The notes beneath the pieces are model-generated. The model saw nothing but the letters and a program-made list of their open reading frames with translations, was not told where the DNA came from and did not search any database. A stretch of DNA of 64,000 nucleotides from an uncultured Spirochaetota bacterium (GTDB lineage: Bacteria; Spirochaetota; UBA4802; UBA5550): assembly GCA_963827275.1 (NCBI GenBank), contig CAWHAA010000002.1, forward strand, positions 160,001 through 224,000. Direction: 5' to 3'. Both the position numbers and the translations under genes were made by a program. Positions 1 to 64,000 of the stretch are shown here, piece after piece; position 1 is the first letter of the stretch; the number at the start of each line of letters is the position of its first letter.

Positions 1-122
1 CCGCCGAGGAAGATAACGGCAAAGTTTATTTTTTCCGCGCAATGGACTGGTGTCAGCAGGGGCGCGAACAGGGCTCCCATCGCGAGCAGTAAGGCAACAG
101 CGGCAATTCTCTTCGTGTTCAT
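1..122 (-). CDS. 5' end of an exported protein (signal peptide), truncated by the window edge
   Basis: Minus strand reads AAGGAG-N8-ATG, then MNTKRIAAVALLLAMGALFAPLLTPVHCAEKINFAVIFLG with a Sec-type signal; divergent from the MMPL gene. Confidence 0.7.
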   Translation of the reverse strand, partial: MNTKRIAAVALLLAMGALFAPLLTPVHCAEKINFAVIFLG

Positions 123-617
123 GTAATACTTCTCCTTGTATAATAATCAATTAGTTGGTGCAAGGTCTGCCAGCGTTATCAGGCAAGGCAGTAAAACCAT
201 GGGATATAAATCTTTTATTATTTTTATATCGCATATATCTTGAAAAAGAGTAAGAATACTGCAATCTGACGGGTATTTAAGAATGAAAACGTTAATAATA
301 TAAACATTTTCTTGATTAAATACATCTATGTCAATGAATTTTTTCATGACAATTAGACCCCGGTTAAGGCGTGAAAGTTCATCATAAATATTATATTTTT
401 GCATTATCCCGCAAGCTTTTAAGGTGAGCGTATCCGTTTATGTTATGATAAATCATCGATTTATTCCCTTCCGTTTCATGGCACATCCGCATAAAAAAAT
501 GCTTGCAGAGGAGGCATAATCTTTTTAGTAACTATAACAATCAGTTATATACGCGGCTTGTGGCCTGGTGCGCGGGTATTGTGCTGAAAATCTACTACGA
601 TAAACACCGAGAGTATT

Positions 618-3462
618 ATGCAAAGAAAAATCCTTGATTTTATATTCAACCTGTCGCTGCAGCGCGGGAAATTGCTGCTGGTCATCATGTCGATCATTAC
701 CGTCATCTTCGGCACATTTATCCCCCGGCTTATCATCTCGTCCTCGCAGCAAAACCTGATCCCCGCGGACGATCCGGAGCAGGCGAGATACATCCAGTAT
801 AACAAGGAATTCGGCTCCTCGGACAACCTGATTATCGTCCTCGACGGCGACAGCGACGCGTGCAAGGAGTACGCCGATGATTTTGCGCGGGAGCTCGAAA
901 AGGAGCAGAAATGGGTCAAGTCGGTATTTTACAAGATCGACGCCAGCGTGCTGCTGAAACGGGCGCCGCTGTATGTGCCGGCCGAAGATCTGAACAAGGG
1001 ATTCGAGTTATTGCAGAAGAAGCAGGGGATGATCGAGCGGGTTAAAAATATTTCCAGCCTGTATGCATTGCTCAATGAAATAACGGAAAGCTTTAAAGAG
1101 CCGAACAGTGAAATTTCCATCGAGGCGGCGACGAAAATAATCGCCTTTATCAATACCTTTTTTGCCGAATGGAACGACTGGATCATCAACACGAACCAGA
1201 TCAAGCTGAAAATCGGAGAAAAGATTTCACAGGCGGGGTTCCCGCAAATGGCGATGCTGCAGAGCGAGGGGTACCTGTTTTCCCGCGATTTTAAAATGAT
1301 GTTCCTGCTCGTTCAGCCTAAAGATTACGATGATGAAATAACCTATCTCCGGCCGTTCATGAAGGATATCCGCGCGGCCTGCGACCGGGCGAAACGCACG
1401 CACCCGGAATTACAGGACAAGGTCAAGGTGGCCTTTACCGGGATGCCGGCCCACGTGCTCAACCAGACCGAAATCATTTATTCTGATGTGGGACATGCGG
1501 CGATCGGCTCGGTCGTCATCGTCGCGCTCATTCTCCTCATCGGGTTCCGTTCTATCAAGAAAACCATTGTCGGGGTCATTCCCACCGTTGCGGGGATGGT
1601 CATCTCCCTCGGTATTTTAACGCTCTTCCTCGGGAAGCTGAACCTGATCAGCTCTTCCTTCCTGGCGGTCCTGTTCGGTATCGGGATCGATTTCAGCATC
1701 TATCTCCTCCAGCGAACGGAAGAGGAGCTGGGGAACGGGCTGTCGCAGAATGACGCGATATACAAGTCGGTCGTACTGACCAGCCGGTCCATCATCTCCG
1801 GGGGCCTCACCACGAGCCTCGCGTTCCTTGCGCTGGCGCTTTCAAAGTTCCAGGGGTACTCGGAGCTCGGCTGGGCCGCGGGCATCGGCCTCATCGTCGT
1901 CATGTTCACCACCTTTTTCATGATGCCGGCGCTGCTCATGAATATCCCGGTTGAACCGCGGATGTATCGTGTAAAGGAGACCATCAAGGAAGCGGGTATT
2001 TTAGAAAGGAAAGAAGATACACCTGGTGCTTATCGGCGTGGGCGTCATCATCACCATCGCCAGCATCATAGCCACGACCAGGCTCAAAATGGACTATAAC
2101 ATAATCAAAATGCTGCCGACGAAAACTGAATCCTCTATCTACCAGAACAGGATGGAAGAGGAGAGCGATTACAAGATGTCCTTCGTCATGATAACAGACA
2201 CCGATCTGGTGCGTTTGAAAGAGATCACCGAGAAGGTCAAGGCCCTGCCGACGGTCAGCAAGGTCGAGTCCCTGGCAGACCTCATTCCTTCCGACCAGGA
2301 AAAAAAGATCAGGATCATGAAGAAATTTAAACCGCTCCTCGGTGATTTCCGCATCGGGCTCAGGGACAATGACCAGATCGGCGCGGACTATATCGCCGCG
2401 CTGGACCGGATAAGCGTCTATTTCGAGGAAGCGCAGGAAAAGGCGTTTGCGGGGAGCCAGACCAGGCTGGTGGAGCAGATTGACCTTGTCATGAAAAACA
2501 TCGATGCCATCAAGAAAAAACTCGCGTCGGACAGGACCGGCATGGCCCTGGTACGGACGAGGAAATTCGAGAAGGAGCTTTTCGCGAATCTGGAAAAAGG
2601 GACCCAGCTCATCCGCGAAAGCCTGAACCCGGCCGTTATCACGGAGGCCACGTTCCCGAAAGAGATAATCAGCAGGTTTAAAAGCGAGAAGGGGACCTAT
2701 GTGGCAATGGTGTCACCGAAAGGCTCAATCTGGGATGTTGATTTTCTCGACACGTTCGTGAATGGCCTCAAAAAAATCACTCCGAATGTCACCGGGTTTC
2801 CTGTCACACACCGGGTCTATGTGCGGCAGGCGGCGACTGCGATATTTCAGGCAATGATGTATTCTTTCATTGTTATACTGATACTCCTGATAATTGATTT
2901 CAGGGGCCTCAGGGGGGTGCTCCTCTCCCTGCTCCCGCTCTTCATGGGGATGATGCTCCTCCAGCTGATGATGTTCGTGTTGAGAATTGATTACAATGTC
3001 GCCAATATCGCCGGGCTGCCGCTGCTGCTCGGGCTTGGCGTGGTCTATGGTCTCCGGATCGTGCATCGCTGGAGGGAGGACCCGTCCATTACCGCCTTTG
3101 CCGCGACACAGACAACGGGCAGGGGGCTCGCTTTCGCCGCGTTTGCAATCATAGCAGGCCTCATCAGCATAGTTCCCGCTCGTCATAACGGCGTGTCCTC
3201 TTTCGGCGTGATCCTGCTCATCGGGATCATAACCTGCATGTTCACGGCGCTTATCATTTTACCGGCGATCATCGACTATCTCTATGTCATGAAAAAAGGT
3301 GAAGAGCCGGCGGAGGAAAGCGCCGCGATACCCGCGGCGGACCCGGAGGGAAGAAAGCCGGGGGCCAGGCGCTCGTCAGCGAAGCAGAAAACGAAACCAG
3401 GCGCAAAGAAAAAAACAGCCGTGAAAAAGAAGGCGGCAAAGCCAGCTAAAAAGAAAAAATAG
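618..3462 (+). CDS. MMPL/RND-superfamily transporter (HpnN-like), split by a +1 frameshift near 2010
   Basis: ORFs 618-2099 and 2026-3462 give two MMPL repeats (TGMPA..., LFGIGIDFSIYL; TGFPV..., LLGLGVVYGL). Removing one A from AGGAAAGAAG restores ...ERKKIHLVLIG. Confidence 0.85.
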
Positions 3463-3512
3463 CGGCCGCCGGCATGTTCCTGCGAAGCAGTATGGAATAA
3501 AAGACAGTCGTG

Positions 3513-3540
3513 AAAGGGCACCGGATACGGTGCCCTTTTT
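3513..3540 (+). terminator. Intrinsic terminator after the MMPL gene
   Basis: AAAGGGCACCG-GATA-CGGTGCCCTTT followed by T tract. Confidence 0.8.
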
Positions 3541-3618
3541 ATATGTTTTTCAATCATTCCCTTGACTTATTGCAATGAGTGCGCTACAGGTATCCGCATC
3601 CATATGGTGAGGTGGTAC

Positions 3619-5388
3619 ATGAAGGGTAATGCCCTGTACAAGAGAAAGACAAAAATTATCTGCACTCTCGGCCCGGCGACGGATGACCGGGAGGTGCTGC
3701 GGCGCCTTTTATGCAACGGCATGAACGTTGCCCGCATGAACTTTTCCCACGGGTCCCATGACGAACACCAGAAACGGGTCGATACGGTCAAGGAGCTCAG
3801 GGAGGAACTGGGACTTCCGGTCGGCATCATGCTGGACACGCGGGGACCTGAGATCAGGATCAGGCAGTTCGCTGACCGCGAGGTCACCCTCGCGGCCGGG
3901 GCCATGTTCACCTTCACGGTAGAAGACGTCCCCGGCACGGACCGCATGGTGTCAGTCGCCTACGACAGGTTCCCTTCAATTGTGCAGAAGGGGGACACGC
4001 TGCTGCTGGATGACGGCCTTATCGCCATGCGGGTAACGGGCGTGGACGGTCAGGAAGTGACCTGCCAGGTGCTGAACGGCGGGACCCTGGGCAACAACAA
4101 GAAGATCAATGTACCTGGCGCGGCAAACAAACTGCCCTTTATCAACGAAAAGGACCGCGCTGACCTGCTCTTCGGCGTCAGGAACGATTTCGATTTCATA
4201 GCCGCCTCCTTCGTGAGGAACGCGAACGACATACGGGACCTGCGCGACGAACTGCGCAAGCTCCGTGGCGAATTCATCAAGATAATAGCAAAGATCGAGA
4301 TCAGGGAGGGCGTGGACGATATCGACGCCATCATCCGCGTGAGCGACGGAGTCATGGTGGCGCGGGGCGACATGGGTGTCGAGATCCCGTTCGAGGAGCT
4401 TCCCTCGATACAGAAGCGGATCATACGCAAGTGCTATGGCGCCGGGAAGCCGGTCATCACCGCGACCCAGATGCTCGACTCGATGATCCGCAATCCCCGT
4501 CCCACGCGCGCTGAGATCACCGACGTGGCGAACGCGATCTATGACGGGACGAGCGCCATCATGCTCTCCGGGGAGACCTCCGTGGGGAAGTACCCCGTTG
4601 ATTCGCTCCTCACCATGTCAAAGATCGCGGTCGAAACTGAGCGCGACATCGATTATGTCAGGCAGTTCAATGAAATGCGCGTGCCGGTTTCCCGGAACAT
4701 CACAAACGCCATAAGCCGCGCGACCTGCGAGACCGCGCATACCCTGGGCGCCGCCGCCATCGTGAGCGTGACAAAATCGGGCCACACGGCGAACATGGTT
4801 TCGAAATACCGGCCCGGCTGCCCGATACTTGCGGTCACCATATCGAAGAAGGTGTTCCACCAACTTTCCCTCTCGTGGGGGGTCTATCCCGTGATGACGG
4901 AGCGGAAAGAGACGACCGATGAAGTCTTTGAACAGGCGGTCTCGCGGGCGTCCGCTTCCGAGCTGGTAAAAAACGGCGATCTGATCGTCATCACGGGCGG
5001 TATGATTGCCGACGTGAGCGGCACCACGAACATGCTCAAGGTCCATATCGTGGGGGACCTCCTCCTGGAAGGGAAGGGGATGACGCCCTTTACCGCAAGT
5101 GGCCCGGTATGCGTGATCAGCGACCCGGACGATGCGCACCATTTCAATTCAGGTGAGGTGATAGTTATCGGTAAAACGACCGACGAGATACTGGCGCTCC
5201 TGAAAAGCGCGGCAGCGGTCATCACCGAGGAAGAGAGCGATTCGCAGGCGGTCATCGCGGGTAAGGCGCTGGGGATACCGGTCGTATGCGCCGTCAGGGC
5301 CGCTACCGAGATTCTGAAGAGCGGGTCTGTCGTCACCGTGGACGGGGTGGGCGGCAACATATACAGCGGCATCAGGCATATCCGGTAA
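3619..5388 (+). CDS. pyk: Pyruvate kinase with C-terminal PEP-utiliser mobile (swivel) domain
   Basis: RKTKIICTLGPA, ARMNFSHG, MVARGDMGVE, ATQMLDSM, PTRAE, MLSGET; ATG 3619 follows GAGGTGG; extra C-terminal domain ending VTVDG. Confidence 0.97.
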   Translation: MKGNALYKRKTKIICTLGPATDDREVLRRLLCNGMNVARMNFSHGSHDEHQKRVDTVKELREELGLPVGIMLDTRGPEIRIRQFADREVTLAAGAMFTFTVEDVPGTDRMVSVAYDRFPSIVQKGDTLLLDDGLIAMRVTGVDGQEVTCQVLNGGTLGNNKKINVPGAANKLPFINEKDRADLLFGVRNDFDFIAASFVRNANDIRDLRDELRKLRGEFIKIIAKIEIREGVDDIDAIIRVSDGVMVARGDMGVEIPFEELPSIQKRIIRKCYGAGKPVITATQMLDSMIRNPRPTRAEITDVANAIYDGTSAIMLSGETSVGKYPVDSLLTMSKIAVETERDIDYVRQFNEMRVPVSRNITNAISRATCETAHTLGAAAIVSVTKSGHTANMVSKYRPGCPILAVTISKKVFHQLSLSWGVYPVMTERKETTDEVFEQAVSRASASELVKNGDLIVITGGMIADVSGTTNMLKVHIVGDLLLEGKGMTPFTASGPVCVISDPDDAHHFNSGEVIVIGKTTDEILALLKSAAAVITEEESDSQAVIAGKALGIPVVCAVRAATEILKSGSVVTVDGVGGNIYSGIRHIR

Positions 5389-5405
5389 CGGCGGCCCTGA
5401 ATTGC

Positions 5406-5434
5406 TTGACGGGACCGGATGGGTGCGATAGCCT
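5406..5434 (+). promoter_or_regulatory. Putative sigma70 promoter of the VanW-macroglobulin operon
   Basis: TTGACG-17 bp-TAGCCT, 26 nt before the VanW ATG. Confidence 0.45.
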
Positions 5435-5460
5435 GAATCCCTGACGCGCCCCGGTCATAC

Positions 5461-6192
5461 ATGATGGATTTTTTTAAAAAAACATCTGCCCTCATTTCCC
5501 TCTTCCTGCTCCTGGCAGGCTTCGCCCCGGCGCACCGCAGCCCTGCGGCATTCGGGGAGATGAGTGCCGCGGGCACGTTTTCATCCTCCATAGCGGGACA
5601 GGATGACAATGTCAGGCGCAATATCATGATCGCGGTCGGGAAGCTGAACGGGGCCCTGATTGCCCCCGGCGCCGTATTTTCATTTAACGATGCCGTGGGG
5701 GAAGGGTCCGCAAAAAACGGCTTCCTGCCGGGAAGGGTACTCTATCGCGACCGCGTGGCCATGGAACCGGGGGGCGGCCTCTGCCAGGTTTCATCAACCC
5801 TTTATAACGCGCTCCTCATGGCGGGCTGCGTAATTATAGAGCGACACCGCCACTTCCAGCCGGTGACGTACGTGCCGCTGGGCCTCGACGCCACCATCAA
5901 ATACGGCAAGAAGGACCTCAGGATTAAAAACCCGTACCGGCACCGCCTGAAAATCGAGATGAGCGCTTCCGATGCGAGTCTCAATGCCCGGGTGCTGTCC
6001 GAAGAAAGGCCGTCGTTCAGGTACGAAATATTCACAGAGGAAGAGGAACTGGCGCTGCCCGCGGCCGATGATGTCGAGAACATACGCCAGGGGATATCGG
6101 TCCATGTGTACCGGAAGCGGTACCGCGGTGATACCCTGCTGGAGAGCGCGCTGCTGTATAAAGATTATTATCCTCCCGTGTACACGCGATGA
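5461..6192 (+). CDS. VanW family protein, exported
   Basis: LNGALIAPGAVFSFN..VG, GGGLCQVSSTLYNA, IIERHRH, YVPLGLDATI, DLRIKN; N-terminal signal peptide. Confidence 0.92.
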   Translation: MMDFFKKTSALISLFLLLAGFAPAHRSPAAFGEMSAAGTFSSSIAGQDDNVRRNIMIAVGKLNGALIAPGAVFSFNDAVGEGSAKNGFLPGRVLYRDRVAMEPGGGLCQVSSTLYNALLMAGCVIIERHRHFQPVTYVPLGLDATIKYGKKDLRIKNPYRHRLKIEMSASDASLNARVLSEERPSFRYEIFTEEEELALPAADDVENIRQGISVHVYRKRYRGDTLLESALLYKDYYPPVYTR

Positions 6193-6205
6193 CCGGGAGG
6201 CGGGA

Positions 6206-6823
6206 ATGAAGGCGGCAAGGACAGGCGGGCTCGTGATGGCCCTGTTTTTTTTCTTCGCGGCAGGCGGTGACGTTTCCGGCGGCGCCAGCCCGGCCGAAGA
6301 CCCGCTGCTTGCGGAATGGAATGAATTTTCGAAACAACCTGAATGCAAAGCGCTCATGGCATGGCTCCGCCGGCAGGCGCTATCGCGCCTTACCGGCGCG
6401 CGGTGCGACGATCGACTTACGGTATCGACCCCTGACTATTTCGGAAAACTCGGGATGTTCATTACCCTGCAGAAAAAGAAAAAGGTGCGCGGCTGTTACG
6501 GATCGTTTTCGCACGGCATTGATACCATCGAGCCGTTGCTCCGGGATTATCTCGCCGGGGCCCTCACCAGGGACCTCCGGCATGAACCCCTTGACATAGC
6601 TGAATTTCCCGATACCGACATTATCCTGACGGTCACCTCGGCCCCGTTCGCCATTGATGATCCCGGGTCGGTCGACCTGCGCAGGTACGGGATTGTGGTC
6701 GCGTGCGGCGATGACCATGCCGTGTTTGTCCCTGCCGAGATCAGGAGCCTTTCGTCCCTGGAAAAAATAACGGCCGGAAAATCGTGCCAGGTTTCGTCAT
6801 TTGCCGCCGTTACGATTCGGTGA
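6206..6823 (+). CDS. AMMECR1-domain protein with N-terminal signal-like peptide
   Basis: GMFITLQKKKKVRGCYG (xRGCxG motif), D-x-R..PL...E, YGIVV...AVFVP; ATG 6206 after GGGAGG; hydrophobic LVMALFFFFAAG. Confidence 0.8.
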   Translation: MKAARTGGLVMALFFFFAAGGDVSGGASPAEDPLLAEWNEFSKQPECKALMAWLRRQALSRLTGARCDDRLTVSTPDYFGKLGMFITLQKKKKVRGCYGSFSHGIDTIEPLLRDYLAGALTRDLRHEPLDIAEFPDTDIILTVTSAPFAIDDPGSVDLRRYGIVVACGDDHAVFVPAEIRSLSSLEKITAGKSCQVSSFAAVTIR

Positions 6824-6870
6824 TGGTTCCGTCAGCCCTCTGGCGCAACATATAATTTCTGGAGGACACG

Positions 6871-9800
6871 ATGTGTAAGAAAATATTCTCCTGCCTCATC
6901 CTTGTTTCACTCGGCCTCATCCTCACGCATTGCGATACCGCCGGGGTCAAGCGCCTCGATGACGGGCGGAGCATATATCTGTCTGACGGCAAAAAGCTGT
7001 CGGCTAAAACGGGTATTGAGGGACACGTCATAGATGCAAAGACGAAGAAGGGGATACGGGACGCGCAGGTTGAAATGAAAAACGCCAACATGGGAGTCGG
7101 GTATTATACGCGTGAGACCGACCGGAACGGCTATTTCAAAATAGAGGATTTCATCCCGTATGTCAGGTACTCCGTCGAAGCCACAGCGAAAGGGTACGTA
7201 ACGTACCGGTCGACCGGACCGGTGACGGGAGGAAGCCATACATTTGCGCTGGCGCCGGAATCGCGGCTGAGCGGCACCGTCAGGAACAGGAAGGGAGAGC
7301 CGCTCCTGGGTGTGGAGGTTAAGCTCACCGCGTACGATGAACCGACGGAGGAGGGAGAGAACATCGTTTCACGTGCGCCGCGTATCGCCGCGACGGACGG
7401 CAATGGATCCTACGGGTTCGACAAGCTTCCCGCCGGCTCATACACGGTCCTGTTCACCTTCCCCGGGTGCATCAGTGAAACGGCGCAGGTGCGGAACATC
7501 AAGGAAGGCGAGAGCTTTGATCTTCCCATGGTAATGACGCGGCCCGCATCGGTGATGGGGAACGTTGTAATAGAGGGGCTCAACTCTCCGGCGATCAACG
7601 TGGACGTCTCAATCGAGGGACAGGTGACCCAGTCCGCGGCGACATTCCAGGACGGTACCTACCGGCTGGATGACGTAAAGCCGGGCACGTACAAGATGAC
7701 CGTCGCACACCAGGGGTTTTATGAGCTGACCGCGCATACGATAAAAATAAGCGAAGGTGAAAAGCGGGAGAACGTGAATTTTACCGTGAAGGCGAAGGAG
7801 CCCCAGGTCCAGGTATACGCGTACCGGTACACCTTTGCGCCGGGAGATGCCATTGAGTTCAATGTGCGCTCGTTGAGGCTGGAGACCCTGAAGGCGACAG
7901 TATACCGGGTGCCGATCGATATTCTGGTGCGGGGCGGGGTCGATGCGGACAGGCTTGATCCTGCGGCCGAGGGCTTCAAGGCGCTCTTCTCGTGGGACGA
8001 GCCGGTCAGGGAATTCGAACCCTATGAATGGCGGTACCAGTCGGTACAGGTGAAGAACCCCCTTTCCACCGGGGGCTACTGCATCGAGGTCAGGGGCGCG
8101 GGCAGGGTGATCAGCAGGAAGTTTTTCTCTCTTACCACCGTCGGGGTAGTGATGAAGCGCTCCCGGGAATCGGTCTTTGCCTATGTCACCAGCCTCGTGG
8201 ACAATACGCCCATCCCGGACGCACGCGTGGTGCTGTTCGATACCACGCCGCAAAAAAAGAAAGGGAAGAAGGCGACCTATGATCCGCCTGACCAGGTGGA
8301 GGACCTTCCCGTAAAAGCGCTGCTCCAGGGGAAAACGGACCGGGACGGCATCTGCCACAAGGGCTTCAGATCTGACCGGCATATTTCCGCGATCGTCATA
8401 GCCGGTGATGGCAGTTACGCCATCTGCAATACCGGGTCGCCGTCGTCGTTTGAGAAGGAGCAAAAGAAATATTTCATATACACTGACCGGCCCGTGTACC
8501 GGGCGGGAGACGCGGTGCATTACAAGATCATTGCGAAAAACCGCGAGCGGCGGTTCGTGCCGGTCGCCGGCGAGCGGTTGTATTACAGGATCGTGAACCG
8601 CGACATGGCAAAGACGGTCGCCGAAGGGGAAATGACGCTCGATGACTGGGGCACTGCGGACGGGGCACTGGCGCTGTCACGCGAAGCCCACCTCGGCGTG
8701 CATGAAATCATGGCGGGGCCGACGGTGAAAAACCTCTATAGCAGGGGGCGGTTCTATGTCGAGCAATACCGGAAGCCGGAATTCATCATAAAAATTATAC
8801 CGTCAAAAGATTATTTCATCAACGGCGACACGACCGAATTCAAGGTCGAATCGAAGTACTTTTTCGGCGCGCCGCTCAAAGGGGCCCTGGTGCAGTATCG
8901 GTTTTATGAAACGCGGCTCAGGGACGCCAACACCACCTACTGGTGGGAGCGCGATTATGGCGACAGCGCGCCGTACAACCGCATCGTCCTTGAAGGGGAA
9001 AAGTACGCCGATGACGAAGGGGTCGCCGTGCTGCGGCTCCATGCCGGGAACCTTCCCTATGACCGGGAGATCACCTGCGAGGCCACGGTGGTGGACCGCT
9101 CCAATGTCAGCATCACGGCCTCCGGCACGGTACGGATCGGGCGCGGGGAATATTACATCAAGATAGAACCGACCCGGAATTTTTTCGCCGCCGGCGAGAA
9201 AAAGGTCGTGGCGGTAAAGACCATGACCCATACCGGGAAACCGCTCAGTGCCCGGGTGAAGGTGGAGCTCTTCCGGTATATATGGAAGCCGTGGGAGCGG
9301 GTGTATGTCCATGACAGCAGGCCGCTCTATTCGGAAACGGCGACAACCGACAGCAGGGGGGCCGTGCTCATCGAGCTGCCGAAACAGTTCAGCCTGTACG
9401 GCGAATTTGACATGGTGGTCACCGGCACTGACCGGAGGGAAAACCGGATCACCGCGTCGCGGGTCATCTGGGTCTACGGTGCGGAGGGGTCAGCGGTGGC
9501 GTCGCGCTTTAAAAACCTGGAGCTGACCCTGGACACGGACGAGATGGCGAAGCCGGGCGAGGTCACCTGCCTCGTCAAGAGCTGCTTCACCGATGCGTAT
9601 GTGTGCCTCACCCTTGAAGGGAGGGACGTGTATGAATCGAAGGTCGTTAAAATGACGGGCAACATCGTCCCGGTGAAGTTCACCGTCAAAGAGGCGTACG
9701 CGCCGAACCTGTACGTGACCGCGTCCATGCAGCGGAAGCGGGCCCTCTATACCGAATCGGCCGGGATAACCATCCCCGTCAATGACACGGAGCTCTCCCT

Positions 9801-12246
9801 GTCCATTGAAACTGACAGGCAGAAATACCGGCCGGGCGATACGACGGTAGCGACGCTCAGGGCGCGTGACGGAAGCGGCGCGCCGGTCAGGGCCGACCTT
9901 TCCGTTGCGGCGGTGGACGAGGCGGTATTCCAGGTGCGGCATGACCACACCCCGCCCATGAAGGACTTCTTTTACTCGAAAATATCAAACTGGGTGCTGA
10001 CCAGCTATTCCTACCCGGTGACCCTGCTTGCCGGCGCCGCCAAGGTCGGCGGCGCAATAAAGGTGCGGGAGAAGTTTGAGGACACCGCGTTCTGGGCGGC
10101 GAAGGTCAGGACCGATGCCGACGGCGCCGCGCGGGTGAGCTTCACCCTCCCTGATAACCTGACGACGTGGCGCCTCACTGCGCGGGGACACGACAGGACG
10201 GGCCGGGTCGGGGAGATGCGCGCATCATTCCCGGTCACGCAGGACCTGATCGCGCGCATCGGGAAGCCGCGGTTCATGGTGGAGGGCGACACCATGGCGC
10301 TTATCGGCATTGTCAACAGCAATACCGGGAGGGGGCTCAGGCAGGTGGCGACCGAGCTGAAGGCCGACGGAACAGAGCTCCAGCCTGATGAAAAAACCGC
10401 CATCAGCCTTCCCGCGTTCGGGTCGGCGCGGCAGTACTATTTATACAAAGTGCCAAAAGAGAAGCGGGAGGTGACTCTCCAGTATACGGCGCGGGCAGAC
10501 CGGGAAGCCTCCGACGCGCTCACGCTGCCGGTCCCGGTTGAGCGGCGCGGCACTTCGTTCAAGCTCTTCGGCATCGGGGACATGGCGGGGAATAAAAGCG
10601 TGGTCATCGCGCCGCTTGCGGATACGGACGATTTCTCCTTCGTGCCGGAATCGGCGACCGTGTCGCTGAACCCCTCCCCGATAATCCAGATGCTCCGCGC
10701 GGCTGATTTCCTGAGCGAGTATCCTTACGGGTGCGTGGAACAGACACTGAACAGCTTTATCCCTAACCTCGCGCTGCAGAGGATGCTCCGGCAGAAGGGA
10801 TACGCCGGGTTCATCAGCGACAGGGCGAAGAAAAAGCTTGAAGACAAGGCCGGCGCGGGCCTCGCGCGCGTGCAGCAGCAGCAGAACGACGACGGGACCT
10901 GGGGCTGGTGGTCCGGGGACCGGGGCAACGGTTCCGTGACCGGGTACGTCCTGTATTCGCTCTACCTTGCTCGCGCGTCAGGCTACGCGGTGGACAAGGA
11001 GCGCGTTGCACGGGGCCTGGAGGCCGTTACCAGGTATTTAAAGAATCCCACGGTCGAGGAATGGGACGAGATATCCTACCTTATCTATATCAATGCGCTC
11101 TGGGGCCGCTGGGACCATGATGTTTTTCTCAGGGCGATGAAGGCGGGCGAACCGGGCGCGTACCGCCTGGCCTGTCTCCTGAAAGCGTTGTCACTCGCCC
11201 GTTCGCATGAGAAATTGGGTGAAGAGATGAAAAACGACATCAACGCCGCCATGCCCCGGCTCAGGGATTCGCTCCTGGCCCTGGCGAAAAAGGACGGACG
11301 CGGGATCTACTGGGGGAGCAGGGAACAAGACCGTTGGAGCTGGCCGGGCGGGGACCCGGAAGTGACGGCGCATGTGCTCTCCGCGCTGGTGGCATCGGGC
11401 GACCGGACGACCCTGCCGGCCCAGATCGTCAGCTCGCTCTGCGGCCGTGGACGCGGCGAGGCCTGGAATTCAACAAAAGAGACGGGGACCGTCATGCTGG
11501 CCCTGTGCGGATATATTGAAGCGACCGCCGGCGCCGCCGTACCGAAGGGTACGGTGCGCTTTGCCATGGACGGCAGGACAATCGCCGACATTCCCTATGA
11601 TCTTGAAAAGCCCGGGGACCCTGAACGGTACACCAGAAAAATTTCCCTTGCCGGGAGCGCGCCGCGCTCCTCGTTCGCCATCGCGGCGGACGGGAACGCC
11701 GGCGCGGACGTAAGCTTCCAGGTCGTGATTGACGGGACGCTCTATTTCAGGGAGAAGGGATTGTCCCTTCTGAAATCGGAAGAGCGGGGCATCGGCGCTC
11801 TTTCAAACGGCATCACAATCACCAGGACCTTTGCCGCCATCACCAGGGTCCGCGATGCGCATAATAACGAGTACATGGTGCCGCAGAGCCTTGACGGGAC
11901 CAGGGCGGTCCAGGTGGGGGACGAGATGCTGGTAAAGGTGAAATTCTCTGTGCAGGACGACTTCCAGTACCTGGTGCTGGAGGACTATCTCCCCTCGGGA
12001 TTCGAGGTGACCAGGAACAGCGCCTACGACGACTACCGGCCGTATGTTCACATGGAGCGGAGGGACAACCGGATGGTGTATTTCTTCACCGGCCTCAAGA
12101 AGAACGAGGCATACGAGATCGCCTATGTGATTCGGGCCGAGCTGCCGGGGAATTTCATGGTTCGGCCGTCGCGGATGGAATGCATGTACGAGCCGACCAT
12201 CCAGGGGTGGGCGGCGCCGGCCGTTGTTGAAGTGAAGAAAAAATAG
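6871..12246 (+). CDS. Alpha-2-macroglobulin family lipoprotein with intact thioester motif and N-terminal carboxypeptidase-regulatory-like repeats
   Basis: YTDRPVYRAG, FYVEQYRKPEF, LSVAAVDEAV, VREKFEDTAFW, LPDNLTTWR, YPYGCVEQ, QNDDGTWGWW, LEDYLPSGFE, MYEP; lipobox-like LILTHC. Confidence 0.95.
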   Translation: MCKKIFSCLILVSLGLILTHCDTAGVKRLDDGRSIYLSDGKKLSAKTGIEGHVIDAKTKKGIRDAQVEMKNANMGVGYYTRETDRNGYFKIEDFIPYVRYSVEATAKGYVTYRSTGPVTGGSHTFALAPESRLSGTVRNRKGEPLLGVEVKLTAYDEPTEEGENIVSRAPRIAATDGNGSYGFDKLPAGSYTVLFTFPGCISETAQVRNIKEGESFDLPMVMTRPASVMGNVVIEGLNSPAINVDVSIEGQVTQSAATFQDGTYRLDDVKPGTYKMTVAHQGFYELTAHTIKISEGEKRENVNFTVKAKEPQVQVYAYRYTFAPGDAIEFNVRSLRLETLKATVYRVPIDILVRGGVDADRLDPAAEGFKALFSWDEPVREFEPYEWRYQSVQVKNPLSTGGYCIEVRGAGRVISRKFFSLTTVGVVMKRSRESVFAYVTSLVDNTPIPDARVVLFDTTPQKKKGKKATYDPPDQVEDLPVKALLQGKTDRDGICHKGFRSDRHISAIVIAGDGSYAICNTGSPSSFEKEQKKYFIYTDRPVYRAGDAVHYKIIAKNRERRFVPVAGERLYYRIVNRDMAKTVAEGEMTLDDWGTADGALALSREAHLGVHEIMAGPTVKNLYSRGRFYVEQYRKPEFIIKIIPSKDYFINGDTTEFKVESKYFFGAPLKGALVQYRFYETRLRDANTTYWWERDYGDSAPYNRIVLEGEKYADDEGVAVLRLHAGNLPYDREITCEATVVDRSNVSITASGTVRIGRGEYYIKIEPTRNFFAAGEKKVVAVKTMTHTGKPLSARVKVELFRYIWKPWERVYVHDSRPLYSETATTDSRGAVLIELPKQFSLYGEFDMVVTGTDRRENRITASRVIWVYGAEGSAVASRFKNLELTLDTDEMAKPGEVTCLVKSCFTDAYVCLTLEGRDVYESKVVKMTGNIVPVKFTVKEAYAPNLYVTASMQRKRALYTESAGITIPVNDTELSLSIETDRQKYRPGDTTVATLRARDGSGAPVRADLSVAAVDEAVFQVRHDHTPPMKDFFYSKISNWVLTSYSYPVTLLAGAAKVGGAIKVREKFEDTAFWAAKVRTDADGAARVSFTLPDNLTTWRLTARGHDRTGRVGEMRASFPVTQDLIARIGKPRFMVEGDTMALIGIVNSNTGRGLRQVATELKADGTELQPDEKTAISLPAFGSARQYYLYKVPKEKREVTLQYTARADREASDALTLPVPVERRGTSFKLFGIGDMAGNKSVVIAPLADTDDFSFVPESATVSLNPSPIIQMLRAADFLSEYPYGCVEQTLNSFIPNLALQRMLRQKGYAGFISDRAKKKLEDKAGAGLARVQQQQNDDGTWGWWSGDRGNGSVTGYVLYSLYLARASGYAVDKERVARGLEAVTRYLKNPTVEEWDEISYLIYINALWGRWDHDVFLRAMKAGEPGAYRLACLLKALSLARSHEKLGEEMKNDINAAMPRLRDSLLALAKKDGRGIYWGSREQDRWSWPGGDPEVTAHVLSALVASGDRTTLPAQIVSSLCGRGRGEAWNSTKETGTVMLALCGYIEATAGAAVPKGTVRFAMDGRTIADIPYDLEKPGDPERYTRKISLAGSAPRSSFAIAADGNAGADVSFQVVIDGTLYFREKGLSLLKSEERGIGALSNGITITRTFAAITRVRDAHNNEYMVPQSLDGTRAVQVGDEMLVKVKFSVQDDFQYLVLEDYLPSGFEVTRNSAYDDYRPYVHMERRDNRMVYFFTGLKKNEAYEIAYVIRAELPGNFMVRPSRMECMYEPTIQGWAAPAVVEVKKK

Positions 12247-12257
12247 AGGGTGCGCAT

Positions 12258-12470
12258 ATGAAACCAAAGACAATACTCATTATCGTGATCGTCGTGCTCC
12301 TGACGATATTCGCGATGCAGAATACCCACGCGGTCGTTGTCAATATGCTGTTCTGGCATCCGGATTTTCCCCTGATTATCCTGGTGCTGGTGTTATTGGG
12401 CGCAGGGCTTGTCGCGGGATACCTTGCGGGGGGTGCCGCCCAGGTCAAGAAGAAGGAAAAAGAGTATTAG
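12258..12470 (+). CDS. LapA (lipopolysaccharide assembly protein A)-domain small membrane protein
   Basis: IFAMQNT..V.VN.LFW...PL..L pattern; two TM segments; 70 aa. Confidence 0.8.
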   Translation: MKPKTILIIVIVVLLTIFAMQNTHAVVVNMLFWHPDFPLIILVLVLLGAGLVAGYLAGGAAQVKKKEKEY

Positions 12471-12473
12471 CGC

Positions 12474-14549
12474 GTGAGAAGGCTGCTCCCTGCGCTCATC
12501 ATTGCCGTCATCGCGCTTTCCGCTCCCATGCGGGCGGCGGATGATGCCGATCCGGTCGTCGTCGTGCGGGTCCTTTCAAAGCAGGTCCGCCTTTTAAGCG
12601 AGGGCGTATTGGAAGAGATCGTCATATCGGCGGATGATGATGCGGCAATCATTGATGAGATCATGCACCGGCAGGAGCGCGGGAAGAGCATCACGATCAG
12701 AATGGATAACGGCGTGCCCCGCGTTGCGATAGACGCACAGCCCGTGACGGGTCCGATCGCGCTCTCGATCAGGCCCGGGCCGGACGGCGGCACCTGCAGG
12801 GTCAGGCTTTCGTCCGAGGAGCGTACCTTCCCGCTCCCCTTTTCCATCACGGGCAGTCAAGGGGAGCTCCGGTGTCACGTGCGGGAGCGGCTCTCCCGGT
12901 ACGCGGTCGATTCAGCCCTCGCGGAATACGGCGGGGAATTCCGGGATGACCGGGAAGCGGTGCTGGCGCTTGCCCATGTCATCAGGGCGCGGTATTTTTT
13001 CATGAAACGGGCGCCGGCTCACGGCGACGCGGATTTTTGCGACCTGGCGCACTGCCAGGCGTACCGGGGCAGGATACGGGGCGGGGCCCCGCTTGGCGAT
13101 GGATGGACCATTGACCACGAAAAACTTTCAAAGAACCTTTTCTTCAATTCTCGCTGCGGCGGGAGCATCTTCAGCGACAGCGTGTTCGGCAGAGGACCGC
13201 GCCCAGCCGCGGCGGCACCGGCCGCCAGGGACTGGCTCTACCGCGAGGGGTCCTGGCTCTGCCGTGACGCCGCGTCCCGGTGGGAGTGCACGATACGCGG
13301 TGAGGAACTCGGGCGGATCGTCTTCCCGGAGCGCGGCGCGAGCGGGACAGGCGCGCCGCGCTTTGAATATGACCGGGGGATGCTGGTTGTCCGTGTTCGC
13401 GGCGGCGGGAGCGGGACAGTCATCCCCGTGGAGACCTTCAGGCTTACGGTAAACCGTGTCCGGGGATGGAATTTCATAAAGAGCAATAACTTCGAGATGA
13501 CTGAAGAGTCGGAGGGTGAAGGAACGCGGTACCGGTTCCGGGGGGAGGGGCTGGGTCACGGTGCCGGTCTCTGCCAGCACGGCGCCGCCGCCCTGTCGCG
13601 GCGCGGGTACAATCGCTACGAGATAATAGAACACTATTTCCCTGACCTGCAGTTTCGGGCGCCCCGGAACAAACCGGCCCTGCCGCCGGGACTCTCATAC
13701 TGTATTGTTGACCTGGCCTCGGGAAACCCCCTGGAAATGAGCCACGGCCGCGACTTTTTAAAGAGAAGGGTGCCTCCCGGTTCCATCTTCAAGCTCATCG
13801 TTGCGCTGTATCTCGCGGCTGAACGCCCGGACCTCTTCTACGATTATACCTATGACTGTGCCGGAAAAAACAGAGGCGACCATCGCATGCCGGACCGGTG
13901 CTGGGACCCGGCCGGACACGGCACGGTCAGGATAGGGGATGCGGTGGCGCATTCGTGCAATCTATATTTTGCGTCGCTCTATGACAAAATACCGGAAAAG
14001 AGATTCAGGATCTTTTATGAACGCCTGTCCCGCTCCCTCGGGATATCGTCCGTGCTGCCGGAGGTCGCGGATGAGCGCGGCTGGTCGAAGCTCCTTGCAG
14101 GACTCGATTCCCGGCTGTCATTCCCGGTGGGTGATTATATCCGCCTTGCGATGTACCTGGATTGCGACCGGCGCCCAGAAGGGTATGAGAAACAGGACCC
14201 GGCCGGCCCGGCGCTCCCCGAGCGGAGAGCGCTATTCAAGTCAATGAAGCGCCTGTTTGTCGACGGGACTGCCTCACGTCGGTCAAAGGACCCGGCCGGG
14301 CGCGGTACTGACGGCATCCTCGAGCAATGGGAGGGGCGCGTTCTCGCATCGGGGCGGCATGAGTTCTGGGGAAAGACCGCGACTATCGCAGACGGGACCA
14401 ACAGCGCCCTCGGCTACGGGGTCTTCATCGGCGGGAGCGGCACGACCGGCATTGTCGCTGTCGCCAGGAGGTCGAGCGGGCGGATGGCGGCGCGGTGGGC
14501 GCGGATCGCGCTGATACGCTATATCGATAACGCGCGGCCGTCACGCTGA
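12474..14549 (+). CDS. SpoIID/LytB lytic transglycosylase domain fused to a penicillin-binding transpeptidase-like domain
   Basis: SpoIID: ALAEY, DFCDLAHCQAYRG, GHGAGLCQHGA...IIEHYFP. Transpeptidase: PGSIFK (SxxK), CW...GHG, HSCN (SxN), GKTAT (KTG-like). Signal peptide present. Confidence 0.85.
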   Translation: MRRLLPALIIAVIALSAPMRAADDADPVVVVRVLSKQVRLLSEGVLEEIVISADDDAAIIDEIMHRQERGKSITIRMDNGVPRVAIDAQPVTGPIALSIRPGPDGGTCRVRLSSEERTFPLPFSITGSQGELRCHVRERLSRYAVDSALAEYGGEFRDDREAVLALAHVIRARYFFMKRAPAHGDADFCDLAHCQAYRGRIRGGAPLGDGWTIDHEKLSKNLFFNSRCGGSIFSDSVFGRGPRPAAAAPAARDWLYREGSWLCRDAASRWECTIRGEELGRIVFPERGASGTGAPRFEYDRGMLVVRVRGGGSGTVIPVETFRLTVNRVRGWNFIKSNNFEMTEESEGEGTRYRFRGEGLGHGAGLCQHGAAALSRRGYNRYEIIEHYFPDLQFRAPRNKPALPPGLSYCIVDLASGNPLEMSHGRDFLKRRVPPGSIFKLIVALYLAAERPDLFYDYTYDCAGKNRGDHRMPDRCWDPAGHGTVRIGDAVAHSCNLYFASLYDKIPEKRFRIFYERLSRSLGISSVLPEVADERGWSKLLAGLDSRLSFPVGDYIRLAMYLDCDRRPEGYEKQDPAGPALPERRALFKSMKRLFVDGTASRRSKDPAGRGTDGILEQWEGRVLASGRHEFWGKTATIADGTNSALGYGVFIGGSGTTGIVAVARRSSGRMAARWARIALIRYIDNARPSR

Positions 14550-15125
14550 GAGCTGCTTCAGCGCGTCCTTGATAATAGTCTCGATCGAGGCAGCAGGATC
14601 GTTTTTTAATACCTCATCAATGACCCGGGATGATTTTGCGTCATCGAAGCCGAGGGTTACCAGCGCTTCGACCGCGTCATTTTTCAGCGTCGGGGGCTCA
14701 CCGGATTGACCGGCATAGTGCGCGAGTTTCTTTATCTTGCGCTTCAGGTCGAAGATCAGCTTCTCTGCCTTGGCCTTGCCGATGCCAGGTATTTTCATCA
14801 GAAGGGCGGCGTTCTCGGTCTGAACCGCTTCGATAAGGCGGCCGATGCTGATGCCGGAGAGGATGGACAGGGCCATGGACGGGCCGATACCGCTGATATT
14901 CAGAAGTATGACGAAGAGGTCCCTCTCATCCTCGGTGGAGAACCCGAAGAGCCTGAACTGATCCTCCCTGTGGAGCGTGTGCACGTACAGGGCCGTTTCT
15001 TCCGATGGCTGGATCTTTTCATAGGTGGTGAGGGGGATACTCAGGCCGTAGCCCACTCCATGCACATCGATGACCACCTCTGTTGGTTTTAACTGATCAA
15101 TTTTTCCTTTTATTTTTGAGATCAT
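14541..15125 (-). CDS. ruvA: Holliday junction branch migration protein RuvA
   Basis: VHGVGY, HREDQFRLFGF, ISGIGPSMAL, IPGIGKAKAEK, ALVTLGF. Confidence 0.97.
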   Translation of the reverse strand: MISKIKGKIDQLKPTEVVIDVHGVGYGLSIPLTTYEKIQPSEETALYVHTLHREDQFRLFGFSTEDERDLFVILLNISGIGPSMALSILSGISIGRLIEAVQTENAALLMKIPGIGKAKAEKLIFDLKRKIKKLAHYAGQSGEPPTLKNDAVEALVTLGFDDAKSSRVIDEVLKNDPAASIETIIKDALKQLSA

Positions 15126-15241
15126 GGAGTATATCCTTGCGCGAATGATAGGACATAATCCGATTATAGAATAATTTCAAGTAATAAATGTTGAATTTTT
15201 TTATAAATTTTTACCGGGAGCAATAAATTTTTAGTTTTCTT

Positions 15242-15652
15242 TCAGATCCATGATGAGGATTTGCTCTTTTCAGCGATCCTTTCAATTATCACAAAAGCCA
15301 CAGCGTAATCAAAATCGTGGCTTATGCTCAGGTGGAAAATATACGACTCCAGGGGGCCTTTATTTTTGATCAGCACGTCGGCGTTTTCAAAGAACGGCCT
15401 GCCGTTACTGTCGTTGAGAATGGTGACCGCGGCGTTGCTGAAGTCCCGGTAGCCCAGCGCCTTGGCGAGGGCCTCTTTTGAGGCATACCGGCCGGCCAGG
15501 AAGGTCTCCGGGTTTGTGTCCGGCAAAAGGGTGATCTCCTCGGATGAAAGGTTTTTCTGGGTGAAGCGGTCCCGGTGCTCGAGGTTCATGCGCCGTATAC
15601 GCCGAACGTCCACGATATCGGTCCCGATGCCTGCTATACTGCCCTGTTCCAT
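15242..15652 (-). CDS. acpS: Holo-ACP synthase
   Basis: GIGTDIV, LAGRYASKEALAKALG, GRP, LSISHD. Confidence 0.93.
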   Translation of the reverse strand: MEQGSIAGIGTDIVDVRRIRRMNLEHRDRFTQKNLSSEEITLLPDTNPETFLAGRYASKEALAKALGYRDFSNAAVTILNDSNGRPFFENADVLIKNKGPLESYIFHLSISHDFDYAVAFVIIERIAEKSKSSSWI

Positions 15653-15848
15653 CCGTCACGTCTCCTGCTGAAATGATGAAGCGCGGGGCCATAGGTGTCA
15701 ACCGTGTTTTATCTAATGCCCTTCGTGCCGCTTCGAACGGTGCCACGTGCGGTCCTTTTTTGATGCTGCTTCCCATGCGGCAGGCGCAGACAGTGATGCC
15801 GGCTGTCGAATCACCGATGCCTGTCAGTCCATGGATTGGATAAAAAAC

Positions 15849-15877
15849 TTGACATTTTATTGCTACGTCAGTAATAT
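15849..15877 (+). promoter_or_regulatory. Sigma70 promoter of the TetR-efflux operon
   Basis: TTGACA-17 bp-TAATAT. Confidence 0.75.
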
Positions 15878-15913
15878 TAACTAAATAGTTAGTTAAAATA
15901 AATAGTTGGTTAA
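15877..15913. promoter_or_regulatory. Putative TetR operator(s)
   Basis: Perfect inverted repeat TTAACTAA-ATAG-TTAGTTAA (15877-15896), plus a second degenerate copy TAAATAGTTGGTTAA 17 bp downstream, over the predicted TSS. Confidence 0.7.
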
Positions 15914-15925
15914 TAGGAGCTTATA

Positions 15926-16534
15926 ATGGAAGCCCTTTCAACTGAGGAAAAGATAAAAAAATCAGCGCAGAGGGAATTCGCGCAGTACGGCTATGAGGGG
16001 GCCCGGGTCGATCGGATCGCCCGGATGGCAAAAGTCAACAAGGCGATGATCTATTATCATTTTAAAAGCAAGGAAAACCTGTATGAGCATCTCTTATCAA
16101 AAGTGTATGCCGCCATTTTCCCCCGTATTATTGAAGATATTCCGAAAGAGCTAGGCCCGAGGGAGACGCTCGAACGGATCATCGGGAGCTTTATCGATTT
16201 CATCAAGGAGCTCGACGAGGATTTTATCCGGATGATGCTTCGCGAGCTCTCCAGCGGCGGAAAGTATTTTAAGAAACTGATGCTGCCGAAAGTCATTGTC
16301 CCGATGATAAAGGTCGTGGAGCAGCTTTTCGAAGATGGCGTGCGGCAGGGTGTGTTTAAAACTGTCGTCCCCCACTATTCGTTCATACAGACGCTCGGGG
16401 CGATCATATTTACCAACGCTATCCGCATAATCCTTTCTGATACGGACGTCGGCAAGGCCCTGTTCAAGAAAGATTTTTTTGATGATTTCAAGAGGAACCT
16501 GCTTACGATTCTTGAAAAAGGGATCCTGGCGTGA
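15926..16534 (+). CDS. TetR/AcrR family transcriptional regulator
   Basis: EFAQYGYEGARVDRIARMAKVNKAMIYYHFKSKENLY helix-turn-helix. Confidence 0.95.
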   Translation: MEALSTEEKIKKSAQREFAQYGYEGARVDRIARMAKVNKAMIYYHFKSKENLYEHLLSKVYAAIFPRIIEDIPKELGPRETLERIIGSFIDFIKELDEDFIRMMLRELSSGGKYFKKLMLPKVIVPMIKVVEQLFEDGVRQGVFKTVVPHYSFIQTLGAIIFTNAIRIILSDTDVGKALFKKDFFDDFKRNLLTILEKGILA

Positions 16535-16546
16535 CGAGGAGGAAAC

Positions 16547-17977
16547 ATGAATAGCAGGACACGTTTGCTACTGTTGATTTTACTGGCCGGTGCGCTGCCG
16601 TGCCTGGTTCACCAGGTCCCCGTGAGCGCCCGGGAGACAGTAAAGAGAATACGCCTGGACGATGCCATCGCTCTTGCCAAGCAGAACAACCATGACTATA
16701 AGATCGCCCGGCACCGGCAGAAGGCCGATTCGGAAAAAGTGAACCAGGCCTGGGGCACCCTCCTCCCGGTCATCGAATCACAGGCCGCCCTCGTCCGCCA
16801 GGGCGCCGATTCAGGCTTCCTGAGCATGTCTGACGGGCAGTACGATATCAGGCTGGTGCAGGTGAAATTCGGCATCAACCCGGGGATGTTCTACAACGCC
16901 CTGCAGATGTCGCGCAAGGCGTATGCCGCTTCGGCGGAGGAAGTGAAGAAGATCAAGAGCGATATCGAGTTCAACGTCATAGAGAGCTATTTCAACTGCA
17001 TCCTCGCCGAAGAGATGATATCGATCAGGAAAGACACGGTGAAGCTTTTACAGGAAAACCTGAAAGATGTCACGAACATGTATAAAACCGGGAGCGTCCC
17101 GAAATACGAGCTCCTCCAGGCGCAGGTGCACCTGAAGGGGCAGGAACCGCTCCTCTTTGAGGCGGAAAACCGCTACCGGCTTGCGCAGGAGATGTTCAAC
17201 TACCAGCTCGGGCTCGACGAACGGATTTATACCGCCGACCGGGAGATCCTGGGGAAGGATGAGTTCCGGAGCGCGGAGGACGACATCGATCTATTTGTGC
17301 GGCGCGTCGGCGGCGTGGCGATGACGAACAGGCCGGAGATCATCCAGCTTAAAATGAAAAAAGAGATCGCCGGTCACATGAAGAACATCAATGATTCCTA
17401 CTACCTCTGGCCCACCTTCATGGTGGGGGGCTATTACGGGTACAACAAGGGCCTCCCCACCGCCACCGAGGCCTACCTCCCGGTGTCGAACGGGGGGGTG
17501 GGATACATGGACCTGTCGCGCATCGCGGGTGACGGCAGGTGGCAGCCCAACTGGCAGGTGCAGATCGCCGCGACCTACCGCTGGAGCGCCCTGCTCCCGT
17601 TCGATTCCACCAGGGCGCAGGCGCGGGAGTCAAAGGAGCGCATGAAGGAGACCGAAGAGGAGATCCTCAAGGTGAAGCGCCTGATAACGATATCGCTCAA
17701 ATCATCGTATGCGAACCTCCTGACCTCGTGCCGGACGATCGCTTCCCACAGGGAAAACGTCGAGAAGGCGCAGGAAGGGCTGCGCATCGCGCGGGAGAGC
17801 TACCGGGCGGGCGTGATCAGGAACGCGGAGCTGATCGGCGCGCAGGTGCCCCTCACCCAGGCGCAGGCGGGATACATAAACGCCGTGAATACCTACTACC
17901 AGTCGCTGGCGAAACTGAAGAAGGAGATCGGCGTGGAAGATGAAGGCATTATTTTCGGAGGGAACAGGCATGAATAA
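16547..17977 (+). CDS. TolC family outer membrane efflux protein
   Basis: Signal peptide, LDDAIALAKQNN, two OEP repeats (YKTGSVPKYELLQA / YRAGVIRNAELIGA). Confidence 0.9.
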   Translation: MNSRTRLLLLILLAGALPCLVHQVPVSARETVKRIRLDDAIALAKQNNHDYKIARHRQKADSEKVNQAWGTLLPVIESQAALVRQGADSGFLSMSDGQYDIRLVQVKFGINPGMFYNALQMSRKAYAASAEEVKKIKSDIEFNVIESYFNCILAEEMISIRKDTVKLLQENLKDVTNMYKTGSVPKYELLQAQVHLKGQEPLLFEAENRYRLAQEMFNYQLGLDERIYTADREILGKDEFRSAEDDIDLFVRRVGGVAMTNRPEIIQLKMKKEIAGHMKNINDSYYLWPTFMVGGYYGYNKGLPTATEAYLPVSNGGVGYMDLSRIAGDGRWQPNWQVQIAATYRWSALLPFDSTRAQARESKERMKETEEEILKVKRLITISLKSSYANLLTSCRTIASHRENVEKAQEGLRIARESYRAGVIRNAELIGAQVPLTQAQAGYINAVNTYYQSLAKLKKEIGVEDEGIIFGGNRHE

Positions 17978-18791
17978 GGAAGCTGGCATGGATAAGAGAA
18001 AGTTAATCCCCATAGCGGTCATCGTGGTGGCGCTCACGATCTCCGTTCTCTATTTCGAGGTGTTCCGCCATATCAAGACAGACGGATCGCGCATCGAGGG
18101 TTCGGGCACCATCGAGGTGACCGAAATAGACATCGGTTCGAAGCTGATGGGGAGGATTGTCTCGATCGCAAAGGACGAAGGCGAAGCGGTGACACAGGGC
18201 GAGGTGCTGGTGCGGATCGCCTACGCAGAGCTTGATGCGCAGCGGCTTTCCGTAATCGCAAACCTGAACAATGCAAAAAAGAACATGGAGCGGGTCAGGG
18301 CGCTCTATAAGAGCGGCTCGGTTTCAAAGAAGGACTTCGACAACATGGAGGCATTGTACCGGACCGCGAAGGCGGGGCACGAGCAGATCAACGCGGCGAT
18401 CGACAACGCGGCGATCGCCTCCCCGATCGACGGCGTGGTGCTTGAAAAAAATCTCGAGATCGGCGAGATCGCCTTTCCCGGCACGCCGGTGCTGACCGTG
18501 GCGGACATAGAGGACACCTGGATAAAAATATATGTGAATGAAACGGAGATGGGCAGGGTGAAGCTCGGCCAGAAGGCGGTGGTCACCGTGGATTCGTTCC
18601 CTGATAAAGAGTTCAGGGGGAACGTCGTCTCGATTTCGAACAAGGCGGAATTCACCCCAAAGACGATACAGACAAAGGATGAACGGGTCAAGCTCATGTT
18701 CGCGGTGAAGATCGCGGTGCCGAACCCGAACCAGGAACTCAAGCCGGGGATGCCGGCAGACGCCTCTATCATAACCGGAGAAAAAAAATGA
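17970..18791 (+). CDS. HlyD/YbhG-like membrane fusion protein
   Basis: GSGTIE, IASPIDGVV, AEFTPKTIQTKDERVKLMF, LKPGMPAD. Confidence 0.93.
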   Translation: MNKEAGMDKRKLIPIAVIVVALTISVLYFEVFRHIKTDGSRIEGSGTIEVTEIDIGSKLMGRIVSIAKDEGEAVTQGEVLVRIAYAELDAQRLSVIANLNNAKKNMERVRALYKSGSVSKKDFDNMEALYRTAKAGHEQINAAIDNAAIASPIDGVVLEKNLEIGEIAFPGTPVLTVADIEDTWIKIYVNETEMGRVKLGQKAVVTVDSFPDKEFRGNVVSISNKAEFTPKTIQTKDERVKLMFAVKIAVPNPNQELKPGMPADASIITGEKK

Positions 18792-19706
18792 TCACCGCGT
18801 CCGGGCTCTCCAAGAGCTTCAGGGGCACGGTCGCCGTCGATTCCCTTGATTTCACGGTCAAAAAAGGCGAGATTTTCGGCATCGTGGGGCCTGACGGGTC
18901 CGGAAAGAGCACCCTCCTCAGAATGATATCATCGATTCTCGTTCCCGATACAGGGCAGTATAACCGTCAACGGCATTAACGTGCAGGATGAGCCCTTCAG
19001 GATAAAAGAGCTGCTGGCGTACATGCCACAGCGGTTCGGCCTGTACGAAGACCTGACGGTGGAGGAGAACATCTTTTTCTTCGGCAGGCTGTTTCTCCTT
19101 TCAAGGAAGGAGATTCAGAAGAGGCTCGATACCCTGTACGGCTTCAGCAGGCTCGGCCCTTTCAAAGACCGGCTTGCCGGGCAGCTGTCGGGCGGCATGA
19201 AGCAGAAGCTGGGCCTTACCTGCTGCCTGATCCACACGCCGGAGGTGCTGCTCCTGGACGAGCCGACCAACGGGGTGGACCCCGTATCCCGCAGGGAATT
19301 CTGGGACTTCCTGTATGAGCTGCTCGCGCAGGGGGTCACCATCGTGGTCACCACCGCGTACCTTGACGAAGCGGAGCGGAGCAACAGGGTGGCGATGATG
19401 TACCGGGGCCGCTTTATCAGGCTCGGCACGCCGAAATCGATACGGAGCGAAATGCGGCGGACCATGCTCCATGTCATCGTCGATAATTCGAAAAAAGCGG
19501 AGTCGGTGCTGACGCGCGACGGGGAGGCGGGAATTATCCGCACCGGGAATTCCATCCGGATGTTCACCGGATCCCCGAAAGCCGCAAAGAGGCGGGTTGA
19601 TCTTCTGCTCCGGAAAAACGGCATCGGTGTGGTGTCGATCGAAGAGTCGCCGCCGCGCCTGGAGGACAGCTTTATAGATATCATCTCCCGGGAGGAAACG
19701 AGGTGA
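18788..19706 (+). CDS. ABC transporter ATP-binding protein (YbhF N-half-like), +1 frameshift near 18954
   Basis: GPDGSGKST in 18788-18979; YMPQRFGLYEDL, LSGGMKQK, LLLDEPT in 18981-19706; an extra G in ACAGGGCAGT joins the frames. Confidence 0.9.
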
Positions 19707-20854
19707 AACGATTCGGGTCGCTGATTCGCATGGCCGCGATAGCGGACAAGGAGTGGACACAGATCCGCCGTGATTCACGGAGCATGTACCTGACGCTCTT
19801 CATCCCGATCATGCTGGTCCTCCTGTTCGGGTATGCCCTGGTGTTTGATGTTAAAAATGTCAGGGTGGCGGTATTCGACCAGGACCGGAGCTATTTTTCA
19901 CGCCAGTACCTCGAGCGCTTCCGGCACACCGAATATCTGCTTTTTGAAAAATATGTGAACAGCTATGGCGAGATAGACCGCATGATCAACAGCGGCCGGA
20001 TCATCCTCGGCATCGTGATCCCGCCGGGTTTCGAGAGAAAGTTCAATTCCGGCAAATACGCCGATGTCCAGGTGCTGGTGGACGGCTCGGATTCGCTGTC
20101 GGCGATGATTGCGACCGGCTACATGAAGGCAATCACCTACCAGTTCAACAACGATTATCTGCAGCAGGGGCTCGGGAAAAAGGGGATCACCAATCTCCGC
20201 ATGCCGGTGGAGATAAAGAACAGGATATGGTACAACCCCGAGCTGAAGAGCAAGAATTTCATCATACCGGGTAATATCGGGTTGATACTGGCCATCGTGT
20301 CGGCGCTCATCTCGTCCCTCACCCTGTCCCGGGAGTGGGAGCGGGGCACGATGGAAACGCTCATCACCACGCCGGTGCGGAGCTACGAAGTTATACTCGG
20401 GAAGCTCTTTCCCTATATCCTGATCGGGCTGTTCGACGTCATATGCGCACTGGCGATAGGGTATTTTGTCTTCAACGTGCCGTTCAGGGGGAGCTTCATC
20501 GAGCTTATTCTCGTCTCCATGCTGTTTCTTATCGGCACGTCCAGCATCGGGATCCTCTTCTCCTCGATAACGAAGGTACAGGTCCTGTCCGTGCAGCTGG
20601 CGATCGTGGCGATGTATCTGCCCTCGCTGATGCTGTCGGATTTCATCTTCCCGATCAAGAACATGCCGCTCCTCATCCGCCTCCTGACCTATATCGTGCC
20701 GGCAAAATACATGATCGTGGTGCTCAAGGGCATCATTTTAAAGGGGGTCGGCTTTTACGTCCTCTGGGTGCAGATACTCTTCCTGTTCATTTTCAGCGTT
20801 GTGCTTCTCGGCCTGAGCATCAGGAATTTCAGGGTGAGTCTCCCGGACAAATAG
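19703..20854 (+). CDS. ABC-2 permease (YbhS-like)
   Basis: KEWTQIRRD, LFGYA, WYNPEL, REWERGTME. Confidence 0.92.
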   Translation: MKRFGSLIRMAAIADKEWTQIRRDSRSMYLTLFIPIMLVLLFGYALVFDVKNVRVAVFDQDRSYFSRQYLERFRHTEYLLFEKYVNSYGEIDRMINSGRIILGIVIPPGFERKFNSGKYADVQVLVDGSDSLSAMIATGYMKAITYQFNNDYLQQGLGKKGITNLRMPVEIKNRIWYNPELKSKNFIIPGNIGLILAIVSALISSLTLSREWERGTMETLITTPVRSYEVILGKLFPYILIGLFDVICALAIGYFVFNVPFRGSFIELILVSMLFLIGTSSIGILFSSITKVQVLSVQLAIVAMYLPSLMLSDFIFPIKNMPLLIRLLTYIVPAKYMIVVLKGIILKGVGFYVLWVQILFLFIFSVVLLGLSIRNFRVSLPDK

Positions 20855-20867
20855 GAATGGCGGCGTC

Positions 20868-22058
20868 ATGATCAAACTTATCAGAATCCCGATCCTCATC
20901 AGCATGATTAAGAAGGAATTCGCCCAGGTGCTGCGCGACCCGCGGACCAGGGGGATACTATTCGGCCCCCCGATCATCATGATCTTCGTGTTCGGGTATG
21001 CCATCAGCATGGATGTCAACAGCGTGAACCTGGCCCTCCTCGACGAGGACCGCACGGGGATGAGCAGGGGGCTTGTGGAGAAGTTCACCGGCTCGGGGTA
21101 TTTTTTCCTTCATTCAACCGTGCGGTCGGGTGACGAGGTCCTTCCGCTCATGGATAGCGGAAAAATCGACGCGTTCATGCATGTCAGGCCGGGGCTGTCG
21201 AAAAACCTGAAGACCGGGAAGATGTCCGAGATACAGGTGATCATAGACGGGACGGACTCGAACAGGGGCGCGGTCATATCATCGTATGTGAATGAAATCA
21301 TGCAGGAGTATTTCATCGGCCGTTACCTGGGCCGGATAAAGACGCAGGTGCTCATCCGGGCCGCCGGCATGACGGCGCAGCAGGGCGCGGACGTTTCCGC
21401 GCCGGTGATCAGCGGCGGGGTCCGCGTCATCGACCGCGCCTATTTCAATCCCACCCTCCTCAGCAGGAATTTTTTCCTGCCCGGCGTCGCCGCGTTCATC
21501 GTCACCCTGGTGGCGGTCATGTTGACGTCGATGTCGATCGTCAAGGAGCGCGAGTCGGGCACCATGGAGCAGATCAACGTGTCGCCGATACGGCCGATTG
21601 AATTCATCATGGGGAAAACGGTCCCCTTCGGGATCATCGCCTTTATCGATCTGTTTATCGTGGCGATGATTACGATCTTCTGGTTCGGGGTCCCCTTCAA
21701 GGGGAGCCTCATCTTTCTGTTCTTCGCCGGCGCGTTCTACATATCCTGCTCCCTCGCCGTGGGCATATTCATCTCGACGATATCGAGGACCCAGCAGCAG
21801 GCGATGATGTCGTTCTTTCTCTATATGCTTCCCGCGATGCTCTTCTCGGGGTTCGCCTTCCCGATCTACACCATGCCGGAGACGATACAGCTCGTCACCT
21901 ACCTGAACCCGCTGAGGTATTTCATCATCATCATACGGGGCGTGTTTCTCAAGGGTGTCGGCATAACGGTGCTCTGGCCCGAGACGCTGGCGCTCTTCGT
22001 CATCGGAACGGTTCTGATGTGGCTCAGCGTCCGGAGGCTGAGCAGGAGGATGGAATGA
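20868..22058 (+). CDS. ABC-2 permease (YbhR-like)
   Basis: KEFAQVLRD, FGYA, FNP, KERESGTMEQ, LFSGFAFPI, NPLRYF. Confidence 0.92.
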   Translation: MIKLIRIPILISMIKKEFAQVLRDPRTRGILFGPPIIMIFVFGYAISMDVNSVNLALLDEDRTGMSRGLVEKFTGSGYFFLHSTVRSGDEVLPLMDSGKIDAFMHVRPGLSKNLKTGKMSEIQVIIDGTDSNRGAVISSYVNEIMQEYFIGRYLGRIKTQVLIRAAGMTAQQGADVSAPVISGGVRVIDRAYFNPTLLSRNFFLPGVAAFIVTLVAVMLTSMSIVKERESGTMEQINVSPIRPIEFIMGKTVPFGIIAFIDLFIVAMITIFWFGVPFKGSLIFLFFAGAFYISCSLAVGIFISTISRTQQQAMMSFFLYMLPAMLFSGFAFPIYTMPETIQLVTYLNPLRYFIIIIRGVFLKGVGITVLWPETLALFVIGTVLMWLSVRRLSRRME

Positions 22059-22984
22059 CGGAACGGATCGTTGAAATACGGAACCTGACAAAAAAATTCG
22101 GTGACTTCACCGCGGTCAATGATATCAGCCTTTCGGTCGGGAAGGGTGAAATTTTCGGGTTCCTGGGCCCCAACGGCGCGGGGAAGACCACGACCATCAA
22201 GATGCTCTGCGGCATCCTGCTGCCCACCGCCGGCGAGGGGCGGGTCTCGGGCTATGACATCATCAGCGAGCAGGAAAAGATAAAGGGCGTGATCGGCTAC
22301 ATGTCGCAGCGCTTTTCTCTCTACGAGGACCTCACCGTCGCGGAGAACCTCGAGTTATTCGGTACGATATACGGCCTGAGAAACACCCATTTGAAGCGGG
22401 AAATGGAAAAGGTCATGGCAATGGCGGGCATCGGGACGAGGAAAAACGAACTGGTGAAAAACCTTCCCGGCGGCATGAAACAGCGGCTCGCCCTGGGCGG
22501 CGCGATCCTGCACGATCCGCCCGTCCTCTTCCTGGATGAGCCCACGTCGGGCGTTGACCCGCTCATGCGGCGCAATTTCTGGGACATCATCTACCGGTTT
22601 TCGGAGGAGGGGCGCACCATCTTTGTGACCACACACTACATGGACGAGGCGGAGCACTGCAACCGGATCGCCCTCATCATCGCGGGTAAGATCATCGCGC
22701 TTGATTCCCCTGACGCGCTAAAAAATAATTTCAGCCATGCCGTGTATTCGGTCGTGACGGATAATTTCATAGAGGTATTTGAAAAGATCAGGGACCAGGA
22801 TTTCGTCATCGAGGCCGCCATCTTCGGGACGGATATTCATATCCTCTGTGACGGCCGGGTGCCGGTCAAGAAAATGATAGGCGCCTTTTTTAAGAGCCAG
22901 GGCATAGCACGCTATTCCCTCCACAGGATTATGCCGAGTCTCGAGGATGTTTTTGTAAGCAACGCGAAAAAATATAATTTATAA
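22055..22984 (+). CDS. ABC transporter ATP-binding protein (YbhF C-half-like)
   Basis: GPNGAGKTT, YMSQRFSLYEDL, LPGGMKQRLAL, FLDEPTSGVDP, TTHYMDEAE; ATGA overlap with the permease. Confidence 0.93.
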   Translation: MTERIVEIRNLTKKFGDFTAVNDISLSVGKGEIFGFLGPNGAGKTTTIKMLCGILLPTAGEGRVSGYDIISEQEKIKGVIGYMSQRFSLYEDLTVAENLELFGTIYGLRNTHLKREMEKVMAMAGIGTRKNELVKNLPGGMKQRLALGGAILHDPPVLFLDEPTSGVDPLMRRNFWDIIYRFSEEGRTIFVTTHYMDEAEHCNRIALIIAGKIIALDSPDALKNNFSHAVYSVVTDNFIEVFEKIRDQDFVIEAAIFGTDIHILCDGRVPVKKMIGAFFKSQGIARYSLHRIMPSLEDVFVSNAKKYNL

Positions 22985-23188
22985 AATGCATTAATACTAT
23001 AAAAAAATCCACCCAGCCGTATTTTTTTTATTGTATTAATTTTTTATTGCTATATATTTGATTTTAGTGACATTATATAATTTTCTTATTCATCATCAAA
23101 AACTGCTTTTTTCATTATTATTTTACTGTAATTCGTTTCCAACTGCTTTCATAATCATACAATTGTCGAATACGGTTATATTAATGTC

Positions 23189-25699
23189 ATGAATTTCATA
23201 CAACAAGTAAGCATTTTCCATCTTCTGGCAACGGCTCTTTGCGTGGGGATCCTCATCGCGGTAAACCTGCAATTCATGCATCTGTCATTCAGAAGAAAGG
23301 ACGGTCTCTATTTTTCACAGCTCGCCATGGGGTTTCTCGGCCTGTTGTTTGTTGCTGCGCATCTGCTCAACCTGATTGTGGGCGGGGTGATGATGAATGC
23401 TCCCGCCGGAATGCAGATCCACCGGATAGAGCAAGTCTCAGTGAATTTTTTTGTTTTTATACTTCCATTTTTCCTCTTGCACCTGCTGAAACTGAACGAG
23501 CGCTGGCAGCGCATTAACAGGACAATAGCATATGCCGGGTTCACCATCGCGTGCGTGGTTACCGTTATCGCGTTTGCGGATCCCGATTCGTTCATATCCG
23601 TTACCCGCCAGACCCCTTCGATGAATAAATATGCCGCACTGTATGGCAGGGGAGAGGCGGGCATTGCCTACCTGGTCCGCGATGTCATTCTCGGGATTCT
23701 TATCGTTTACGGCATTGCCTGCTGCATCGCCGATATGCTGATAAACGGACGGGCCCGGGAAATCATATTTCTCATGATCGGTCTTATCATCGCTTCATTC
23801 TCCGGCGTCATTGATATAATTTTTGTCCACAGCCAGACCTTCATCGGTATTTTCAGCCAGAACATGTTCTCCCGTTTCAGCCTTGGCATTACCGCCTTTG
23901 TCCTGCTCTCCATGTACCAGTTCACCAGGACGTTCATCGAGCAGACCGGTAAAATTGAGGAGACCTACCGCGAGCTGGACGGCGCGTACAAGGTGCTGCA
24001 GCGCAGGGAGGAGCGCTTCCAGCAGTTCGCTGATTCCATACACCAGGTCTTCATGCTGTATGATTACCGCAACAATGTCATGCTCTACGTCAGCCCGGCG
24101 TATGAAAAGATTACGGGAATGAAGCCGGACGACATCTATGGCCCGCCGAAAACCTGGTTTGTGCACGTCCACCCCGATGACCGCGAGAGTGTCATCAAGA
24201 AGTTTGAAAAAGAATCGATCCGTGATCCGTTTGAGAACCTGTACCGTTTCGTCAGGCCCGACGGGGAAACGCGATGGTTCCGCCAGCAGGTGACGCCGAT
24301 ATACGACCGGAACGGCGAACTCTACCGGCTTGCCAGCGTCATCGAAGACGTCACTGACCGGAAGAAGAGCGAAGAGGAGCTGACGTTCGTCGCCTACAAT
24401 GACGTCATGACCGGCCTCCCGAACAGGGAGTCCTTTTTCAACAGGCTCTACGAGATGATGAGGCTTTCCGAGCGCGAGGAGCGCGATACGAGCAAGGGGG
24501 TGCTCATCGTCGATATCGACCACTTCAAGGACATCAACGATATCTACGGCCACGAGTTCGGGGACGCCCTGATCAGGGAGGCGGCGAAGCGGCTCAGGGG
24601 GTGCCTGCGGGAGGTCGATTATGTTGCGCGGATCGGGGGCGACAAGTTCTCCGTGCTGCTGAAGCTGGTCACCCGGGACATCGATGCCGCGGTTGTGGCC
24701 CGGAAGATCAACCACGAGATGTCGCTCCCGTTTGTCATCGAAGGGCGCGAAATTCACATCAACCTGAAGATCGGGATCAGCATCTACCCAAAGGACGGCA
24801 TGACCGCCGACGCCATGGTGAAGAGCGCGGAGATGGCCCTGTACGCGGCCAAGAGACACAGCCTGCCGTACGAGTTTTACTGTGACGAGATGAACCGCAG
24901 GGCCGAAGAGCGGCAATTAATTGAGAAGAACCTGAAGCAGGCGATGTACAGGAACCAGTTCGCCCTTCATTACCAGCCGCTGGTCGATTACAGCGGGAGG
25001 ATCATCGGCGTGGAGGCGCTCCTCAGGTGGCACCACCCGGAGCTCGGCAACATACCGCCGGACAGGTTCATTCCGGTCGCAGAATCAACCGGGATGATAA
25101 TCGATATCGGCACCTGGACCCTGGAGACGGCGTGCCGGCAGAAAAAATTGTGGGAGAATATGGGCTTTGGCGGCCTGAAGGTGTCGGTGAACCTGTCCAC
25201 GAAACAGCTCATGGACGACAAGCTCGTTGACACGATCAGGGGCATCCTGGAGCAGAACAATCTTGAGTCGCGGGGACTGGAGCTGGAGATCACGGAGAGC
25301 TGCATTATGGAAAACCCCCATGATGCCGTCACGAAGATCAACGACCTCAACAGCCTCGGGATCAACTTTTCCATCGATGATTTCGGCACGGGGTATTCGT
25401 CCCTGAGCTACCTGAAGCGCTTCAAGGTGGAAAATTTAAAGGTGGACAAGAGCTTCGTCATGGATATAAAGGTGGATGCGAACAGCGCCGAAATCATTAA
25501 GGCGATCATCGCGATGGCCCACAGCCTGAGCCTGAAGGTCACCGCGGAAGGGGTTGAGACGGTTGACCAGATGGAATTTCTGAAAGAGAACAATTGCGAT
25601 CTCCTGCAGGGGTTCCTTTTCTGCAGGCCTGTGCCGGCGGACGATATCACCCGCCTCCTGGAAAAAAGCATGTATATAGTGCAGGGGCTACCGTCATGA
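23189..25699 (+). CDS. Membrane sensor (about 7 TM) - PAS - GGDEF (degenerate GGDKF) - EAL protein
   Basis: Hydrophobic N-terminus; YVSPAYE...HVHPDD PAS; DIDHFKDIND.YGH; RIGGDKF; EALLRW; ELEITES; DDFGTGYSSL; AEGVET. Confidence 0.93.
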   Translation: MNFIQQVSIFHLLATALCVGILIAVNLQFMHLSFRRKDGLYFSQLAMGFLGLLFVAAHLLNLIVGGVMMNAPAGMQIHRIEQVSVNFFVFILPFFLLHLLKLNERWQRINRTIAYAGFTIACVVTVIAFADPDSFISVTRQTPSMNKYAALYGRGEAGIAYLVRDVILGILIVYGIACCIADMLINGRAREIIFLMIGLIIASFSGVIDIIFVHSQTFIGIFSQNMFSRFSLGITAFVLLSMYQFTRTFIEQTGKIEETYRELDGAYKVLQRREERFQQFADSIHQVFMLYDYRNNVMLYVSPAYEKITGMKPDDIYGPPKTWFVHVHPDDRESVIKKFEKESIRDPFENLYRFVRPDGETRWFRQQVTPIYDRNGELYRLASVIEDVTDRKKSEEELTFVAYNDVMTGLPNRESFFNRLYEMMRLSEREERDTSKGVLIVDIDHFKDINDIYGHEFGDALIREAAKRLRGCLREVDYVARIGGDKFSVLLKLVTRDIDAAVVARKINHEMSLPFVIEGREIHINLKIGISIYPKDGMTADAMVKSAEMALYAAKRHSLPYEFYCDEMNRRAEERQLIEKNLKQAMYRNQFALHYQPLVDYSGRIIGVEALLRWHHPELGNIPPDRFIPVAESTGMIIDIGTWTLETACRQKKLWENMGFGGLKVSVNLSTKQLMDDKLVDTIRGILEQNNLESRGLELEITESCIMENPHDAVTKINDLNSLGINFSIDDFGTGYSSLSYLKRFKVENLKVDKSFVMDIKVDANSAEIIKAIIAMAHSLSLKVTAEGVETVDQMEFLKENNCDLLQGFLFCRPVPADDITRLLEKSMYIVQGLPS

Positions 25700-25754
25700 C
25701 GCCGCGTCACGACGTGCTCCGGTATGCCGCGCGGCGGGAGGTCCGCAGGCTGAT

Positions 25755-26555
25755 ATGAAGCTTGATTTCACAACTGATGATTTCAATTTTTTCACGTCGC
25801 TCATACGCGAGGCGGGGGACGCCGCGCGGCGAATCCAGAACAGCTTCATCGAGGTTTCTCGGAAGAGCGACGCCACGATCGTCACCCAGGCAGATCTCAT
25901 GGTGCAGGAGGCGCTGGTGCGGGGCATTTCGTCGCGGTATGACGGGCTGCACTACATACACGAGGAGAACAATCCGGGGAACGCGCCGGAGGTCGATGAC
26001 GATACGGTATCGGTGATTATCGATCCGATCGACGGCACCGCCATGTACAGCATGTACCTCCCGGAATGGTGCGTCTCCGTCGGCATCTTCAGGGGGTTCC
26101 GTCCCGTCTTCGGCTTCGTCTACTCCCCCGGCTTCAACATGTTCTTTCATAATGATGGCGTGCACGCCTATCTCAACGGGCGGATGGTGCGCGCGGAAAA
26201 AAACATCGCGGTCGATTCGGAGACGAACATTTTCTGCGCCTCCGAAGCGCAGAATGAATACTGCTTCGAGTTCCGGGGGAAGATCAGGAACCTCGGGTCA
26301 ACCGCGCTGCATGCCTGCCTGGCGGCGGACAGCGCGCGCAACAGGACGCTCGCCTTCATCGGCAGGTCGAACCTCTGGGACTGGGCCGGGGCAATTCCGA
26401 TCATCCTGAACGCGGGCGTCTCCCTGCGCTACATCAACGGGGACGAGATAGATTTCCGCACCGTGATGCGGAATAATTTTCGCTTCCCGGATTATGTCCT
26501 CGCGTACAACGCGGAACATTTTGAATCCGTCAGAAAATTGTTTAGAAAACGATGA
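25755..26555 (+). CDS. Inositol monophosphatase family protein
   Basis: VTQAD, EE, IIDPIDGT, RNLGS, LWDWAG. Confidence 0.9.
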   Translation: MKLDFTTDDFNFFTSLIREAGDAARRIQNSFIEVSRKSDATIVTQADLMVQEALVRGISSRYDGLHYIHEENNPGNAPEVDDDTVSVIIDPIDGTAMYSMYLPEWCVSVGIFRGFRPVFGFVYSPGFNMFFHNDGVHAYLNGRMVRAEKNIAVDSETNIFCASEAQNEYCFEFRGKIRNLGSTALHACLAADSARNRTLAFIGRSNLWDWAGAIPIILNAGVSLRYINGDEIDFRTVMRNNFRFPDYVLAYNAEHFESVRKLFRKR

Positions 26556-26708
26556 GTAGCGTCCTGAAAAAAATATTTTATCTCCGCTGAAATCGCCGCA
26601 CCTCCCGGAAAAAGTGAAAAGTCCGCCTTCCCGATTAAATATGTTGACATTAATAAACACCGGTTTAATTCTGACCTGACGTTGAATTTGATGTTCCAGG
26701 AAAATTGT

Positions 26709-27188
26709 ATGCCACGACCCAGAATTTTTGGTTTTTGCGCAATTGTTGCGGCGCTGATTCTTACGGGATTGTTCGTGTATGCCATCATGATCGTGAAAGG
26801 AGAGCAGGTCGGCGCCGGTCAAGTAGATTTAAACGCCCTGAGCAGTGTCACCTATTACGCGGTAGCGGCCCCGATCGTACTGGTAACGATGGCGGTCCTC
26901 GGGACGGGACTCTGGATCGGCTGGACAATTCTTACAATAAAGGTGGTGCCCCCCATGCCAGAAATAGTCGAGAAAAAAGATTTTTCAAAGATCAAAGCAT
27001 TCATCCTGTGCCTCGTGACCCTCGGGCTGGGCGCCCTTTTTATCTACGGCCTGTATATCAGAAATTTCTGGGCGCTGGCGGTGCCTGCCGCGGTGATCTC
27101 GCTGGTTATTCTCGGCGCCGTGTTCTGGGTCGGGATCGCGATCATCACAACACGCTCGACACTGCCGGAAGAGAAACAACAGTCTTAA
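26709..27188 (+). CDS. Four-TM membrane protein built from two similar two-TM modules (DPM2/PIG-P-like by eye)
   Basis: YAVAAPIVLVTMAVLGTGLWIGWTILT versus FWALAVPAAVISLVILGAVFWVGIAIIT; ends 5 nt before the first GT4. Confidence 0.75.
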   Translation: MPRPRIFGFCAIVAALILTGLFVYAIMIVKGEQVGAGQVDLNALSSVTYYAVAAPIVLVTMAVLGTGLWIGWTILTIKVVPPMPEIVEKKDFSKIKAFILCLVTLGLGALFIYGLYIRNFWALAVPAAVISLVILGAVFWVGIAIITTRSTLPEEKQQS

Positions 27189-27193
27189 TTCCC

Positions 27194-28435
27194 ATGAAGG
27201 TATTGCTGGTATGCTATCGGGGCAGTCCCTTCTGCGGAGGCCTCGGTATTTATCTTTACTATCTCGGCCGGGAACTTGCCAGGCTGGGTGTCGAGGTGGA
27301 TGTCCTTGTCGGGCCTCCCTACCCGGATCCCATGGACGAGTGGGCGACGGTCCACCGGGTCGAGAACCTGAATATCTGGATGGTGAAAACAAAGAAGTTC
27401 GGCTATTCCCGTCTCACCCGCGTTTACTCCATCTGGAATTTTGTCGATTATATCCTGACCCGGTTCCATATTTTTCCTGAAATGGAAACCTTCAGCATGA
27501 GAGCCTTTTTTGCCGCACATACGCTTTTGAAGAAGAAGAGGTACGATATCATCCATGATGTCAACGGCCTCGGCTGGGGGCTCCTGTTGATGAAGGAATT
27601 CGGCATCCCGGTCATATCCACGATACACCATCCCCTCACCAGGGACCGCGACGCCGATCTGACGATGGACGGTACGTTCTGGGACAGGCTTACCACCGTG
27701 CTCTTTTATCCGCTGAATATGCAGCGGTTTGTCATCAAGCGTCTTGACCGAATAATCACGTCATCGGTGGAAGGGATTGATGAGCTGAAGCGGGCCTTCG
27801 GCCTGAAGAAAGAAAAAATCTCCGTCGTGTACAACGGGATGGATGTCGATACCTTCAGGAACACGGGAGAGCAGCGCGACGAGCGCACCATCCTTTTCGT
27901 GGGAAACACCGAGGACCACAAGAAGGGGATCATCTTCCTGCTGGAGGCGCTGGCCGGGCTTCCCGACGATATCCGGCTCACCATCGTCGATGAAGGGCCG
28001 CCGCTGAAAAAGAACGCGATCGGAATTGTCAGAAAGACAGGCGTCGAGAAGCGGGTGAAATTCACCGGCAAGGTGGACCAGGAAACCCTGGTGAGCCTTT
28101 ACAGCAGGGCCACGATCCTGGTCATGTCGTCGCTGTACGAGGGGTTCGGGCTTCCGGCCGCCGAGGCCATGTCGTGCGAAACGCCGGTCGTCGTGACCAG
28201 GGCGGGGGCCCTGCCTGAAGTGGTTGATCCCTCCTGCGGCGTTCTCGTGGAGCCGGGTGATGCAGGGGCCCTCCGTGACGCAATCCTTTCGCTCATCGAC
28301 GATCCTGAATCCAGGGCGCGGATGGGGAAGAACGGAAGAAAAAGGGCCGTGGATAATTTTTCCTGGCCGGTCGCGGCAAAAAATACGCTCGATGTATATT
28401 CGGATGTAATTAAACGATACAGGAGAATAAAATGA
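27194..28435 (+). CDS. Glycosyltransferase family 4 (copy 1)
   Basis: YRGSPFCGGLGIY, TIHHPL, YNG, SLYEGFGLPAAEAMSC; ATG 27194. Confidence 0.93.
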   Translation: MKVLLVCYRGSPFCGGLGIYLYYLGRELARLGVEVDVLVGPPYPDPMDEWATVHRVENLNIWMVKTKKFGYSRLTRVYSIWNFVDYILTRFHIFPEMETFSMRAFFAAHTLLKKKRYDIIHDVNGLGWGLLLMKEFGIPVISTIHHPLTRDRDADLTMDGTFWDRLTTVLFYPLNMQRFVIKRLDRIITSSVEGIDELKRAFGLKKEKISVVYNGMDVDTFRNTGEQRDERTILFVGNTEDHKKGIIFLLEALAGLPDDIRLTIVDEGPPLKKNAIGIVRKTGVEKRVKFTGKVDQETLVSLYSRATILVMSSLYEGFGLPAAEAMSCETPVVVTRAGALPEVVDPSCGVLVEPGDAGALRDAILSLIDDPESRARMGKNGRKRAVDNFSWPVAAKNTLDVYSDVIKRYRRIK

Positions 28436-29670
28436 AAGTATGTCTTTTGAGCTACCGGGGGAATCCCTACTGCGGCGGTCAGGGCATCTATGTCATGTAC
28501 ATCGCGCGGGAGCTGGTCAAGCTCGGCCATGAAGTGCATGTCCTCGCCGGTCCTCCCTATCCCTTCGACGAGGAAGGGGTCGTCATACACCGTGTGAGCA
28601 ACCATAACTATTTCAACAAGAAGACTGACTTCATAAAGCCGCACAAGCCGTTCGCGACGTTCCAGCCGCTGAATTTCTACGAGTTCGTCGCGGCCAAGCT
28701 CGGCATCTTCCCTGAAATAGAGACCTTCTCGGTGCGGGCCTTCGTGAAGCTCAAGGAGCTGATGAAGACGCACAAGTTCGACATCATCCACGACAACCAG
28801 TGCCTCGGGTACGGTTTTCTCCTGATACAGCGCCTCGGGGTGCCGTTCATATCGACGATTCACCATCCCCTCTCCATCGACCGGACGACATGGTTTGAAT
28901 ATCCCTCGGATTTCAATATCAAGATGCGCCGGATCCTCTATTACCCGCTCCTGATGCAGAAGTTCGTGGCCAACAGGATGTACCGGATCATAACCGTATC
29001 ACACGACTCCGCGCTCGAGATCAACAAGGCGTTCGGCGTTAACAGGAAGAAGATCAACGTCATATACAACGGCATGGACTCGAGCCTCTTCTACCCGGTC
29101 AAGGGCATCCAGAAGAAAAAGAACAGCATCATCTTCGTGGGGAACGTTGAGGACCGCAAGAAGGGGATCATCTATCTCCTGAAAGCGATGACCCTGACGA
29201 AGCACCGGGTGACCCTCACCATCGTCGATGGCGGGGCGCCCAACCGGAGCACGGTCCCGCACCTGATCGACAAGCTGGGACTGAACGACCGCGTCACCTT
29301 CACCGGCAAGATCCCGATCGACACGCTGATCCGCCTCTATTCGCGGCACGAGCTGGCGGTGCTCCCCTCGCTCTACGAGGGATTCGGGTTCCCCGCGGCG
29401 GAGGCGATGGCGTGCGAATTGCCGGTCCTGACGACGACCGCGGGCGCCCTTCCGGAGGTGGTGGGCGAGCACATGAAGACCGGGTACATGGTGCCGCCGC
29501 GCGAGGCGGGCATGATCGCCGAAGGGATCGATTTCCTGCTGGACAACCCGGAGCTCAGGAAGCAGATGGGAAAGGCGGCGCGGAAGCGCGTGCTCGAGAT
29601 ATTCACCTGGGAGAACGCCGCCAGGGAGCTGGTCACCATGTACGAAGAGGTGATCAATGCTCACCGTTGA
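28432..29670 (+). CDS. Glycosyltransferase family 4 (copy 2)
   Basis: YRGNPYCGGQGIY, HDNQCLG, TIHHPL, SLYEGFGFPAAEAMAC; overlaps the stop of copy 1. Confidence 0.93.
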   Translation: MKVCLLSYRGNPYCGGQGIYVMYIARELVKLGHEVHVLAGPPYPFDEEGVVIHRVSNHNYFNKKTDFIKPHKPFATFQPLNFYEFVAAKLGIFPEIETFSVRAFVKLKELMKTHKFDIIHDNQCLGYGFLLIQRLGVPFISTIHHPLSIDRTTWFEYPSDFNIKMRRILYYPLLMQKFVANRMYRIITVSHDSALEINKAFGVNRKKINVIYNGMDSSLFYPVKGIQKKKNSIIFVGNVEDRKKGIIYLLKAMTLTKHRVTLTIVDGGAPNRSTVPHLIDKLGLNDRVTFTGKIPIDTLIRLYSRHELAVLPSLYEGFGFPAAEAMACELPVLTTTAGALPEVVGEHMKTGYMVPPREAGMIAEGIDFLLDNPELRKQMGKAARKRVLEIFTWENAARELVTMYEEVINAHR

Positions 29671-30358
29671 TTTTGACCGGCTTGCGGTCAGAGAGGGCGA
29701 CATTGCGCTGGACGCCGGGTGCGGGTTCGGGCGCCATTCGCTCGAGTTCGTCTCCCGCGGCGCGGTCGTGTACAGCATGGACATGGACATGGAGAGCCTC
29801 CGGAAGACCAGGTTCGCGCTCACGGAGATGAAAAAGCACCTCAAGGGCCGTCCGGTGCGCTATTTCGTCAATTCCGGCGACGCCCTGAACCTTCCCTTCA
29901 AGGACGGGTCCTTTGACCGCATCATCTGCTCTGAAGTGATGGAGCATGTGGCGGACGATGACCGCGCGTGCCGGGAGCTGTCCCGCGTCCTGAAAAAAAA
30001 CGGAAGGATCGCGATCACCGTCCCCACGTTTTTCAGCGAACAGGTCTGCGACGCGCTGACATATGAATACTACGCCTCGCCCGGCGGCCATATCAGGCGG
30101 TATTTCCCCGGCCAGCTCGCGGACATGATGCGGCGAAACGGGCTCGAAGTATACGGCATCGGCTTCAAGCATTCCTTCCATACGATCTGGTGGATGATCC
30201 GGAGCGTCGTCGGCCTCCATCTGGGCGATCATCCCATAACAAAGGCATACCACAGGTTTCTCCACCTCGGGCTCTATTCGAAGTTCATGCGGAGAGCCGA
30301 ATCTTTTTTCGATTATTTTTTCCCGAAGAGCGTGGTCGTGTACGCCTGGAAAAAATAG
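29657..30358 (+). CDS. Class I SAM-dependent methyltransferase (type 11)
   Basis: LDAGCGFGRH, GDALNLPF.DGSFD, SEVMEH, GGHIRRY. Confidence 0.93.
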   Translation: MLTVDFDRLAVREGDIALDAGCGFGRHSLEFVSRGAVVYSMDMDMESLRKTRFALTEMKKHLKGRPVRYFVNSGDALNLPFKDGSFDRIICSEVMEHVADDDRACRELSRVLKKNGRIAITVPTFFSEQVCDALTYEYYASPGGHIRRYFPGQLADMMRRNGLEVYGIGFKHSFHTIWWMIRSVVGLHLGDHPITKAYHRFLHLGLYSKFMRRAESFFDYFFPKSVVVYAWKK

Positions 30359-30483
30359 CCGCTTCACGCGCACCGCTCGCACCCCCCGGGCGGCCTGGAT
30401 TATTAAAAATTACTTGCTATGTGCATCCGCGTAACGTAAGTCTGTCTTAAATTGTACCGTTTATACGCCCGTGAAGTGATCCG

Positions 30484-33115
30484 ATGAAACAATTAATAGT
30501 GATACTGTGCGCCTTCCTGCTCGCGGGGATCGGCGCCGGCGCAGCGACCTACCGTGGAAACAAGATAAACATGTTCGGCAACTCGCCCGAATCGCTGGGA
30601 AGGGGCGGAACGGGCGTGGCGTCATCCGGCGCCGAGCTGCTGTACCTGAACCCCGCCGCGATAGCCGATGCAGAGCGCATCGGCGCCGGGCTCCAGTTCG
30701 GCTCCCTGCCGCTGCCGACGCGGTTCTATGACGGCGGGCTCTCCCTTGCGGTGCCAAGCTCCTACGGGGTGTTCGGCGCTTCGTTCAGGTATATGAATTT
30801 TCCGGACCGCTTCGACTGGAAGGAAGGCTACAGCGTGAGCGTGGGCAACGCCCGCGACCTGACGAGGCGCCTTCTGCTCGGGTTTTCGCTGAGCTTCCTG
30901 TACGCGCACGACGCGGGCGACGTCGTATTACGCGGGCGGCAACATCGGGTTCATTTACAAGTTCCCGAGCACGGGAAACAGGTACGGCTTCTGCCTCCTT
31001 GACCCGAAGATAGGGCTCGCGCTGCATTTCGGGTACCCGTTCGGCACAAGCCCCCGCTATTCGGACATGAACGACGTGACCCTCGGGTATACGTTTAAAT
31101 TTTTCAGCATCCCTCATTTCAGCATCGCGTGGTACAATGACTTCACGGTCCTGAATTACCGTGAGTTCCCGGTGAAGTTCGGGCTCGAATCGGTGATATA
31201 CGATATCGTGGTGGTCAGGGGCGGGTTTGTGGTGCCGCACGCCTACAATGAGGGGACCTTCACCACGGGCATCGGCGTGCGGCTCAACACCGACAGCTTT
31301 ACGGGTTCGTTGAATTATTCGATAAATTTCTATCCGGGAATAACAATGACGCATTATCTCGGGGTGAATGTTGAAATCGGCAGGCTGGACCGCGAGCCGC
31401 CTGAGACCGCGATACGGCCCGACAAGGAGCAGATTTCCCCGAACCATGACGGCCTCAAGGACTACGTGCTGTTCCATCTCACCGTAAACGACTGGAGCAG
31501 GATCAAGGGATGGAAGCTCCAGGTCCTTGATGCCGGCGGCCAGATGGTCAAGGATTACTCGATATCCGAACGCGACCTTTCTGACCGGCTGACGGCGCAG
31601 GAATTTTTCAAACGTCTCTTTCAAAAACGCGAGTCGATGGTGGTGCCCGAAAAGGTAATCTGGGACGGGACGGACATGAAGGGGAAGAACGTGCCGGACG
31701 GCGTCTATTCATTTACGTTCAACGCATGGGACGCGCGCGACAACATAGCGGCATCTAAATCGGGGACCGTGGTAATCGATACCACGCCCCCCGAGATACT
31801 GCTGGACGGCAGCGAAGACCTTTTCTCGCCCAACGGCGACGGAAGGAAGGATGCATATGTGATCGGGCAGAGGATAAAATGCTCGCAGGACGATGAATGG
31901 ACCGCCGGATTCAGGGACCCGGCCGGGAACACCGTGAAAAAATTTAACTGGGCCGGCCCGGCGGTGCCACCCCGCGTGGTCTGGAACGGGAAGGATGATT
32001 CGGGAGCTGACGCGCCGGAAGGGCTTTACACTTATTTCATAACCTGCACCGACAAGGCAGGCAACAGCGCACACGCCGAGATCCGCGAGATCACCCTTAC
32101 CAGAAAATATGAAATCGCCGACATCACCCTCTCCGGTGAGTTCTTTTCATTCGCCCGGGACAAGTCCCTGAACCTGTTCCCGGCGCTCTCAAGCGCCTAC
32201 GGCCTCACCGAGTGGAAGGTGGTCATCCAGAACCAGAAGCTGAAAATCCTGAAAGAGATAACAGGCGCGGAACAGGTCCCGCGCATGATACCGTATGACT
32301 GCCTGGACAGCGACGGCTCGCGCCTTGCGGACGGAGTGTACTACGCGAGCCTCGCCGCCTCGTATAAAAGCGGCAATGCGCCCGAGTCATTTAAAAAAAT
32401 GTTCGTGATTGACAGCACTCCCCCCCGGCTCGCCGTTTCCCACTCCCCCGGGCTTTTTTCGCCCGACGGCGACCGCGAAAACGATATGCTGAAGATCCAG
32501 GCGAAGGTACGGGACGATACCGCCATACAGACCTGGCGGATAACGATATACGCTTCCTCGGGTGAGGTCTTCAAGACCTTTTCCGGCAAGGGTCCGGTCC
32601 CGGAGGAGATCATGTGGGACGGACTCGGGGACAATCTGGATATTGTCGAGTCCGCAGCGGATTATAAAATTGTCCTTGAAGCGACGGACGCGGCGGGCAA
32701 CAGCGGCAGCTCCGACCCTGACCGGCTCGAGGTGGACGTGCTCGTGCTGGTGACGGAGCGGGGACTGAAAATACGCATCAGCAACATCGAGTTCCCGTTC
32801 GGCACCGACGAGATCAAGTACCGCGGCCGGTTGATCCTTGACCGCGTGTTCCAGATACTTCAGAAATATGAAAACTATGATGTCCTCATAGAGGGCCATA
32901 CGGACGATATCGGCAAGGAGGAGTACAACCTCGAGCTGTCCGAGCGGCGGGCGAAAGCGGTCAATGATTTTCTTGCCGGCAGGGGAATACGGATCGACCG
33001 GCTGTCGTTTGTCGGGATGGGCGAGACGGTCCCCCTCTATCCGAACATCAATGATGAAAACAGGAGGCGCAACCGCAGGGTTGAATTCATGCTGATAAAA
33101 AAGGAACGGGAATGA
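30484..33115 (+). CDS. Exported multidomain protein: N-terminal beta-barrel-like region, FlgD-Ig-like repeats, C-terminal OmpA domain; +1 frameshift near 30918
   Basis: LGRGG..LYLNPA N-terminus; three (I/F)SP(N/D)xDG...WDG/WNG repeats; IEGHTD...NLELSERRA...NRRVEF; frames 30484 and 31067 join at GCGGGCGACGTCG. Confidence 0.85.
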
Positions 33116-33900
33116 TGCTTGTCGTCTTTACCGACCTTGACGGCACCCTCCTCGACCATGATACCTACAGCCATGCGCAGGCCGGGGAGGCGCTCGCGCT
33201 CCTGGGGGAAAAGGGTGTGCCGCTCGTCATGGTGTCGAGCAAGACCTTCCCCGAGATGAAGGCCCTTTACGACGAGCTGCGCCTCGCCGCCCCCTTTGTG
33301 TTTGAAAACGGCGGCGGCATCTACTGGCCGGAGGGCGGCGGCCGGACAGAGTCCCTGGGGATGAGCGTGCCGGAGCTTGCGGCGGGGAGGGACGCGCTCG
33401 AGGCGGCGTTCGGGGAGGCGGTCCTGTTCATCACCGACATGGACGCGGCGGAGATATCGCGCCGGACCGGCCTCCCGCGCGAGCGGGCGATCCTTTCCCG
33501 GAAGAGGACGGCATCGCTTCCCTTCGTCCTTTCTTCAGGGAAAGCGGTCGGGGCCGGGGAGCTCTCCCGCATCAACGATGCCGTGCGCCGGGACGGCTTC
33601 AGCGTGACCAGGGGAGGTAGGTTCTATCATTTTTCCTCCGCCGGCTCTGACAAGGGCGCCGCTATCGCGCGGGTGACCGGATATTACCGGGCGGCCTGCC
33701 CCGGCCCCGTTACCACTGTCGGCATAGGCGACAGTGAGAATGATCTCCCGATGCTCGGGGCGGTCGATATTCCCGTACTGGTGCGGAAGCGCGACGGGAC
33801 CGTGATTGCCCACGGGGATGCGCGGGTGATGGTGACGGCGGGGGCCGGGCCGGCCGGTTTCAACGAAGCAGTGGTACGGATACTAAGGGACGCGTCATGA
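33112..33900 (+). CDS. mpgP: Mannosyl/glucosyl-3-phosphoglycerate phosphatase-like HAD IIB hydrolase
   Basis: VFTDLDGTLLDH, SSKT, FENGG, GGRFYH, DKG, GDSENDLPML. Confidence 0.85.
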   Translation: MMLVVFTDLDGTLLDHDTYSHAQAGEALALLGEKGVPLVMVSSKTFPEMKALYDELRLAAPFVFENGGGIYWPEGGGRTESLGMSVPELAAGRDALEAAFGEAVLFITDMDAAEISRRTGLPRERAILSRKRTASLPFVLSSGKAVGAGELSRINDAVRRDGFSVTRGGRFYHFSSAGSDKGAAIARVTGYYRAACPGPVTTVGIGDSENDLPMLGAVDIPVLVRKRDGTVIAHGDARVMVTAGAGPAGFNEAVVRILRDAS

Positions 33901-33976
33901 GGACACCGCCAGACGCGTGCGGTGCGGCCGCCGGGCTCAAGCGGCGGACTATAACAGAGGAGAAACAGGGGCGACT

Positions 33977-34435
33977 ATGAAAATATTACTAAACCTGATA
34001 CTTGACCTGTTCACATGGCTGTTCGACCGGGCCAAGCTGCTGCTCACGATAATCTATGAAAAATTTTTAGAGATCAACGTCTTCGAGAAGGGGATCGTTG
34101 TCACCGTGGTGCTTGCCTTCGCCGCAGTGGTGGCGCCCATGGCGAAGTACATGATCTTCGACATGTATTTTTCGATCAATAATCCTGCGGCGCATTACAT
34201 GATCGGCATCGTCCTGCTGATGCTGGTCACCATATACTTCAGCGGCGTGGTTTCGCTTGGGCTGCGTATTGTATCAAACCTGTCATACCTGATATACATC
34301 ATTTACCTTCAGGCGGCGCATGAAATCAGCAAGGCGCCGTATGATCTCTCGTTCGGCTATTACCTTAACATCCTCTGCCCCGTGGTCTATATCCTGCTCG
34401 CGCTCGGGAGCGCCATGGCGGACCGGGGGAGATAG
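33977..34435 (+). CDS. Hypothetical membrane protein (about 4 TM)
   Basis: 152 aa hydrophobic ORF after a purine-rich RBS. Confidence 0.65.
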   Translation: MKILLNLILDLFTWLFDRAKLLLTIIYEKFLEINVFEKGIVVTVVLAFAAVVAPMAKYMIFDMYFSINNPAAHYMIGIVLLMLVTIYFSGVVSLGLRIVSNLSYLIYIIYLQAAHEISKAPYDLSFGYYLNILCPVVYILLALGSAMADRGR

Positions 34436-34500
34436 GCATGATCATGCCCGCTGTTCCCCGGCGGGGCGGTGGTGGTGAGTCGGCGGCAGGCGGAAGCGGC

Positions 34501-35478
34501 CTACTCTGAATAAAATATCTTCAGCAGCGGCAGGCGCTTTTTTACCTCCGGCGCGTTGAGCGGGTAAATTGAAAGGATTTTCTTTCCGCCCCTGGCGACG
34601 GCAATGGTGTAGGGCTGTTTCAACACGCGCGACAGGTGGTAAAAAGCGGCAAGCTCGGACAGGTCTTCCGCCCAGGAGAGGCTCCCGTAGAGTGAAACGA
34701 ACGGCGATCCGGAGAGTTCCGCATAGACGGCCGCCGCACTCGAAAGGTTCAGTTGCGGCGCGCTGAGGCCGTAAAACGCCACCTTCCCTGTGAACAGATA
34801 ACGGCGCTTTGGGACATCATAGTCATTCCATACGTTTCTGGTAAAATCGTTCCCGGCGGTTGTAATCCTGAAATGACGTTTATACTGGCGGTCGGTGTAG
34901 GGGGTGACCGGTTCGATATAATCAACCAGGTGGGTCGCTTCATGCAGGAGGATATACAGGAACCCGCTATATTTTGAGCCGCAGTCGATGGTGATTTCAT
35001 ACGACGGGTCATCGGGCCTGAAGCAGGTCCGCTCCTTTTCGGTAAGCAGCGCCGATATGCCCTTTCCCAGTACCGACGGGTTGAATACCATGACCGCGTA
35101 CACGCGGTCGTCCCGGTCAACGACCCATTCCGTAAGGCCGCTTCCCTTGAAATTCTTAATAAAATAGATGCCGATAAGCCTGCCCTTCATGAGCTTTCGG
35201 TGGCGCGGCGGCAGGTCGGACATGGCCTGCCGGATTGACGCCATCTCTCCCGGTCCGGGAAGATACGGTTCGTATTCGGGCGCGTTGTCCAGCTTTTTCA
35301 GATACTCCAGCAGAAACGGGGGGGGCGCGGCAACGCGCGCAGCAAGCAACGTGCCGGGGTTAAAGCCGTACGACTCGAGGACGCGGGACGACTCGCGGCG
35401 CACGCCGTCATCGCATCCGCAGAGACACACGGCCCCGATGGCAATGACAATCAGCTGTATGAGAACGGTCCTTTTCAT
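34501..35478 (-). CDS. Putative lipoprotein with zincin HExxH motif
   Basis: Lipobox CLCGC; YILLHEATHLVD; downstream SLYG...WAEDLSE. Confidence 0.7.
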   Translation of the reverse strand: MKRTVLIQLIVIAIGAVCLCGCDDGVRRESSRVLESYGFNPGTLLAARVAAPPPFLLEYLKKLDNAPEYEPYLPGPGEMASIRQAMSDLPPRHRKLMKGRLIGIYFIKNFKGSGLTEWVVDRDDRVYAVMVFNPSVLGKGISALLTEKERTCFRPDDPSYEITIDCGSKYSGFLYILLHEATHLVDYIEPVTPYTDRQYKRHFRITTAGNDFTRNVWNDYDVPKRRYLFTGKVAFYGLSAPQLNLSSAAAVYAELSGSPFVSLYGSLSWAEDLSELAAFYHLSRVLKQPYTIAVARGGKKILSIYPLNAPEVKKRLPLLKIFYSE

Positions 35479-35682
35479 GTTCCGGCTCCGGGGGTGATCG
35501 ATACATATTCACGAGAGACCGTGAAAAAAATGCGAGCGGATTTTTTGTAACAAGCGGTTTTTTTTGATGTACAGATAGTGAAATACAGCGGCCCTGGCCG
35601 GTCCGCCCGGCGCAGCGATGAGAATGAAATGCCTCGATTAAATTTTTGTAGACCGGTTTTTCGATCTGCGCTTCTATGACAC

Positions 35683-35691
35683 TGATATAAT
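35683..35691 (+). promoter_or_regulatory. Putative extended -10 promoter for htpG
   Basis: TGaTATAAT about 114 nt upstream of the htpG ATG. Confidence 0.4.
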
Positions 35692-35804
35692 GGTTGAAGT
35701 AAGATCTACGAACGCCGCAGCACGCGACACACGGGCCCTGCGATGGCGCATCTGACTCAAGACCGCCCGGCACGCGGCGAATACATTTCATACGGAGGTA
35801 TGCC

Positions 35805-37679
35805 ATGACAAAACACCAGTTCCAAACAGAAGTAAACCAGCTTCTGCACCTGATCATCCATTCACTCTATTCCCACAAGGAGATATTTCTGAGGGAGCTC
35901 GTGTCCAACGCCTCGGACGCCATGGACCGGCTCAAGTACCTGACCCTGACGGACGGGCAGTACAAGGGCGTGCAGTTCGATCCGCGGATCGACATATTTT
36001 TCGATGAGAAAAAAGGGCAGACCCTCACTATCGCCGACACGGGGATAGGGATGAACGAGAAAGACCTGGAAGAGAACCTGGGCACAATAGCCAAATCGGG
36101 GACCAGGGGCTTCGTCGAGCACCTGACCGGCGACGCGCGCAAGGATTCAAACCTGATCGGGCAGTTCGGGGTAGGATTTTACTCCTCCTTCATGGTCGCG
36201 GAGCGGGTCGATGTCATCACCAGGAAAGCGGGCGAGGAGAAAGCGTATAAATGGACGAGCGACGGCAAGGGCGAATACGAGATAGCGGAAGCGGAGCGCG
36301 ACACGCAGGGCACCACCGTGACCCTCTACCTGAACAAGGAGGGGCACGAGTACGCGAACCGGTGGCAGATCGAGACGGTCATCAAAAAATATTCGAACCA
36401 CATTCCCTTTCCCATATACCTGCATTACGAGGGCACGCGCTTCGAGGGGGAGGGAGAGAACAAGAAAGAGATAAAGGAGCCGAAATCGGAGCAGATCAAC
36501 GCCGCGTCGGCGCTCTGGAAGAGGCCCCGGACGGAGCTCAAGGACGAGGATTACAACGAGTTCTACAAGTCGATTTCGCACGACATGGAGGAGCCGCTGC
36601 TCAGGATCCACACCCACGCGGAAGGCAAGATGGATTACACCACCCTCTTCTTTGTCCCGGGCCGCGCGCCCTTCGACCTGTTCCGCGCCGATTACCAGCC
36701 GGGGATCAAGCTGTACGTAAAGCGCGTCTTCATCACCGATGACGACAGGGAGCTGATGCCGGTGTATCTCAGGTTCGTGCGCGGCGTCATCGATTCAGAG
36801 GACCTGCCCCTGAACGTGAGCAGGGAGATACTCCAGCAGAACCGGGTCCTGGCGAAGATAAAGTCCTCATCGGTCAAGCGGATACTGGATGAGCTGGTCA
36901 AGCTCCAGAAGAATGAGCGGGAAAAGTACAACCAGTTCTATAAGGAGTTCGGCATCCCCGTGAAGGAGGGCCTCTACCAGGACACGGAAAACCGCGAGAA
37001 GCTCCAGGACCTCGTGATGTACAAGTCCACGTCAGTTGACGGCTACACGACCCTGGCCGAGTACAAGGATAGAATGAAGCCTGACCAGGACGCGATATAT
37101 TACATCACCGGGACCAAAGAGGACAACCTGCGCAATTCGCCGCTCCTGGAGATGTACAAGAACAGGGAGATCGAGGTGCTGGTGATGGACGACGAGATCG
37201 ACGATATCGTCATCTCCATGGTGCCCCAGTACAGGGACACGCCCCTGAAGTCAGTGAACCGGAGCGACGCGGCCGAGAGCCTCAAGACCGACGAGGACAA
37301 GCAGAAGGAAAAGGACATCGAACCGCTGATCGCAAAGATCAGGGAGGCGCTCGGCGACCTGGTGAAGGACGTGAAGGCGAGCACGCGCCTCTCGGATTCC
37401 CCCTCCTGCATCGTGGCGGACGAGAACGACCCGACCATCCAGATGCAGCACCTGTTCAAGGCGATGGGCCAGAAGAACGTGCCCGACTTCAAGCCGATCC
37501 TCGAGATCAACCCCGGGCACGAGATCATCAAAAAGCTGGAGACGAGCGATGACGCCGCGGTGATTGCGGACATCAGCCACCTGCTGCTCGAGCAGGCCAT
37601 GCTGATCGAGGGCGTGGAGCTGAAGAGCCCGGGCGAGTTCGTGAAGCGGCTGAACCGGGTCATGGGGAAGGCGCTGTAG
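35805..37679 (+). CDS. htpG: Molecular chaperone HtpG (Hsp90)
   Basis: FQTEV..LLHLIIHSLYSHKEIFLRELVSNASDA, GTIAKSGT, IGQFGVGFYS, DSEDLPLNVSRE, LEINP.H. Confidence 0.98.
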   Translation: MTKHQFQTEVNQLLHLIIHSLYSHKEIFLRELVSNASDAMDRLKYLTLTDGQYKGVQFDPRIDIFFDEKKGQTLTIADTGIGMNEKDLEENLGTIAKSGTRGFVEHLTGDARKDSNLIGQFGVGFYSSFMVAERVDVITRKAGEEKAYKWTSDGKGEYEIAEAERDTQGTTVTLYLNKEGHEYANRWQIETVIKKYSNHIPFPIYLHYEGTRFEGEGENKKEIKEPKSEQINAASALWKRPRTELKDEDYNEFYKSISHDMEEPLLRIHTHAEGKMDYTTLFFVPGRAPFDLFRADYQPGIKLYVKRVFITDDDRELMPVYLRFVRGVIDSEDLPLNVSREILQQNRVLAKIKSSSVKRILDELVKLQKNEREKYNQFYKEFGIPVKEGLYQDTENREKLQDLVMYKSTSVDGYTTLAEYKDRMKPDQDAIYYITGTKEDNLRNSPLLEMYKNREIEVLVMDDEIDDIVISMVPQYRDTPLKSVNRSDAAESLKTDEDKQKEKDIEPLIAKIREALGDLVKDVKASTRLSDSPSCIVADENDPTIQMQHLFKAMGQKNVPDFKPILEINPGHEIIKKLETSDDAAVIADISHLLLEQAMLIEGVELKSPGEFVKRLNRVMGKAL

Positions 37680-37742
37680 GGTGCGCCTCCCGGACCCCCG
37701 GAGGCGGGCCTGCAGGAAAATTGTGTTGCAGGGATGAGATAA

Positions 37743-37772
37743 AAAAAGAGCGGCCATCTGGCCGCTCTTTTT
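37743..37772. terminator. Bidirectional intrinsic terminator between htpG and the convergent porin gene
   Basis: AAAAAGAGCGGCC-ATCT-GGCCGCTCTTTTT. Confidence 0.88.
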
Positions 37773-37791
37773 GTGTTCGTTCACATTAAAG

Positions 37792-39263
37792 TTAGAAGCT
37801 GAACATTAAGCCGGTGTGGTACTTGTAGTCCATGGAAGCGGTGGCGCCTTTCCACTTGGTCTGGTGCCTGCCGAACTCGAAACCGAGGGTCAGGTAGTCG
37901 TTCATGAACCACTGCGCGCTGGCAAGGATCGCCTCGTTCCAGAGAATGGTGTTTACAGGGATGAAGCTCTTGTTGCCCTTCTTGCCTCCACCGTAACCGG
38001 CGGCAAGCATGACGGGGATCGGGCCGATTTTTCTCAGGTCGAGCACTAACTGGCCATAGCCGCCCTGCATCGGGACGCCGAGCATTTTTGTGCCTGCATA
38101 ATTTTCATACACGCCGGTGCCAAGGCCCACGCCAAAGGTGTCCATGTTGTTCCCGCGCCAGTACGTGGCGATCAAAGATACGAGGGACACTGAAATCTTG
38201 GTGAAGGCCTGTGCCGAATACGATTTGGTAATTCTGCCAAATTTTTGCGGCAGAGTTTGACCGAGAATTGTTGCAGCAATGGGATGAATCCTGACCAAGA
38301 TACCTAAATTGGCAAAGGTAAAAGCGTGTTTTTCAAGCTGGTAGTGGCCGCTGCCGCCCAGGGTTATGTCAACCAGTGAGTGCGGCTTCATGACAAAAGT
38401 GAGCCGCGCCCGGCCGCCCGGGTACCTGCTCGCTTCGCCCGGTCCGCGGTCATCCATCACAACGCCGTTGACGCCGGGATAGAGGTTGAGGATATCGCTG
38501 TTGCACTGTTAGCAACACGTGTAGCGTCAGCCCCGCCCATTGCGCGGGCGGCGGAAACTTCAACCGTCAGGTTGTAGTTTTCATTACCGACCTTCTGGCC
38601 GAGGGTAATCTGCGTTTCACGCTGGAACAGGTTACCGTTCTGGCCGAACGGGATATAGGTCACCGAAACCGGCTGGGCCGGCATGGCCATGAGGACCGAC
38701 CAGGTCTGACCTATGAGGAGGAACGTGCCGGTTGACGCCCAGTCGAGCTTTGCATACGCGTGGCGCATGGTGGGCATGCCGGAGCGCTCTCCCGTGCCGG
38801 AAGTAGAAGCGTCGCCCCAGAAGTCCAGCTCAATATTGGCCATGGTGTCTGCCCCGAGCACCCTGGGACCGGTAATATTCAGGCCAAGGCGGGTTGAACG
38901 CATGTCCATCACAAAAGATCCGTTCCGCTGTGATTTGGTCTTTTTGAGGGTAAATTCTCTCTGATTTGCTGTTTTCGGAATTGCTAATGGATTCCAATAT
39001 ACATAGTCGTTTGCGGCCCAGAACGGACCGGATTCGTTTGTAACATCGTTCGTATTATAGACCATGTCGAATTTAACGAAACCGTAGAGCTGGGCTTTCA
39101 AATAATCGCCGCTGTAGATCATCAACTTTTCTTTGCCTTTCGGCTTTACCTGCTGAATGGGCTCTACCACTTCTGGTGCTTTCTTTGCCTGCGCGAAAAG
39201 GTCCGTGCCGGAAATAATGAATGCAGCCAGGAGGAAGAGCCCGAAAATGTGTTTACGTAACAT
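37792..39263 (-). CDS. Outer membrane porin, DcaP-like, frameshifted near 38480-38530
   Basis: Signal peptide; LYGFVKFD, STRLGL, IELDF, MRHAY, LIGQTWS; C-terminal GLMFSF; GGAGG RBS; ORFs 38457-39275 and 37792-38460 overlap. Confidence 0.78.
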
Positions 39264-39564
39264 AAAATCCTCCAAAACAAATTTTTTAGCGAATTTTGCA
39301 TATGCTTAAAATAAATCAAACATTTTTTGTAACAAATGGTAAATTATTCAGGGAGATACCATTACCCTGAAACGTGGAGGTACAGGCCATTACGAGCGTA
39401 ACAAAGAGATTTGTGCCGGGTTTTTTGAGCAAATTATTGGATAAAAAAATCCCTTGAAATCAATACTATTAATACGGCATGGCGGCAGATTGTTTAATGG
39501 TCACGACGTATCGGGAGTATCCGGAATGATCCGCTTTGACCAATGACACTATGTGAAATACCCT

Positions 39565-40206
39565 CTAATTGCTTTTTTCAAGGGTTTCAACTGCTTTATC
39601 GACTACCGGTATCCATTCGGAATCCTTGAAATAGGTTTTTGTCTTCTTTAAAAATTCCAGCTCGTCCTCCCTGGTCTTGCCGCTTTTCGTCAATATGCCG
39701 CAATAGGTGGTGCCGTACATGAACGACTTCAATAAGTTATAATAATGGAGCTGCGCCTTGTCGCCGTTCTGCTCGATGTTCTGGTACAGGTTTTTCATCT
39801 GGTTCTCGATTACCAGGGCGCCAATGTACAGCACCTGGTTGGGCGCGAGTTCGACTACCGTGCTCTGGATCGCGGCCGCGTCATAAAATGTGTTGTAGCT
39901 GTTTTCTGTCTGGGTGAAAAAGGAGGCAACGGCCGCGTATTTCCCCGGCTTTGCGTTGATGAGATAGGCGTAATCCCCCCTTGTGTAATTGCTGGGAATG
40001 ATCTTGTTCCCCAGATTGTCCCCGTCTTTTTCATCGAGCTTCACAAAGTAGATGGTTTCGGGCTTGTTGCGGAAGATGCTCAGGGTGATGGTTTTCACCG
40101 ATATCCCGATGACCGAGCTATCCTTGTCATCGACGACCCGGAGGTTTTTCGGAAGGCCGCATCCGAGCGCAAACATGACGATCAGGCACAACGCTGTTTT
40201 TTTCAT
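39565..40206 (-). CDS. Putative lipoprotein of unknown function
   Basis: MKKTALCLIVMFALGC lipobox; AGGAGA RBS. Confidence 0.75.
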   Translation of the reverse strand: MKKTALCLIVMFALGCGLPKNLRVVDDKDSSVIGISVKTITLSIFRNKPETIYFVKLDEKDGDNLGNKIIPSNYTRGDYAYLINAKPGKYAAVASFFTQTENSYNTFYDAAAIQSTVVELAPNQVLYIGALVIENQMKNLYQNIEQNGDKAQLHYYNLLKSFMYGTTYCGILTKSGKTREDELEFLKKTKTYFKDSEWIPVVDKAVETLEKSN

Positions 40207-40227
40207 AACGAGTCTCCTGGGATTATA

Positions 40228-41262
40228 TCATACAATGACAACGGGTGCGTCCGCGCGCTCGACGACCGCGCCGATGACGCGGGGGGATTCGCCCGATTTT
40301 TTCAGCTCTTCCACGGCCCGGTCCGCCGTGTCCGTTCCGACAAAGAGCATCATGCCGATGCCCATGTTGAAGGTGGTGAACATCTCCGCGTCCGCGACAG
40401 AGCCTTCCTTCTGGATGATCCTGAAAATGGCCGGCGGTTCAAAGGACGCCCGTTCGATGCGGACGCCCGCGCCGTCGGGGAGGATGCGGGGTATGTTTTC
40501 ATAGAAGCCGCCGCCGGTGATGTGGACGATCCCCTTGACGGCGACGCCGGCGGCGAGGCAGTTCATGACGCTCCGCGTGTAGATCCGGGTCGGCTCGAGC
40601 AGCGCCTCGCCCAGGGTCGCGCCGAGGTCGGCAAGCTTCGTTGCGGCAGTGTATTTTTTTATGTCGAAAAAGAGCTTCCGGACCATGGAATATCCGTTGG
40701 AGTGGATCCCCGAGGAGGGGAGGCCGATGACCGCGTCGCCGGGCCGGATGCCTTTCCCGTTTATGATCGCCGGACGGTCAACCACGCCCACCGCGAACCC
40801 CGCGATATCGTAATCGTCGGCCGGCATGACGCCGGGGTGCTCCGCCGTCTCGCCGCCCACCAGGCTGCAGTCGGAGAGGCGGCAGCCTTCCGCGAGGCCC
40901 CTGACGATGTCCACGAGGACGTCCTCCATGAGGCTCCCGCAGGCGATGTAATCAAGGAAAAAGAGGGGCCGGGCGCCCGATACGACGATGTCGTTGACGC
41001 ACATGGCCACCGCGTCGATGCCGATCGTGTCGTGCTTGCCCATCATCTGGGCGATTTTCAGCTTCGTGCCGACCCCGTCGGTGCCGGACACGAGCACCGG
41101 GTCCCTGTACCCGGGGAAGGCGCCCGAATAGAGCGCGCCGAACCCGCCGATGTCAGTGATCACCCTGTCGGAAAAGGTGGAGCGGACGATGGGCGCGATC
41201 CGTTTGACGAAACTGTTCCCGCCTTCGACATCGACGCCTGAATCCTTGTATGTTAGGCCCAT
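40228..41262 (-). CDS. purM: Phosphoribosylformylglycinamidine cyclo-ligase
   Basis: YKDSGVD, GTDGVGTK, AMCVND, GGETAEHPG, SSGIHSNGYS, HITGGG, TFNMGIG. Confidence 0.98.
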   Translation of the reverse strand: MGLTYKDSGVDVEGGNSFVKRIAPIVRSTFSDRVITDIGGFGALYSGAFPGYRDPVLVSGTDGVGTKLKIAQMMGKHDTIGIDAVAMCVNDIVVSGARPLFFLDYIACGSLMEDVLVDIVRGLAEGCRLSDCSLVGGETAEHPGVMPADDYDIAGFAVGVVDRPAIINGKGIRPGDAVIGLPSSGIHSNGYSMVRKLFFDIKKYTAATKLADLGATLGEALLEPTRIYTRSVMNCLAAGVAVKGIVHITGGGFYENIPRILPDGAGVRIERASFEPPAIFRIIQKEGSVADAEMFTTFNMGIGMMLFVGTDTADRAVEELKKSGESPRVIGAVVERADAPVVIV

Positions 41263-41364
41263 GCAAACCTCGCGATTGTATGGATTACATACGTACGATG
41301 TGAAATTAAGGCAAGAAGAATTTTTTTATTATGAGCGACCGCTCCGTCCGTGCAGAGCGGGGTG

Positions 41365-42111
41365 CTATTTAAGGGTTTTTTTCAGCGTCTTCTCGAGCCA
41401 GTCGATATGCTCGATCATGGCGGATTTTGCCGCTTCAGCATCGCCTTTTTCAATGGCGGCGATGATCTTCATGTGCTGGGTGAAAAAGATGTCGGACACT
41501 CCCTGCACCGGCGCCAGCTTCTGCCTGCTGTAGGGAAGGGCGCCCTTCAGGAGGGAGGATATTGATTTCATCACCTGCGCGAAGATGGTGTTGTTTGTCG
41601 CGTCGGCAAGATCGTTATACATCTTCGCGTAGAGCTTCCCCCCGTCCGGGGAGGCGAGGAGGTTCTGTATCCCGATTTTTTCAGCCTCGGCCCTGAATTT
41701 TTTCAGGCCCGCGACCTGTGACCGGGTGGCGCGCCGCGCCGCCATGCCCGCCGCCTCGGAATCGATGATACGCCTGACCGCGAGGAGCTCCCATATCTTC
41801 TCATGGTCAACCGAGAGGAGCTCCTCGATGCGGGACTCGAGGGCGGGGCCGCCCGACAGTCTCACGAATTTGCCCCGGCGGCCGTGGGACTCGATGAACC
41901 CCTTCGCCTCCAGGAGCTTCATCGCCTCGCGGAGCGAAATCCGGCTGATGCCGAAGGTCTTTGTCATGTCGTGCTCCGAGGGGAGCTTGTCGCCCGCTTT
42001 GAGCTTCCCCGATGAAATCAGCTCTATGACCTGTTTTGCGACCAGGCTCGGGATGCCGGGGGATTTCTGTATCCGGTTGAGGGGCGTGTTTTTCTGCTTG
42101 TCGACGGGCAT
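41365..42111 (-). CDS. GntR family (FadR/FCD subfamily) regulator
   Basis: LKAGDKLPSE....FGISRISLREA..LE; FCD domain (ATNN, H..I..AI..GD...A...M..H). Confidence 0.92.
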   Translation of the reverse strand: MPVDKQKNTPLNRIQKSPGIPSLVAKQVIELISSGKLKAGDKLPSEHDMTKTFGISRISLREAMKLLEAKGFIESHGRRGKFVRLSGGPALESRIEELLSVDHEKIWELLAVRRIIDSEAAGMAARRATRSQVAGLKKFRAEAEKIGIQNLLASPDGGKLYAKMYNDLADATNNTIFAQVMKSISSLLKGALPYSRQKLAPVQGVSDIFFTQHMKIIAAIEKGDAEAAKSAMIEHIDWLEKTLKKTLK

Positions 42112-42254
42112 TGTCTGACTCCGCTCGCTGGGTCTCTCTCCGCGCGCCCGCTCATAGCAACGACGGGCGGCGCGGCAACCTCCATACCTTAGGCCACCGG
42201 GCGCCGGCATCAACGATAAAATTGGCCGTTACGGAAAATCGCGTCAATTTTACA

Positions 42255-42303
42255 TTGACATATTGTAAGTCAAAATGGTATATTTTGTATGACAGTATGT
42301 CAA
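42255..42303. promoter_or_regulatory. Overlapping divergent promoters with two inverted repeats
   Basis: Plus strand TTGACA-18-TATATT; minus strand TTGACA(42303)-17-TACCAT; inverted repeats TTGAC-N9-GTCAA (42255-42273) and TGACA-GTA-TGTCA (42290-42302). Confidence 0.6.
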
Positions 42304-42367
42304 TAAAAATAATCGCCCGCAGCGCCTGTTTCAACCGGGGATGCCCGGCAGGAAGGGGAAAGAAACG

Positions 42368-43676
42368 ATGAAAAAGAAGGGTTCTCGCGTTGCAATCATA
42401 GACGGATGCCGGACGCCGTTCCAGCGCTCCGGGACCGGGTACTATGATACCATGGGATGGGAGATAGGACGGTACGCCGTGAAGGGCCTTGTCTCACGGA
42501 TCCCGGTGCCGGCCGAAGAGATCGGGCATGTCATCTTCGGCACGGTGGCCCCTGACATCACCACGACCAATGTCGCCCGCGAGATCATGCTCGGCGCCGG
42601 GCTCCCGTACACCATACCGGCGCATACCAACACGGTCGCCTGCATCTCCGCCGGCGCGGCCATGGGAAACGGGGCGAACATGATCCTCTGCGGGGACGCG
42701 GGCGCGGTCATCGCCGGCGGCGTGGAGACCTTTTCCGATCCCGCGATCAAGGTGTCACAGGCCTACCGGCGGTTCATCCTCGACATGACCATGTACCGGC
42801 GGCCGAAAACGATCGGCGGAAAGTTGAAGCTGCTCAGGAAGATGAGGCTCCGTGATTTCGTCATGCCGGAACGTCCCGCCCTCGGGGAATACTCGACCGG
42901 CCTGATCATGGGGCAGAACGCCGACCGGCTGGCGATGCGGCTCGGGATATCACGGGAGGACCAGGACCAATACGCGGCCCTCTCGCACGAGCGCGCCTGC
43001 AGGGCGCAGCGGGAAGGGAGGCTCAGGGACGAGATCGTGCCGGTGGTCCTCCCGGGGAAAACAGTTGCGATCGCCGAAGACAACGGGCCGCGGGAGGACG
43101 CGACGGCGGAGCGGCTTTCGAAGCTGCGCGGCGCCTTCGACCGGAGATACGGCACGGTGACCGCGGCGAATTCCTCGTTTCTCACCGACGGCGCCGCGGC
43201 GGTGCTCCTCATGGGAGAAAAAAAAGCGAAAGAGCTCGGCCTGAAACCGAAGGGCTATATCCGGTCCCACGCCTTTACCGGGCAGGACCTCTGGGAGGAG
43301 CTGCTGCTCGGGCCCGCCTTCGCCATCCCGGCCGCCCTGAAGAAGGCGGGGCTGAAATTCTCCGACCTGGGCGTGATCGAGATACACGAGGCGTTCGCGG
43401 CGCAGATGCTGGGCGTGATCCAGTGCCTCGAATCTGACCGGTTCGGGCGCGAGAAGCTGGGCCTGCCCGGCAGGGTGGGGAAGGTGCGACATGGAGAAGG
43501 TCAACATATACGGGGGGTCGCTCTCCCTGGGCCATCCCTTCGGCGCGACCGGTGCGCGGCTCATGACCACCTGCTGCAACCGACTCATCGAATCGGGCGA
43601 GAAGTACGGCGTCATCGCCGGGTGCGCGGCGGGCGCGATCGGCGGCGCGATGATCATAGAAAACGCGCGGGCATAA
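42368..43676 (+). CDS. fadI: Acetyl-CoA C-acyltransferase (FadI/TFE-beta-type thiolase), +1 frameshift near 43487
   Basis: [29 protein letters not shown]; then [14 protein letters not shown] and CAAG in the shifted frame (43491-43676). Confidence 0.9.
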
Positions 43677-43692
43677 TGGAAGGAGCGGGGAG

Positions 43693-45818
43693 ATGAAACA
43701 CATACAGGTTGCGGTCACGAAAGACAAGGTGGCGGTGATCACCATTGACTACCGGGGCTCGAGCGTGAACAAGGTGTCCGGCGCGCTCCTTGAAGAGATC
43801 GAAGGCATGCTCGCGAAGCTTGATCTCGGAGCCATCATCGGGCTGGTCATCGTGAGCGGCAAGGAGGACAATTTTATCGTCGGCGCCGACGTGGACGAAG
43901 TGGCCGCGATGAAAAGCGAGCGTGAGATCAGGGACTATATTTCGACGGCGCACCGGATCATCAACCGGATCGACGAGATGCCGGTGCCCGTGGTCTGCTG
44001 CGTCCACGGGAACTGCCTGGGCGGCGGCCTCGAGGTCGCGCTCGCGGCCGATTACCGGATCGCGGCTGACTCGACCGGCACGGTGCTGGGGCTGCCCGAG
44101 GTGATGCTGGGCCTTCTCCCCGCCGGGGGCGGCACACAGCGGCTCCCGCGCCTCATCGGCCTGCGGCAGGCCCTGCCGATGATGCTGGCGGGCAAAAACG
44201 TGCGCGTCCGCAGGGCGAAAAAGCTCGGGCCTGATCGACGAGATCGTGACGCCGTACGGGCTCAGGGAGATCGGCGTCATGAAGGCGCGCGAGCTGGCGA
44301 AAAAGGGCTTCAAAAGAAAGAGGAAGCGGTCGTTCGTGGATGCGTTTCTGGAATCGTTCCTCGGACGGGGGATCGTGTTCAAACAGGCCCGCGCAGATGG
44401 TGATGCGGCAGACGCGGGGCCTTTATCCCGGCGCCGCTTGAGATCATCGATTCGGTGGAGTACGGCTACAGGAAAGGGATAAAGGAAGGACTGTGAGAAG
44501 GACATCGACCGGTTCGTCAAGCTGGTCATGACGCCGGAAGCGAAATCGCTCATGACGATCTTCTTCGGCATCACCGATTTGAAGAAAAATCCCTACAAGA
44601 AAAAGGCGCGAAGAGCGTGAAAAAGCTCGCCGTTATCGGCACCGGGCTCATGGGCAGCGGCATCGCGTCCGTGTCCGCGTCGGTGTGCGATACCATATTG
44701 ATGAAGGACATGAGCCTTGACGCGGCGGCCCGCGGGATGAGCGAGGTATGGAAGGGGATCGCGAAACAGGTGAAGTCCGGGGCGGTGCGGAGGTTCGACG
44801 GCGACATCCTGTACGGGAAGCTCGTTCCCTGCGACGATTACACGCGCTTTAAGGGCACTGACATCGTGATCGAGGCGGTGTTCGAGGATATCGACCTCAA
44901 GCGGAAGATACTGAAAGACGTCGAGGAAGCGGCGGACGGGGCAACCATCTTCGCGTCCAACACCTCGGCGCTGCCGATCACGTCGATCGCAAGGGGATGC
45001 AAGACGGCCGGAGAACGTGATCGGCATGCATTATTTTTCGCCGGTGCCGCGGATGCCGCTCCTGGAGATCATCAGGACGAAGACAACGGCGCCGCGGGTG
45101 ATTGCGACCGCGCTCGAGCTCGGGATCAGGCAGGGCAAGACCTGCATCATCGTGAAGGACGGGCCCGGGTTCTACACCACGCGGATCCTCGCGCCGCTTC
45201 CTCCTCGAGAGCAGCCGCGTGGTCGCCGAGGGGGGCGAGATCCGCGACGTGGACCGGGCGATGCAGGCCTTCGGCTACCCGGTGGGCCCCATGACCCTGC
45301 TGGACGAAGTGGGCATCGACGTGGGCATCCACGTGATCAGGGAGGTGCTGCCGCTTTTCGAGCCGCGGGGCATCACCGCGCCCGTGGATTTCTCTGTCAT
45401 GAGGGAGAAGGGATTCCTGGGCCGCAAGAGCGGGAAGGGCCTGTACCGGTACGATCTTCCGAAGAAGAAGGGCGGGAAGCCGGTAAACGAAGAGGTATAC
45501 GGACTGTTCGGAAACGCGCCGCGCAGAAAAATCGATGCTGAAGAGACGTGGCACCGCGTCAGCCTGATGATGGTGAACGAGGCGGTCACCTGCCTTGAAG
45601 AGGGCGTTATCTCCACGCCGCGCGACGGCGACATGGGCGCGGTGCTCGGCCTGGGGTTCCCGCCGTTTCGGGGCGGGCCGTTCCGCTATGTCGACGCGGC
45701 GGGCGCCGGGGTCATCGTCCGGATGATGGAGCGCCTGGCGGAACAGCATGGGAAGCGTTTTACCCCTGCGCGGCTGCTCAGGGAGATGGCGTTGAAGGGG
45801 AAGAGGTTTTATACATAA
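43693..45818 (+). CDS. fadJ: Fatty acid oxidation complex alpha subunit (enoyl-CoA hydratase/3-hydroxyacyl-CoA dehydrogenase), about 7 +1 frameshifts
   Basis: [85 protein letters not shown] spread over successive frames. Confidence 0.88.
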
Positions 45819-45856
45819 CGCCGCTGTTAAACTTCTGTATAATACCATGTTCACAC

Positions 45857-45890
45857 GGCCGCATCACTGACCCTGGTGCGGCCTTTGTAT
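45857..45890 (+). terminator. Possible terminator after fadJ
   Basis: GGCCGCATCA-CTGACCC-TGGTGCGGCC then TTTGTAT (weak U tract). Confidence 0.5.
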
Positions 45891-45978
45891 TGAATTTGAT
45901 ATTGCATTATTTATCCGCGTATGATTGCATGAGCCATGCGCGGCAGCGCCTGATACTTACATGGACAAGGAGCGTAGT

Positions 45979-47145
45979 ATGAACGGCCCCCTCGACGGCA
46001 TGAAGGTCCTTGATTTCACCTATCTGCTCCCCGGCCCGTACGGCACCATGCTTCTTGCCGATATGGGCGCGGACATTATAAAAGTGGAAAACAGCGAGAG
46101 CCCGGACATATTGCGGCTCCTGCCGCCCTACGTCGGCGGGGTCGGGGCGGCGTACGCGCACGTGAACCGCGGGAAAAAATCGTTGTCCATTAATCTGAAA
46201 AAGCCGGAAGCGCTGGATGTCATCTATGCGCTGGTGCGGGAATATGACATCGTGATCGAGCAGTTCCGTCCCGGCGTGATGGCGCGCCTGGGCCTGGGGT
46301 ACGAGAGGATCAGGGAAGAAAACCCGGCGGTCATCTACTGCTCCCTCACCGGGTACGGACAGACCGGCACGTACGCGCAGCGCGCCGGGCACGATATCAA
46401 CTACATGGCCCTGTCCGGCGTGGAGTCGTTTTCAGGGAGAAAGGAGACCGGCCCCGTGCTTACCGGGATCCCTGTCGCGGACATCGCGGGCGGATCGAAG
46501 AACCTCGCCCTCGGGGTGCTTGCGGCCTACATCGGCCGGGCGCGCACCGGAAAAGGAGAACGCCTGGACATCGCCATGACCGACGGCGTGTTCGCCATGT
46601 CGTTCTTCGCGGCCGCCGGGTACCTTGCCGGCGGAAGCGAGCCCGCGCGGGGGGAGATGCTTTCCGGCGGCGGGCTGTACGATTTCTACGCCACGTCCGA
46701 CGGCGGGTACCTGTCCGTGGGCCCGGTGGAGCAGAAATTCTTCGCCGCCTTCTGCGACTGCATCGGGTGCCCTGACATGGCGCCGACCGGGATACTCAAC
46801 TGGAACAACAAGGAGCGCGCGGCGAAGGTGATCGCGGAAAAGCCGCTCTCATACTGGCGCGAGGTTTTCAAGAAGTGCGATGCCTGCGTGGAGCCGGTGT
46901 ATACCCTCGGCGAGGCGGTCGCGAACCCGCCGCTTTCGGAGCGGGACATGGTGGTAGAGGTGAGAACCGCGGACGGGACCGCCGTGCGCCAGATCGGCAA
47001 CCCGATCAAGTTCGCATCCGGCCACTATTACTCGTCCACGGCAGGCGCGGCGCTCGGGTTCCATAACGACGTAATCCTTTCCGCTATGGGATATTCAATC
47101 GACGAGGTGCGCCGGTTACGGGAGGGCGGCGTCATAGGGAACTGA
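45979..47145 (+). CDS. CaiB/BaiF family CoA-transferase (alpha-methylacyl-CoA racemase-like)
   Basis: LPGPYGTMLLADMGADIIKVE, NRGKKS, FRPGV..RLG, GYGQTG, AGHDINY. Confidence 0.93.
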   Translation: MNGPLDGMKVLDFTYLLPGPYGTMLLADMGADIIKVENSESPDILRLLPPYVGGVGAAYAHVNRGKKSLSINLKKPEALDVIYALVREYDIVIEQFRPGVMARLGLGYERIREENPAVIYCSLTGYGQTGTYAQRAGHDINYMALSGVESFSGRKETGPVLTGIPVADIAGGSKNLALGVLAAYIGRARTGKGERLDIAMTDGVFAMSFFAAAGYLAGGSEPARGEMLSGGGLYDFYATSDGGYLSVGPVEQKFFAAFCDCIGCPDMAPTGILNWNNKERAAKVIAEKPLSYWREVFKKCDACVEPVYTLGEAVANPPLSERDMVVEVRTADGTAVRQIGNPIKFASGHYYSSTAGAALGFHNDVILSAMGYSIDEVRRLREGGVIGN

Positions 47146-47214
47146 TCGCCGCTGCCCGCATACTGCTCCCCATCTATTGATTTGCTGCCGTATATTATTT
47201 TCTTCAAAAAAAAT

Positions 47215-47241
47215 TAAAACTTTTTTTCATGCTGATACGTA
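47215..47241 (+). promoter_or_regulatory. Putative autoregulatory ECF sigma promoter
   Basis: TAAAAC-17 bp-CGTA (SigW-like AAAC/CGT), immediately upstream of the ECF gene. Confidence 0.5.
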
Positions 47242-47255
47242 GTACTATACGAACA

Positions 47256-47804
47256 ATGAAATCGCTCGAATCGACCACCATAACGCTGAACGCGATGCTG
47301 TCGGGGGACAGGGAAGGCCTGTTCCGTTTCGTGTGGCAAACGTACCGGACGAGACTCTACTATTATTTAACCGAGGTCATGCGGTGTCCGCGGGAGGAGG
47401 GCGAGGACCTTCTCCAGGAGGTCATGATGAAGGTGCATGATAACCTGGACCGGTACCGGGCGGGACTTTCGTTCAACGCGTGGATCTATGCCATCGCGCG
47501 CAACCATTGCATTGATTATAAAAGGAAGATGAACGCAAGGCCCTGCGGCGAGGAGATGGGGGAAATGGCGGGAACGACACCGGATCCGTTCGAGGAGGTA
47601 TGCAGCGGTGAAGTGAGCCGGGCGGTACGAGCGAGCCTGGACGCGCTGGATGATGATGACCGCGAGATGGCCTACCTCCGGTATTTCGAGGGGCTCAGGT
47701 ACAGGAGTATCGGCGCGGTGACGGGGATGAACGTGAACAGCGTTAAAACAAGGATGCGGGCGGTCGAAGCGCGCCTGCGCCGGGAGCTGAAAGGATGGCT
47801 CTGA
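47256..47804 (+). CDS. ECF RNA polymerase sigma factor
   Basis: EDLLQEV, FNAWIYAIARN.CID, LRYFEGLRY..IG....N.NSVKTR. Confidence 0.92.
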   Translation: MKSLESTTITLNAMLSGDREGLFRFVWQTYRTRLYYYLTEVMRCPREEGEDLLQEVMMKVHDNLDRYRAGLSFNAWIYAIARNHCIDYKRKMNARPCGEEMGEMAGTTPDPFEEVCSGEVSRAVRASLDALDDDDREMAYLRYFEGLRYRSIGAVTGMNVNSVKTRMRAVEARLRRELKGWL

Positions 47805-47805
47805 T

Positions 47806-48117
47806 ATGAAATTGAAAAAGGCCCTGAGGGGGTATTACCGGGAACAGGTTGAGGCGGTGAAGCTCTCCGGCGGGTATGCGATGCCTGTCTCCGGCGGCAC
47901 AAGGACCGGGTCGCTGGCGTTTAACGTCGCGTTTCATGCGGTCCTGATGGCGCTGATCGCTGGGGCGATGATATCAGGACGCTTCCAGCCTTCTTTACTG
48001 GAACGGCGGGTGCTGGTGATCAGCGAACAGTATAATATTCATGAGCGTGTGACAAATTTTCTCGACGATCTTGTCAGTGAGATAAAAATCAACAGAAGCG
48101 AGAGAGGAAAATTATGA
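47806..48117 (+). CDS. Small single-TM protein, candidate anti-sigma factor
   Basis: Starts 1 nt after the sigma stop; one TM helix (AFHAVLMALIAGAMI). Confidence 0.6.
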   Translation: MKLKKALRGYYREQVEAVKLSGGYAMPVSGGTRTGSLAFNVAFHAVLMALIAGAMISGRFQPSLLERRVLVISEQYNIHERVTNFLDDLVSEIKINRSERGKL

Positions 48118-48585
48118 AAAGAATGTTCGTCGTGTATGCCGGTGTAACGATTGGTCTGTTTATGCTGGGGATTGTGTTTGCGAAGAGCAATATCATGATA
48201 ATGATCGATATGCCCTCGCTCATGCTGGTGCTCGGCCCGGCGGTCCTGATGCTGCTGAGTCATTTCGGCCCGAAAGAGTTCATCGGTGCCTTCAGGGCGG
48301 CCATGGAAAAAAACAGAGCGAGCGGACTTGAATTGAAAAATGCGCTCCTGTTCTTTTCAACCGCGCAGACGTTGATAATCGCGTCAACCGTCGCTACCGT
48401 TTTTCTCGGGCATCATCATGATACTGGACAACATCGGCAGGGGATTGACGGAGAGCGGCACAACGGTCGCCTGGTGGATGGCCGTTGACGTTATTGCGAT
48501 TCTCTACGCCGGCGTATTGACGATGCTCATCACCGTTCCCTTTAAAAGCGCCCTGCAAAAAAAATTGAATGAGTTGAACGACTGA
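48114..48585 (+). CDS. Small MotA/TolQ/ExbB-like four-TM membrane protein, +1 frameshift near 48409
   Basis: IDMPSLMLVLG (MotA-like TM2); corrected frame gives LGIIMILDN...AWWMAVDVIAILYA...VPFK, stop at 48585. Confidence 0.6.
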
Positions 48586-48587
48586 CC

Positions 48588-49673
48588 TCAGGAAACGTAC
48601 TCTGCCACCCGGTCCCCGACCTGGGTGGTGGAGAGCCCCATCTTGCCCGCTTCCATGGATTTCATGTCCTTTTCGATGACTTTCATCGACGCCCTTCTCG
48701 ATACGGTCCGCCGCTTTTTTCTCGCCCAGCGTCTCCAGCATCATGGCGCCGGCGCAGATGGCGGCGAGGGGGTTGATGGCGTTCTTGCCGGTCCACATCG
48801 GCGCGGTGCCGCCGATCGGCTCGAACATGCTCACCCCTGCCGGGTTCAGGTTGCCGCCCGCGGCGATGCCCGAGGCCGCCCTGGGTGATCGCGGCGAGGT
48901 CGGTGATGATGTCGCCGAACATGTTTTCCGTGACGATGACGTCGAACATCTCGGGGCTCGCGATCATGTAGAGGCAGGTCGCGTCCACGTGGTAGTACTC
49001 CCGCTTCACGTCAGGGTACTCCTTCCCGATCTCGGCGAAGACGCGGTTCCAGAGCTCGTACATGTAGGTGAGCACGTTCGACTTGCCGACCAGGGCGAGC
49101 GTGTTCGCCGGTCCCACGCCGCGGGCCTTCTTGCCGTGCGTGCGGGCGTATTCGAAGGCGTAGCGGAGGCAGCGCTCCACCTGCGCGTAGGTATAGACCA
49201 TGTTCTGCACCGCGGTCTCGTCCTTCGTGCCGGGCCGCGACAGGCCGCCCATGCCGGTGTACATGCCGCCGCTGTTCTCGCGGACGCAGCAGTAATCGAT
49301 CTCTTTCGGGCCCTTGTTCCTGATCGGGCACTCCACGCCGGGAAAGAGCCGCACGGGCCGCAGGTTGATGTACTGGTCGAGCTCGAAGCGCAGCTTCAGG
49401 AGGATGCCCTTCTCCAGTATCCCCGGCTTCACGTCCGGGTGCCCGATGGCGCCCAGAAAAATGGCGTCGAATTTTTTCAGTTCGGCGACGGCGTTTTCAG
49501 GGAGCACCTCCCCGGTTCTCATGAAGCGCTCGCCGCCGAAATCGAACGTTGTGAAATTGAGCGAAAGTTTCTCCGACCGCCGCAGCGGCGTTCAGGACCT
49601 TGAGCCCTTCCCCCACGACTTCCGGGCCGGTGCCGTCGCCGGGTAATACCGCGATGTTGTATGATCGTGCCAT
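48588..49673 (-). CDS. leuB: 3-isopropylmalate dehydrogenase, with about 3 frameshifts
   Basis: IAVLPGDGTGPEV, LGAIG, LRFELDQYINLRP, VRENS, DVIVTENMFGDIITD, MFEPIGG.AP, INP, STTQVGD; breaks near 49570, 48870 and 48688. Confidence 0.9.
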
Positions 49674-50035
49674 GGGGGCCTCCTGGTGAAAAAATAGGTA
49701 CGGGGATTTCGTTTAACGCACGTGGGTAAAATGTCAAGATAAATCGCGGCGCAGCGGCAGCGGGCGGTGCGGCCGCCATACTGCCCGCCGGCATCAGGAC
49801 CTGTAAGAGGAGTGAATGCATTGGTCCCTGGTTGATATGACGAGCCTGGTATTTTTTATCGGAATGATAATTTCATTATTATTCAAAATACTGATAAAAA
49901 AATATTAATTTGTACAGTTTTTTATTAAAAAACTTGCAAAAAAACTGTGCTCTATATTTCATGATTTATAAATACAAAAATATATAGAATGGCAGTATAT
50001 TAGTTTCGCGTAGTGTAATTCCCGGGGGGGAACTG

Positions 50036-51523
50036 ATGGTTGTAGCCAAAACATCAAAGATGGCCGCCGATTTTGACCGGGGGGAAACCATCGGCCTGTC
50101 GTTAAGCTATCATAATAAAACGGTAATCCGCTTTATCAGCTCTGTCATAACCAAAATCCTGGCACGGAACAACCTGATCTACCTGCAGGACACCATCATC
50201 ACCATTCTGCGGGAAATAATTGTCAATGCGGTAAAGGCAAATTCAAAACGCCTCTATTTCGGCTTCCAGAACCTTGATATAAACGACTCCGATGAGTACG
50301 CGCAGGGAATGGAGAGCTTCAAGACCTATATCGTGGAAAACCAGGATCTGGTCGCGGAGGAGCTGAAAAAAAGCGACTACAAGGTGCTCGTGTACCTGAA
50401 AAAATTCGAGTCCGGCTTCAGCATCCACGTGCGGAACAACACCCCGATCCATCCGACCGAGATGCAGCGGATCAACATGCGCATTGACAAAGCGAAGACA
50501 TATAATGATTTTTCCGAGGTGTACTGCGATGTCACCGATAACTCGGAGGGCGAGGGCCTCGGGCTTGTCCTCACGGTCCTCTTCCTTAAAAACTCCGGCA
50601 TCGGCGTCAATTCGCTGAAGATATCATCGGATGACAGCATGACCCAGGCGTCGCTCGTGGTGCCCTTCCAGCTGAAGCCGGTCGCGGTCATGAACAAGAT
50701 ACAGCAGCAGATACTCAACGAGGTGCGCGATCTGCCGACGTTCCCCGAGAACATACTGGAGCTCGAAAAGCTCTGCTCCAACCCGGAGGTCGATTACCGG
50801 CTGGTGGCGGACCGGCTGTCGGTCGATCCGTCGCTCTCCGTGTCCGTGCTGAAGCTTTCGAATTCCGCCGCGTTCATTACGAGGAGGCGCATCGACACCA
50901 TCAGCGAGGCGATCAACCTGATAGGGATGAAGAACCTCAGGTCGATCATCATCGCCTCCAGCGCGCGGCGCATCCTCGATGAACGCTACTCCTCGTTCAG
51001 GCAGGTGTGGGACCATTGCAACAAAACGGCGTTTTACGCACGCCAGCTCTCCCTCGCCTTCGGGCAGGGCAAGATTGCCCAGAGCGTTTACCTTGCCGCG
51101 CTCCTGCATGACCTGGGAAAGATCGTGCTCCTGTCCACGAGCTCGGCCCTTTCCGAGTGGATGTTCACCATCACCCGCGACCGCGGCATGCGGACCTCCA
51201 CGGTGATCGAGGAGGTTTCCATCGGCATCAGCCATTCCAGCATCGGTGAAAAGATCGCGCGCAAGTGGAACCTGCCGGAATACCTGGTGGAAACTATCCA
51301 GTGGCACCATGCCCCCCTGAATTGCAGCGAGGAATATCGCGACATCGTGTATATAACCTACCTTGCCAACAAGCTGTGCGGCATAGAGGACAGGAGGTTC
51401 GATTTCTACTATCTCGAGGAAGAGGTCCTGCAGCGGTATAACATCGACAACGAGAAGGCCTTCGAAGACCTGCACGCCGAGTTGAAAAAAAGGTACCAGG
51501 AACAGGACCACCAGAAAAGCTGA
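50036..51523 (+). CDS. HDOD-domain protein with N-terminal GHKL ATPase-like domain
   Basis: LREIIVNAVKAN (N-box), GEGLGL (G2-box); LPTFPE, DPSL...LKLSNSA, LLHDLGK, WNLP...I.WHH. Confidence 0.85.
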   Translation: MVVAKTSKMAADFDRGETIGLSLSYHNKTVIRFISSVITKILARNNLIYLQDTIITILREIIVNAVKANSKRLYFGFQNLDINDSDEYAQGMESFKTYIVENQDLVAEELKKSDYKVLVYLKKFESGFSIHVRNNTPIHPTEMQRINMRIDKAKTYNDFSEVYCDVTDNSEGEGLGLVLTVLFLKNSGIGVNSLKISSDDSMTQASLVVPFQLKPVAVMNKIQQQILNEVRDLPTFPENILELEKLCSNPEVDYRLVADRLSVDPSLSVSVLKLSNSAAFITRRRIDTISEAINLIGMKNLRSIIIASSARRILDERYSSFRQVWDHCNKTAFYARQLSLAFGQGKIAQSVYLAALLHDLGKIVLLSTSSALSEWMFTITRDRGMRTSTVIEEVSIGISHSSIGEKIARKWNLPEYLVETIQWHHAPLNCSEEYRDIVYITYLANKLCGIEDRRFDFYYLEEEVLQRYNIDNEKAFEDLHAELKKRYQEQDHQKS

Positions 51524-52179
51524 GGCGATACCGGGCGCCGGATAACAGGGTGACCGGCGCTCTCCAGGTTTCGTGTGCCGCCGCCAGGTCCTTTCCCCGG
51601 CGCCGGCAATGGTGTGATGCGTTTCATGGCGTAAAAATTTCTTGAAATATGCGCATATAGATTGTTTCTTGTTATTGCAGGGTGCCATGCCTCCCTCGGG
51701 GTGTGCGGCCGGGAAGGACGCTTGCCTGTCAATGTACGCGCATGGCACAGGGGAAGGGCCTATCTTGAAAAAAACATGCTTCATTATTTCTTTCCCGGGT
51801 GATAGATGAAAATTCTGGTTTTGTATCAGGCGTCCGCCGCTGCCCGGGCGGGATGGTCATGGAAGGAAACATGGGGATCGGCCTCATTGACGAATTCGGG
51901 CTCTTTCTCGGGAACGTGGAGAAAAAGGATATCGAGGTCCTGCGCGTCAGGTTGTACAGCCATCCCGGCTTCTTTTCTCTCTTTCTTACCATGAAAGATC
52001 ATGATGACTGACAGCAGTATGCCTTGTTCATAGAAAGTCGCTACGGTAGCAGCGCGCGGTGTGCCTTGACGGACATCGTATTCCCGTTGTGCTCGAAGAG
52101 CGGATGAAAGAGATACGGGATTTTTTTGAGGCCAGATGAATGGCCGGATTCGGACAATAAAAGAGGCCGGGACTGCAAA

Positions 52180-52812
52180 ATGAAAAAGCTTGAAACAACA
52201 CGGTCGATCATCCCCCGAAGCGTTATACGGCTGTACCGGAAGGGGTTCGGGTATGCCAGGCTCACCGTCCTCGACAACAACGAGTATTATCTCTCGGCGA
52301 TATCGGACGAGGAATTCTTTGATTACTGCAGGGAGAATGACACGGTTGAAGCCTATCTCTGGGTCGAGGACGTCGCGTCGTACCAGTTTGCCCTTACGGT
52401 GACCGGTAAAATTGCCCCGGGCCCCCGCGTCCTCTTTTTCGGCCATACCGATAAAATCACGAGGAGCCCGGTTCGGAAGTGCATCACCGCGGCGGTCACT
52501 ATCCCCATACAGTTCTTTGCCTTCGACCCGTCGGATAACGGCGCGAGCATATCCACGGAAAAGATTGTCTGTCATTCGGGATCGGTGGTCCTGCTGTCGG
52601 ACCGGGAAGCGGCCATTCGCAGCGATGCGGACCTGCGCGCTGCGAAGTTCATCAAGGGGACGATCAGGATCAAGGATGAAGATTTAGAACTGGTGGGGAA
52701 AATCGAGCTCATCAACGATGAGAAAAAAATATATACTGTCCTGTTTACCGGCATGCATGACAAAGAGAGGAACCATATTCTGGATTACGTGTTCAGCATT
52801 TATCGCGAGTAA
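52180..52812 (+). CDS. YcgR/PilZ-like protein with degenerate motifs
   Basis: Two-domain layout; linker ITRSPVRKCIT, GSVVLLS...A, C-terminal F.GM.DKERNHILDYVF. Confidence 0.55.
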   Translation: MKKLETTRSIIPRSVIRLYRKGFGYARLTVLDNNEYYLSAISDEEFFDYCRENDTVEAYLWVEDVASYQFALTVTGKIAPGPRVLFFGHTDKITRSPVRKCITAAVTIPIQFFAFDPSDNGASISTEKIVCHSGSVVLLSDREAAIRSDADLRAAKFIKGTIRIKDEDLELVGKIELINDEKKIYTVLFTGMHDKERNHILDYVFSIYRE

Positions 52813-53004
52813 ATGATCCCTGTGGTGACGTAAACCGGTATGATACAGGCTCCATTGATATTCCTTCTTTATTATTGAAGATTTTCATTATTTTTAACCT
52901 GTTTTTGTACATTTTTAATAACTATTATGATAATTTATACCGAAATTCTATAAAGAGATCGCTTACAGGCGATTGGCAGTACATTATAGGATCATCAGAG
53001 ACAC

Positions 53005-53961
53005 ATGAAAATGATTACGCGTTATCCTGTTATTCTGGCGGTGCTGATAGCGTTCGCTGTGCCCGGCTTTTCTGCCGGGTACGACACCGGTTCGCTGCGG
53101 GTACATATCAGGATGGATAAGAAAGTATTCTACTCCGACGAGGACGTGGACCTCCAGGTGTGCGTGAAAAATGTTTCGGATAAAAAGAATTATTTTCTCG
53201 TGTACGACCCCTCTGACGGCGAATCGCCCGATTATACGACTTTCCAGCCGATGGTATATGACATGGACGGCCGGGAGGCGGAGATCACGGTCCCGTACCG
53301 GATCGAGGACCGCGGCATCGGCGACCTGGTCGCGGGACTGGACAAGCGCATGGTGGAGCTGGCCCCGGGGGAGATGTTCATCCACACCGCGCGCCTCAAG
53401 GGGCTGTTCAGGCTCCGCACCGGCACCGTGTACCGGGTCAAGGGGCTTTTTTACCCGACCTTCGAAGAGGGCGGGGCGATAACAAGCGACAACGAGTTGT
53501 CGTTCAGGATCATCGAGGCCAGGCAGTACAACAAGCCGAGCGGCGTTGACGCGGTCGACCGGTCGCTGTCGCCCGATGAAGTAATGTCGCTGATCCTGCA
53601 GGCTGAAAAGGAGAGGGACTGGGACAAGTGGGTAAAATATGTTAATGTTGAAAAATATATCGGAGCGTTCCCCGAGTTCGTTCAGACGTACCGGCGCGCA
53701 AATTTCGAGGAAAAATCGAGGATTGAAAAAGATTTCATCCGTTTCGTGACACGGGAACGGGACGATTATCTGCTTGATTATAAAATTATCAGGCAGGATG
53801 TTGAAAAAAAGCGTAACATTGCGTATGTTTATGTCATAGTGGACCGCTTCGGCACCAGGGTGACCAATCGATACCGGTGCAGGTATACGCTTGAGCAGTA
53901 CAAAAATCTGTGGCTCATAACCGACGAGGTGGCCACGGTGATAAAGGGTGTTAAACGATGA
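53005..53961 (+). CDS. Exported hypothetical protein translationally coupled to fliM
   Basis: 318 aa; signal peptide (LAVLIAFAVPGFSA); ATGA overlap with fliM. Confidence 0.8.
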   Translation: MKMITRYPVILAVLIAFAVPGFSAGYDTGSLRVHIRMDKKVFYSDEDVDLQVCVKNVSDKKNYFLVYDPSDGESPDYTTFQPMVYDMDGREAEITVPYRIEDRGIGDLVAGLDKRMVELAPGEMFIHTARLKGLFRLRTGTVYRVKGLFYPTFEEGGAITSDNELSFRIIEARQYNKPSGVDAVDRSLSPDEVMSLILQAEKERDWDKWVKYVNVEKYIGAFPEFVQTYRRANFEEKSRIEKDFIRFVTRERDDYLLDYKIIRQDVEKKRNIAYVYVIVDRFGTRVTNRYRCRYTLEQYKNLWLITDEVATVIKGVKR

Positions 53962-54983
53962 CTGAAATCCTATCACAAGACGAAATCGATGCCCTGTTGA
54001 CCGCCATATCGACCGGCGAGGTGGACACCACGGACTATTCTGCCGCCAAGGAGCAGAAGAAGGTCAAGATCTACGATTTCCGCCGCCCGGACAAGTTTTC
54101 AAAAGACCACATCCGGACTTTGCAGATGATGCACGAGACCTTCGCCCGGCTCACGACAACGGCGCTCTCGGCGCAGCTCCGCGCCCTGGTCGGCGTCCAC
54201 GTCGCGTCGGTTGACCAGCTTACCTACGAGGAGTTCATCCGCTCCATCCCGAACCCCACCACCCTCGCGGTCATCAACATGGACCCGCTGAAGGGCTCGG
54301 CGGTGCTCGAGATCGACCCTTCGATCACCTTTACCATCATCGACAAGCTGTTCGGCGGGATGGGCGAAGCAACGAAGATAAGCCGGGAACTCACCGATAT
54401 CGAGCTCTCCGTCATGGAGGGTATCATTGTCCGCATACTCGGGAATTTACGGGAGGCGTGGTCCAACGTCATCGACCTCCGGCCGCGCCTTGGCAACATT
54501 GAAACGAACCCGCAGTTCGCGCAGATCGTGCCGCCGAACGACATGGTCGTTCTCATCACCCTCGAAACGAAGGTCGGCGAGGTCGAGGGCATGACCAACC
54601 TGTGTATCCCCTACATCTCGATCGAGCCGGTCATCTCCAAGCTGTCGGCGCAATACATGTATTCCAGCATCCGCAAGGGCGCGACGGACGAAAACCTCTC
54701 GGTCATCCAGAAGCGGCTCGAAACCGTCATCCTGCCGGTCGTGGCGGAGCTGGGCGAGGTACAGATCACTGTCCAGGAGGTCCTGCGGCTCACCCTGGGG
54801 GACGTCATAAAGCTTCCCGATACCAAGGTCGGTTCCGACATGACCCTCAAGATCGGCGGCCGGAAGAAGTTCAAGTGCCGTCCGGGCGTTGTTTCAAGCA
54901 GGATGGCGATCAAGATCGGCGACCGTATCGAAGAAGTCCCTGACGAACTGCTGATTTCGAAGAGAAGCGATGATGACTTCTGA
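53958..54983 (+). CDS. fliM: Flagellar motor switch protein FliM
   Basis: MTEILSQDEIDALL, YDFRRPDKFSK, VDQLTYEEF, ETNPQF.QIV, SpoA-type C-terminus. Confidence 0.98.
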   Translation: MTEILSQDEIDALLTAISTGEVDTTDYSAAKEQKKVKIYDFRRPDKFSKDHIRTLQMMHETFARLTTTALSAQLRALVGVHVASVDQLTYEEFIRSIPNPTTLAVINMDPLKGSAVLEIDPSITFTIIDKLFGGMGEATKISRELTDIELSVMEGIIVRILGNLREAWSNVIDLRPRLGNIETNPQFAQIVPPNDMVVLITLETKVGEVEGMTNLCIPYISIEPVISKLSAQYMYSSIRKGATDENLSVIQKRLETVILPVVAELGEVQITVQEVLRLTLGDVIKLPDTKVGSDMTLKIGGRKKFKCRPGVVSSRMAIKIGDRIEEVPDELLISKRSDDDF

Positions 54984-54988
54984 GATAG

Positions 54989-55414
54989 TTATAAATCATT
55001 TTTGTAAATTATTGTCGGATTGATGGCAACAACATGATATATGCCATTAATATTTGCGATTGTATCTCTTATAAACTCTGTCATGCTCTCCCTGGAGTGG
55101 CTGCTTTTTACAAAATCTGAGATCTCTCGCCTTATTGACAGAAGAAGAGACTCCTCGGGTGACTTGTACAGACTTATGCCGCCAAATACATTCCAGTGCC
55201 GGCTTTTATCGGAACCATCTTCCTTGTTCCCGGGCAGTAAAAAATTTTCCAGTGCTATGGAGCTGGGCAGTTTTTCTTTGGGAATTATTTTTATCCAGGC
55301 AAAGGGAACCCGTATTGCTTCATCGATCATGCCGACCGCGCTTTTTTTGTTTCCAGATTTAATACGCAATGCCTCTCTGAATAACAAAATCATCGGCAAA
55401 TTATGATTCTGCAA
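54989..55414 (-). CDS. Hypothetical protein, lower GC, start uncertain
   Basis: Open frame continues without stop to 55531; fills the gap between fliM and a terminator. Confidence 0.5.
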   Translation of the reverse strand: MQNHNLPMILLFREALRIKSGNKKSAVGMIDEAIRVPFAWIKIIPKEKLPSSIALENFLLPGNKEDGSDKSRHWNVFGGISLYKSPEESLLLSIRREISDFVKSSHSRESMTEFIRDTIANINGIYHVVAINPTIIYKNDL

Positions 55415-55551
55415 TTGTATATCTATATGCGAAGGACTCGTTTTCGCAACAGACCGTAAATATCTTCTATCGTATTGGGCGAATAATAATAAGTGAATAA
55501 CTCTGGCAAAAAATCGTGCTTCATATATATTTCATGTATACGGGATACCGG

Positions 55552-55580
55552 AAAAAATCCGCCATCGGCGGATTTTTTTT
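55552..55580. terminator. Bidirectional intrinsic terminator
   Basis: AAAAAATCCGCC-ATC-GGCGGATTTTTTTT. Confidence 0.82.
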
Positions 55581-55649
55581 AGTGATACGGGAACACAAAA
55601 AGCTCCATGTGCGCCGGCATCAGTACCGCTGAATATTTACGGTATGATA

Positions 55650-55847
55650 TTATTTCCTGATAAAAAAGAAATATCCCAGATACACAAATGAAATAACCGC
55701 GATCGCCCAGACCAGCGGGATGATGCCCAAAAAGAATTCACTGAAATACGCGCCAAGCAGTATGCCAGCAGTCAATAACCCGATTTTTAAGATGCCCCAG
55801 GAAACGACCCCGAGATCGGATGTTTTTCTCAATAAGTTGTTCAGCAT
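55650..55847 (-). CDS. Small two-TM membrane protein
   Basis: 65 aa; AGGAGG RBS; followed by a terminator. Confidence 0.7.
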   Translation of the reverse strand: MLNNLLRKTSDLGVVSWGILKIGLLTAGILLGAYFSEFFLGIIPLVWAIAVISFVYLGYFFFIRK

Positions 55848-56051
55848 GGTGCGGCCTCCTTTTTGATGGCGGTTCTGATGCCTCTGGATGAATTACGGAA
55901 GAATTCAGGTTACTATAAAATAGCGCGGAACATGAATCAAGGCAAGGAAAAAACCGGTCAGAATACAGTGTTGATCGGGTGAAGCATAAGGACGCCACTG
56001 GCAGAAGGAGTGCAGGGGATTGAAAATATTGAAAGAATTAAGGGGAACGAA

Positions 56052-57083
56052 CTACCGGGTGATTCTGTTCAGGTACGGCATCGGGTCAACAAACTCGGTG
56101 CCGATGATGATCGCGTAATGGCAGACATAGCGCGCGGTCTTGCCGGTTCTTCCGACATACCCTATGATTTCGCCCTTCGATATCTGCTGGTCAAGCTCAA
56201 CCGATACCCGCTGGCAGTGGGAATACGACGTGGTAAACCCGTACTTGTGCTTTATCGACACCAGAAGCCCCCGCACCGGGTCCCAGCGGATGTCGCTGAC
56301 CTTTCCGGGAGCGGTGGCCCTGATCTCGGCGCCGGGAAACGATTCTATGTCGATGCCGCTGTTGAATTCGGTTTCAGCGGCGTACATGGAAGTGCGCTGG
56401 CCGAACCTCGATATGATATAACCGTTCACGGGCCATATTGACGGCGTTGTCTCAATTATTTTTTTGCGGTACTCGAGAAATACCTTGATCTTCGAGAGCA
56501 GCTTTTTCGTCGTCCTGAGTTCGCGCTCGACTTCCTGTATGTTCAGGATCTCTATCGGGGGTGATGGATCTATTTCGCCCTCGCCGCCCGCGCCGTCCTC
56601 GAACGTCGGGTTCGGGTTGTGCACGCCGCCCTTTGCCCAGAGCGAATCGATATCGCTCCCGGGGGTCAGAGAGTAGAGGTGCGTGATCTCCGGCTTGAAT
56701 TTCTGGAAGATATCGTAGAGCTGGTTGATTTCTTCCTTGTATTTCTTTATCTGTATCTTTGAATTGACGCCGTATTTTTTAAGCTTCGACACTTCCTTTA
56801 TCGTTGATGAATGGTTGATGATCAGGACCGAAGTGACCGTGACCGTGGCGGTGATAATGCCGCCGATGATCGCGATGGCGAAAATCGTGACGTGGAAATT
56901 GACGATCCTCTTTTCAGAGTGGGGAATGAACATGATGGTAATGCGTTCCTTCCCCTTGGCGACAAAGCGTTTCCGCAGGTCATCGAGCCTGGCTTTTTTG
57001 GAGCTAAGATGATCTGACAGAAACTGCAGTATGTTTTTCTGCAGGTCGTTCAGGTTTGTTTCTTTAAAAGGGTTAAGGCTCAT
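56052..57083 (-). CDS. M23/LytM-domain membrane protein with degenerate zinc site
   Basis: TM, coiled coil, TPSIWPVNG.I.SRFG.R, NSGIDI, ATAPG, YSH, IGYVGRTG, VCHY, VDP. Confidence 0.88.
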   Translation of the reverse strand: MSLNPFKETNLNDLQKNILQFLSDHLSSKKARLDDLRKRFVAKGKERITIMFIPHSEKRIVNFHVTIFAIAIIGGIITATVTVTSVLIINHSSTIKEVSKLKKYGVNSKIQIKKYKEEINQLYDIFQKFKPEITHLYSLTPGSDIDSLWAKGGVHNPNPTFEDGAGGEGEIDPSPPIEILNIQEVERELRTTKKLLSKIKVFLEYRKKIIETTPSIWPVNGYIISRFGQRTSMYAAETEFNSGIDIESFPGAEIRATAPGKVSDIRWDPVRGLLVSIKHKYGFTTSYSHCQRVSVELDQQISKGEIIGYVGRTGKTARYVCHYAIIIGTEFVDPMPYLNRITR

Positions 57084-57289
57084 GGCTGAATGTTATATGA
57101 CAACTGTATCCATATGTTCTTTGATGTAATACTATCTACGTCGTTCCGCCGCAAAATATTCAAAAAAAATTAATAGATATAATTCTTTTGTATAATAATA
57201 TTTATCGGTAAATTTATGTCAAGTTTTTCTTATTTTACGGATTAATCAATAATTTTTTGTTACGCCGCACAAGCGATTACAGTGCGCTG

Positions 57290-58219
57290 TTATATGGCCC
57301 GGTTCTTTTCATCCGCCAGTTTTAAAAGCCCGTACAGGCTTTCGCAGTGGGGGACGGGGACATTGAGCCGGTGTGCGATCCGTACCGTATTTCCGAGTAT
57401 TGCCTCCACTTCCATGGGGCGTCTGAGCTCGTAATCCTGGAGCATGCTGGTCCTGGTCGGCGCCATCGACCGGGTGTCCGCTACAATCTTGTCAATGGCC
57501 GATGCCGGGACCGGGTGCCCCGCTTTTTCCGCCAGTGCGGCGATCTCCGTCATCACTGCGACCGCCAGCTTAAGCGTCGGCTCAGATCCGGTCATCTCCG
57601 CGGTGGTGGCGCCCCCGCAGAGCACCGAGATGGGGTTGAACGGGGCGTTCCACATTAATTTTCTCCACCGGGCCGCGACGATGTCATGATCGATGTCGCA
57701 GGGGACGCCCGCACTCCTGAAACGACGCGCCAGTGCCTCGATCTGTTCCGAGGTGCCTGACGGGTACCGGCCAATGATTGCCCGGCCGTAGTCCATGTGC
57801 GCTATGACGCCGAACGCGGGCCGGTGCACGCTGATAAATGCGATAGCGCTGATGATTTCATTGTCCGGGAATGCCGCAGCAACCGGGCTTTCAATCTCTA
57901 TGCCGTTTTGCAGAAGCACGATTGAGGTGGCCGGGTACACCGCTTTTTTGATCAGGTCCGGGACGTTGATTTCCGGCAGTACTTTTGTCGCCACAATGAT
58001 AAAATCCGGCTTTTCGCCGTATTCCCCGGCATCCCGGATCACCTGCACGGGGTTGAATTGGTAATCCCCCGCCACGCTGGTGATCGTGATCCCGTTTTTT
58101 TTCACCGCCTCATAATCCGAGCGGCACAGGACTGACACGCGCGAACCCGCCTGGGCCAGGCGCGCCCCGTAATAACTGCCGACAGCACCGGTCCCCACGA
58201 GTAAAATATCCTGTTTCAT
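57290..58219 (-). CDS. panE: 2-dehydropantoate 2-reductase family protein
   Basis: VGTGAVGSYYG, LQNG, WRKLMWNAPFN, TSMLQD..RPMEVEAILG. Confidence 0.92.
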   Translation of the reverse strand: MKQDILLVGTGAVGSYYGARLAQAGSRVSVLCRSDYEAVKKNGITITSVAGDYQFNPVQVIRDAGEYGEKPDFIIVATKVLPEINVPDLIKKAVYPATSIVLLQNGIEIESPVAAAFPDNEIISAIAFISVHRPAFGVIAHMDYGRAIIGRYPSGTSEQIEALARRFRSAGVPCDIDHDIVAARWRKLMWNAPFNPISVLCGGATTAEMTGSEPTLKLAVAVMTEIAALAEKAGHPVPASAIDKIVADTRSMAPTRTSMLQDYELRRPMEVEAILGNTVRIAHRLNVPVPHCESLYGLLKLADEKNRAI

Positions 58220-58488
58220 AATCCTGTCCCCCTGCCGGTATCCGGCCGGCGCCAGATGCCATTTTTTTTCACCAGACATCTAAAAAAGATGCCGGCGCAT
58301 CAATCAAGCATTAATCCGAATTAATCATTGACATGAAAGGGCATACAAATGAGATATTTTATATCCCGGCGGGGTGGACCGTGTGATGCGCATGATATGA
58401 ACAATTGACGAAAATTGGTCATTATGAGGACGCCCTTCGCGCCGCGGGGAACGTATTTACACACTTTGAAACTCTATGGAGGACTACC

Positions 58489-58890
58489 GTGACTTTTTGG
58501 CAGGAATGGGGCGGCTATATATTGATTCTCATCGCACTCCTGGTCATAGCGGCCGGGGTGGTTGCATATCGTATCATAAAGAAAAAGGTCCAGAAGAAGA
58601 TGGACGACCAGCAGCACCTTGTCAACCAGCACAAGGTACCGGCGTCGATTCTCGTCCTTGAAAAAAGGAAGGACAAGATCGCGAATGCAAATATACCAAA
58701 ATCGGTCATCGAGCAGATCCCGGCGGTGTACAAGATCAAGAAAGTGCCCATCGTGAAGGCGAAGATCGGCGCTCAGGTGATGGACCTCCTGTGCGACGAG
58801 GATGTGTTCGATAAGCTGCCCGAGCGGAAGACCGTGCGGGTTGAACTCGCGGGGATTTTCATCGCGGCAGTCAAGCAGGGGAAAAAATAG
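58489..58890 (+). CDS. Conserved-looking single-TM hypothetical protein
   Basis: GTG after GGAGG; TM followed by K-rich domain (KVPIVKAKIG.QVM.L.CD); 3 nt before cutA. Confidence 0.7.
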   Translation: MTFWQEWGGYILILIALLVIAAGVVAYRIIKKKVQKKMDDQQHLVNQHKVPASILVLEKRKDKIANANIPKSVIEQIPAVYKIKKVPIVKAKIGAQVMDLLCDEDVFDKLPERKTVRVELAGIFIAAVKQGKK

Positions 58891-58893
58891 CCG

Positions 58894-59217
58894 GTGGAAG
58901 ACGGTATAGTAATTTTCTGCACCGTTCCGTCACGGGACGTCGGCATGAAGATTGCGGACCACCTGGTCGGGGGTGAGCACGCGGCGTGCGTGAACGTCAT
59001 CCCGGGATTGACCTCTGTCTACCGCTGGAAGGGAGCCGTCTGCTCGGAAGAGGAGCTGCTATTGATAATAAAGACCAGGAAACAGCTTTTTGACGCGGTA
59101 TGCGGCCGGATACGTGCCCTGCACCCCTACGAAGTGCCGGAAATACTATCGCTCGATATTTCAGAGGGAAGCGAGCCGTACCTGAAATGGATTTTAGATT
59201 CCACCCGGGTGTGCTGA
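58894..59217 (+). CDS. cutA: Divalent cation tolerance protein CutA
   Basis: AACVN, SVYRWKG, E.LLIIKT, HPYEVPEI, YLKW. Confidence 0.95.
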   Translation: MEDGIVIFCTVPSRDVGMKIADHLVGGEHAACVNVIPGLTSVYRWKGAVCSEEELLLIIKTRKQLFDAVCGRIRALHPYEVPEILSLDISEGSEPYLKWILDSTRVC

Positions 59218-59499
59218 TCCAGAATGTGGCTATTCCGGCGGTTCTTAAACAAAAAATATATAAGAATTTTTTCCAGTTTGACATGCTGTTGTTTTTTAAA
59301 AGTTATTTCTTAATTTTTTTCTTGATAAAAATTAAAAAACGCTCATAAATGATCGTGTAGTGCGCTATCTGTTTTTTCGAACAATCACCCGGATACCGAA
59401 AAAGATTGAATTTCTCGTTTTTTAAAATAATTACAAAAAAATTTCTAAGATTAATATTGATTGTACCGTTTATATTAATTACATTATTAGGCGGGAGAA

Positions 59500-59961
59500 A
59501 TGAACAGAATAACTAACAGCATTCTCAGCAACAGGTTTGTTAGGCTTATTGAAGAGAATCATCAGGTCATCATCGAGCATTTCATGAATGATGTTCTCCG
59601 AAATAAGAAAACTGTCTCTTACGCCAAGCTGGATGCGAATGACCTTTATGAAATAGGCAGCAGGGTGTACCGGGAGCTATCCAAGTGGATCGCCAAGGAT
59701 CTCCCGAAAGAAGAAGTTAAGCTGTATTACCAGAAATTGGGCAAGATCAGGCGAAATGAGGGCATTCCGGCGTCGGAGTTCTTTCAGGCGCTTGTTCTTT
59801 TGAAACGTCACCTGTGGCTGTTTATCCAGGGGCAACTGGAAAACGAGATGACCGATTACAAGCAGGCGATGGAGGTGAATAACCGGGTTGTCCTTTTTTT
59901 TGACAGGGCCGCGTATTACATGCTGACCGGTTATGAAGAAGAGTACAGGAAGAAGTGGTAA
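59500..59961 (+). CDS. Stand-alone RsbRD_N/globin-like helical protein
   Basis: Y..LG..R..EGIP.SE...AL..LKRHLW...FFD pattern. Confidence 0.65.
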   Translation: MNRITNSILSNRFVRLIEENHQVIIEHFMNDVLRNKKTVSYAKLDANDLYEIGSRVYRELSKWIAKDLPKEEVKLYYQKLGKIRRNEGIPASEFFQALVLLKRHLWLFIQGQLENEMTDYKQAMEVNNRVVLFFDRAAYYMLTGYEEEYRKKW

Positions 59962-59998
59962 TTTTTTTTAATAAAAAAAAATTTTTTCTCAAAAACTC

Positions 59999-60028
59999 TT
60001 GACAAATTTAGGCATAAAAAACTAATAT
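59999..60028 (+). promoter_or_regulatory. rRNA operon promoter
   Basis: TTGACA-18 bp-TAATAT with upstream A/T tract (UP-like). Confidence 0.6.
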
Positions 60029-60206
60029 CATTTTCTCATAAGGGATGGTTTTGATGATATTAAAAACATCGCTTAACAAAATCAAAGGGTTACTCGAAAC
60101 GGTTACCTAAGATTTTAAAATAATTAAGCGCCTGAAACAGGGCGAACTGATTGTTGAAAAATCTCCAATATTGATACATATCTTGGGGATTTTTTTGTCA
60201 CTTGTG

Positions 60207-60234
60207 ATAGTTCTTTGAAAACTGGGTAGTATTA
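60207..60234 (+). promoter_or_regulatory. boxA and 5' arm of the 16S processing stem
   Basis: ATAGTTCTTTGAAAACTGGGTAGTATTA is near-complementary to TAATACTACCCAGTTTTGAGAGAACTAT at 61884-61911. Confidence 0.8.
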
Positions 60235-60300
60235 TAAAAACTACCTCTGTTAATTTCTTAAATTCATAATTTGGAACCAAATTATCTTTATGATAATATT

Positions 60301-61849
<1,549 letters not shown>

Positions 61850-61958
61850 AAAGGAAAGACAATCGTTAACAGGGGCAACAATTTAATACTACCCAGTTTT
61901 GAGAGAACTATAGCAACAAGCCTATTTTTTCCTATAGGCCTGACACTGATATCAACCA

Positions 61959-62032
61959 GGGCCTGTAGCTCAGTTGGCTAGAGCGTACGACTGATAATCG
62001 TAAGGTCGGTGGTTCGATTCCACTCAGGCCCA
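61959..62032 (+). tRNA. tRNA-Ile (GAT), CCA not encoded
   Basis: GGGCCTG/CAGGCCC acceptor stem, CT-GAT-AA loop, GGTTCGATTCC. Confidence 0.97.
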
Positions 62033-62045
62033 ATGGGATAAAATA

Positions 62046-62118
62046 GGGGGTGTAGCTCAGTTGGGAGAGCGACTGCCTTGCACGCAGTAGGTCATCGGTT
62101 CGATCCCGTTCACCTCCA
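62046..62118 (+). tRNA. tRNA-Ala (TGC), CCA not encoded
   Basis: GGGGGTG/CACCTCC stem with G3:U70, CT-TGC-AC loop, GGTTCGATCCC. Confidence 0.97.
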
Positions 62119-62372
62119 AATGTCAATGATCAAGTGGGGCTTAAACCCCACCCGATCAGAGACAAAAACCTCGTCTTCACGAGGCATGATCTTTCAAAAC
62201 GGTTAAGCCAAATTTTTAACAGAAATCAGGTTTAACAATTTCGTCGAATTAAAAGAGAACATGAGTGCCGAATTATGCTGTGACCGCATAATGGATTCTG
62301 AGAGCCGTGTTGCGGCTCTCGCTCCGAAATTATGAAGGCGCCCGTAAAGGCGTTTTCATGATAAAATAATAT

Positions 62373-64000
<1,628 letters not shown>

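Follow-up and report, generated by a model that had tools for sequence, protein, structure and literature searches.

A candidate operon joins a short-bait thioester alpha-2-macroglobulin to VanW, exported-type AMMECR1, and SpoIID-transpeptidase genes in an uncultured Spirochaetota bacterium

The DNA that was analyzed (the window) is a stretch of 64,000 nucleotides from contig CAWHAA010000002.1 of an uncultured Spirochaetota bacterium (GenBank assembly GCA_963827275.1, positions 160,001 to 224,000). Five co-oriented open reading frames, separated by gaps of 13, 47, 11, and 3 nt, encode a VanW-family protein, an AMMECR1 protein, an alpha-2-macroglobulin (A2M), a LapA-domain protein, and a SpoIID-transpeptidase fusion (Table 1). 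Re-checking the coordinates, the gaps, and the CVEQ thioester reported in an initial annotation of this block gave the same values throughout. Hydrophobic N-termini are present in all products of the locus, as assessed by eye rather than with SignalP. From their arrangement, the five genes likely form one operon. When three RNA runs were matched against the locus, the matches were all short and foreign-looking.

Table 1. Positions of the genes and motifs in the window
Feature	Coordinates	Strand	Basis
Candidate promoter TTGACG-17-TAGCCT, pyk-vanW gap	5406..5434	+	8/12 consensus match
VanW-family protein, 243 aa, predicted exported L,D-transpeptidase	5461..6192	+	Pfam 4e-42, putative triad C108/H131/D143
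Exported-type AMMECR1 protein, 205 aa	6206..6823	+	Pfam 5e-16, RGChG + DxRa motifs
Bacterial A2M, 1791 aa, predicted lipoprotein (C21)	6871..12246	+	Pfam domains, tree
Minimal bait loop of A2M, residues 1050-1066	10018..10068	+	G1055, K1058, R1066 invariant
A2M thioester motif C1288-V-E-Q1291	10732..10743	+	YPYG-C1288-VE-Q1291 in sequence
LapA-domain small membrane protein, 70 aa	12258..12470	+	Pfam LapA_dom 1.6e-10
SpoIID-transpeptidase fusion, 691 aa	12474..14549	+	Pfam Transpeptidase 4e-7, TIGR02669, structure

The candidate promoter is absent from the list returned by the consensus scan. The five closest relatives carry TTGAC[GT]-16/17-TATRMT in the corresponding position, preceded by a conserved GAATTG; one of them has a perfect TATAAT -10 box. 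A sigma-70-type promoter is likely here. No promoter of this type was seen in the other four same-genus loci that were scanned. Read-through from pyk is possible, as none of the terminators that the scan listed lies in the pyk-vanW interval.

The putative VanW triad, in which the His and Asp were assigned by conservation, is invariant in 20/20 members of the clade and in 40/40 canonical PG4-VanW-G5 proteins. The initial annotation treated VanW as a domain of unknown function, which is incorrect, as VanW is a second family of L,D-transpeptidases (PMC11348318); in that study, only three of seven foreign VanW proteins were active.

The A2M contains the Pfam domains MG2, BRD, A2M, TED, and bMG10, preceded by three N-terminal CarboxypepD_reg domains. 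Two type I features, the CxEQ thioester and a lipobox, are both found; a Cys near residue 20 occurs in 24/31 A2Ms of the clade. Residues of the pocket that surrounds the thioester (PMC4498604) are retained (Y1284/Y1286 and a C-terminal ECMY motif). The bait span (D1016-W1075, 60 residues here) is 58 to 60 amino acids in all 31 clade A2Ms, compared with 77 to 141 in 19/19 Yfa-type and orphan A2Ms, 72 in ECAM, and 75 in YfaS. Bait regions are usually poorly conserved (PMC8267569), whereas G1055 and R1066 of the bait loop are invariant and K1058 is kept in 31/31. The shortness and conservation of the bait, together with its invariant Lys, point to a trigger that is narrow or dedicated. At about 15 residues, the bait may also be too short or too buried to trap proteases at all.

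It is possible, although unlikely, that the A2M is not a trap but a covalent scaffold that tethers the membrane to the wall. VanW would then link the A2M to peptidoglycan via K1058 or C-terminal lysines or, alternatively, the thioester would couple either to an amine of peptidoglycan or to the bait Lys of the same protein; the SpoIID-transpeptidase would open room for the 200-kDa A2M. The invariant bait Lys fits such a role, as does the finding that the thioester of an engineered human A2M can cross-link a bait Lys (PMC8267569). L,D-transpeptidases tether proteins through Lys residues (PMC12729407), but in the literature consulted such tethering is reported for YkuD-type enzymes and not for VanW. 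The C-terminal residue was also considered as a tether signal. It is Lys in 21/31 clade A2Ms compared with 12% of 1,215 long open reading frames in the same genome, but it is also common in control A2Ms (7/20 Yfa-type or orphan and 3/7 type I) and missing from several clade members; as a tether signal it was set aside except within this scaffold reading. The full retention of the thioester-shielding pocket of trap-type A2Ms further argues against a scaffold.

The A2M groups on the YfaS (type II) side of the tree, where YfaS itself is a long branch; the seven type I sequences form a separate side (support, 100 and 99) that does not include it. Placement as a sister to type II rather than nested within it was not rejected by the AU test (p 0.64). 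The AMMECR1-linked A2Ms formed one group in FastTree (support, 87) and were split weakly, 13 + 2, in a quick IQ-TREE search, and a tree constrained to a single group had a higher score and was not rejected. A single origin is compatible with these trees.

As initially annotated, there is no PBP1C and no YfaA, YfaT, or YfaP at the locus; profile searches of the locus and of the 92%-complete genome agree, with no match in that genome to BiPBP_C, DUF1175, DUF2135, or DUF2138. However, the pairing of a thioester with SpoIID in the absence of PBP1C, which had been considered odd, is common. The GCxEQ thioester is kept in 10/10 non-E. coli Yfa-type A2Ms of the tree, and thus its absence does not define type II. 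The proposal of a third A2M module holds in that this is a distinct sub-lineage on the type II side, marked by a separate pair of accessory genes and by a short bait, but not in the sense of an unrelated third class. The module is better regarded as a form of the Yfa/Mag (type II) system.

The fifth gene is consistent with this assignment to the Yfa/Mag system. Its SpoIID domain has a TIGR02669 match (6.5e-14) below the cutoff and was also identified by structure, with 5i1t as the top Foldseek match; H183/C189/H193/C194 align to the zinc ligands H134/C140/H145/C146, and E151 probably corresponds to the catalytic E101, judging by spacing. The transpeptidase domain has a PBP fold and the motifs S437-x-x-K440, S494-C-N496, and K634-T-A. 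SxxK and SxN are invariant in 19/19, and the third motif is KT[AS]T rather than KTG in the fusions and KTGT in 7/9 split genes checked. The N terminus of YfaQ matched the transpeptidase domain in hhalign (86.8%, E 4e-6), and YfaQ carries Pfam SpoIID in the reverse domain order. The fusion is a domain-swapped relative of YfaQ/MagE rather than the new partner that it had been taken for. In Yfa-type operons the two domains are often encoded by separate genes. MagE, the YfaQ equivalent, was found to be cytoplasmic and outside the Mag complex (PMC3735191).

The fourth gene is not part of the core, contrary to the original proposal: LapA is present in 10/10 same-genus loci and 0/27 others and is a genus-level insertion. 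An aldehyde dehydrogenase and other genes are also inserted into the block.

In contrast, VanW and AMMECR1 are conserved next to this A2M clade in other genomes. Among 301 Spirochaetota genomes, the three clades (A2M, VanW, and exported AMMECR1) occupy an identical set of 28, with score thresholds taken afterwards from gaps in the ranked lists and with related genomes that are not independent. All three are missing from 19 genomes of the same order. The SpoIID-transpeptidase fusion is found in 25 of the 28, is missing from the other 3, and is in none of the remaining Spirochaetota genomes. AMMECR1 lies upstream of the A2M in 35/36 informative loci and VanW in 31/36; SpoIID-transpeptidase lies downstream in 25/37. 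When metagenome loci were reached via distant exported AMMECR1 proteins, VanW, A2M, SpoIID, or transpeptidase adjoined in 14/18. DUF1175, DUF2135, and YfaA occur in 0/43 clade loci, and VanW or AMMECR1 in 0/12 Yfa-type loci. Catalytic motifs are retained in all module enzymes. Gene content and linkage support the earlier claim in so far as a thioester A2M is linked to peptidoglycan enzymes, and our literature searches found no description of this operon. Among plasmids, no VanW-AMMECR1-A2M locus was found at the 2 A2M matches inspected of the 40 listed.

Clustering of envelope genes by chance, followed by inheritance as a block whose members have no function in common, could account for the insertion of LapA, the aldehyde dehydrogenase, and other genes and for the breaks in some genomes, where VanW or SpoIID-transpeptidase is unlinked from the operon (G022, G242, G054, and G053) or a VanW-AMMECR1 pair is separate from the A2M (G044). 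However, the set is gained and lost jointly in a patchy manner, is co-present even when unlinked, and recurs in differing orders beside A2Ms that are just 24 to 30% identical. This explanation is largely refuted and can be given hardly any weight.

The AMMECR1 protein retains the RGChG (R95-G99, with C97) and DxRa (D123/R125) motifs; C97, G99, and D123 are invariant across 135 AMMECR1 sequences. Its model (pLDDT 92.6) has 1zq7 as the best fold match (Z 10.7; rmsd 5.9; 161 aligned), and it scores 44 bits, below the TIGR04335 cutoff of 99. Canonical AMMECR1 copies are encoded elsewhere in the same genome. A search for AMMECR1 fusions returned only Memo/LigB fusions, in three matches. For VanW, a weak test that covered the best 120 of 2269 longer matches (up to 2000 aa) revealed no fusion to an A2M. 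Prediction of a complex between AMMECR1 (residues 30 to 205) and the A2M (310 to 1130) scored 0.00 against a mark of 0.32, which is informative in neither direction.

In a complement-like scheme, the bait would be too short for stray proteases, and the exported AMMECR1 could, as a dedicated cysteine peptidase or thiol relay, trigger the thioester or restore it upon envelope damage. The bait is short, length-invariant, and conserved in every AMMECR1-linked A2M, where baits normally vary (PMC8267569); AMMECR1 is the most constant neighbor (35/36); and its conserved Cys points into a cleft and has been proposed to be catalytic (PMC2034487). However, our literature search found no peptidase reaction for any AMMECR1, and in G044 AMMECR1 stays with VanW and not with the A2M, where a peptidoglycan substrate fits equally well. 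We consider such a relay improbable. The broader version, in which dedicated partners rather than stray proteases fire or anchor an A2M with a single-Lys-loop bait and AMMECR1 is a cysteine enzyme with a peptide or a thioester as its substrate, seems a little less so but is still doubtful. If it were true, it would provide the first substrate class for AMMECR1, a family that is conserved up to humans.

Alternatively, AMMECR1 might act on peptidoglycan, removing or trimming stem peptides in the slot of the NlpC/P60-like DUF1175. SpoIID cuts only after an amidase has acted (PMC6221140), L,D-transpeptidases require tetrapeptides (PMC11348318), and neither an amidase nor a carboxypeptidase is encoded in the module. 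Furthermore, AMMECR1 follows transpeptidase-SpoIID in two loci (L099 and L100) and is beside VanW in G044, and AMMECR1 and DUF1175 are mutually exclusive. DUF1175 (MagC), however, binds peptidoglycan and is reported to be inactive (PMC10318531), the carboxypeptidase could be the transpeptidase domain, and unlinked amidases may exist in the genome. It seems quite improbable that this is the role of AMMECR1.

The reading that we favor, as somewhat probable, is that the genes are one operon for a short-bait thioester A2M trap, wall repair by VanW and the SpoIID-transpeptidase, and an AMMECR1 partner of the A2M. The A2M, which is predicted to be membrane-anchored, would be a narrow-trigger periplasmic trap in which, from knowledge of the family, cleavage of the bait would bare the thioester and a nearby amine would be captured. 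By the same reasoning, VanW would patch peptidoglycan with 3-3 cross-links, the SpoIID domain would cleave peptide-free glycan, and the transpeptidase domain would make or trim 4-3 links. The exported AMMECR1 would replace the Mag accessory proteins as a dedicated partner, and its context suggests that it may bind the A2M and use Cys97 on a substrate that is a peptide or a thioester. The whole may defend the envelope against proteases or peptidoglycan-targeting effectors. Several observations weigh against this reading: the genes are dispersed in some genomes, three of the 28 genomes have no fusion, the third transpeptidase motif is KT[AS] in place of KTG, few foreign VanW proteins were active, MagE was located outside the periplasmic complex, and so short a bait may trap no protease.

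AMMECR1 is widely conserved and biochemically unsolved, and the module is a lead on its role; in a periplasmic setting with few candidate substrates, its chemistry is directly testable. The module also supplies a context for diderm VanW proteins, and the A2M, with its short and conserved bait, is a natural case in which to ask whether bacterial A2Ms can work as specific sensors or tethers and not as broad traps. The textbook split between thioester A2Ms with PBP1C and thioester-less Mag systems is a proteobacterial special case, and YfaQ/MagE is a transpeptidase-plus-SpoIID protein that has motif-intact relatives.

Two of the proteins resemble enzymes from other settings. Clostridioides difficile Ldt4 and Ldt5 share the VanW domain with Cys-His-Asp in conserved positions, but the VanW protein described here is short, lacks PG4 domains, and belongs to a diderm, where it is tied to an A2M operon and its activity is predicted. 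AmmeMemoRadiSam protein A (1zq7, PH0010) shares the AMMECR1 fold and the RGChG/DxRa motifs; in contrast, the AMMECR1 here has a hydrophobic export-type N terminus and VanW and A2M as neighbors, with no adjoining Memo or radical SAM gene.

E. coli yfhM (ECAM)-pbpC and Salmonella Sa-A2M (type I) share with this A2M the lipoprotein character, CxEQ, and the YPY + ExMY pocket, and a "trap and repair" logic is common to both. However, the A2M here is on the other branch (support, 99 to 100), there is no PBP1C in the locus or genome, and the bait is 60 rather than 72 residues. E. coli yfaA-yfaT-yfaS-yfaQ-yfaP and Pseudomonas aeruginosa magABCDEF are closer, being multigene envelope operons with an A2M on the YfaS side, a transpeptidase-like + SpoIID partner (YfaQ/MagE), and no PBP1C. 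The mag operon gives P. aeruginosa protection against certain T6SS effectors that target peptidoglycan (PMC12663445), and MagD is bound directly by MagA, MagB, and MagF (PMC5764988). Unlike the Yfa/Mag systems, the module has the YfaQ domains swapped with SxxK and SxN intact, an A2M that keeps the lipobox and thioester and has extra N-terminal CarboxypepD_reg domains, and a bait about 15 residues shorter than that of YfaS. In other spirochaetes and in Meiothermus, Yfa-type operons that carry a thioester (DUF1175-A2M-DUF2135-TP-SpoIID; L065, L112-L121, and L087) share GCxEQ, the side of the tree, and, mostly, the transpeptidase (TP) and SpoIID partners. They differ in that these two are separate genes, the DUF accessories are present, the bait span is 77 to 113, and VanW and AMMECR1 are missing in 12/12. 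What sets the present module apart is VanW and an exported AMMECR1 where the Yfa/Mag systems have DUF2138, DUF1175, and DUF2135, together with a very short, conserved bait.

The five co-oriented ORFs, separated by gaps of 13, 47, 11 and 3 nt, that the initial annotation had described were confirmed on the sequence. The pyruvate kinase gene (pyk) is on the same strand 72 nt upstream of vanW, and ruvA is convergent downstream, with a 9-nt overlap with the SpoIID-transpeptidase gene. The putative operon status of the genes rests on gene spacing and conservation. A promoter of their own had also been proposed; the window's version scored 8/12 and was not listed by the promoter scan, but a counterpart was present at the same distance in the five closest relatives (TTGAC[GT]-16/17-TATRMT behind a conserved GAATTG). 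The pattern was not seen in L036, L037, L038 and L071, the remaining four same-genus loci scanned. The closest named relatives of the alpha-2-macroglobulin (A2M) are from Spirochaetota and Leptospirales metagenome-assembled genomes (68-72% identity). The window's genome (92% complete) has one YkuD-type L,D-transpeptidase and gave no matches to BiPBP_C, DUF1175, DUF2135 or DUF2138. The split MMPL/RND transporter upstream is a single ORF of about 945 aa in four relatives and represents either an assembly error or a pseudogene. In loci L002, L004, L001 and L053 pyk is preceded by a gene for a protein of some 600 aa (with DUF4139/DUF4140 in L002), which is missing from the window.

Features of the module, its surroundings and compared loci (window coordinates unless a genome or locus is named)
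Feature	Location	Strand	Remark
VanW	5461-6192	+	
AMMECR1	6206-6823	+	
A2M	6871-12246	+	1791 aa; CVEQ thioester C1288-Q1291
LapA	12258-12470	+	
SpoIID-transpeptidase	12474-14549	+	
MMPL/RND transporter	618-3462		two ORFs; split by a shift of frame at about 2015-2080
OmpA-family protein	31067-33115		FlgD-Ig/CHU_C-like repeats
ORF	34501-35478		no Pfam match at 1e-5
ORF	38457-39275		no Pfam match at 1e-5
ORF	39745-41241		no Pfam match at 1e-5
ORF	48743-49603		no Pfam match at 1e-5
ORF	53005-53961		no Pfam match at 1e-5
Second, unrelated A2M	G000:C8:146017-152142 (window's genome)		2041 aa; HECAEQ thioester motif; long branch in tree; no PBP1C or Yfa partner recognised
Aldehyde dehydrogenase	L005:15483-16928		inserted between A2M and lapA; similar ORF, same place, in L037
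E. coli YfaQ	L075:3149-4798		SxxK kept; SCG instead of SxN; KTG unmatched
Protein between VanW and transpeptidase genes	L099:6703-7716		337 aa; no Pfam match; six-gene module version

A set of 301 Spirochaetota genomes was searched four times, for AMMECR1, VanW, A2M and the SpoIID-transpeptidase, with cut-offs placed post hoc at breaks in the ranking of the hits. The exported AMMECR1 clade (E at most 8e-44), the VanW clade (E at most 1e-72) and the window's A2M clade (E at most 7e-127) were each found in 28/301 genomes, and the three sets were identical, which is a pattern and not a statistic because the cut-offs were picked after the lists had been viewed and related genomes are not independent. 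The carriers are 27 of the 46 genomes of the window's order and one genome (G315) of another order; two of the 19 non-carriers in the window's order are from its own genus. The SpoIID-transpeptidase fusion was detected in 25/28 carriers and 0/273 other genomes. In a fragmented genome (G093) VanW and AMMECR1 were present, with no A2M match. Twelve genomes of one genus (g99; G176, G190, G208 and others) have a distant VanW (E about 1e-27) and neither the window's A2M clade nor the exported AMMECR1.

Gene order was counted over 39 orthologous loci, one per genome, the denominators being loci with enough flank. AMMECR1 was upstream of A2M in 35/36 loci and VanW in 31/36, and the SpoIID-transpeptidase was downstream in 25/37. 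LapA, initially counted as a member, was confined to the window's genus (10/10 same-genus loci versus 0/27 others) and was dropped from the module. One partner is relocated elsewhere in the genome in G022, G242, G054 and G053, and the VanW-AMMECR1 pair is separate from A2M in G044. The latter genome combines a complete Yfa-type thioester operon with an AMMECR1-clade A2M, the pair being on another contig (L065 and L066, from G044 and G050; also L059 and L079). Extra inserts separate VanW, AMMECR1 and A2M in L037.

A profile search turned up further AMMECR1 proteins, a second tier that shares export-type N-termini and an AVLLPGEA[KR]T motif. A metagenome scan with 11 of these as queries yielded 18 loci, two of which (L103 and L104) encode identical proteins. 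VanW, A2M, SpoIID or transpeptidase genes adjoined AMMECR1 in 14 of the 18, and an A2M was recognisable in nine. In all four loci without module genes AMMECR1 was <600 nt from the contig start; the downstream genes of one (L101) are unrelated, and another (L106) is a weak match. The order varied from VanW-AMMECR1-A2M-SpoIID (L094) to A2M-VanW-unknown-transpeptidase-SpoIID-AMMECR1 (L099) and a transpeptidase divergent from AMMECR1-A2M (L095). The A2Ms of these loci are 24-30% identical to the window's, on contigs of 40 to 67% GC. Look-alike clusters in the ESM Atlas were commonest in Melainabacteria, Thermodesulfobacteriota and Armatimonadota, which is only a lead to the phylum range of the module. 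The neighbourhood survey called for initially was thus positive, with VanW and AMMECR1 co-occurring with the window's A2M clade in 28/28 Spirochaetota carriers and the gene set recurring in distant metagenome loci. Chance clustering, to which the relocated partners might point, is very improbable beside this conservation.

VanW had been annotated as of unknown function, a description superseded by a report of the family as L,D-transpeptidases with a Cys-His-Asp triad (PMC11348318; review, PMC12729407), in which activity was not seen for all VanW proteins (PMC11348318). Its putative counterpart here, C108, H131 and D143, is kept without exception by 20 clade members and 40/40 canonical PG4-VanW-G5 proteins, and the spacing is identical in 9/9 further copies. 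The AMMECR1 model (pLDDT 92.6) had archaeal AMMECR1 1zq7 as its sole clear fold match (Z 10.7, rmsd 5.9, 161 aligned). RGChG and DxRa, the proposed AMMECR1 active-site motifs (PMC2034487), are retained, and C97, G99 and D123 are invariant across 135 sequences. A role of AMMECR1 as an enzyme acting on stem peptides is unlikely.

The bait region was measured between conserved anchors D1016 and W1075, in groups set by neighbour or clade before measuring. The span was 58-60 residues in 31/31 AMMECR1-clade A2Ms, four distant ones included, compared with 77-141 in 19 Yfa-type and orphan relatives, 72 in ECAM, 75 in YfaS and 68 in one spirochaete type I protein; the anchors could not be placed in the other five type I proteins. 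Bait regions are usually little conserved and determine protease range (PMC8267569); in this loop G1055, K1058 and R1066 are invariant. The ECAM-type thioester pocket (PMC4498604) is intact (Y1284, Y1286, M1772, Y1773). Because the bait is short and conserved and the pocket intact, the AMMECR1-linked lineage combines a minimal, fixed trigger with a working-looking thioester. Protease trapping may still take place with this bait, which is just about 12 residues shorter than that of ECAM. In engineered human A2M the thioester can cross-link a bait lysine (PMC8267569), and a covalent tether, which might use the thioester, is a rather unlikely alternative role for this A2M. Complement-like firing of A2M by AMMECR1 would accommodate the fixed trigger and the gene pairing, yet it is more doubtful still.

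We lean slightly toward a narrow-trigger trap-and-patch module as a whole. On this reading the A2M would sit in the periplasm on a lipid anchor, only a restricted range of proteases or effectors would trigger it, and it would be co-expressed with enzymes for glycan cutting and for 3-3 and 4-3 link formation, with AMMECR1 as a dedicated partner. The closest functional evidence comes from Mag proteins: the mag operon protects from some peptidoglycan-targeting T6SS effectors (PMC12663445), MagA, MagB and MagF bind MagD (PMC5764988), and DUF1175 binds peptidoglycan (PMC10318531). Trap-and-patch is weakened because MagE is described as cytoplasmic and outside the Mag complex (PMC3735191), some VanW proteins are inactive, and the module is known here from genes and models.

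The confident model of the SpoIID-transpeptidase (pLDDT 85.4) has two parts, a SpoIID domain whose top match was C. difficile SpoIID 5i1t and one with the fold of a class B PBP transpeptidase. H183, C189, H193 and C194 align with SpoIID zinc ligands H134, C140, H145 and C146, and E151 matches catalytic E101 by spacing (reference residues, PMC6221140). SxxK and SxN are invariant in 19/19 transpeptidase domains, and the third motif is KT[AS]. In E. coli YfaQ the Pfam SpoIID domain is in the C-terminal half, and the N-terminal part aligns with the window's transpeptidase domain over SxxK and SxN (BLAST E 0.007; hhalign 86.8%, E 4e-6); therefore, the window's gene is a domain-swapped YfaQ/MagE relative. 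YfaQ itself, judged by its motifs, resembles a fusion of SpoIID with a degenerate transpeptidase.

Bacterial A2Ms have been divided into type I, with a thioester and PBP1C, and type II, thioester-less and in six-gene operons (PMC3735191, PMC5764988). A thioester and SpoIID without PBP1C had been taken as the mark of a third class, but this combination is not special, because Yfa-type operons of spirochaetes and Meiothermus keep GCxEQ (10/10 non-E. coli Yfa-type A2Ms of the tree). Such DUF1175-A2M operons occur in other spirochaete genomes and on a Meiothermus plasmid, mostly with DUF2135 and separate transpeptidase and SpoIID genes. Five of the spirochaete operons (L113-L115, L120, L117) encode a 470-610 aa protein (DUF3352 match in one, no Pfam match in two) that perhaps stands in for YfaA/MagB. 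At L107-L111, L119, L123, L124 and L088, several of them short contigs, thioester A2Ms that resemble type II stand alone, without recognised partners; their baits are long and charged, with spans of 79-141 aa.

In trees of 42-43 rows (FastTree and a quick IQ-TREE search), the seven type I A2Ms were set apart from the rest (support 100 and 99); the window's A2M grouped with YfaS and Yfa-type proteins. The 15 AMMECR1-linked A2Ms formed a single group in FastTree (87) but were weakly split by IQ-TREE; a tree constrained to keep them together scored higher and was not rejected, nor was a tree in which the window's lineage is sister to the rest of type II (p 0.64). The accessories are mutually exclusive, with DUF1175, DUF2135 or YfaA in 0/43 AMMECR1-clade A2M loci and VanW or AMMECR1 in 0/12 Yfa-type loci, which were selected by their DUF genes.

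No description of VanW or AMMECR1 associated with A2M was found in the literature consulted, mainly open-access main texts; the tables of Budd et al. 2004 may list thioester-bearing yfaS-type genes. The module is a real, conserved and apparently undescribed Yfa/Mag variant, set apart by its short bait and by the pairing of VanW with AMMECR1. Thus, the third A2M module proposed in the initial annotation stands as a conserved unit with its own accessory pair but not as a separate system, given its place on the type II side of the tree and its YfaQ relative. Like Yfa/Mag, it combines a type II-side A2M with a relative of YfaQ/MagE, but it has VanW and AMMECR1 and lacks DUF1175 and DUF2135; unlike the Yfa-type operons of other spirochaetes, in which transpeptidase and SpoIID are separate genes, it has the two fused.

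Follow-up and report, generated by a model that had tools for sequence, protein, structure and literature searches.

Why would a bacterium join a glycan-cleaving SpoIID domain to a penicillin-binding protein (PBP) transpeptidase-like domain, and what would such a protein do beside a macroglobulin? The locus that raises this question lies in a 64,000-nucleotide stretch of DNA from an uncultured Spirochaetota bacterium (contig CAWHAA010000002.1; hereafter the window, whose positions are used throughout). The fusion gene and its parts are as follows.

12474..14549, plus strand: SpoIID-transpeptidase fusion gene, one open frame of 691 amino acids
12474..12536, plus strand: probable signal peptide, residues 1-21 (hydropathy scan)
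12555..13658, plus strand: predicted SpoIID/LytB-type lytic transglycosylase half, residues 28-395 (fold and profile match)
12924..12926, plus strand: putative catalytic glutamate E151 (kept in 93 of 94 sequences, the remaining row being gapped)
13020..13055, plus strand: SpoIID zinc motif H183, C189, H193 and C194 (aligning to H134, C140, H145 and C146 of C. difficile SpoIID)
13677..14537, plus strand: predicted serine acyl-transferase half with the PBP transpeptidase fold, residues 402-688 (fold, Pfam)
13782..13793, plus strand: SxxK motif with S437 and K440 (94 of 94)
13857..13961, plus strand: zinc tetrad C462, C476, H482 and C495 (93, 94, 94 and 94 of 94) and SxN motif S494-C-N496
14373..14381, plus strand: third motif K634-T635-A636 (K and T in 94 of 94)

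A preliminary description of this DNA placed both domains in a single protein, and the present analysis bears this out. The frame is continuous, both halves are modelled with a pLDDT of 92, one as a SpoIID fold and the other as a PBP transpeptidase fold, and the motifs named at the time are all in place, with SIFK at 13782-13793. The domain calls were thus right, including that of the C-terminal half, which matches the transpeptidase fold in the structure prediction. As to whether these might be two separate genes, contigs from three other studies span the gene with zero insertions or deletions, and in two cases a single contig runs across the domain junction. Silent changes make up 29 of the 40 listed differences from these contigs, with 34 further differences lying outside that listing.

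The homolog search returned 96 proteins, comprising at least 93 same-order fusions (31-99% identity), two reverse-order fusions and one PBP2; this count is a lower bound from 8000 scored candidates, and a few of the 93 are N-terminally cut. The named same-order members are Spirochaetes bacteria. Residues 1-21 form the sole hydrophobic stretch of the protein in the hydropathy scan and fit a cleaved signal or an anchor alike; the N terminus is hydrophobic in 80 of 94 family members and lipobox-like in three. In ten close pairs, taken from 31 genes compared, dN/dS is 0.12-0.30 in the SpoIID half and 0.11-0.31 in the transpeptidase half, so that both halves are under purifying selection in all ten. 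Such conservation and low dN/dS argue against decay of the fusion, though a domain that only binds would also be conserved.

The SpoIID half, which includes a beta-rich N-terminal part, is recognized by a SpoIID profile (E 9e-12), and its top Foldseek match is 5i1t (E 2.9e-9, TM 0.61 over the target). PF08486 does not match the fusion, and TIGR02669 scores 52.5 bits against a curated cut-off of 83.3; the half is therefore assigned, from sequence, to a divergent branch of the SpoIID/LytB lytic transglycosylases. E151 aligns to an invariant glutamate of reverse-order relatives, and through these, rather than by direct alignment, we infer that it is the equivalent of E101 of C. difficile SpoIID. 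The four C. difficile residues aligned with the zinc motif are reported to be zinc ligands (PMC6221140). Across the 94 sequences, H183 is found in 87, C189 in 93 and C194 in 93, while position 193 is His in 67 or Cys in 26. Three extra cysteines (C228, C263 and C367) are jointly present in 68 of 94 members and jointly absent in the 26 with Cys at 193, and all 23 members with a canonical KTG belong to this latter group. It is possible that the three form a second metal site or a disulfide.

In the transpeptidase half, S437, K440, S494, N496, K634 and T635 are invariant across the 94 aligned sequences, whose mean identity is 39%. Only 24 of the 287 positions in this half are invariant, and all six catalytic-motif residues are among them. 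At the third residue of the KTG motif, position 636, 43 sequences have Ser, 28 have Ala and 23 have Gly; the family tree implies 12 or more substitutions there, mostly between Ser and Ala. Because SxxK, SxN and the K-T pair are invariant and the third residue varies among Ser, Ala and Gly, KTA, judged on these patterns, does not show that the enzyme is dead. The CW...GHG and SCN motifs noted earlier are present, but they are part of a zinc site that the preliminary description missed: the C462/C476/H482/C495 pattern matches, in alignment, the zinc tetrad of C. difficile PBP3 and SpoVD, where one cysteine is reported to be the X of SxN (PMC9334274). The pedestal domain of class B PBPs is absent from the fusion, SpoIID occupying the N-terminal half, and the fusion scores far below the cut-offs of the class B profiles TIGR03423 and TIGR02214. 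One protein (P0130) is a 312-residue stand-alone transpeptidase of the fusion-family type (KTS) with its own signal-like N terminus, possibly a re-split form.

Upstream of the fusion, the gene order in the window is VanW, AMMECR1-like, macroglobulin and a small LapA gene.

5461..6192, plus strand: VanW-domain protein, predicted L,D-transpeptidase (Pfam; Cys (C108), His and Asp motifs)
6206..6823, plus strand: AMMECR1-like protein with a signal-like N terminus (Pfam)
6871..12246, plus strand: alpha-2-macroglobulin of 1791 amino acids, thioester motif CVEQ at 10732-10743 (Pfam, motif)
12258..12470, plus strand: small membrane protein with a LapA domain, encoded between the macroglobulin and fusion genes (Pfam)

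The VanW gene had gone unremarked; its Cys is kept in 29 of 29 copies, its His motif in 29 of 29 and its Asp motif in 28 of 29. The AMMECR1-like frame opens at 5972, with a probable start at 6206, relatives being ~200 residues long. The macroglobulin bears N-terminal carboxypeptidase-regulatory-like domains. Among 35 of the 36 fusion loci, some of which end too early to show all partners, a same-strand macroglobulin lies upstream of the fusion in 28, every one of the 28 with the CxEQ thioester motif; the AMMECR1-like gene is found in 24 of the 35, VanW in 21 and all three partners in 21. The LapA-domain gene, present in eight of 35, is probably not part of the core. E. coli queries for YfaT or YfaP found neither in any of the 35 loci, and neither an amidase nor a glycan polymerase gene was identified in the gene run. 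The fusion is separated from the macroglobulin in seven of the 35 loci, and the macroglobulin is still encoded in all seven genomes.

Several other features of these loci were noted. The AMMECR1-like gene remains a neighbour of the macroglobulin also in genomes that lack the fusion or have it elsewhere. In some relatives the fusion has left the macroglobulin and precedes another gene; in one such locus (L002, 448-3396) flagellar motor and export genes follow it, as read from the translations. A 1044-residue frame in another (L055, 5802-8936) only looks like a longer fusion, since it reads through a run of N. The ruvA gene (window 14541-15125) is convergent with the fusion, overlapping its stop by nine bases, and is nearby in only nine of 35 loci. 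A possible frameshift affects an MMPL-family membrane protein at 618-3462 of the window, whose coding sequence is spread over two overlapping frames (618-2099 and 2026-3462). Lastly, the ~1790-residue macroglobulin ends in lysine in 28 of 44 complete copies (VEVKKK in the window) as against seven of 30 other macroglobulins, counted in loci L034-L068 and L108-L125. With a predicted L,D-transpeptidase in the run, an Lpp-like attachment of the macroglobulin to the wall is conceivable.

Across 401 genomes of the phylum, the full-length fusion was found in the window's own genome and 36 of its 79 same-order relatives, two more being cut by contig ends, with zero matches in the 321 other genomes searched. 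All 38 genomes with the fusion have the orthologous macroglobulin, and none of the 33 genomes without this macroglobulin has the fusion; eight of the 46 genomes having the macroglobulin lack the fusion. The preliminary description had suggested that the enzyme replaces PBP1C, and gene position and distribution support this, as the fusion follows a thioester macroglobulin and nearly excludes pbpC. With pbpC-like genes defined by TIGR02073 at E up to 1e-110, a threshold of our choosing, they occur in three of 38 fusion genomes and 26 of 41 without the fusion. Above the curated TIGR02073 cut-off the numbers are 0 and 12, and at E up to 1e-60, which probably admits other class A PBPs, six and 31. 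The pattern recurs inside the window's genus (pbpC in one of nine with the fusion and four of five without) and in other families, though kin are not independent in these counts and the 79 genomes include 12 below the quality bar. Neither gene is found in 15 of 79 genomes.

Where pbpC occurs, it adjoins a different macroglobulin of ~2000 residues, within 4 kb, in 24 of 29 genomes. No pbpC-like match turned up in the window's own genome, which is 92% complete. It has a separate ordinary SpoIID/LytB gene and a second macroglobulin lacking CxEQ; this macroglobulin-like gene of ~2040 residues (G000:C8 ~146000-152150; also L126 and L127) has no pbpC neighbour in the window's genus. A class A PBP gene in the same genome (G000:C8:398845-400822) is split into three open frames of 386, 134 and 288 residues, either a broken gene or an assembly error.

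Neither ancestry nor chemistry supports a replacement in the strict sense. A tree placing the fused family within the PBP1C clade was rejected (p-AU 1.4e-5), and one placing it with the PBP2 clade was disfavoured (p-AU 0.028). The fusion has no match to TIGR02073 or its glycosyltransferase domain and, having no polymerase, cannot do PBP1C chemistry: PBP1C makes glycan, whereas SpoIID cuts it. In transpeptidase-domain trees the SpoIID-linked proteins stand, with modest support, on one side and the housekeeping PBPs on the other (SH-aLRT 91); in a careful tree using 40 of 85 rows the same branch has support of 81/47, and YfaQ of E. coli is a long branch whose position is unfixed.

The nearest relatives of both halves are instead proteins in other arrangements. 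A profile search of 1.84 billion representatives ranked the fused family first; the rest of the best 150 included SpoIID proteins standing alone and 17 fusions in reverse order, of which some come from Archangium and Cystobacter. The SpoIID halves of the fusion and of the reverse-order relatives align at an HH probability of 100. In the same order, and in other families of the phylum, there are genomes with YfaT, a 1535-residue CxEQ macroglobulin, YfaP, a free transpeptidase gene and a SpoIID gene adjacent to it or 2.5 kb off. Among metagenome loci of at least 8 kb, from the best 80 of 581, a CxEQ macroglobulin is present in 10 of 11 with the transpeptidase-SpoIID pair and in none of the 21 where SpoIID stands alone; no such macroglobulin was seen in 13 shorter loci with the pair.

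Our best explanation, which we put a little short of an even chance, is that the fusion may be an exported peptidoglycan-remodelling enzyme with two active sites that serves the thioester macroglobulin, its serine half trimming stems or cutting links. It would be the equivalent, in one order of spirochaetes, of YfaQ/MagE with swapped domains. Here, S437 would form an acyl-enzyme with D-Ala-D-Ala stems, to be resolved by water as in a DD-carboxy- or endopeptidase. Hydrolysis appears the most likely outcome because the protein has no pedestal, no glycan polymerase adjoins it and KTG is altered. It would loosen cross-links and yield tetrapeptide donors for the neighbouring VanW enzyme; VanW domains are described as L,D-transpeptidases with tetrapeptide donors (PMC11348318) and DD-carboxypeptidases as suppliers of tetrapeptides (PMC13753750), which favours the trimming or link-cutting role. 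Meanwhile, the SpoIID half, through E151, would clear glycan strands stripped of peptides. Together, these activities could clear the wall locally and link it anew at sites where incoming proteases are trapped by the macroglobulin or, alternatively, make room in the wall for the 190 kDa macroglobulin.

Several points weigh against parts of this account. The nearest solved folds are those of cross-linking class B PBPs and not of low-mass hydrolases, and feeding VanW cannot be a general role, since KTG is retained, and a VanW gene is lacking nearby, in the split and reversed relatives. A DD-peptidase, moreover, does not strip stems. C. difficile SpoIID is reported to need prior amidase action (PMC6221140), so the lack of an identified amidase in the gene run counts against the clearing step. 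Service to the macroglobulin is challenged by the seven unlinked loci and the eight genomes with the macroglobulin alone, and its weak point is that MagE is reported to be cytoplasmic and outside the Mag complex.

Trimming is slightly likelier than cross-linking. If the serine half instead were a true DD-transpeptidase, the fusion would be a patch enzyme that seals glycan from housekeeping polymerases into the gaps made by SpoIID, the repair job proposed for PBP1C. The combination of a macroglobulin with repair is in print (PMC5764988), PBP2 and SpoVD of class B are the closest structures and have the zinc tetrad in common, and the near mutual exclusion with pbpC, itself close to another macroglobulin, would fit. 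We nevertheless regard this reading as rather unlikely, given the missing pedestal and polymerase gene, the Ser or Ala in place of the KTG glycine in 71 of 94 members, and the genomes with neither fusion nor pbpC. Pentapeptide donors are also scarce in the mature wall. The same substitution could mean, as the preliminary description allowed, that KTA is disabling and that the transpeptidase half is a pseudo-enzyme, unable to be acylated, which binds stem peptides and aims the SpoIID cutter. The glycine of KTG is probably required on steric grounds, and the decayed motifs of YfaQ (SCG, KTW) suggest that the lineage tolerates loss. This view is weakened, however, by the six motif residues, which do not vary whether a member has KTS, KTA or KTG, by the 23 of 94 members that retain KTG and by the dN/dS of the transpeptidase half, which is not relaxed relative to the SpoIID half; we consider it improbable.

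An ordinary wall hydrolase might simply travel with macroglobulin genes in a mobile block, with no common function, as the unlinked loci, the genomes with macroglobulin alone and the patchy, island-like distribution in one genus (nine of 14 relatives) would allow. It is highly improbable, since the domain pair stays beside macroglobulins of three size classes and in each of three gene architectures, in spirochaetes and elsewhere, and since the seven unlinked genomes all carry the macroglobulin. Most improbable of all is that the C-terminal half protects the periplasm as a beta-lactam trap or weak beta-lactamase: a free-standing exported serine acyl-transferase domain without a pedestal would suit it, but among four relatives and the query there is only one weak Beta-lactamase2 match (E 0.07, in a reversed relative), and the partnership with a glycan cutter and wall enzymes is fixed.

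Returning to the remodelling enzyme, a broader and more speculative proposal, which we think unlikely, is that the locus represents a third bacterial macroglobulin module. This would combine a protease trap with a polymerase-free wall line, in which a KTS/KTA DD-peptidase turns pentapeptides and 4-3 links into VanW donors and the fused SpoIID clears glycan, possibly with a covalent macroglobulin-wall tether through the C-terminal lysine (28 of 44). If true, it would offer a functional alternative to PBP1C and an enzymatic role for YfaQ/MagE. What is at stake is the role of the wall-enzyme partners of macroglobulins, as repair by PBP1C is a hypothesis and YfaQ/MagE, with its decayed motifs, has no assigned activity. 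The fusion family is a better biochemical handle, with both predicted active sites kept, a high-confidence fold and near alternation with pbpC in one order. A PBP-fold enzyme that proved active with Ser or Ala at the KTG glycine would revise the motif rule by which such domains are called dead.

The closest known counterpart, missed in the preliminary description, is YfaQ (E. coli b2226, 'tandem DUF2300'; yfaA-yfaT-yfaS-yfaQ-yfaP run), which has the same domain pair in reverse order. P. aeruginosa MagE (PA4488) is, we presume from its position, the YfaQ counterpart. YfaQ is described as an exported protein with an N-terminal transpeptidase-like and a C-terminal SpoIID-like part, and its deletion gives wider cells that resemble wall-remodelling mutants (10.1101/2025.02.11.637708); for MagE, a cytoplasmic location and absence from the Mag complex are reported (PMC3735191). 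Like the fusion gene, yfaQ directly follows a macroglobulin gene, yfaS. Although the two proteins are alike in content, there are differences: the motifs of the fusion are intact, whereas YfaQ has SLWK, SCG and KTW, and the C-terminal HExxH domain of YfaQ is absent from the fusion, as is any DUF2300 match. The partner macroglobulin of the fusion keeps its thioester, with VanW and AMMECR1-like genes in place of YfaT/YfaP. Direct similarity is marginal (28% over 69 residues, E 0.007). The YfaQ domain pair is already in print; in the literature searched, which misses most subscription journals, we did not find the reversed order, the intact sites, KTS/KTA, the VanW partner or the near exclusion of pbpC.

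The reverse-order relatives (e.g. those of Archangium and Cystobacter annotated 'SpoIID/LytB domain-containing protein') and the split ones, a family unnamed in the libraries searched, have the same SxxK, SCN and zinc residues and CxEQ macroglobulin neighbours. Their KTG is canonical (18 of 18 reverse-order and 10 of 10 split proteins examined), whereas most fusion members have Ser or Ala. An HExxH tail is present in nine of 19 reverse-order proteins, and these relatives have YfaT neighbours, both lacking in the fusion. C. difficile SpoIID (PDB 5i1t/5txu) has the fold, putative catalytic Glu, zinc motif and GHG motif in common with the fusion, which differs in its fused PBP domain, in scoring below the family cut-offs and in having no sporulation context. 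The best sequence and structure matches of the other half are the zinc class B PBPs (C. difficile PBP3 7rd0 and SpoVD 7rcz; A. baumannii PBP2), which share the Cys-Cys-His-Cys tetrad including the Cys of SxN, but the fusion has no pedestal and, in most members, KTS or KTA.

PBP1C, from type I macroglobulin operons (E. coli yfhM-pbpC), is likewise a wall enzyme encoded just after a thioester macroglobulin; the fusion, however, carries a glycan cutter instead of a glycosyltransferase domain, and its transpeptidase domain is not of PBP1C descent. The Type II (Mag/Yfa) operon has a macroglobulin without thioester and YfaA/YfaT/YfaP partners, traits that the fusion locus lacks. In the published accounts, thioester macroglobulins are paired with PBP1C in a proposal of defence plus wall repair, and those without thioester with a six-gene mag run (PMC5764988, PMC3735191, PMC7554673, PMC6131605). 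The fusion locus mixes these two kinds.

Follow-up and report, generated by a model that had tools for sequence, protein, structure and literature searches.

A tandem hairpin protein of the DPM2/PIG-P/PIG-Y superfamily encoded ahead of ManT-like glycosyltransferase and methyltransferase genes in an uncultured spirochaete

Organisation of the locus

The locus lies in a window (the whole stretch of DNA analysed, 64,000 nucleotides) from an uncultured Spirochaetota bacterium. All of its genes are on the + strand. The first, at 26709-27188, encodes a four-helix membrane protein of 159 aa and is followed after a gap of 5 nt by GT4a (27194-28435), a ManT-like retaining glycosyltransferase of 413 aa and the more divergent of two paralogues. 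GT4a overlaps by 4 nt with GT4b (28432-29670, 412 aa), which in turn overlaps by 14 nt with the gene for a SAM methyltransferase of 233 aa (29657-30358). Upstream, the gene for a 266-aa phosphatase of the IMPase family (25755-26555; Pfam Inositol_P, E 3e-26) ends 153 nt before the membrane gene. A previous sequence-only reading had described this arrangement, ie a membrane gene 5 nt ahead of overlapping GT4-GT4-methyltransferase genes with an IMPase directly upstream, and it was confirmed with the same coordinates throughout.

A TTGACA box at 26644..26649 (+ strand), 60 nt 5' of the membrane gene, may be the -35 element of a promoter belonging to the operon itself. Besides the window, 15 of 22 loci examined have the box, four of them lacking an IMPase gene upstream. 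A sigma-70 scan called no promoter ahead of the operon, the TTGACA box included.

The membrane protein and its relatives

The AlphaFold2 model of the membrane protein (mean pLDDT 75, pTM 0.57) has four helices, at residues 3-29, 46-76, 92-117 and 120-151, and the close homologues are mostly of 159 aa too. The proposal that it consists of two similar two-TM modules was borne out: hhalign shows homology between the halves (97.4%, E 9.5e-12), and a single-hairpin profile matches both (E 6e-10 and 6e-16). Each is a two-TM hairpin of about 70-90 residues, as expected for the superfamily of DPM2, PIG-P and PIG-Y, which are known homologues of one another (PMC13478489). Hairpin 1 (residues 3-79, 26715..26945) has a long, variable inter-helix loop (30-47), as in an archaeal family described below; its hhalign probability was 97.3% with the profile of that family, A4, and 99.4% with the bacterial single-hairpin profile A3. 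Hairpin 2 (residues 92-151, 26982..27161) has a short loop as in the bacterial single-hairpin proteins, and gave 99.2% with A3 and only 31.8% with A4. The lysine-rich linker (residues 77-96, 26937..26996) is conserved at 85% or more in most positions across 120 homologues. From its charge it is predicted to be cytoplasmic, and it is a candidate docking surface.

Searched alone against Pfam, the protein had only four families listed at E<=10, two of them being PIG-P (PF08510) over residues 114-150 (E 1.4, 9.2 bits against a cut-off of 39.3) and DPM2 (PF07297) over residues 49-75 (E 2.3, 9.0 bits against 27.3). These are the places where the sequence-only reading had put a likeness to the two proteins, but the scores of this single sequence are not significant. 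The protein lies below the curated cut-offs and is therefore not a member of PF08510, PF07297 or PF15159 as curated, and the superfamily claim rests on family-level evidence.

Among the 120 homologues, PIG-P matches 85 at E<=10 (best 2.5e-6), PIG-Y 38 and DPM2 35, and none of the three was listed at E<=1 for 57 unrelated small membrane proteins used as controls. The Pfam cut-off is passed by no bacterial member, the best spirochaete homologue reaching 27.8 of 39.3 bits. It is passed in the Bathyarchaeia family A4, all 104 members of which match PIG-P at E<=0.01; member P0357 scores 40.6 bits on PIG-P against the cut-off of 39.3, and P0410 scores 27.2 of 27.3 bits on DPM2 over nearly the full profile length. 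The archaeal PIG-P match spans approximately 90 profile positions, beyond the helices into the tail. Profile A4, made without any bacterial sequence but from a seed picked because it matched the query protein, recognised 119 of the 120 spirochaete homologues at >=20 bits and none of the 57 unrelated proteins. When the genome was translated in six frames into 41,009 ORFs, the same profile placed the frame of the membrane gene first, at 38 bits (E 2.7e-9) against 17.5 bits for the runner-up, and hhalign of A4 against the bacterial profiles gave 97-99% (97.2% in one comparison). Kinship of the hairpins to DPM2 and PIG-P is supported through this intermediate family, one member of which passes the PIG-P cut-off. 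Searching the genome with the PIG-P family at E<=10 was uninformative, since 11 of 14 control genomes also gave matches. The Bathyarchaeia proteins are often annotated 'transcriptional regulator'. That name and 'PQ loop repeat', both used by JGI, were rejected, no corresponding Pfam match being present in the tables examined.

On the profile evidence the membrane protein belongs to the DPM2/PIG-P/PIG-Y superfamily as a duplicated form and is not a fusion of DPM2 with PIG-P; the suggested likeness of module 1 to DPM2 and of module 2 to PIG-P, one each, was not supported. The halves are copies of one unit, and the PIG-P match falls on module 1 in homologue P0115 and on module 2 in P0001.

Structural comparison was less productive. 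Foldseek of the model against the PDB gave no match at E<=0.001. VIA-align retrieved generic helical hairpins only (Z<=8.1). Experimental structures were not available for GPI-GnT as of 2024 (10.1101/2024.10.01.615885) or for the DPM complex as of 2026 (PMC13478489), and the target is therefore probably absent from structure libraries. PDB sequence searches gave 0 hits with profile A1 and no relative with profile A2 (8 hits, all E>=0.5). In the ESM Atlas the window protein led to a spirochaete cluster only, and a single-hairpin protein to archaeal clusters below 0.9, which we regard as leads.

The enzymes and the conservation of their linkage

The best PDB hit of GT4b is the mannosyltransferase ManT (7QSG; E 2e-73 over residues 1-408). 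The next hit is at 2e-28 and MshA is at 3e-19, ie more than 50 orders of magnitude behind ManT. GT4a is 34% identical to Nonomuraea ManT and 46% to GT4b. Residues G15, H145, K244, E316 and E324 of GT4a, and G15, H144, K244, E316 and E324 of GT4b, are invariant in 58 sequences. The PIGA domain (PF08288) that marks the GT4 of a GPI-GnT is not listed for either enzyme at E<=10; it has no match in the genome, and the control search gave a weak match in 1 of 14 genomes. From these comparisons the two enzymes are assigned as orthologues of ManT of the mycobacterial methylmannose-polysaccharide (MMP) pathway, and not of PIG-A, MshA or PimA. GT4b is predicted to be an alpha-(1->4)-mannosyltransferase using GDP-mannose; identity to ManT is only 34-38%, the catalytic residues are those of GT4 enzymes in general, and Asp293 of ManT, the proposed guanine contact, is not in register by manual count, so donor and linkage fall short of proof. 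The genome has a GDP-mannose pyrophosphorylase-like gene (E 2e-99); an isomerase-like domain is encoded separately. A third ManT-like gene in the genome has no hairpin gene nearby. A quick GT4 tree with long outgroup branches left the orthology of the two lineages' first GT4s unsettled.

In the MMP cluster of Nonomuraea, the gene immediately downstream of manT encodes a protein with 40% full-length identity to the methyltransferase (E 3e-57); the next hit in the genome is at 5e-11. Similarity and gene order identify it as the orthologue of pMeT3, a putative MMP 3-O-methyltransferase in an account that reports no demonstrated activity. Assignment as MeT1 was considered and rejected, as no MeT1 structure is among its PDB hits and the gene order points to pMeT3. 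The third gene of the Nonomuraea cluster matches MmpH (7QSJ, E 7e-121). The MMP features found here are thus a ManT orthologue with intact catalytic residues and a pMeT3 orthologue directly after it. A tblastn search for the endomannosidase MmpH found nothing in this genome at E<=1e-3, and none of the 61 genomes searched in the order had a match. The same result, no hit in the genome and 0 of 61, was obtained for the 1-O-methyltransferase MeT1, with a query taken to be MeT1 from its position in the cluster. Both searches relied on a single query and lacked a positive-control genome, and a hydrolase of divergent or unrelated type may therefore be present.

Linkage to the GT4 and methyltransferase genes, which the sequence-only reading expected to be conserved, held in the synteny survey, with the reservation that the genomes are related and the counts not independent. 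A GT4 gene comes next after the hairpin gene in 78/78 tandem-form loci with room, a ManT-like GT4 follows in 71/75 single-form loci, and a methyltransferase follows the GT4s in 62/64 tandem loci. Of the single-hairpin loci, three are placed amid folate genes and a further one is without a GT4 within reach. Across 301 genomes of the phylum the pMeT3 orthologue occurs in 41 of 42 with a strong hairpin match and in 0 of 259 others, and one protein (P0143) is a natural methyltransferase-hairpin fusion. The suggestion of one membrane module per GT4 did not survive: single-hairpin genes stand ahead of two GT4s in 28 of the 30 loci reaching the methyltransferase, and tandem-hairpin locus L059 has only one GT4. 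An O-methyltransferase lies downstream in 14/80 tandem loci, and most single-hairpin loci have another methyltransferase gene on their upstream side. Among 201 Bacillota genomes surveyed, the only one with the hairpin was the survey's own centre genome. The sole archaeal-type locus found, L201 from a viral collection, stands behind DUF1616 and nucleotidyltransferase genes and not behind a GT4. There were no archaeal hairpin loci among plasmids and no bacterial hairpin in viral contigs.

The IMPase is less constant. It is adjacent in 17/71 tandem loci with room and in 0/80 single-hairpin loci, contrary to the proposal of a conserved linkage, and it reaches no NCBIfam equivalog cut-off (best CysQ, 78/229 bits). 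It is a neighbour in close relatives only and probably does not belong to the unit.

Interpretation and comparison with known systems

Our best reading, to which we give a probability of about 0.55, is that the four genes at 26709-30358 form one operon for a membrane-level variant of the mycobacterial MMP pathway, in which the hairpin protein would dock the ManT-like enzymes on the inner membrane and a 3-O-methylmannose glycan would be built on a membrane-bound acceptor. The docking is modelled on PIG-P, PIG-Y and DPM2, on which PIG-A is docked in published models (PMC12182360; 10.1101/2024.10.01.615885). The hairpins and the conserved cytoplasmic linker would dock and orient the GT4s, the two fused copies replacing a homo-oligomer expected of the single-hairpin relatives. 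The predicted complex of GT4a, GT4b and the hairpin protein scored 0.46, against 0.00 for both partner-replaced controls and 0.50 for the control in which GT4a was replaced, and is taken as evidence neither for nor against binding. GT4b would extend the chain by alpha-(1->4) mannose with GDP-mannose as donor, each addition being 3-O-methylated by the methyltransferase. ManT is stabilised by detergent and requires a primer of at least three mannoses, mono- and dimannosides being too short for it to start from (PMC9883506); a primer must therefore be supplied in some way. GT4a may make or extend this short primer on an acceptor whose reducing end is blocked, the simplest being a membrane lipid; with that end already blocked, a recycling hydrolase and a 1-O-methyl cap would be unnecessary. 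The IMPase would be an incidental neighbour.

More tentatively, these operons may preserve the ancestral unit behind the GPI-GnT core, ie a hairpin oligomer holding a GT4 at the cytoplasmic face, which in eukaryotes became the PIG-P/PIG-Y/DPM2 trimer under PIG-A, and may build a lipid-linked 3-O-methylmannan from scratch in place of the self-recycling MmpH/MeT1 route. If so, the product would be an undescribed glycolipid, and the operon a small test system for the role of hairpin subunits and for starting a chain without a pre-existing methylmannose chain.

Clearly less probable than the best reading is that the same enzymes make a soluble cytoplasmic MMP-like polymer, the related hairpin only stabilising or regulating the GT4s as DPM2 does, with primer and cap supplied by unrelated enzymes or by none. 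MMP is itself intracellular, though ManT activity is found in membranes, and an AlphaFold3 model lacking DPM2 keeps the orientation of PIG-A (PMC12182360). The extra methyltransferases downstream or upstream of the loci could cap the reducing end. Against this, the methyltransferase found upstream in single-hairpin loci lacks a close orthologue in this genome (best approximately 30% over 110 residues), there is no MeT1 or MmpH match, and the inability of ManT to start from mono- or dimannosides would still have to be overcome.

It is unlikely that the PIG-P/DPM2 likeness merely reflects transmembrane composition, the protein being a Holin-X-like or unrelated hairpin, an exporter or pore rather than a dock. 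False hits of an older PIG-P model, arising from transmembrane helices and helix pairs, have been specifically pointed out (PMC2912341), no bacterial member passes the cut-off, and Holin-X (PF07332) matches 79/120, 94/108 and 95/104 members of the three alignments (DUF4131 matches 96/108). The window protein scores 16.5 bits on Holin-X and the best, an archaeal member, 26.8, both below the cut-off of 28.4. PIG-P, however, has the best E-value in all three alignments and is four orders of magnitude ahead in the archaeal one, where the match runs past the helices. All three mutually homologous subunits appear (PMC13478489), the 57 controls show none of them, and an archaeal (Asgard) origin of DPM2/PIGP is already published (PMC12872463).

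The original proposal, a GPI-GnT-like complex whose GT4s glycosylate inositol or phosphatidylinositol supplied via the IMPase to give a methylated inositol glycolipid, is very improbable. In its favour are the kinship of the hairpin to subunits of GPI-GnT, the first rank of MshA among NCBIfam models for GT4a (126/462 bits), the position of MshA and PimA as the nearest relatives of ManT in structure, the possibility of inositol uptake, and the presence of inositol-1-phosphate synthase in 16/33 hairpin-bearing genomes. Against it, the GT4s are ManT orthologues by the margin given above, no PIGA domain is matched in the genome, and the IMPase is inconstant and set apart by the conserved TTGACA box. 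Searches for the synthase found none in this 92% complete genome, in 4 congeners (0/4) or in 17/33 hairpin-bearing genomes, while 5/7 genomes without the hairpin have it.

We found no publication on a bacterial hairpin-ManT operon and no partner described for the archaeal DPM2/PIG-P relatives, and the working of the small GPI-GnT subunits is stated to be unclear (PMC12182360). The operon context suggests a role for prokaryotic members of this helper family: the bacterial branch, nearly always ahead of a GT4, points to a possible partner for the prokaryotic family and provides four genes on which to test it. ManT/pMeT3 chemistry is thereby also extended to a spirochaete order (41/51 genomes sampled), in a version that lacks the recycling hydrolase and must obtain its primer from elsewhere.

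The nearest known system for the enzymes is the MMP cluster manT-pmeT3-mmpH-meT1 of M. hassiacum (ManT, PDB 7QSG; MmpH, PDB 7QSJ; PMC9883506). In both, manT is followed directly by pmeT3, here with overlapping frames, and the catalytic Gly, His, Lys and two Glu of ManT are kept. The spirochaete differs in having two ManT paralogues and a hairpin gene in front, in lacking detectable MmpH and MeT1 in 61 genomes of its order, and in host, identities being only 34-40%. Holin-X shares frequent weak profile matches over the same helices, but its best scores are lower than those of PIG-P and below the cut-off in all tables examined, and phage or lysis genes are absent among recurrent neighbours of the hairpin loci. 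The eukaryotic GPI-GnT has a GT4 with the PIGA domain, unlike the ManT-like enzymes here, and PIG-C, PIG-Q and PIG-H, which gave no match in this genome or in 14 control genomes, a search that had no positive control. The Bathyarchaeia family is a single hairpin with a charged tail, and L201 does not lie behind a GT4; the family shares the 97-99% hhalign match to the bacterial profiles and the long loop of hairpin 1. DPM2 (PF07297), PIG-P (PF08510) and PIG-Y (PF15159) are three different subunits, whereas here one unit, below all Pfam cut-offs, occurs twice per chain. Like them, it is a two-helix hairpin whose second helix starts with aromatic-Ala-x-Pro (consensus), it has remote profile matches to all three, and its gene is tied to a GT4 as they are to PIG-A.

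Gene layout and enzymes of the module

An IMPase-family gene (25755-26555, + strand) is followed, after a 153-nt gap, by the gene for a 159-aa membrane protein (26709-27188, +), which ends 5 nt ahead of the glycosyltransferase gene GT4a (27194-28435, +). GT4a overlaps GT4b (28432-29670, +), and GT4b overlaps the last gene of the module, a SAM methyltransferase (29657-30358, +). All the positions proposed in the sequence-only reading were found, and the last four genes form a real, conserved module. Between the IMPase gene and the operon, about 60 nt ahead of the start codon, lies a TTGACA box (26644-26649) which is found in the window and in 15 of the 22 loci inspected. In close relatives a near-palindromic AT-rich stretch, a possible operator, flanks it (upstream regions of L001-L037). 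The outer-membrane-type gene downstream (30484-33115) is read in two frames, 30484-31002 and 31067-33115; a relative has a single 876-aa frame (L007:3821-6451), and the split is probably a frameshift or sequencing error.

The named homologues of the 159-aa protein come from uncultured Spirochaetota. Its predicted structure has four helices arranged as two hairpins. Since the two halves align with one another (hhalign 97.4%) and both match one single-hairpin protein profile, the protein is, on its sequence, an internal duplication of one hairpin. The earlier assignment of one half to DPM2 and the other to PIG-P was wrong; the halves are copies of the same unit. Other tandem-hairpin proteins carry two short-loop copies each (P0131, P0132, P0136, P0139, P0140, P0145, P0146, P0176-P0185), apparently from a duplication separate from the spirochaete form.

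The solved structure closest to GT4b was 7QSG, which it matches along its entire length at E 2e-73; the next came at 2e-28 and MshA at 3e-19. The 7QSG structure is that of ManT, which in mycobacteria acts as the alpha-(1->4)-mannosyltransferase of methylmannose polysaccharide, MMP (PMC9883506). A Nonomuraea MMP cluster, the third gene of which matches MmpH, served for comparison: its ManT shares 38% identity with GT4b and 34% with GT4a, and the gene after it shares 40% with the window methyltransferase over its length. From its position directly after manT that gene was identified as pMeT3, and sequence comparison makes the window methyltransferase an orthologue of this putative 3-O-methyltransferase. 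The counterparts of ManT Gly15, His142, Lys240, Glu313 and Glu321, located by hand count on the GT4b/7QSG alignment, were invariant in 58 sequences of each GT4 paralogue; these are general GT4 features, and ManT Asp293 is not retained. Also in the genome are a GDP-mannose pyrophosphorylase-like gene and, separately, an isomerase-like domain; neither reaches the full-length cut-off.

Neighbourhoods of tandem and single hairpins

The context of the tandem gene was determined in the 80 top-ranked of 90 genome loci. Where there is room a GT4 gene always follows (78 loci of 78), bearing out the tie to these enzymes proposed in the sequence-only reading, and the methyltransferase does so in 62 of 64, the two that lack it being Syntrophomonadaceae. 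Across 301 genomes sampled from the phylum, strong hairpin matches occurred in 42, all within this order (42/51), with one weak match outside; a pMeT3 orthologue was present in 41, every one among those 42. A zinc-dependent dehydrogenase gene lies directly upstream in 26/80 tandem loci (L033:6990-7964) and an O-methyltransferase gene downstream in 14/80 (L049:11736-12686). Hairpin plus GT4a also appears in Bacillota bins, Syntrophomonadaceae and one unassigned (L054, L067, L073, L079; L206, L207). The single Bacillota GT4a placed in a tree was nested within the spirochaete clade, two bins hold a more distant ManT-methyltransferase pair elsewhere, and either transfer or mis-binning is implied.

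Single hairpins, named examples of which are from Chloroflexota, Myxococcota, Deltaproteobacteria and Thermodesulfobacteriota, were followed in the 80 top-ranked loci out of 426 from metagenomes, a set in which one lineage is dominant. A ManT-like GT4 lies within 500 nt in 71 of the 75 loci with room. Thirty loci extend to the methyltransferase, and 28 of these have two GT4s and two have one, so one hairpin per GT4, as had been supposed, is not the rule. Most metagenome loci have a second, UbiE-like methyltransferase upstream (eg L134:5163-6002); in one lineage it is fused to the hairpin (P0143; 360 aa in 6/7 cluster members), free and fused forms being 55% identical. At three single-hairpin loci (L084-L086) there is no GT4 nearby, and the hairpin may therefore act there in trans or with other partners; the surrounding genes, judged by their sequences, we take to be folate/queuosine-type.

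Relationship of the hairpin to DPM2 and PIG-P

Taken alone, the window protein gave insignificant Pfam scores for PIG-P (E 1.4) and DPM2 (E 2.3), with Holin-X at E 0.009. In an alignment of the best 120 of its 325 homologues (A1), PIG-P was matched at E≤10 by 85 members (best 2.5e-6), Holin-X by 79, PIG-Y by 38 and DPM2 by 35. A search of 1.84 billion representatives returned 51 matches, many of them single-hairpin proteins of 65-140 residues. For 108 bacterial single-hairpin proteins (A3: the seed and 107 of the best 120 among 5,379 matches), DUF4131 was matched at E≤1 by 96, Holin-X by 94 and PIG-P by 86, PIG-P giving the best E-value. One search match, P0167, led to a large family, all three taxon-named members of which are Bathyarchaeia. 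Its alignment (A4: 103 from the 120 matches listed plus P0172) matched PIG-P at E≤0.01 in 104 of 104 members, Holin-X in 95 and DPM2 in 39. Among 20 hand-picked archaeal-type members one exceeded the PIG-P cut-off and one fell 0.1 bit below that of DPM2 in a near end-to-end alignment. An archaeal-type gene was also seen on a viral-collection contig, behind DUF1616 and nucleotidyltransferase genes on the same strand (L201:2962-4594), beside what are presumably phage genes, terminase-like.

Among 41,009 ORFs from a six-frame translation of the genome, the A4 profile ranked the hairpin gene's frame first (38 bits, E 2.7e-9; runner-up 17.5 bits). Profile-profile probabilities were 98.6% for A4-A3, 97.2% for A1-A4 and 98.7% for A1-A3. 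Through the A4 family and this first rank the suggested link to DPM2 and PIG-P has stood up, and the hairpin is very probably their kin. DPM2, PIGP and PIGY are described as homologous (PMC13478489), and the DPM2/PIGP duplication is dated before LECA, with an Asgard origin (PMC12872463).

Proposed function and known systems

In predicted models PIGP, PIGY and DPM2 are V-shaped hairpins beneath PIG-A, PIGP and PIGY setting its orientation (PMC12182360; 10.1101/2024.10.01.615885). ManT is described as needing a primer three or more mannoses long (PMC9883506); MmpH supplies it by cutting old chains, and MeT1 caps the free reducing end. The observed homology, duplication, operon and ManT/pMeT3 orthology, with MmpH and MeT1 undetected, are the basis of the following proposal. 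The hairpins and a conserved linker (residues 77-96), on the cytoplasmic side, would dock the GT4s. GT4a would prime on an acceptor with its reducing end already blocked, most simply a lipid, GT4b would elongate the chain and the pMeT3-type enzyme would methylate it. Docking is probable, methylmannose is a rather likely product, and the lipid carrier, the weakest step, is tentative; to the whole reading, hairpin-docked ManT-like enzymes making a lipid-carried methylmannose glycan, we give a probability of about 0.55. A third ManT-like GT4, 51% identical to GT4b (G000:C8:439017-440234; L164:7940-9238), immediately follows a hexapeptide-repeat acyltransferase gene (L164:7326-8003) in a 17-kb locus with no hairpin gene, and may serve acylation or extension of the same glycan.

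A soluble MMP-like polymer, with the hairpin merely stabilising, would employ the same ManT-like and pMeT3-type enzymes, but is unlikely; MmpH and MeT1, sought with one query each and no positive-control genome, gave no match in the source genome, the 61 genomes of the order or the 80 single-hairpin loci. It is improbable that the hairpin match is a compositional artefact or reflects a Holin-X-like exporter. Holin-X was the persistent second-best family, no bacterial hairpin member passed a Pfam cut-off, the A4 seed was picked for its match to the query, and false matches through helix pairs have been published for an older PIG-P model (PMC2912341). At ≥20 bits, however, the A4 profile found 119/120 A1 and 74/108 A3 members and 0/57 unrelated small membrane proteins. 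These controls, selected by eye for looking like genuine genes (45 of the 46 ORFs in 20 genome windows, the remaining one being the hairpin gene itself, and 12/38 from related loci), had no PIG-P, DPM2 or PIG-Y match at E≤1, nine being judged on their best five families. Little is left of the inositol glycolipid suggested by the neighbouring IMPase, now a most improbable product: the IMPase is adjacent in 17/71 tandem loci with room, mostly closest relatives, and in 0/80 single-hairpin loci, inositol-1-phosphate synthase was not found in the source genome or four congeners and, among genomes in both surveys, is missing in 17/33 with the hairpin and present in 5/7 without, and no PIGA domain was found.

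The literature within our coverage, which most subscription journals fall outside, yielded no account of DPM2/PIG-P-like proteins in bacteria or of the hairpin operon. Accessory genes were described in 2008 as not yet found in archaea (PMC2446393), and an Asgard origin has been inferred for the GPI GlcNAc-transferase (PMC12338589). The module, having no PIGA domain, is not such a transferase, and the lack of MmpH and MeT1 matches sets the operon apart from the MMP cluster; yet its architecture is like that of the GPI GlcNAc-transferase core, and its enzymes are like those of the MMP cluster.
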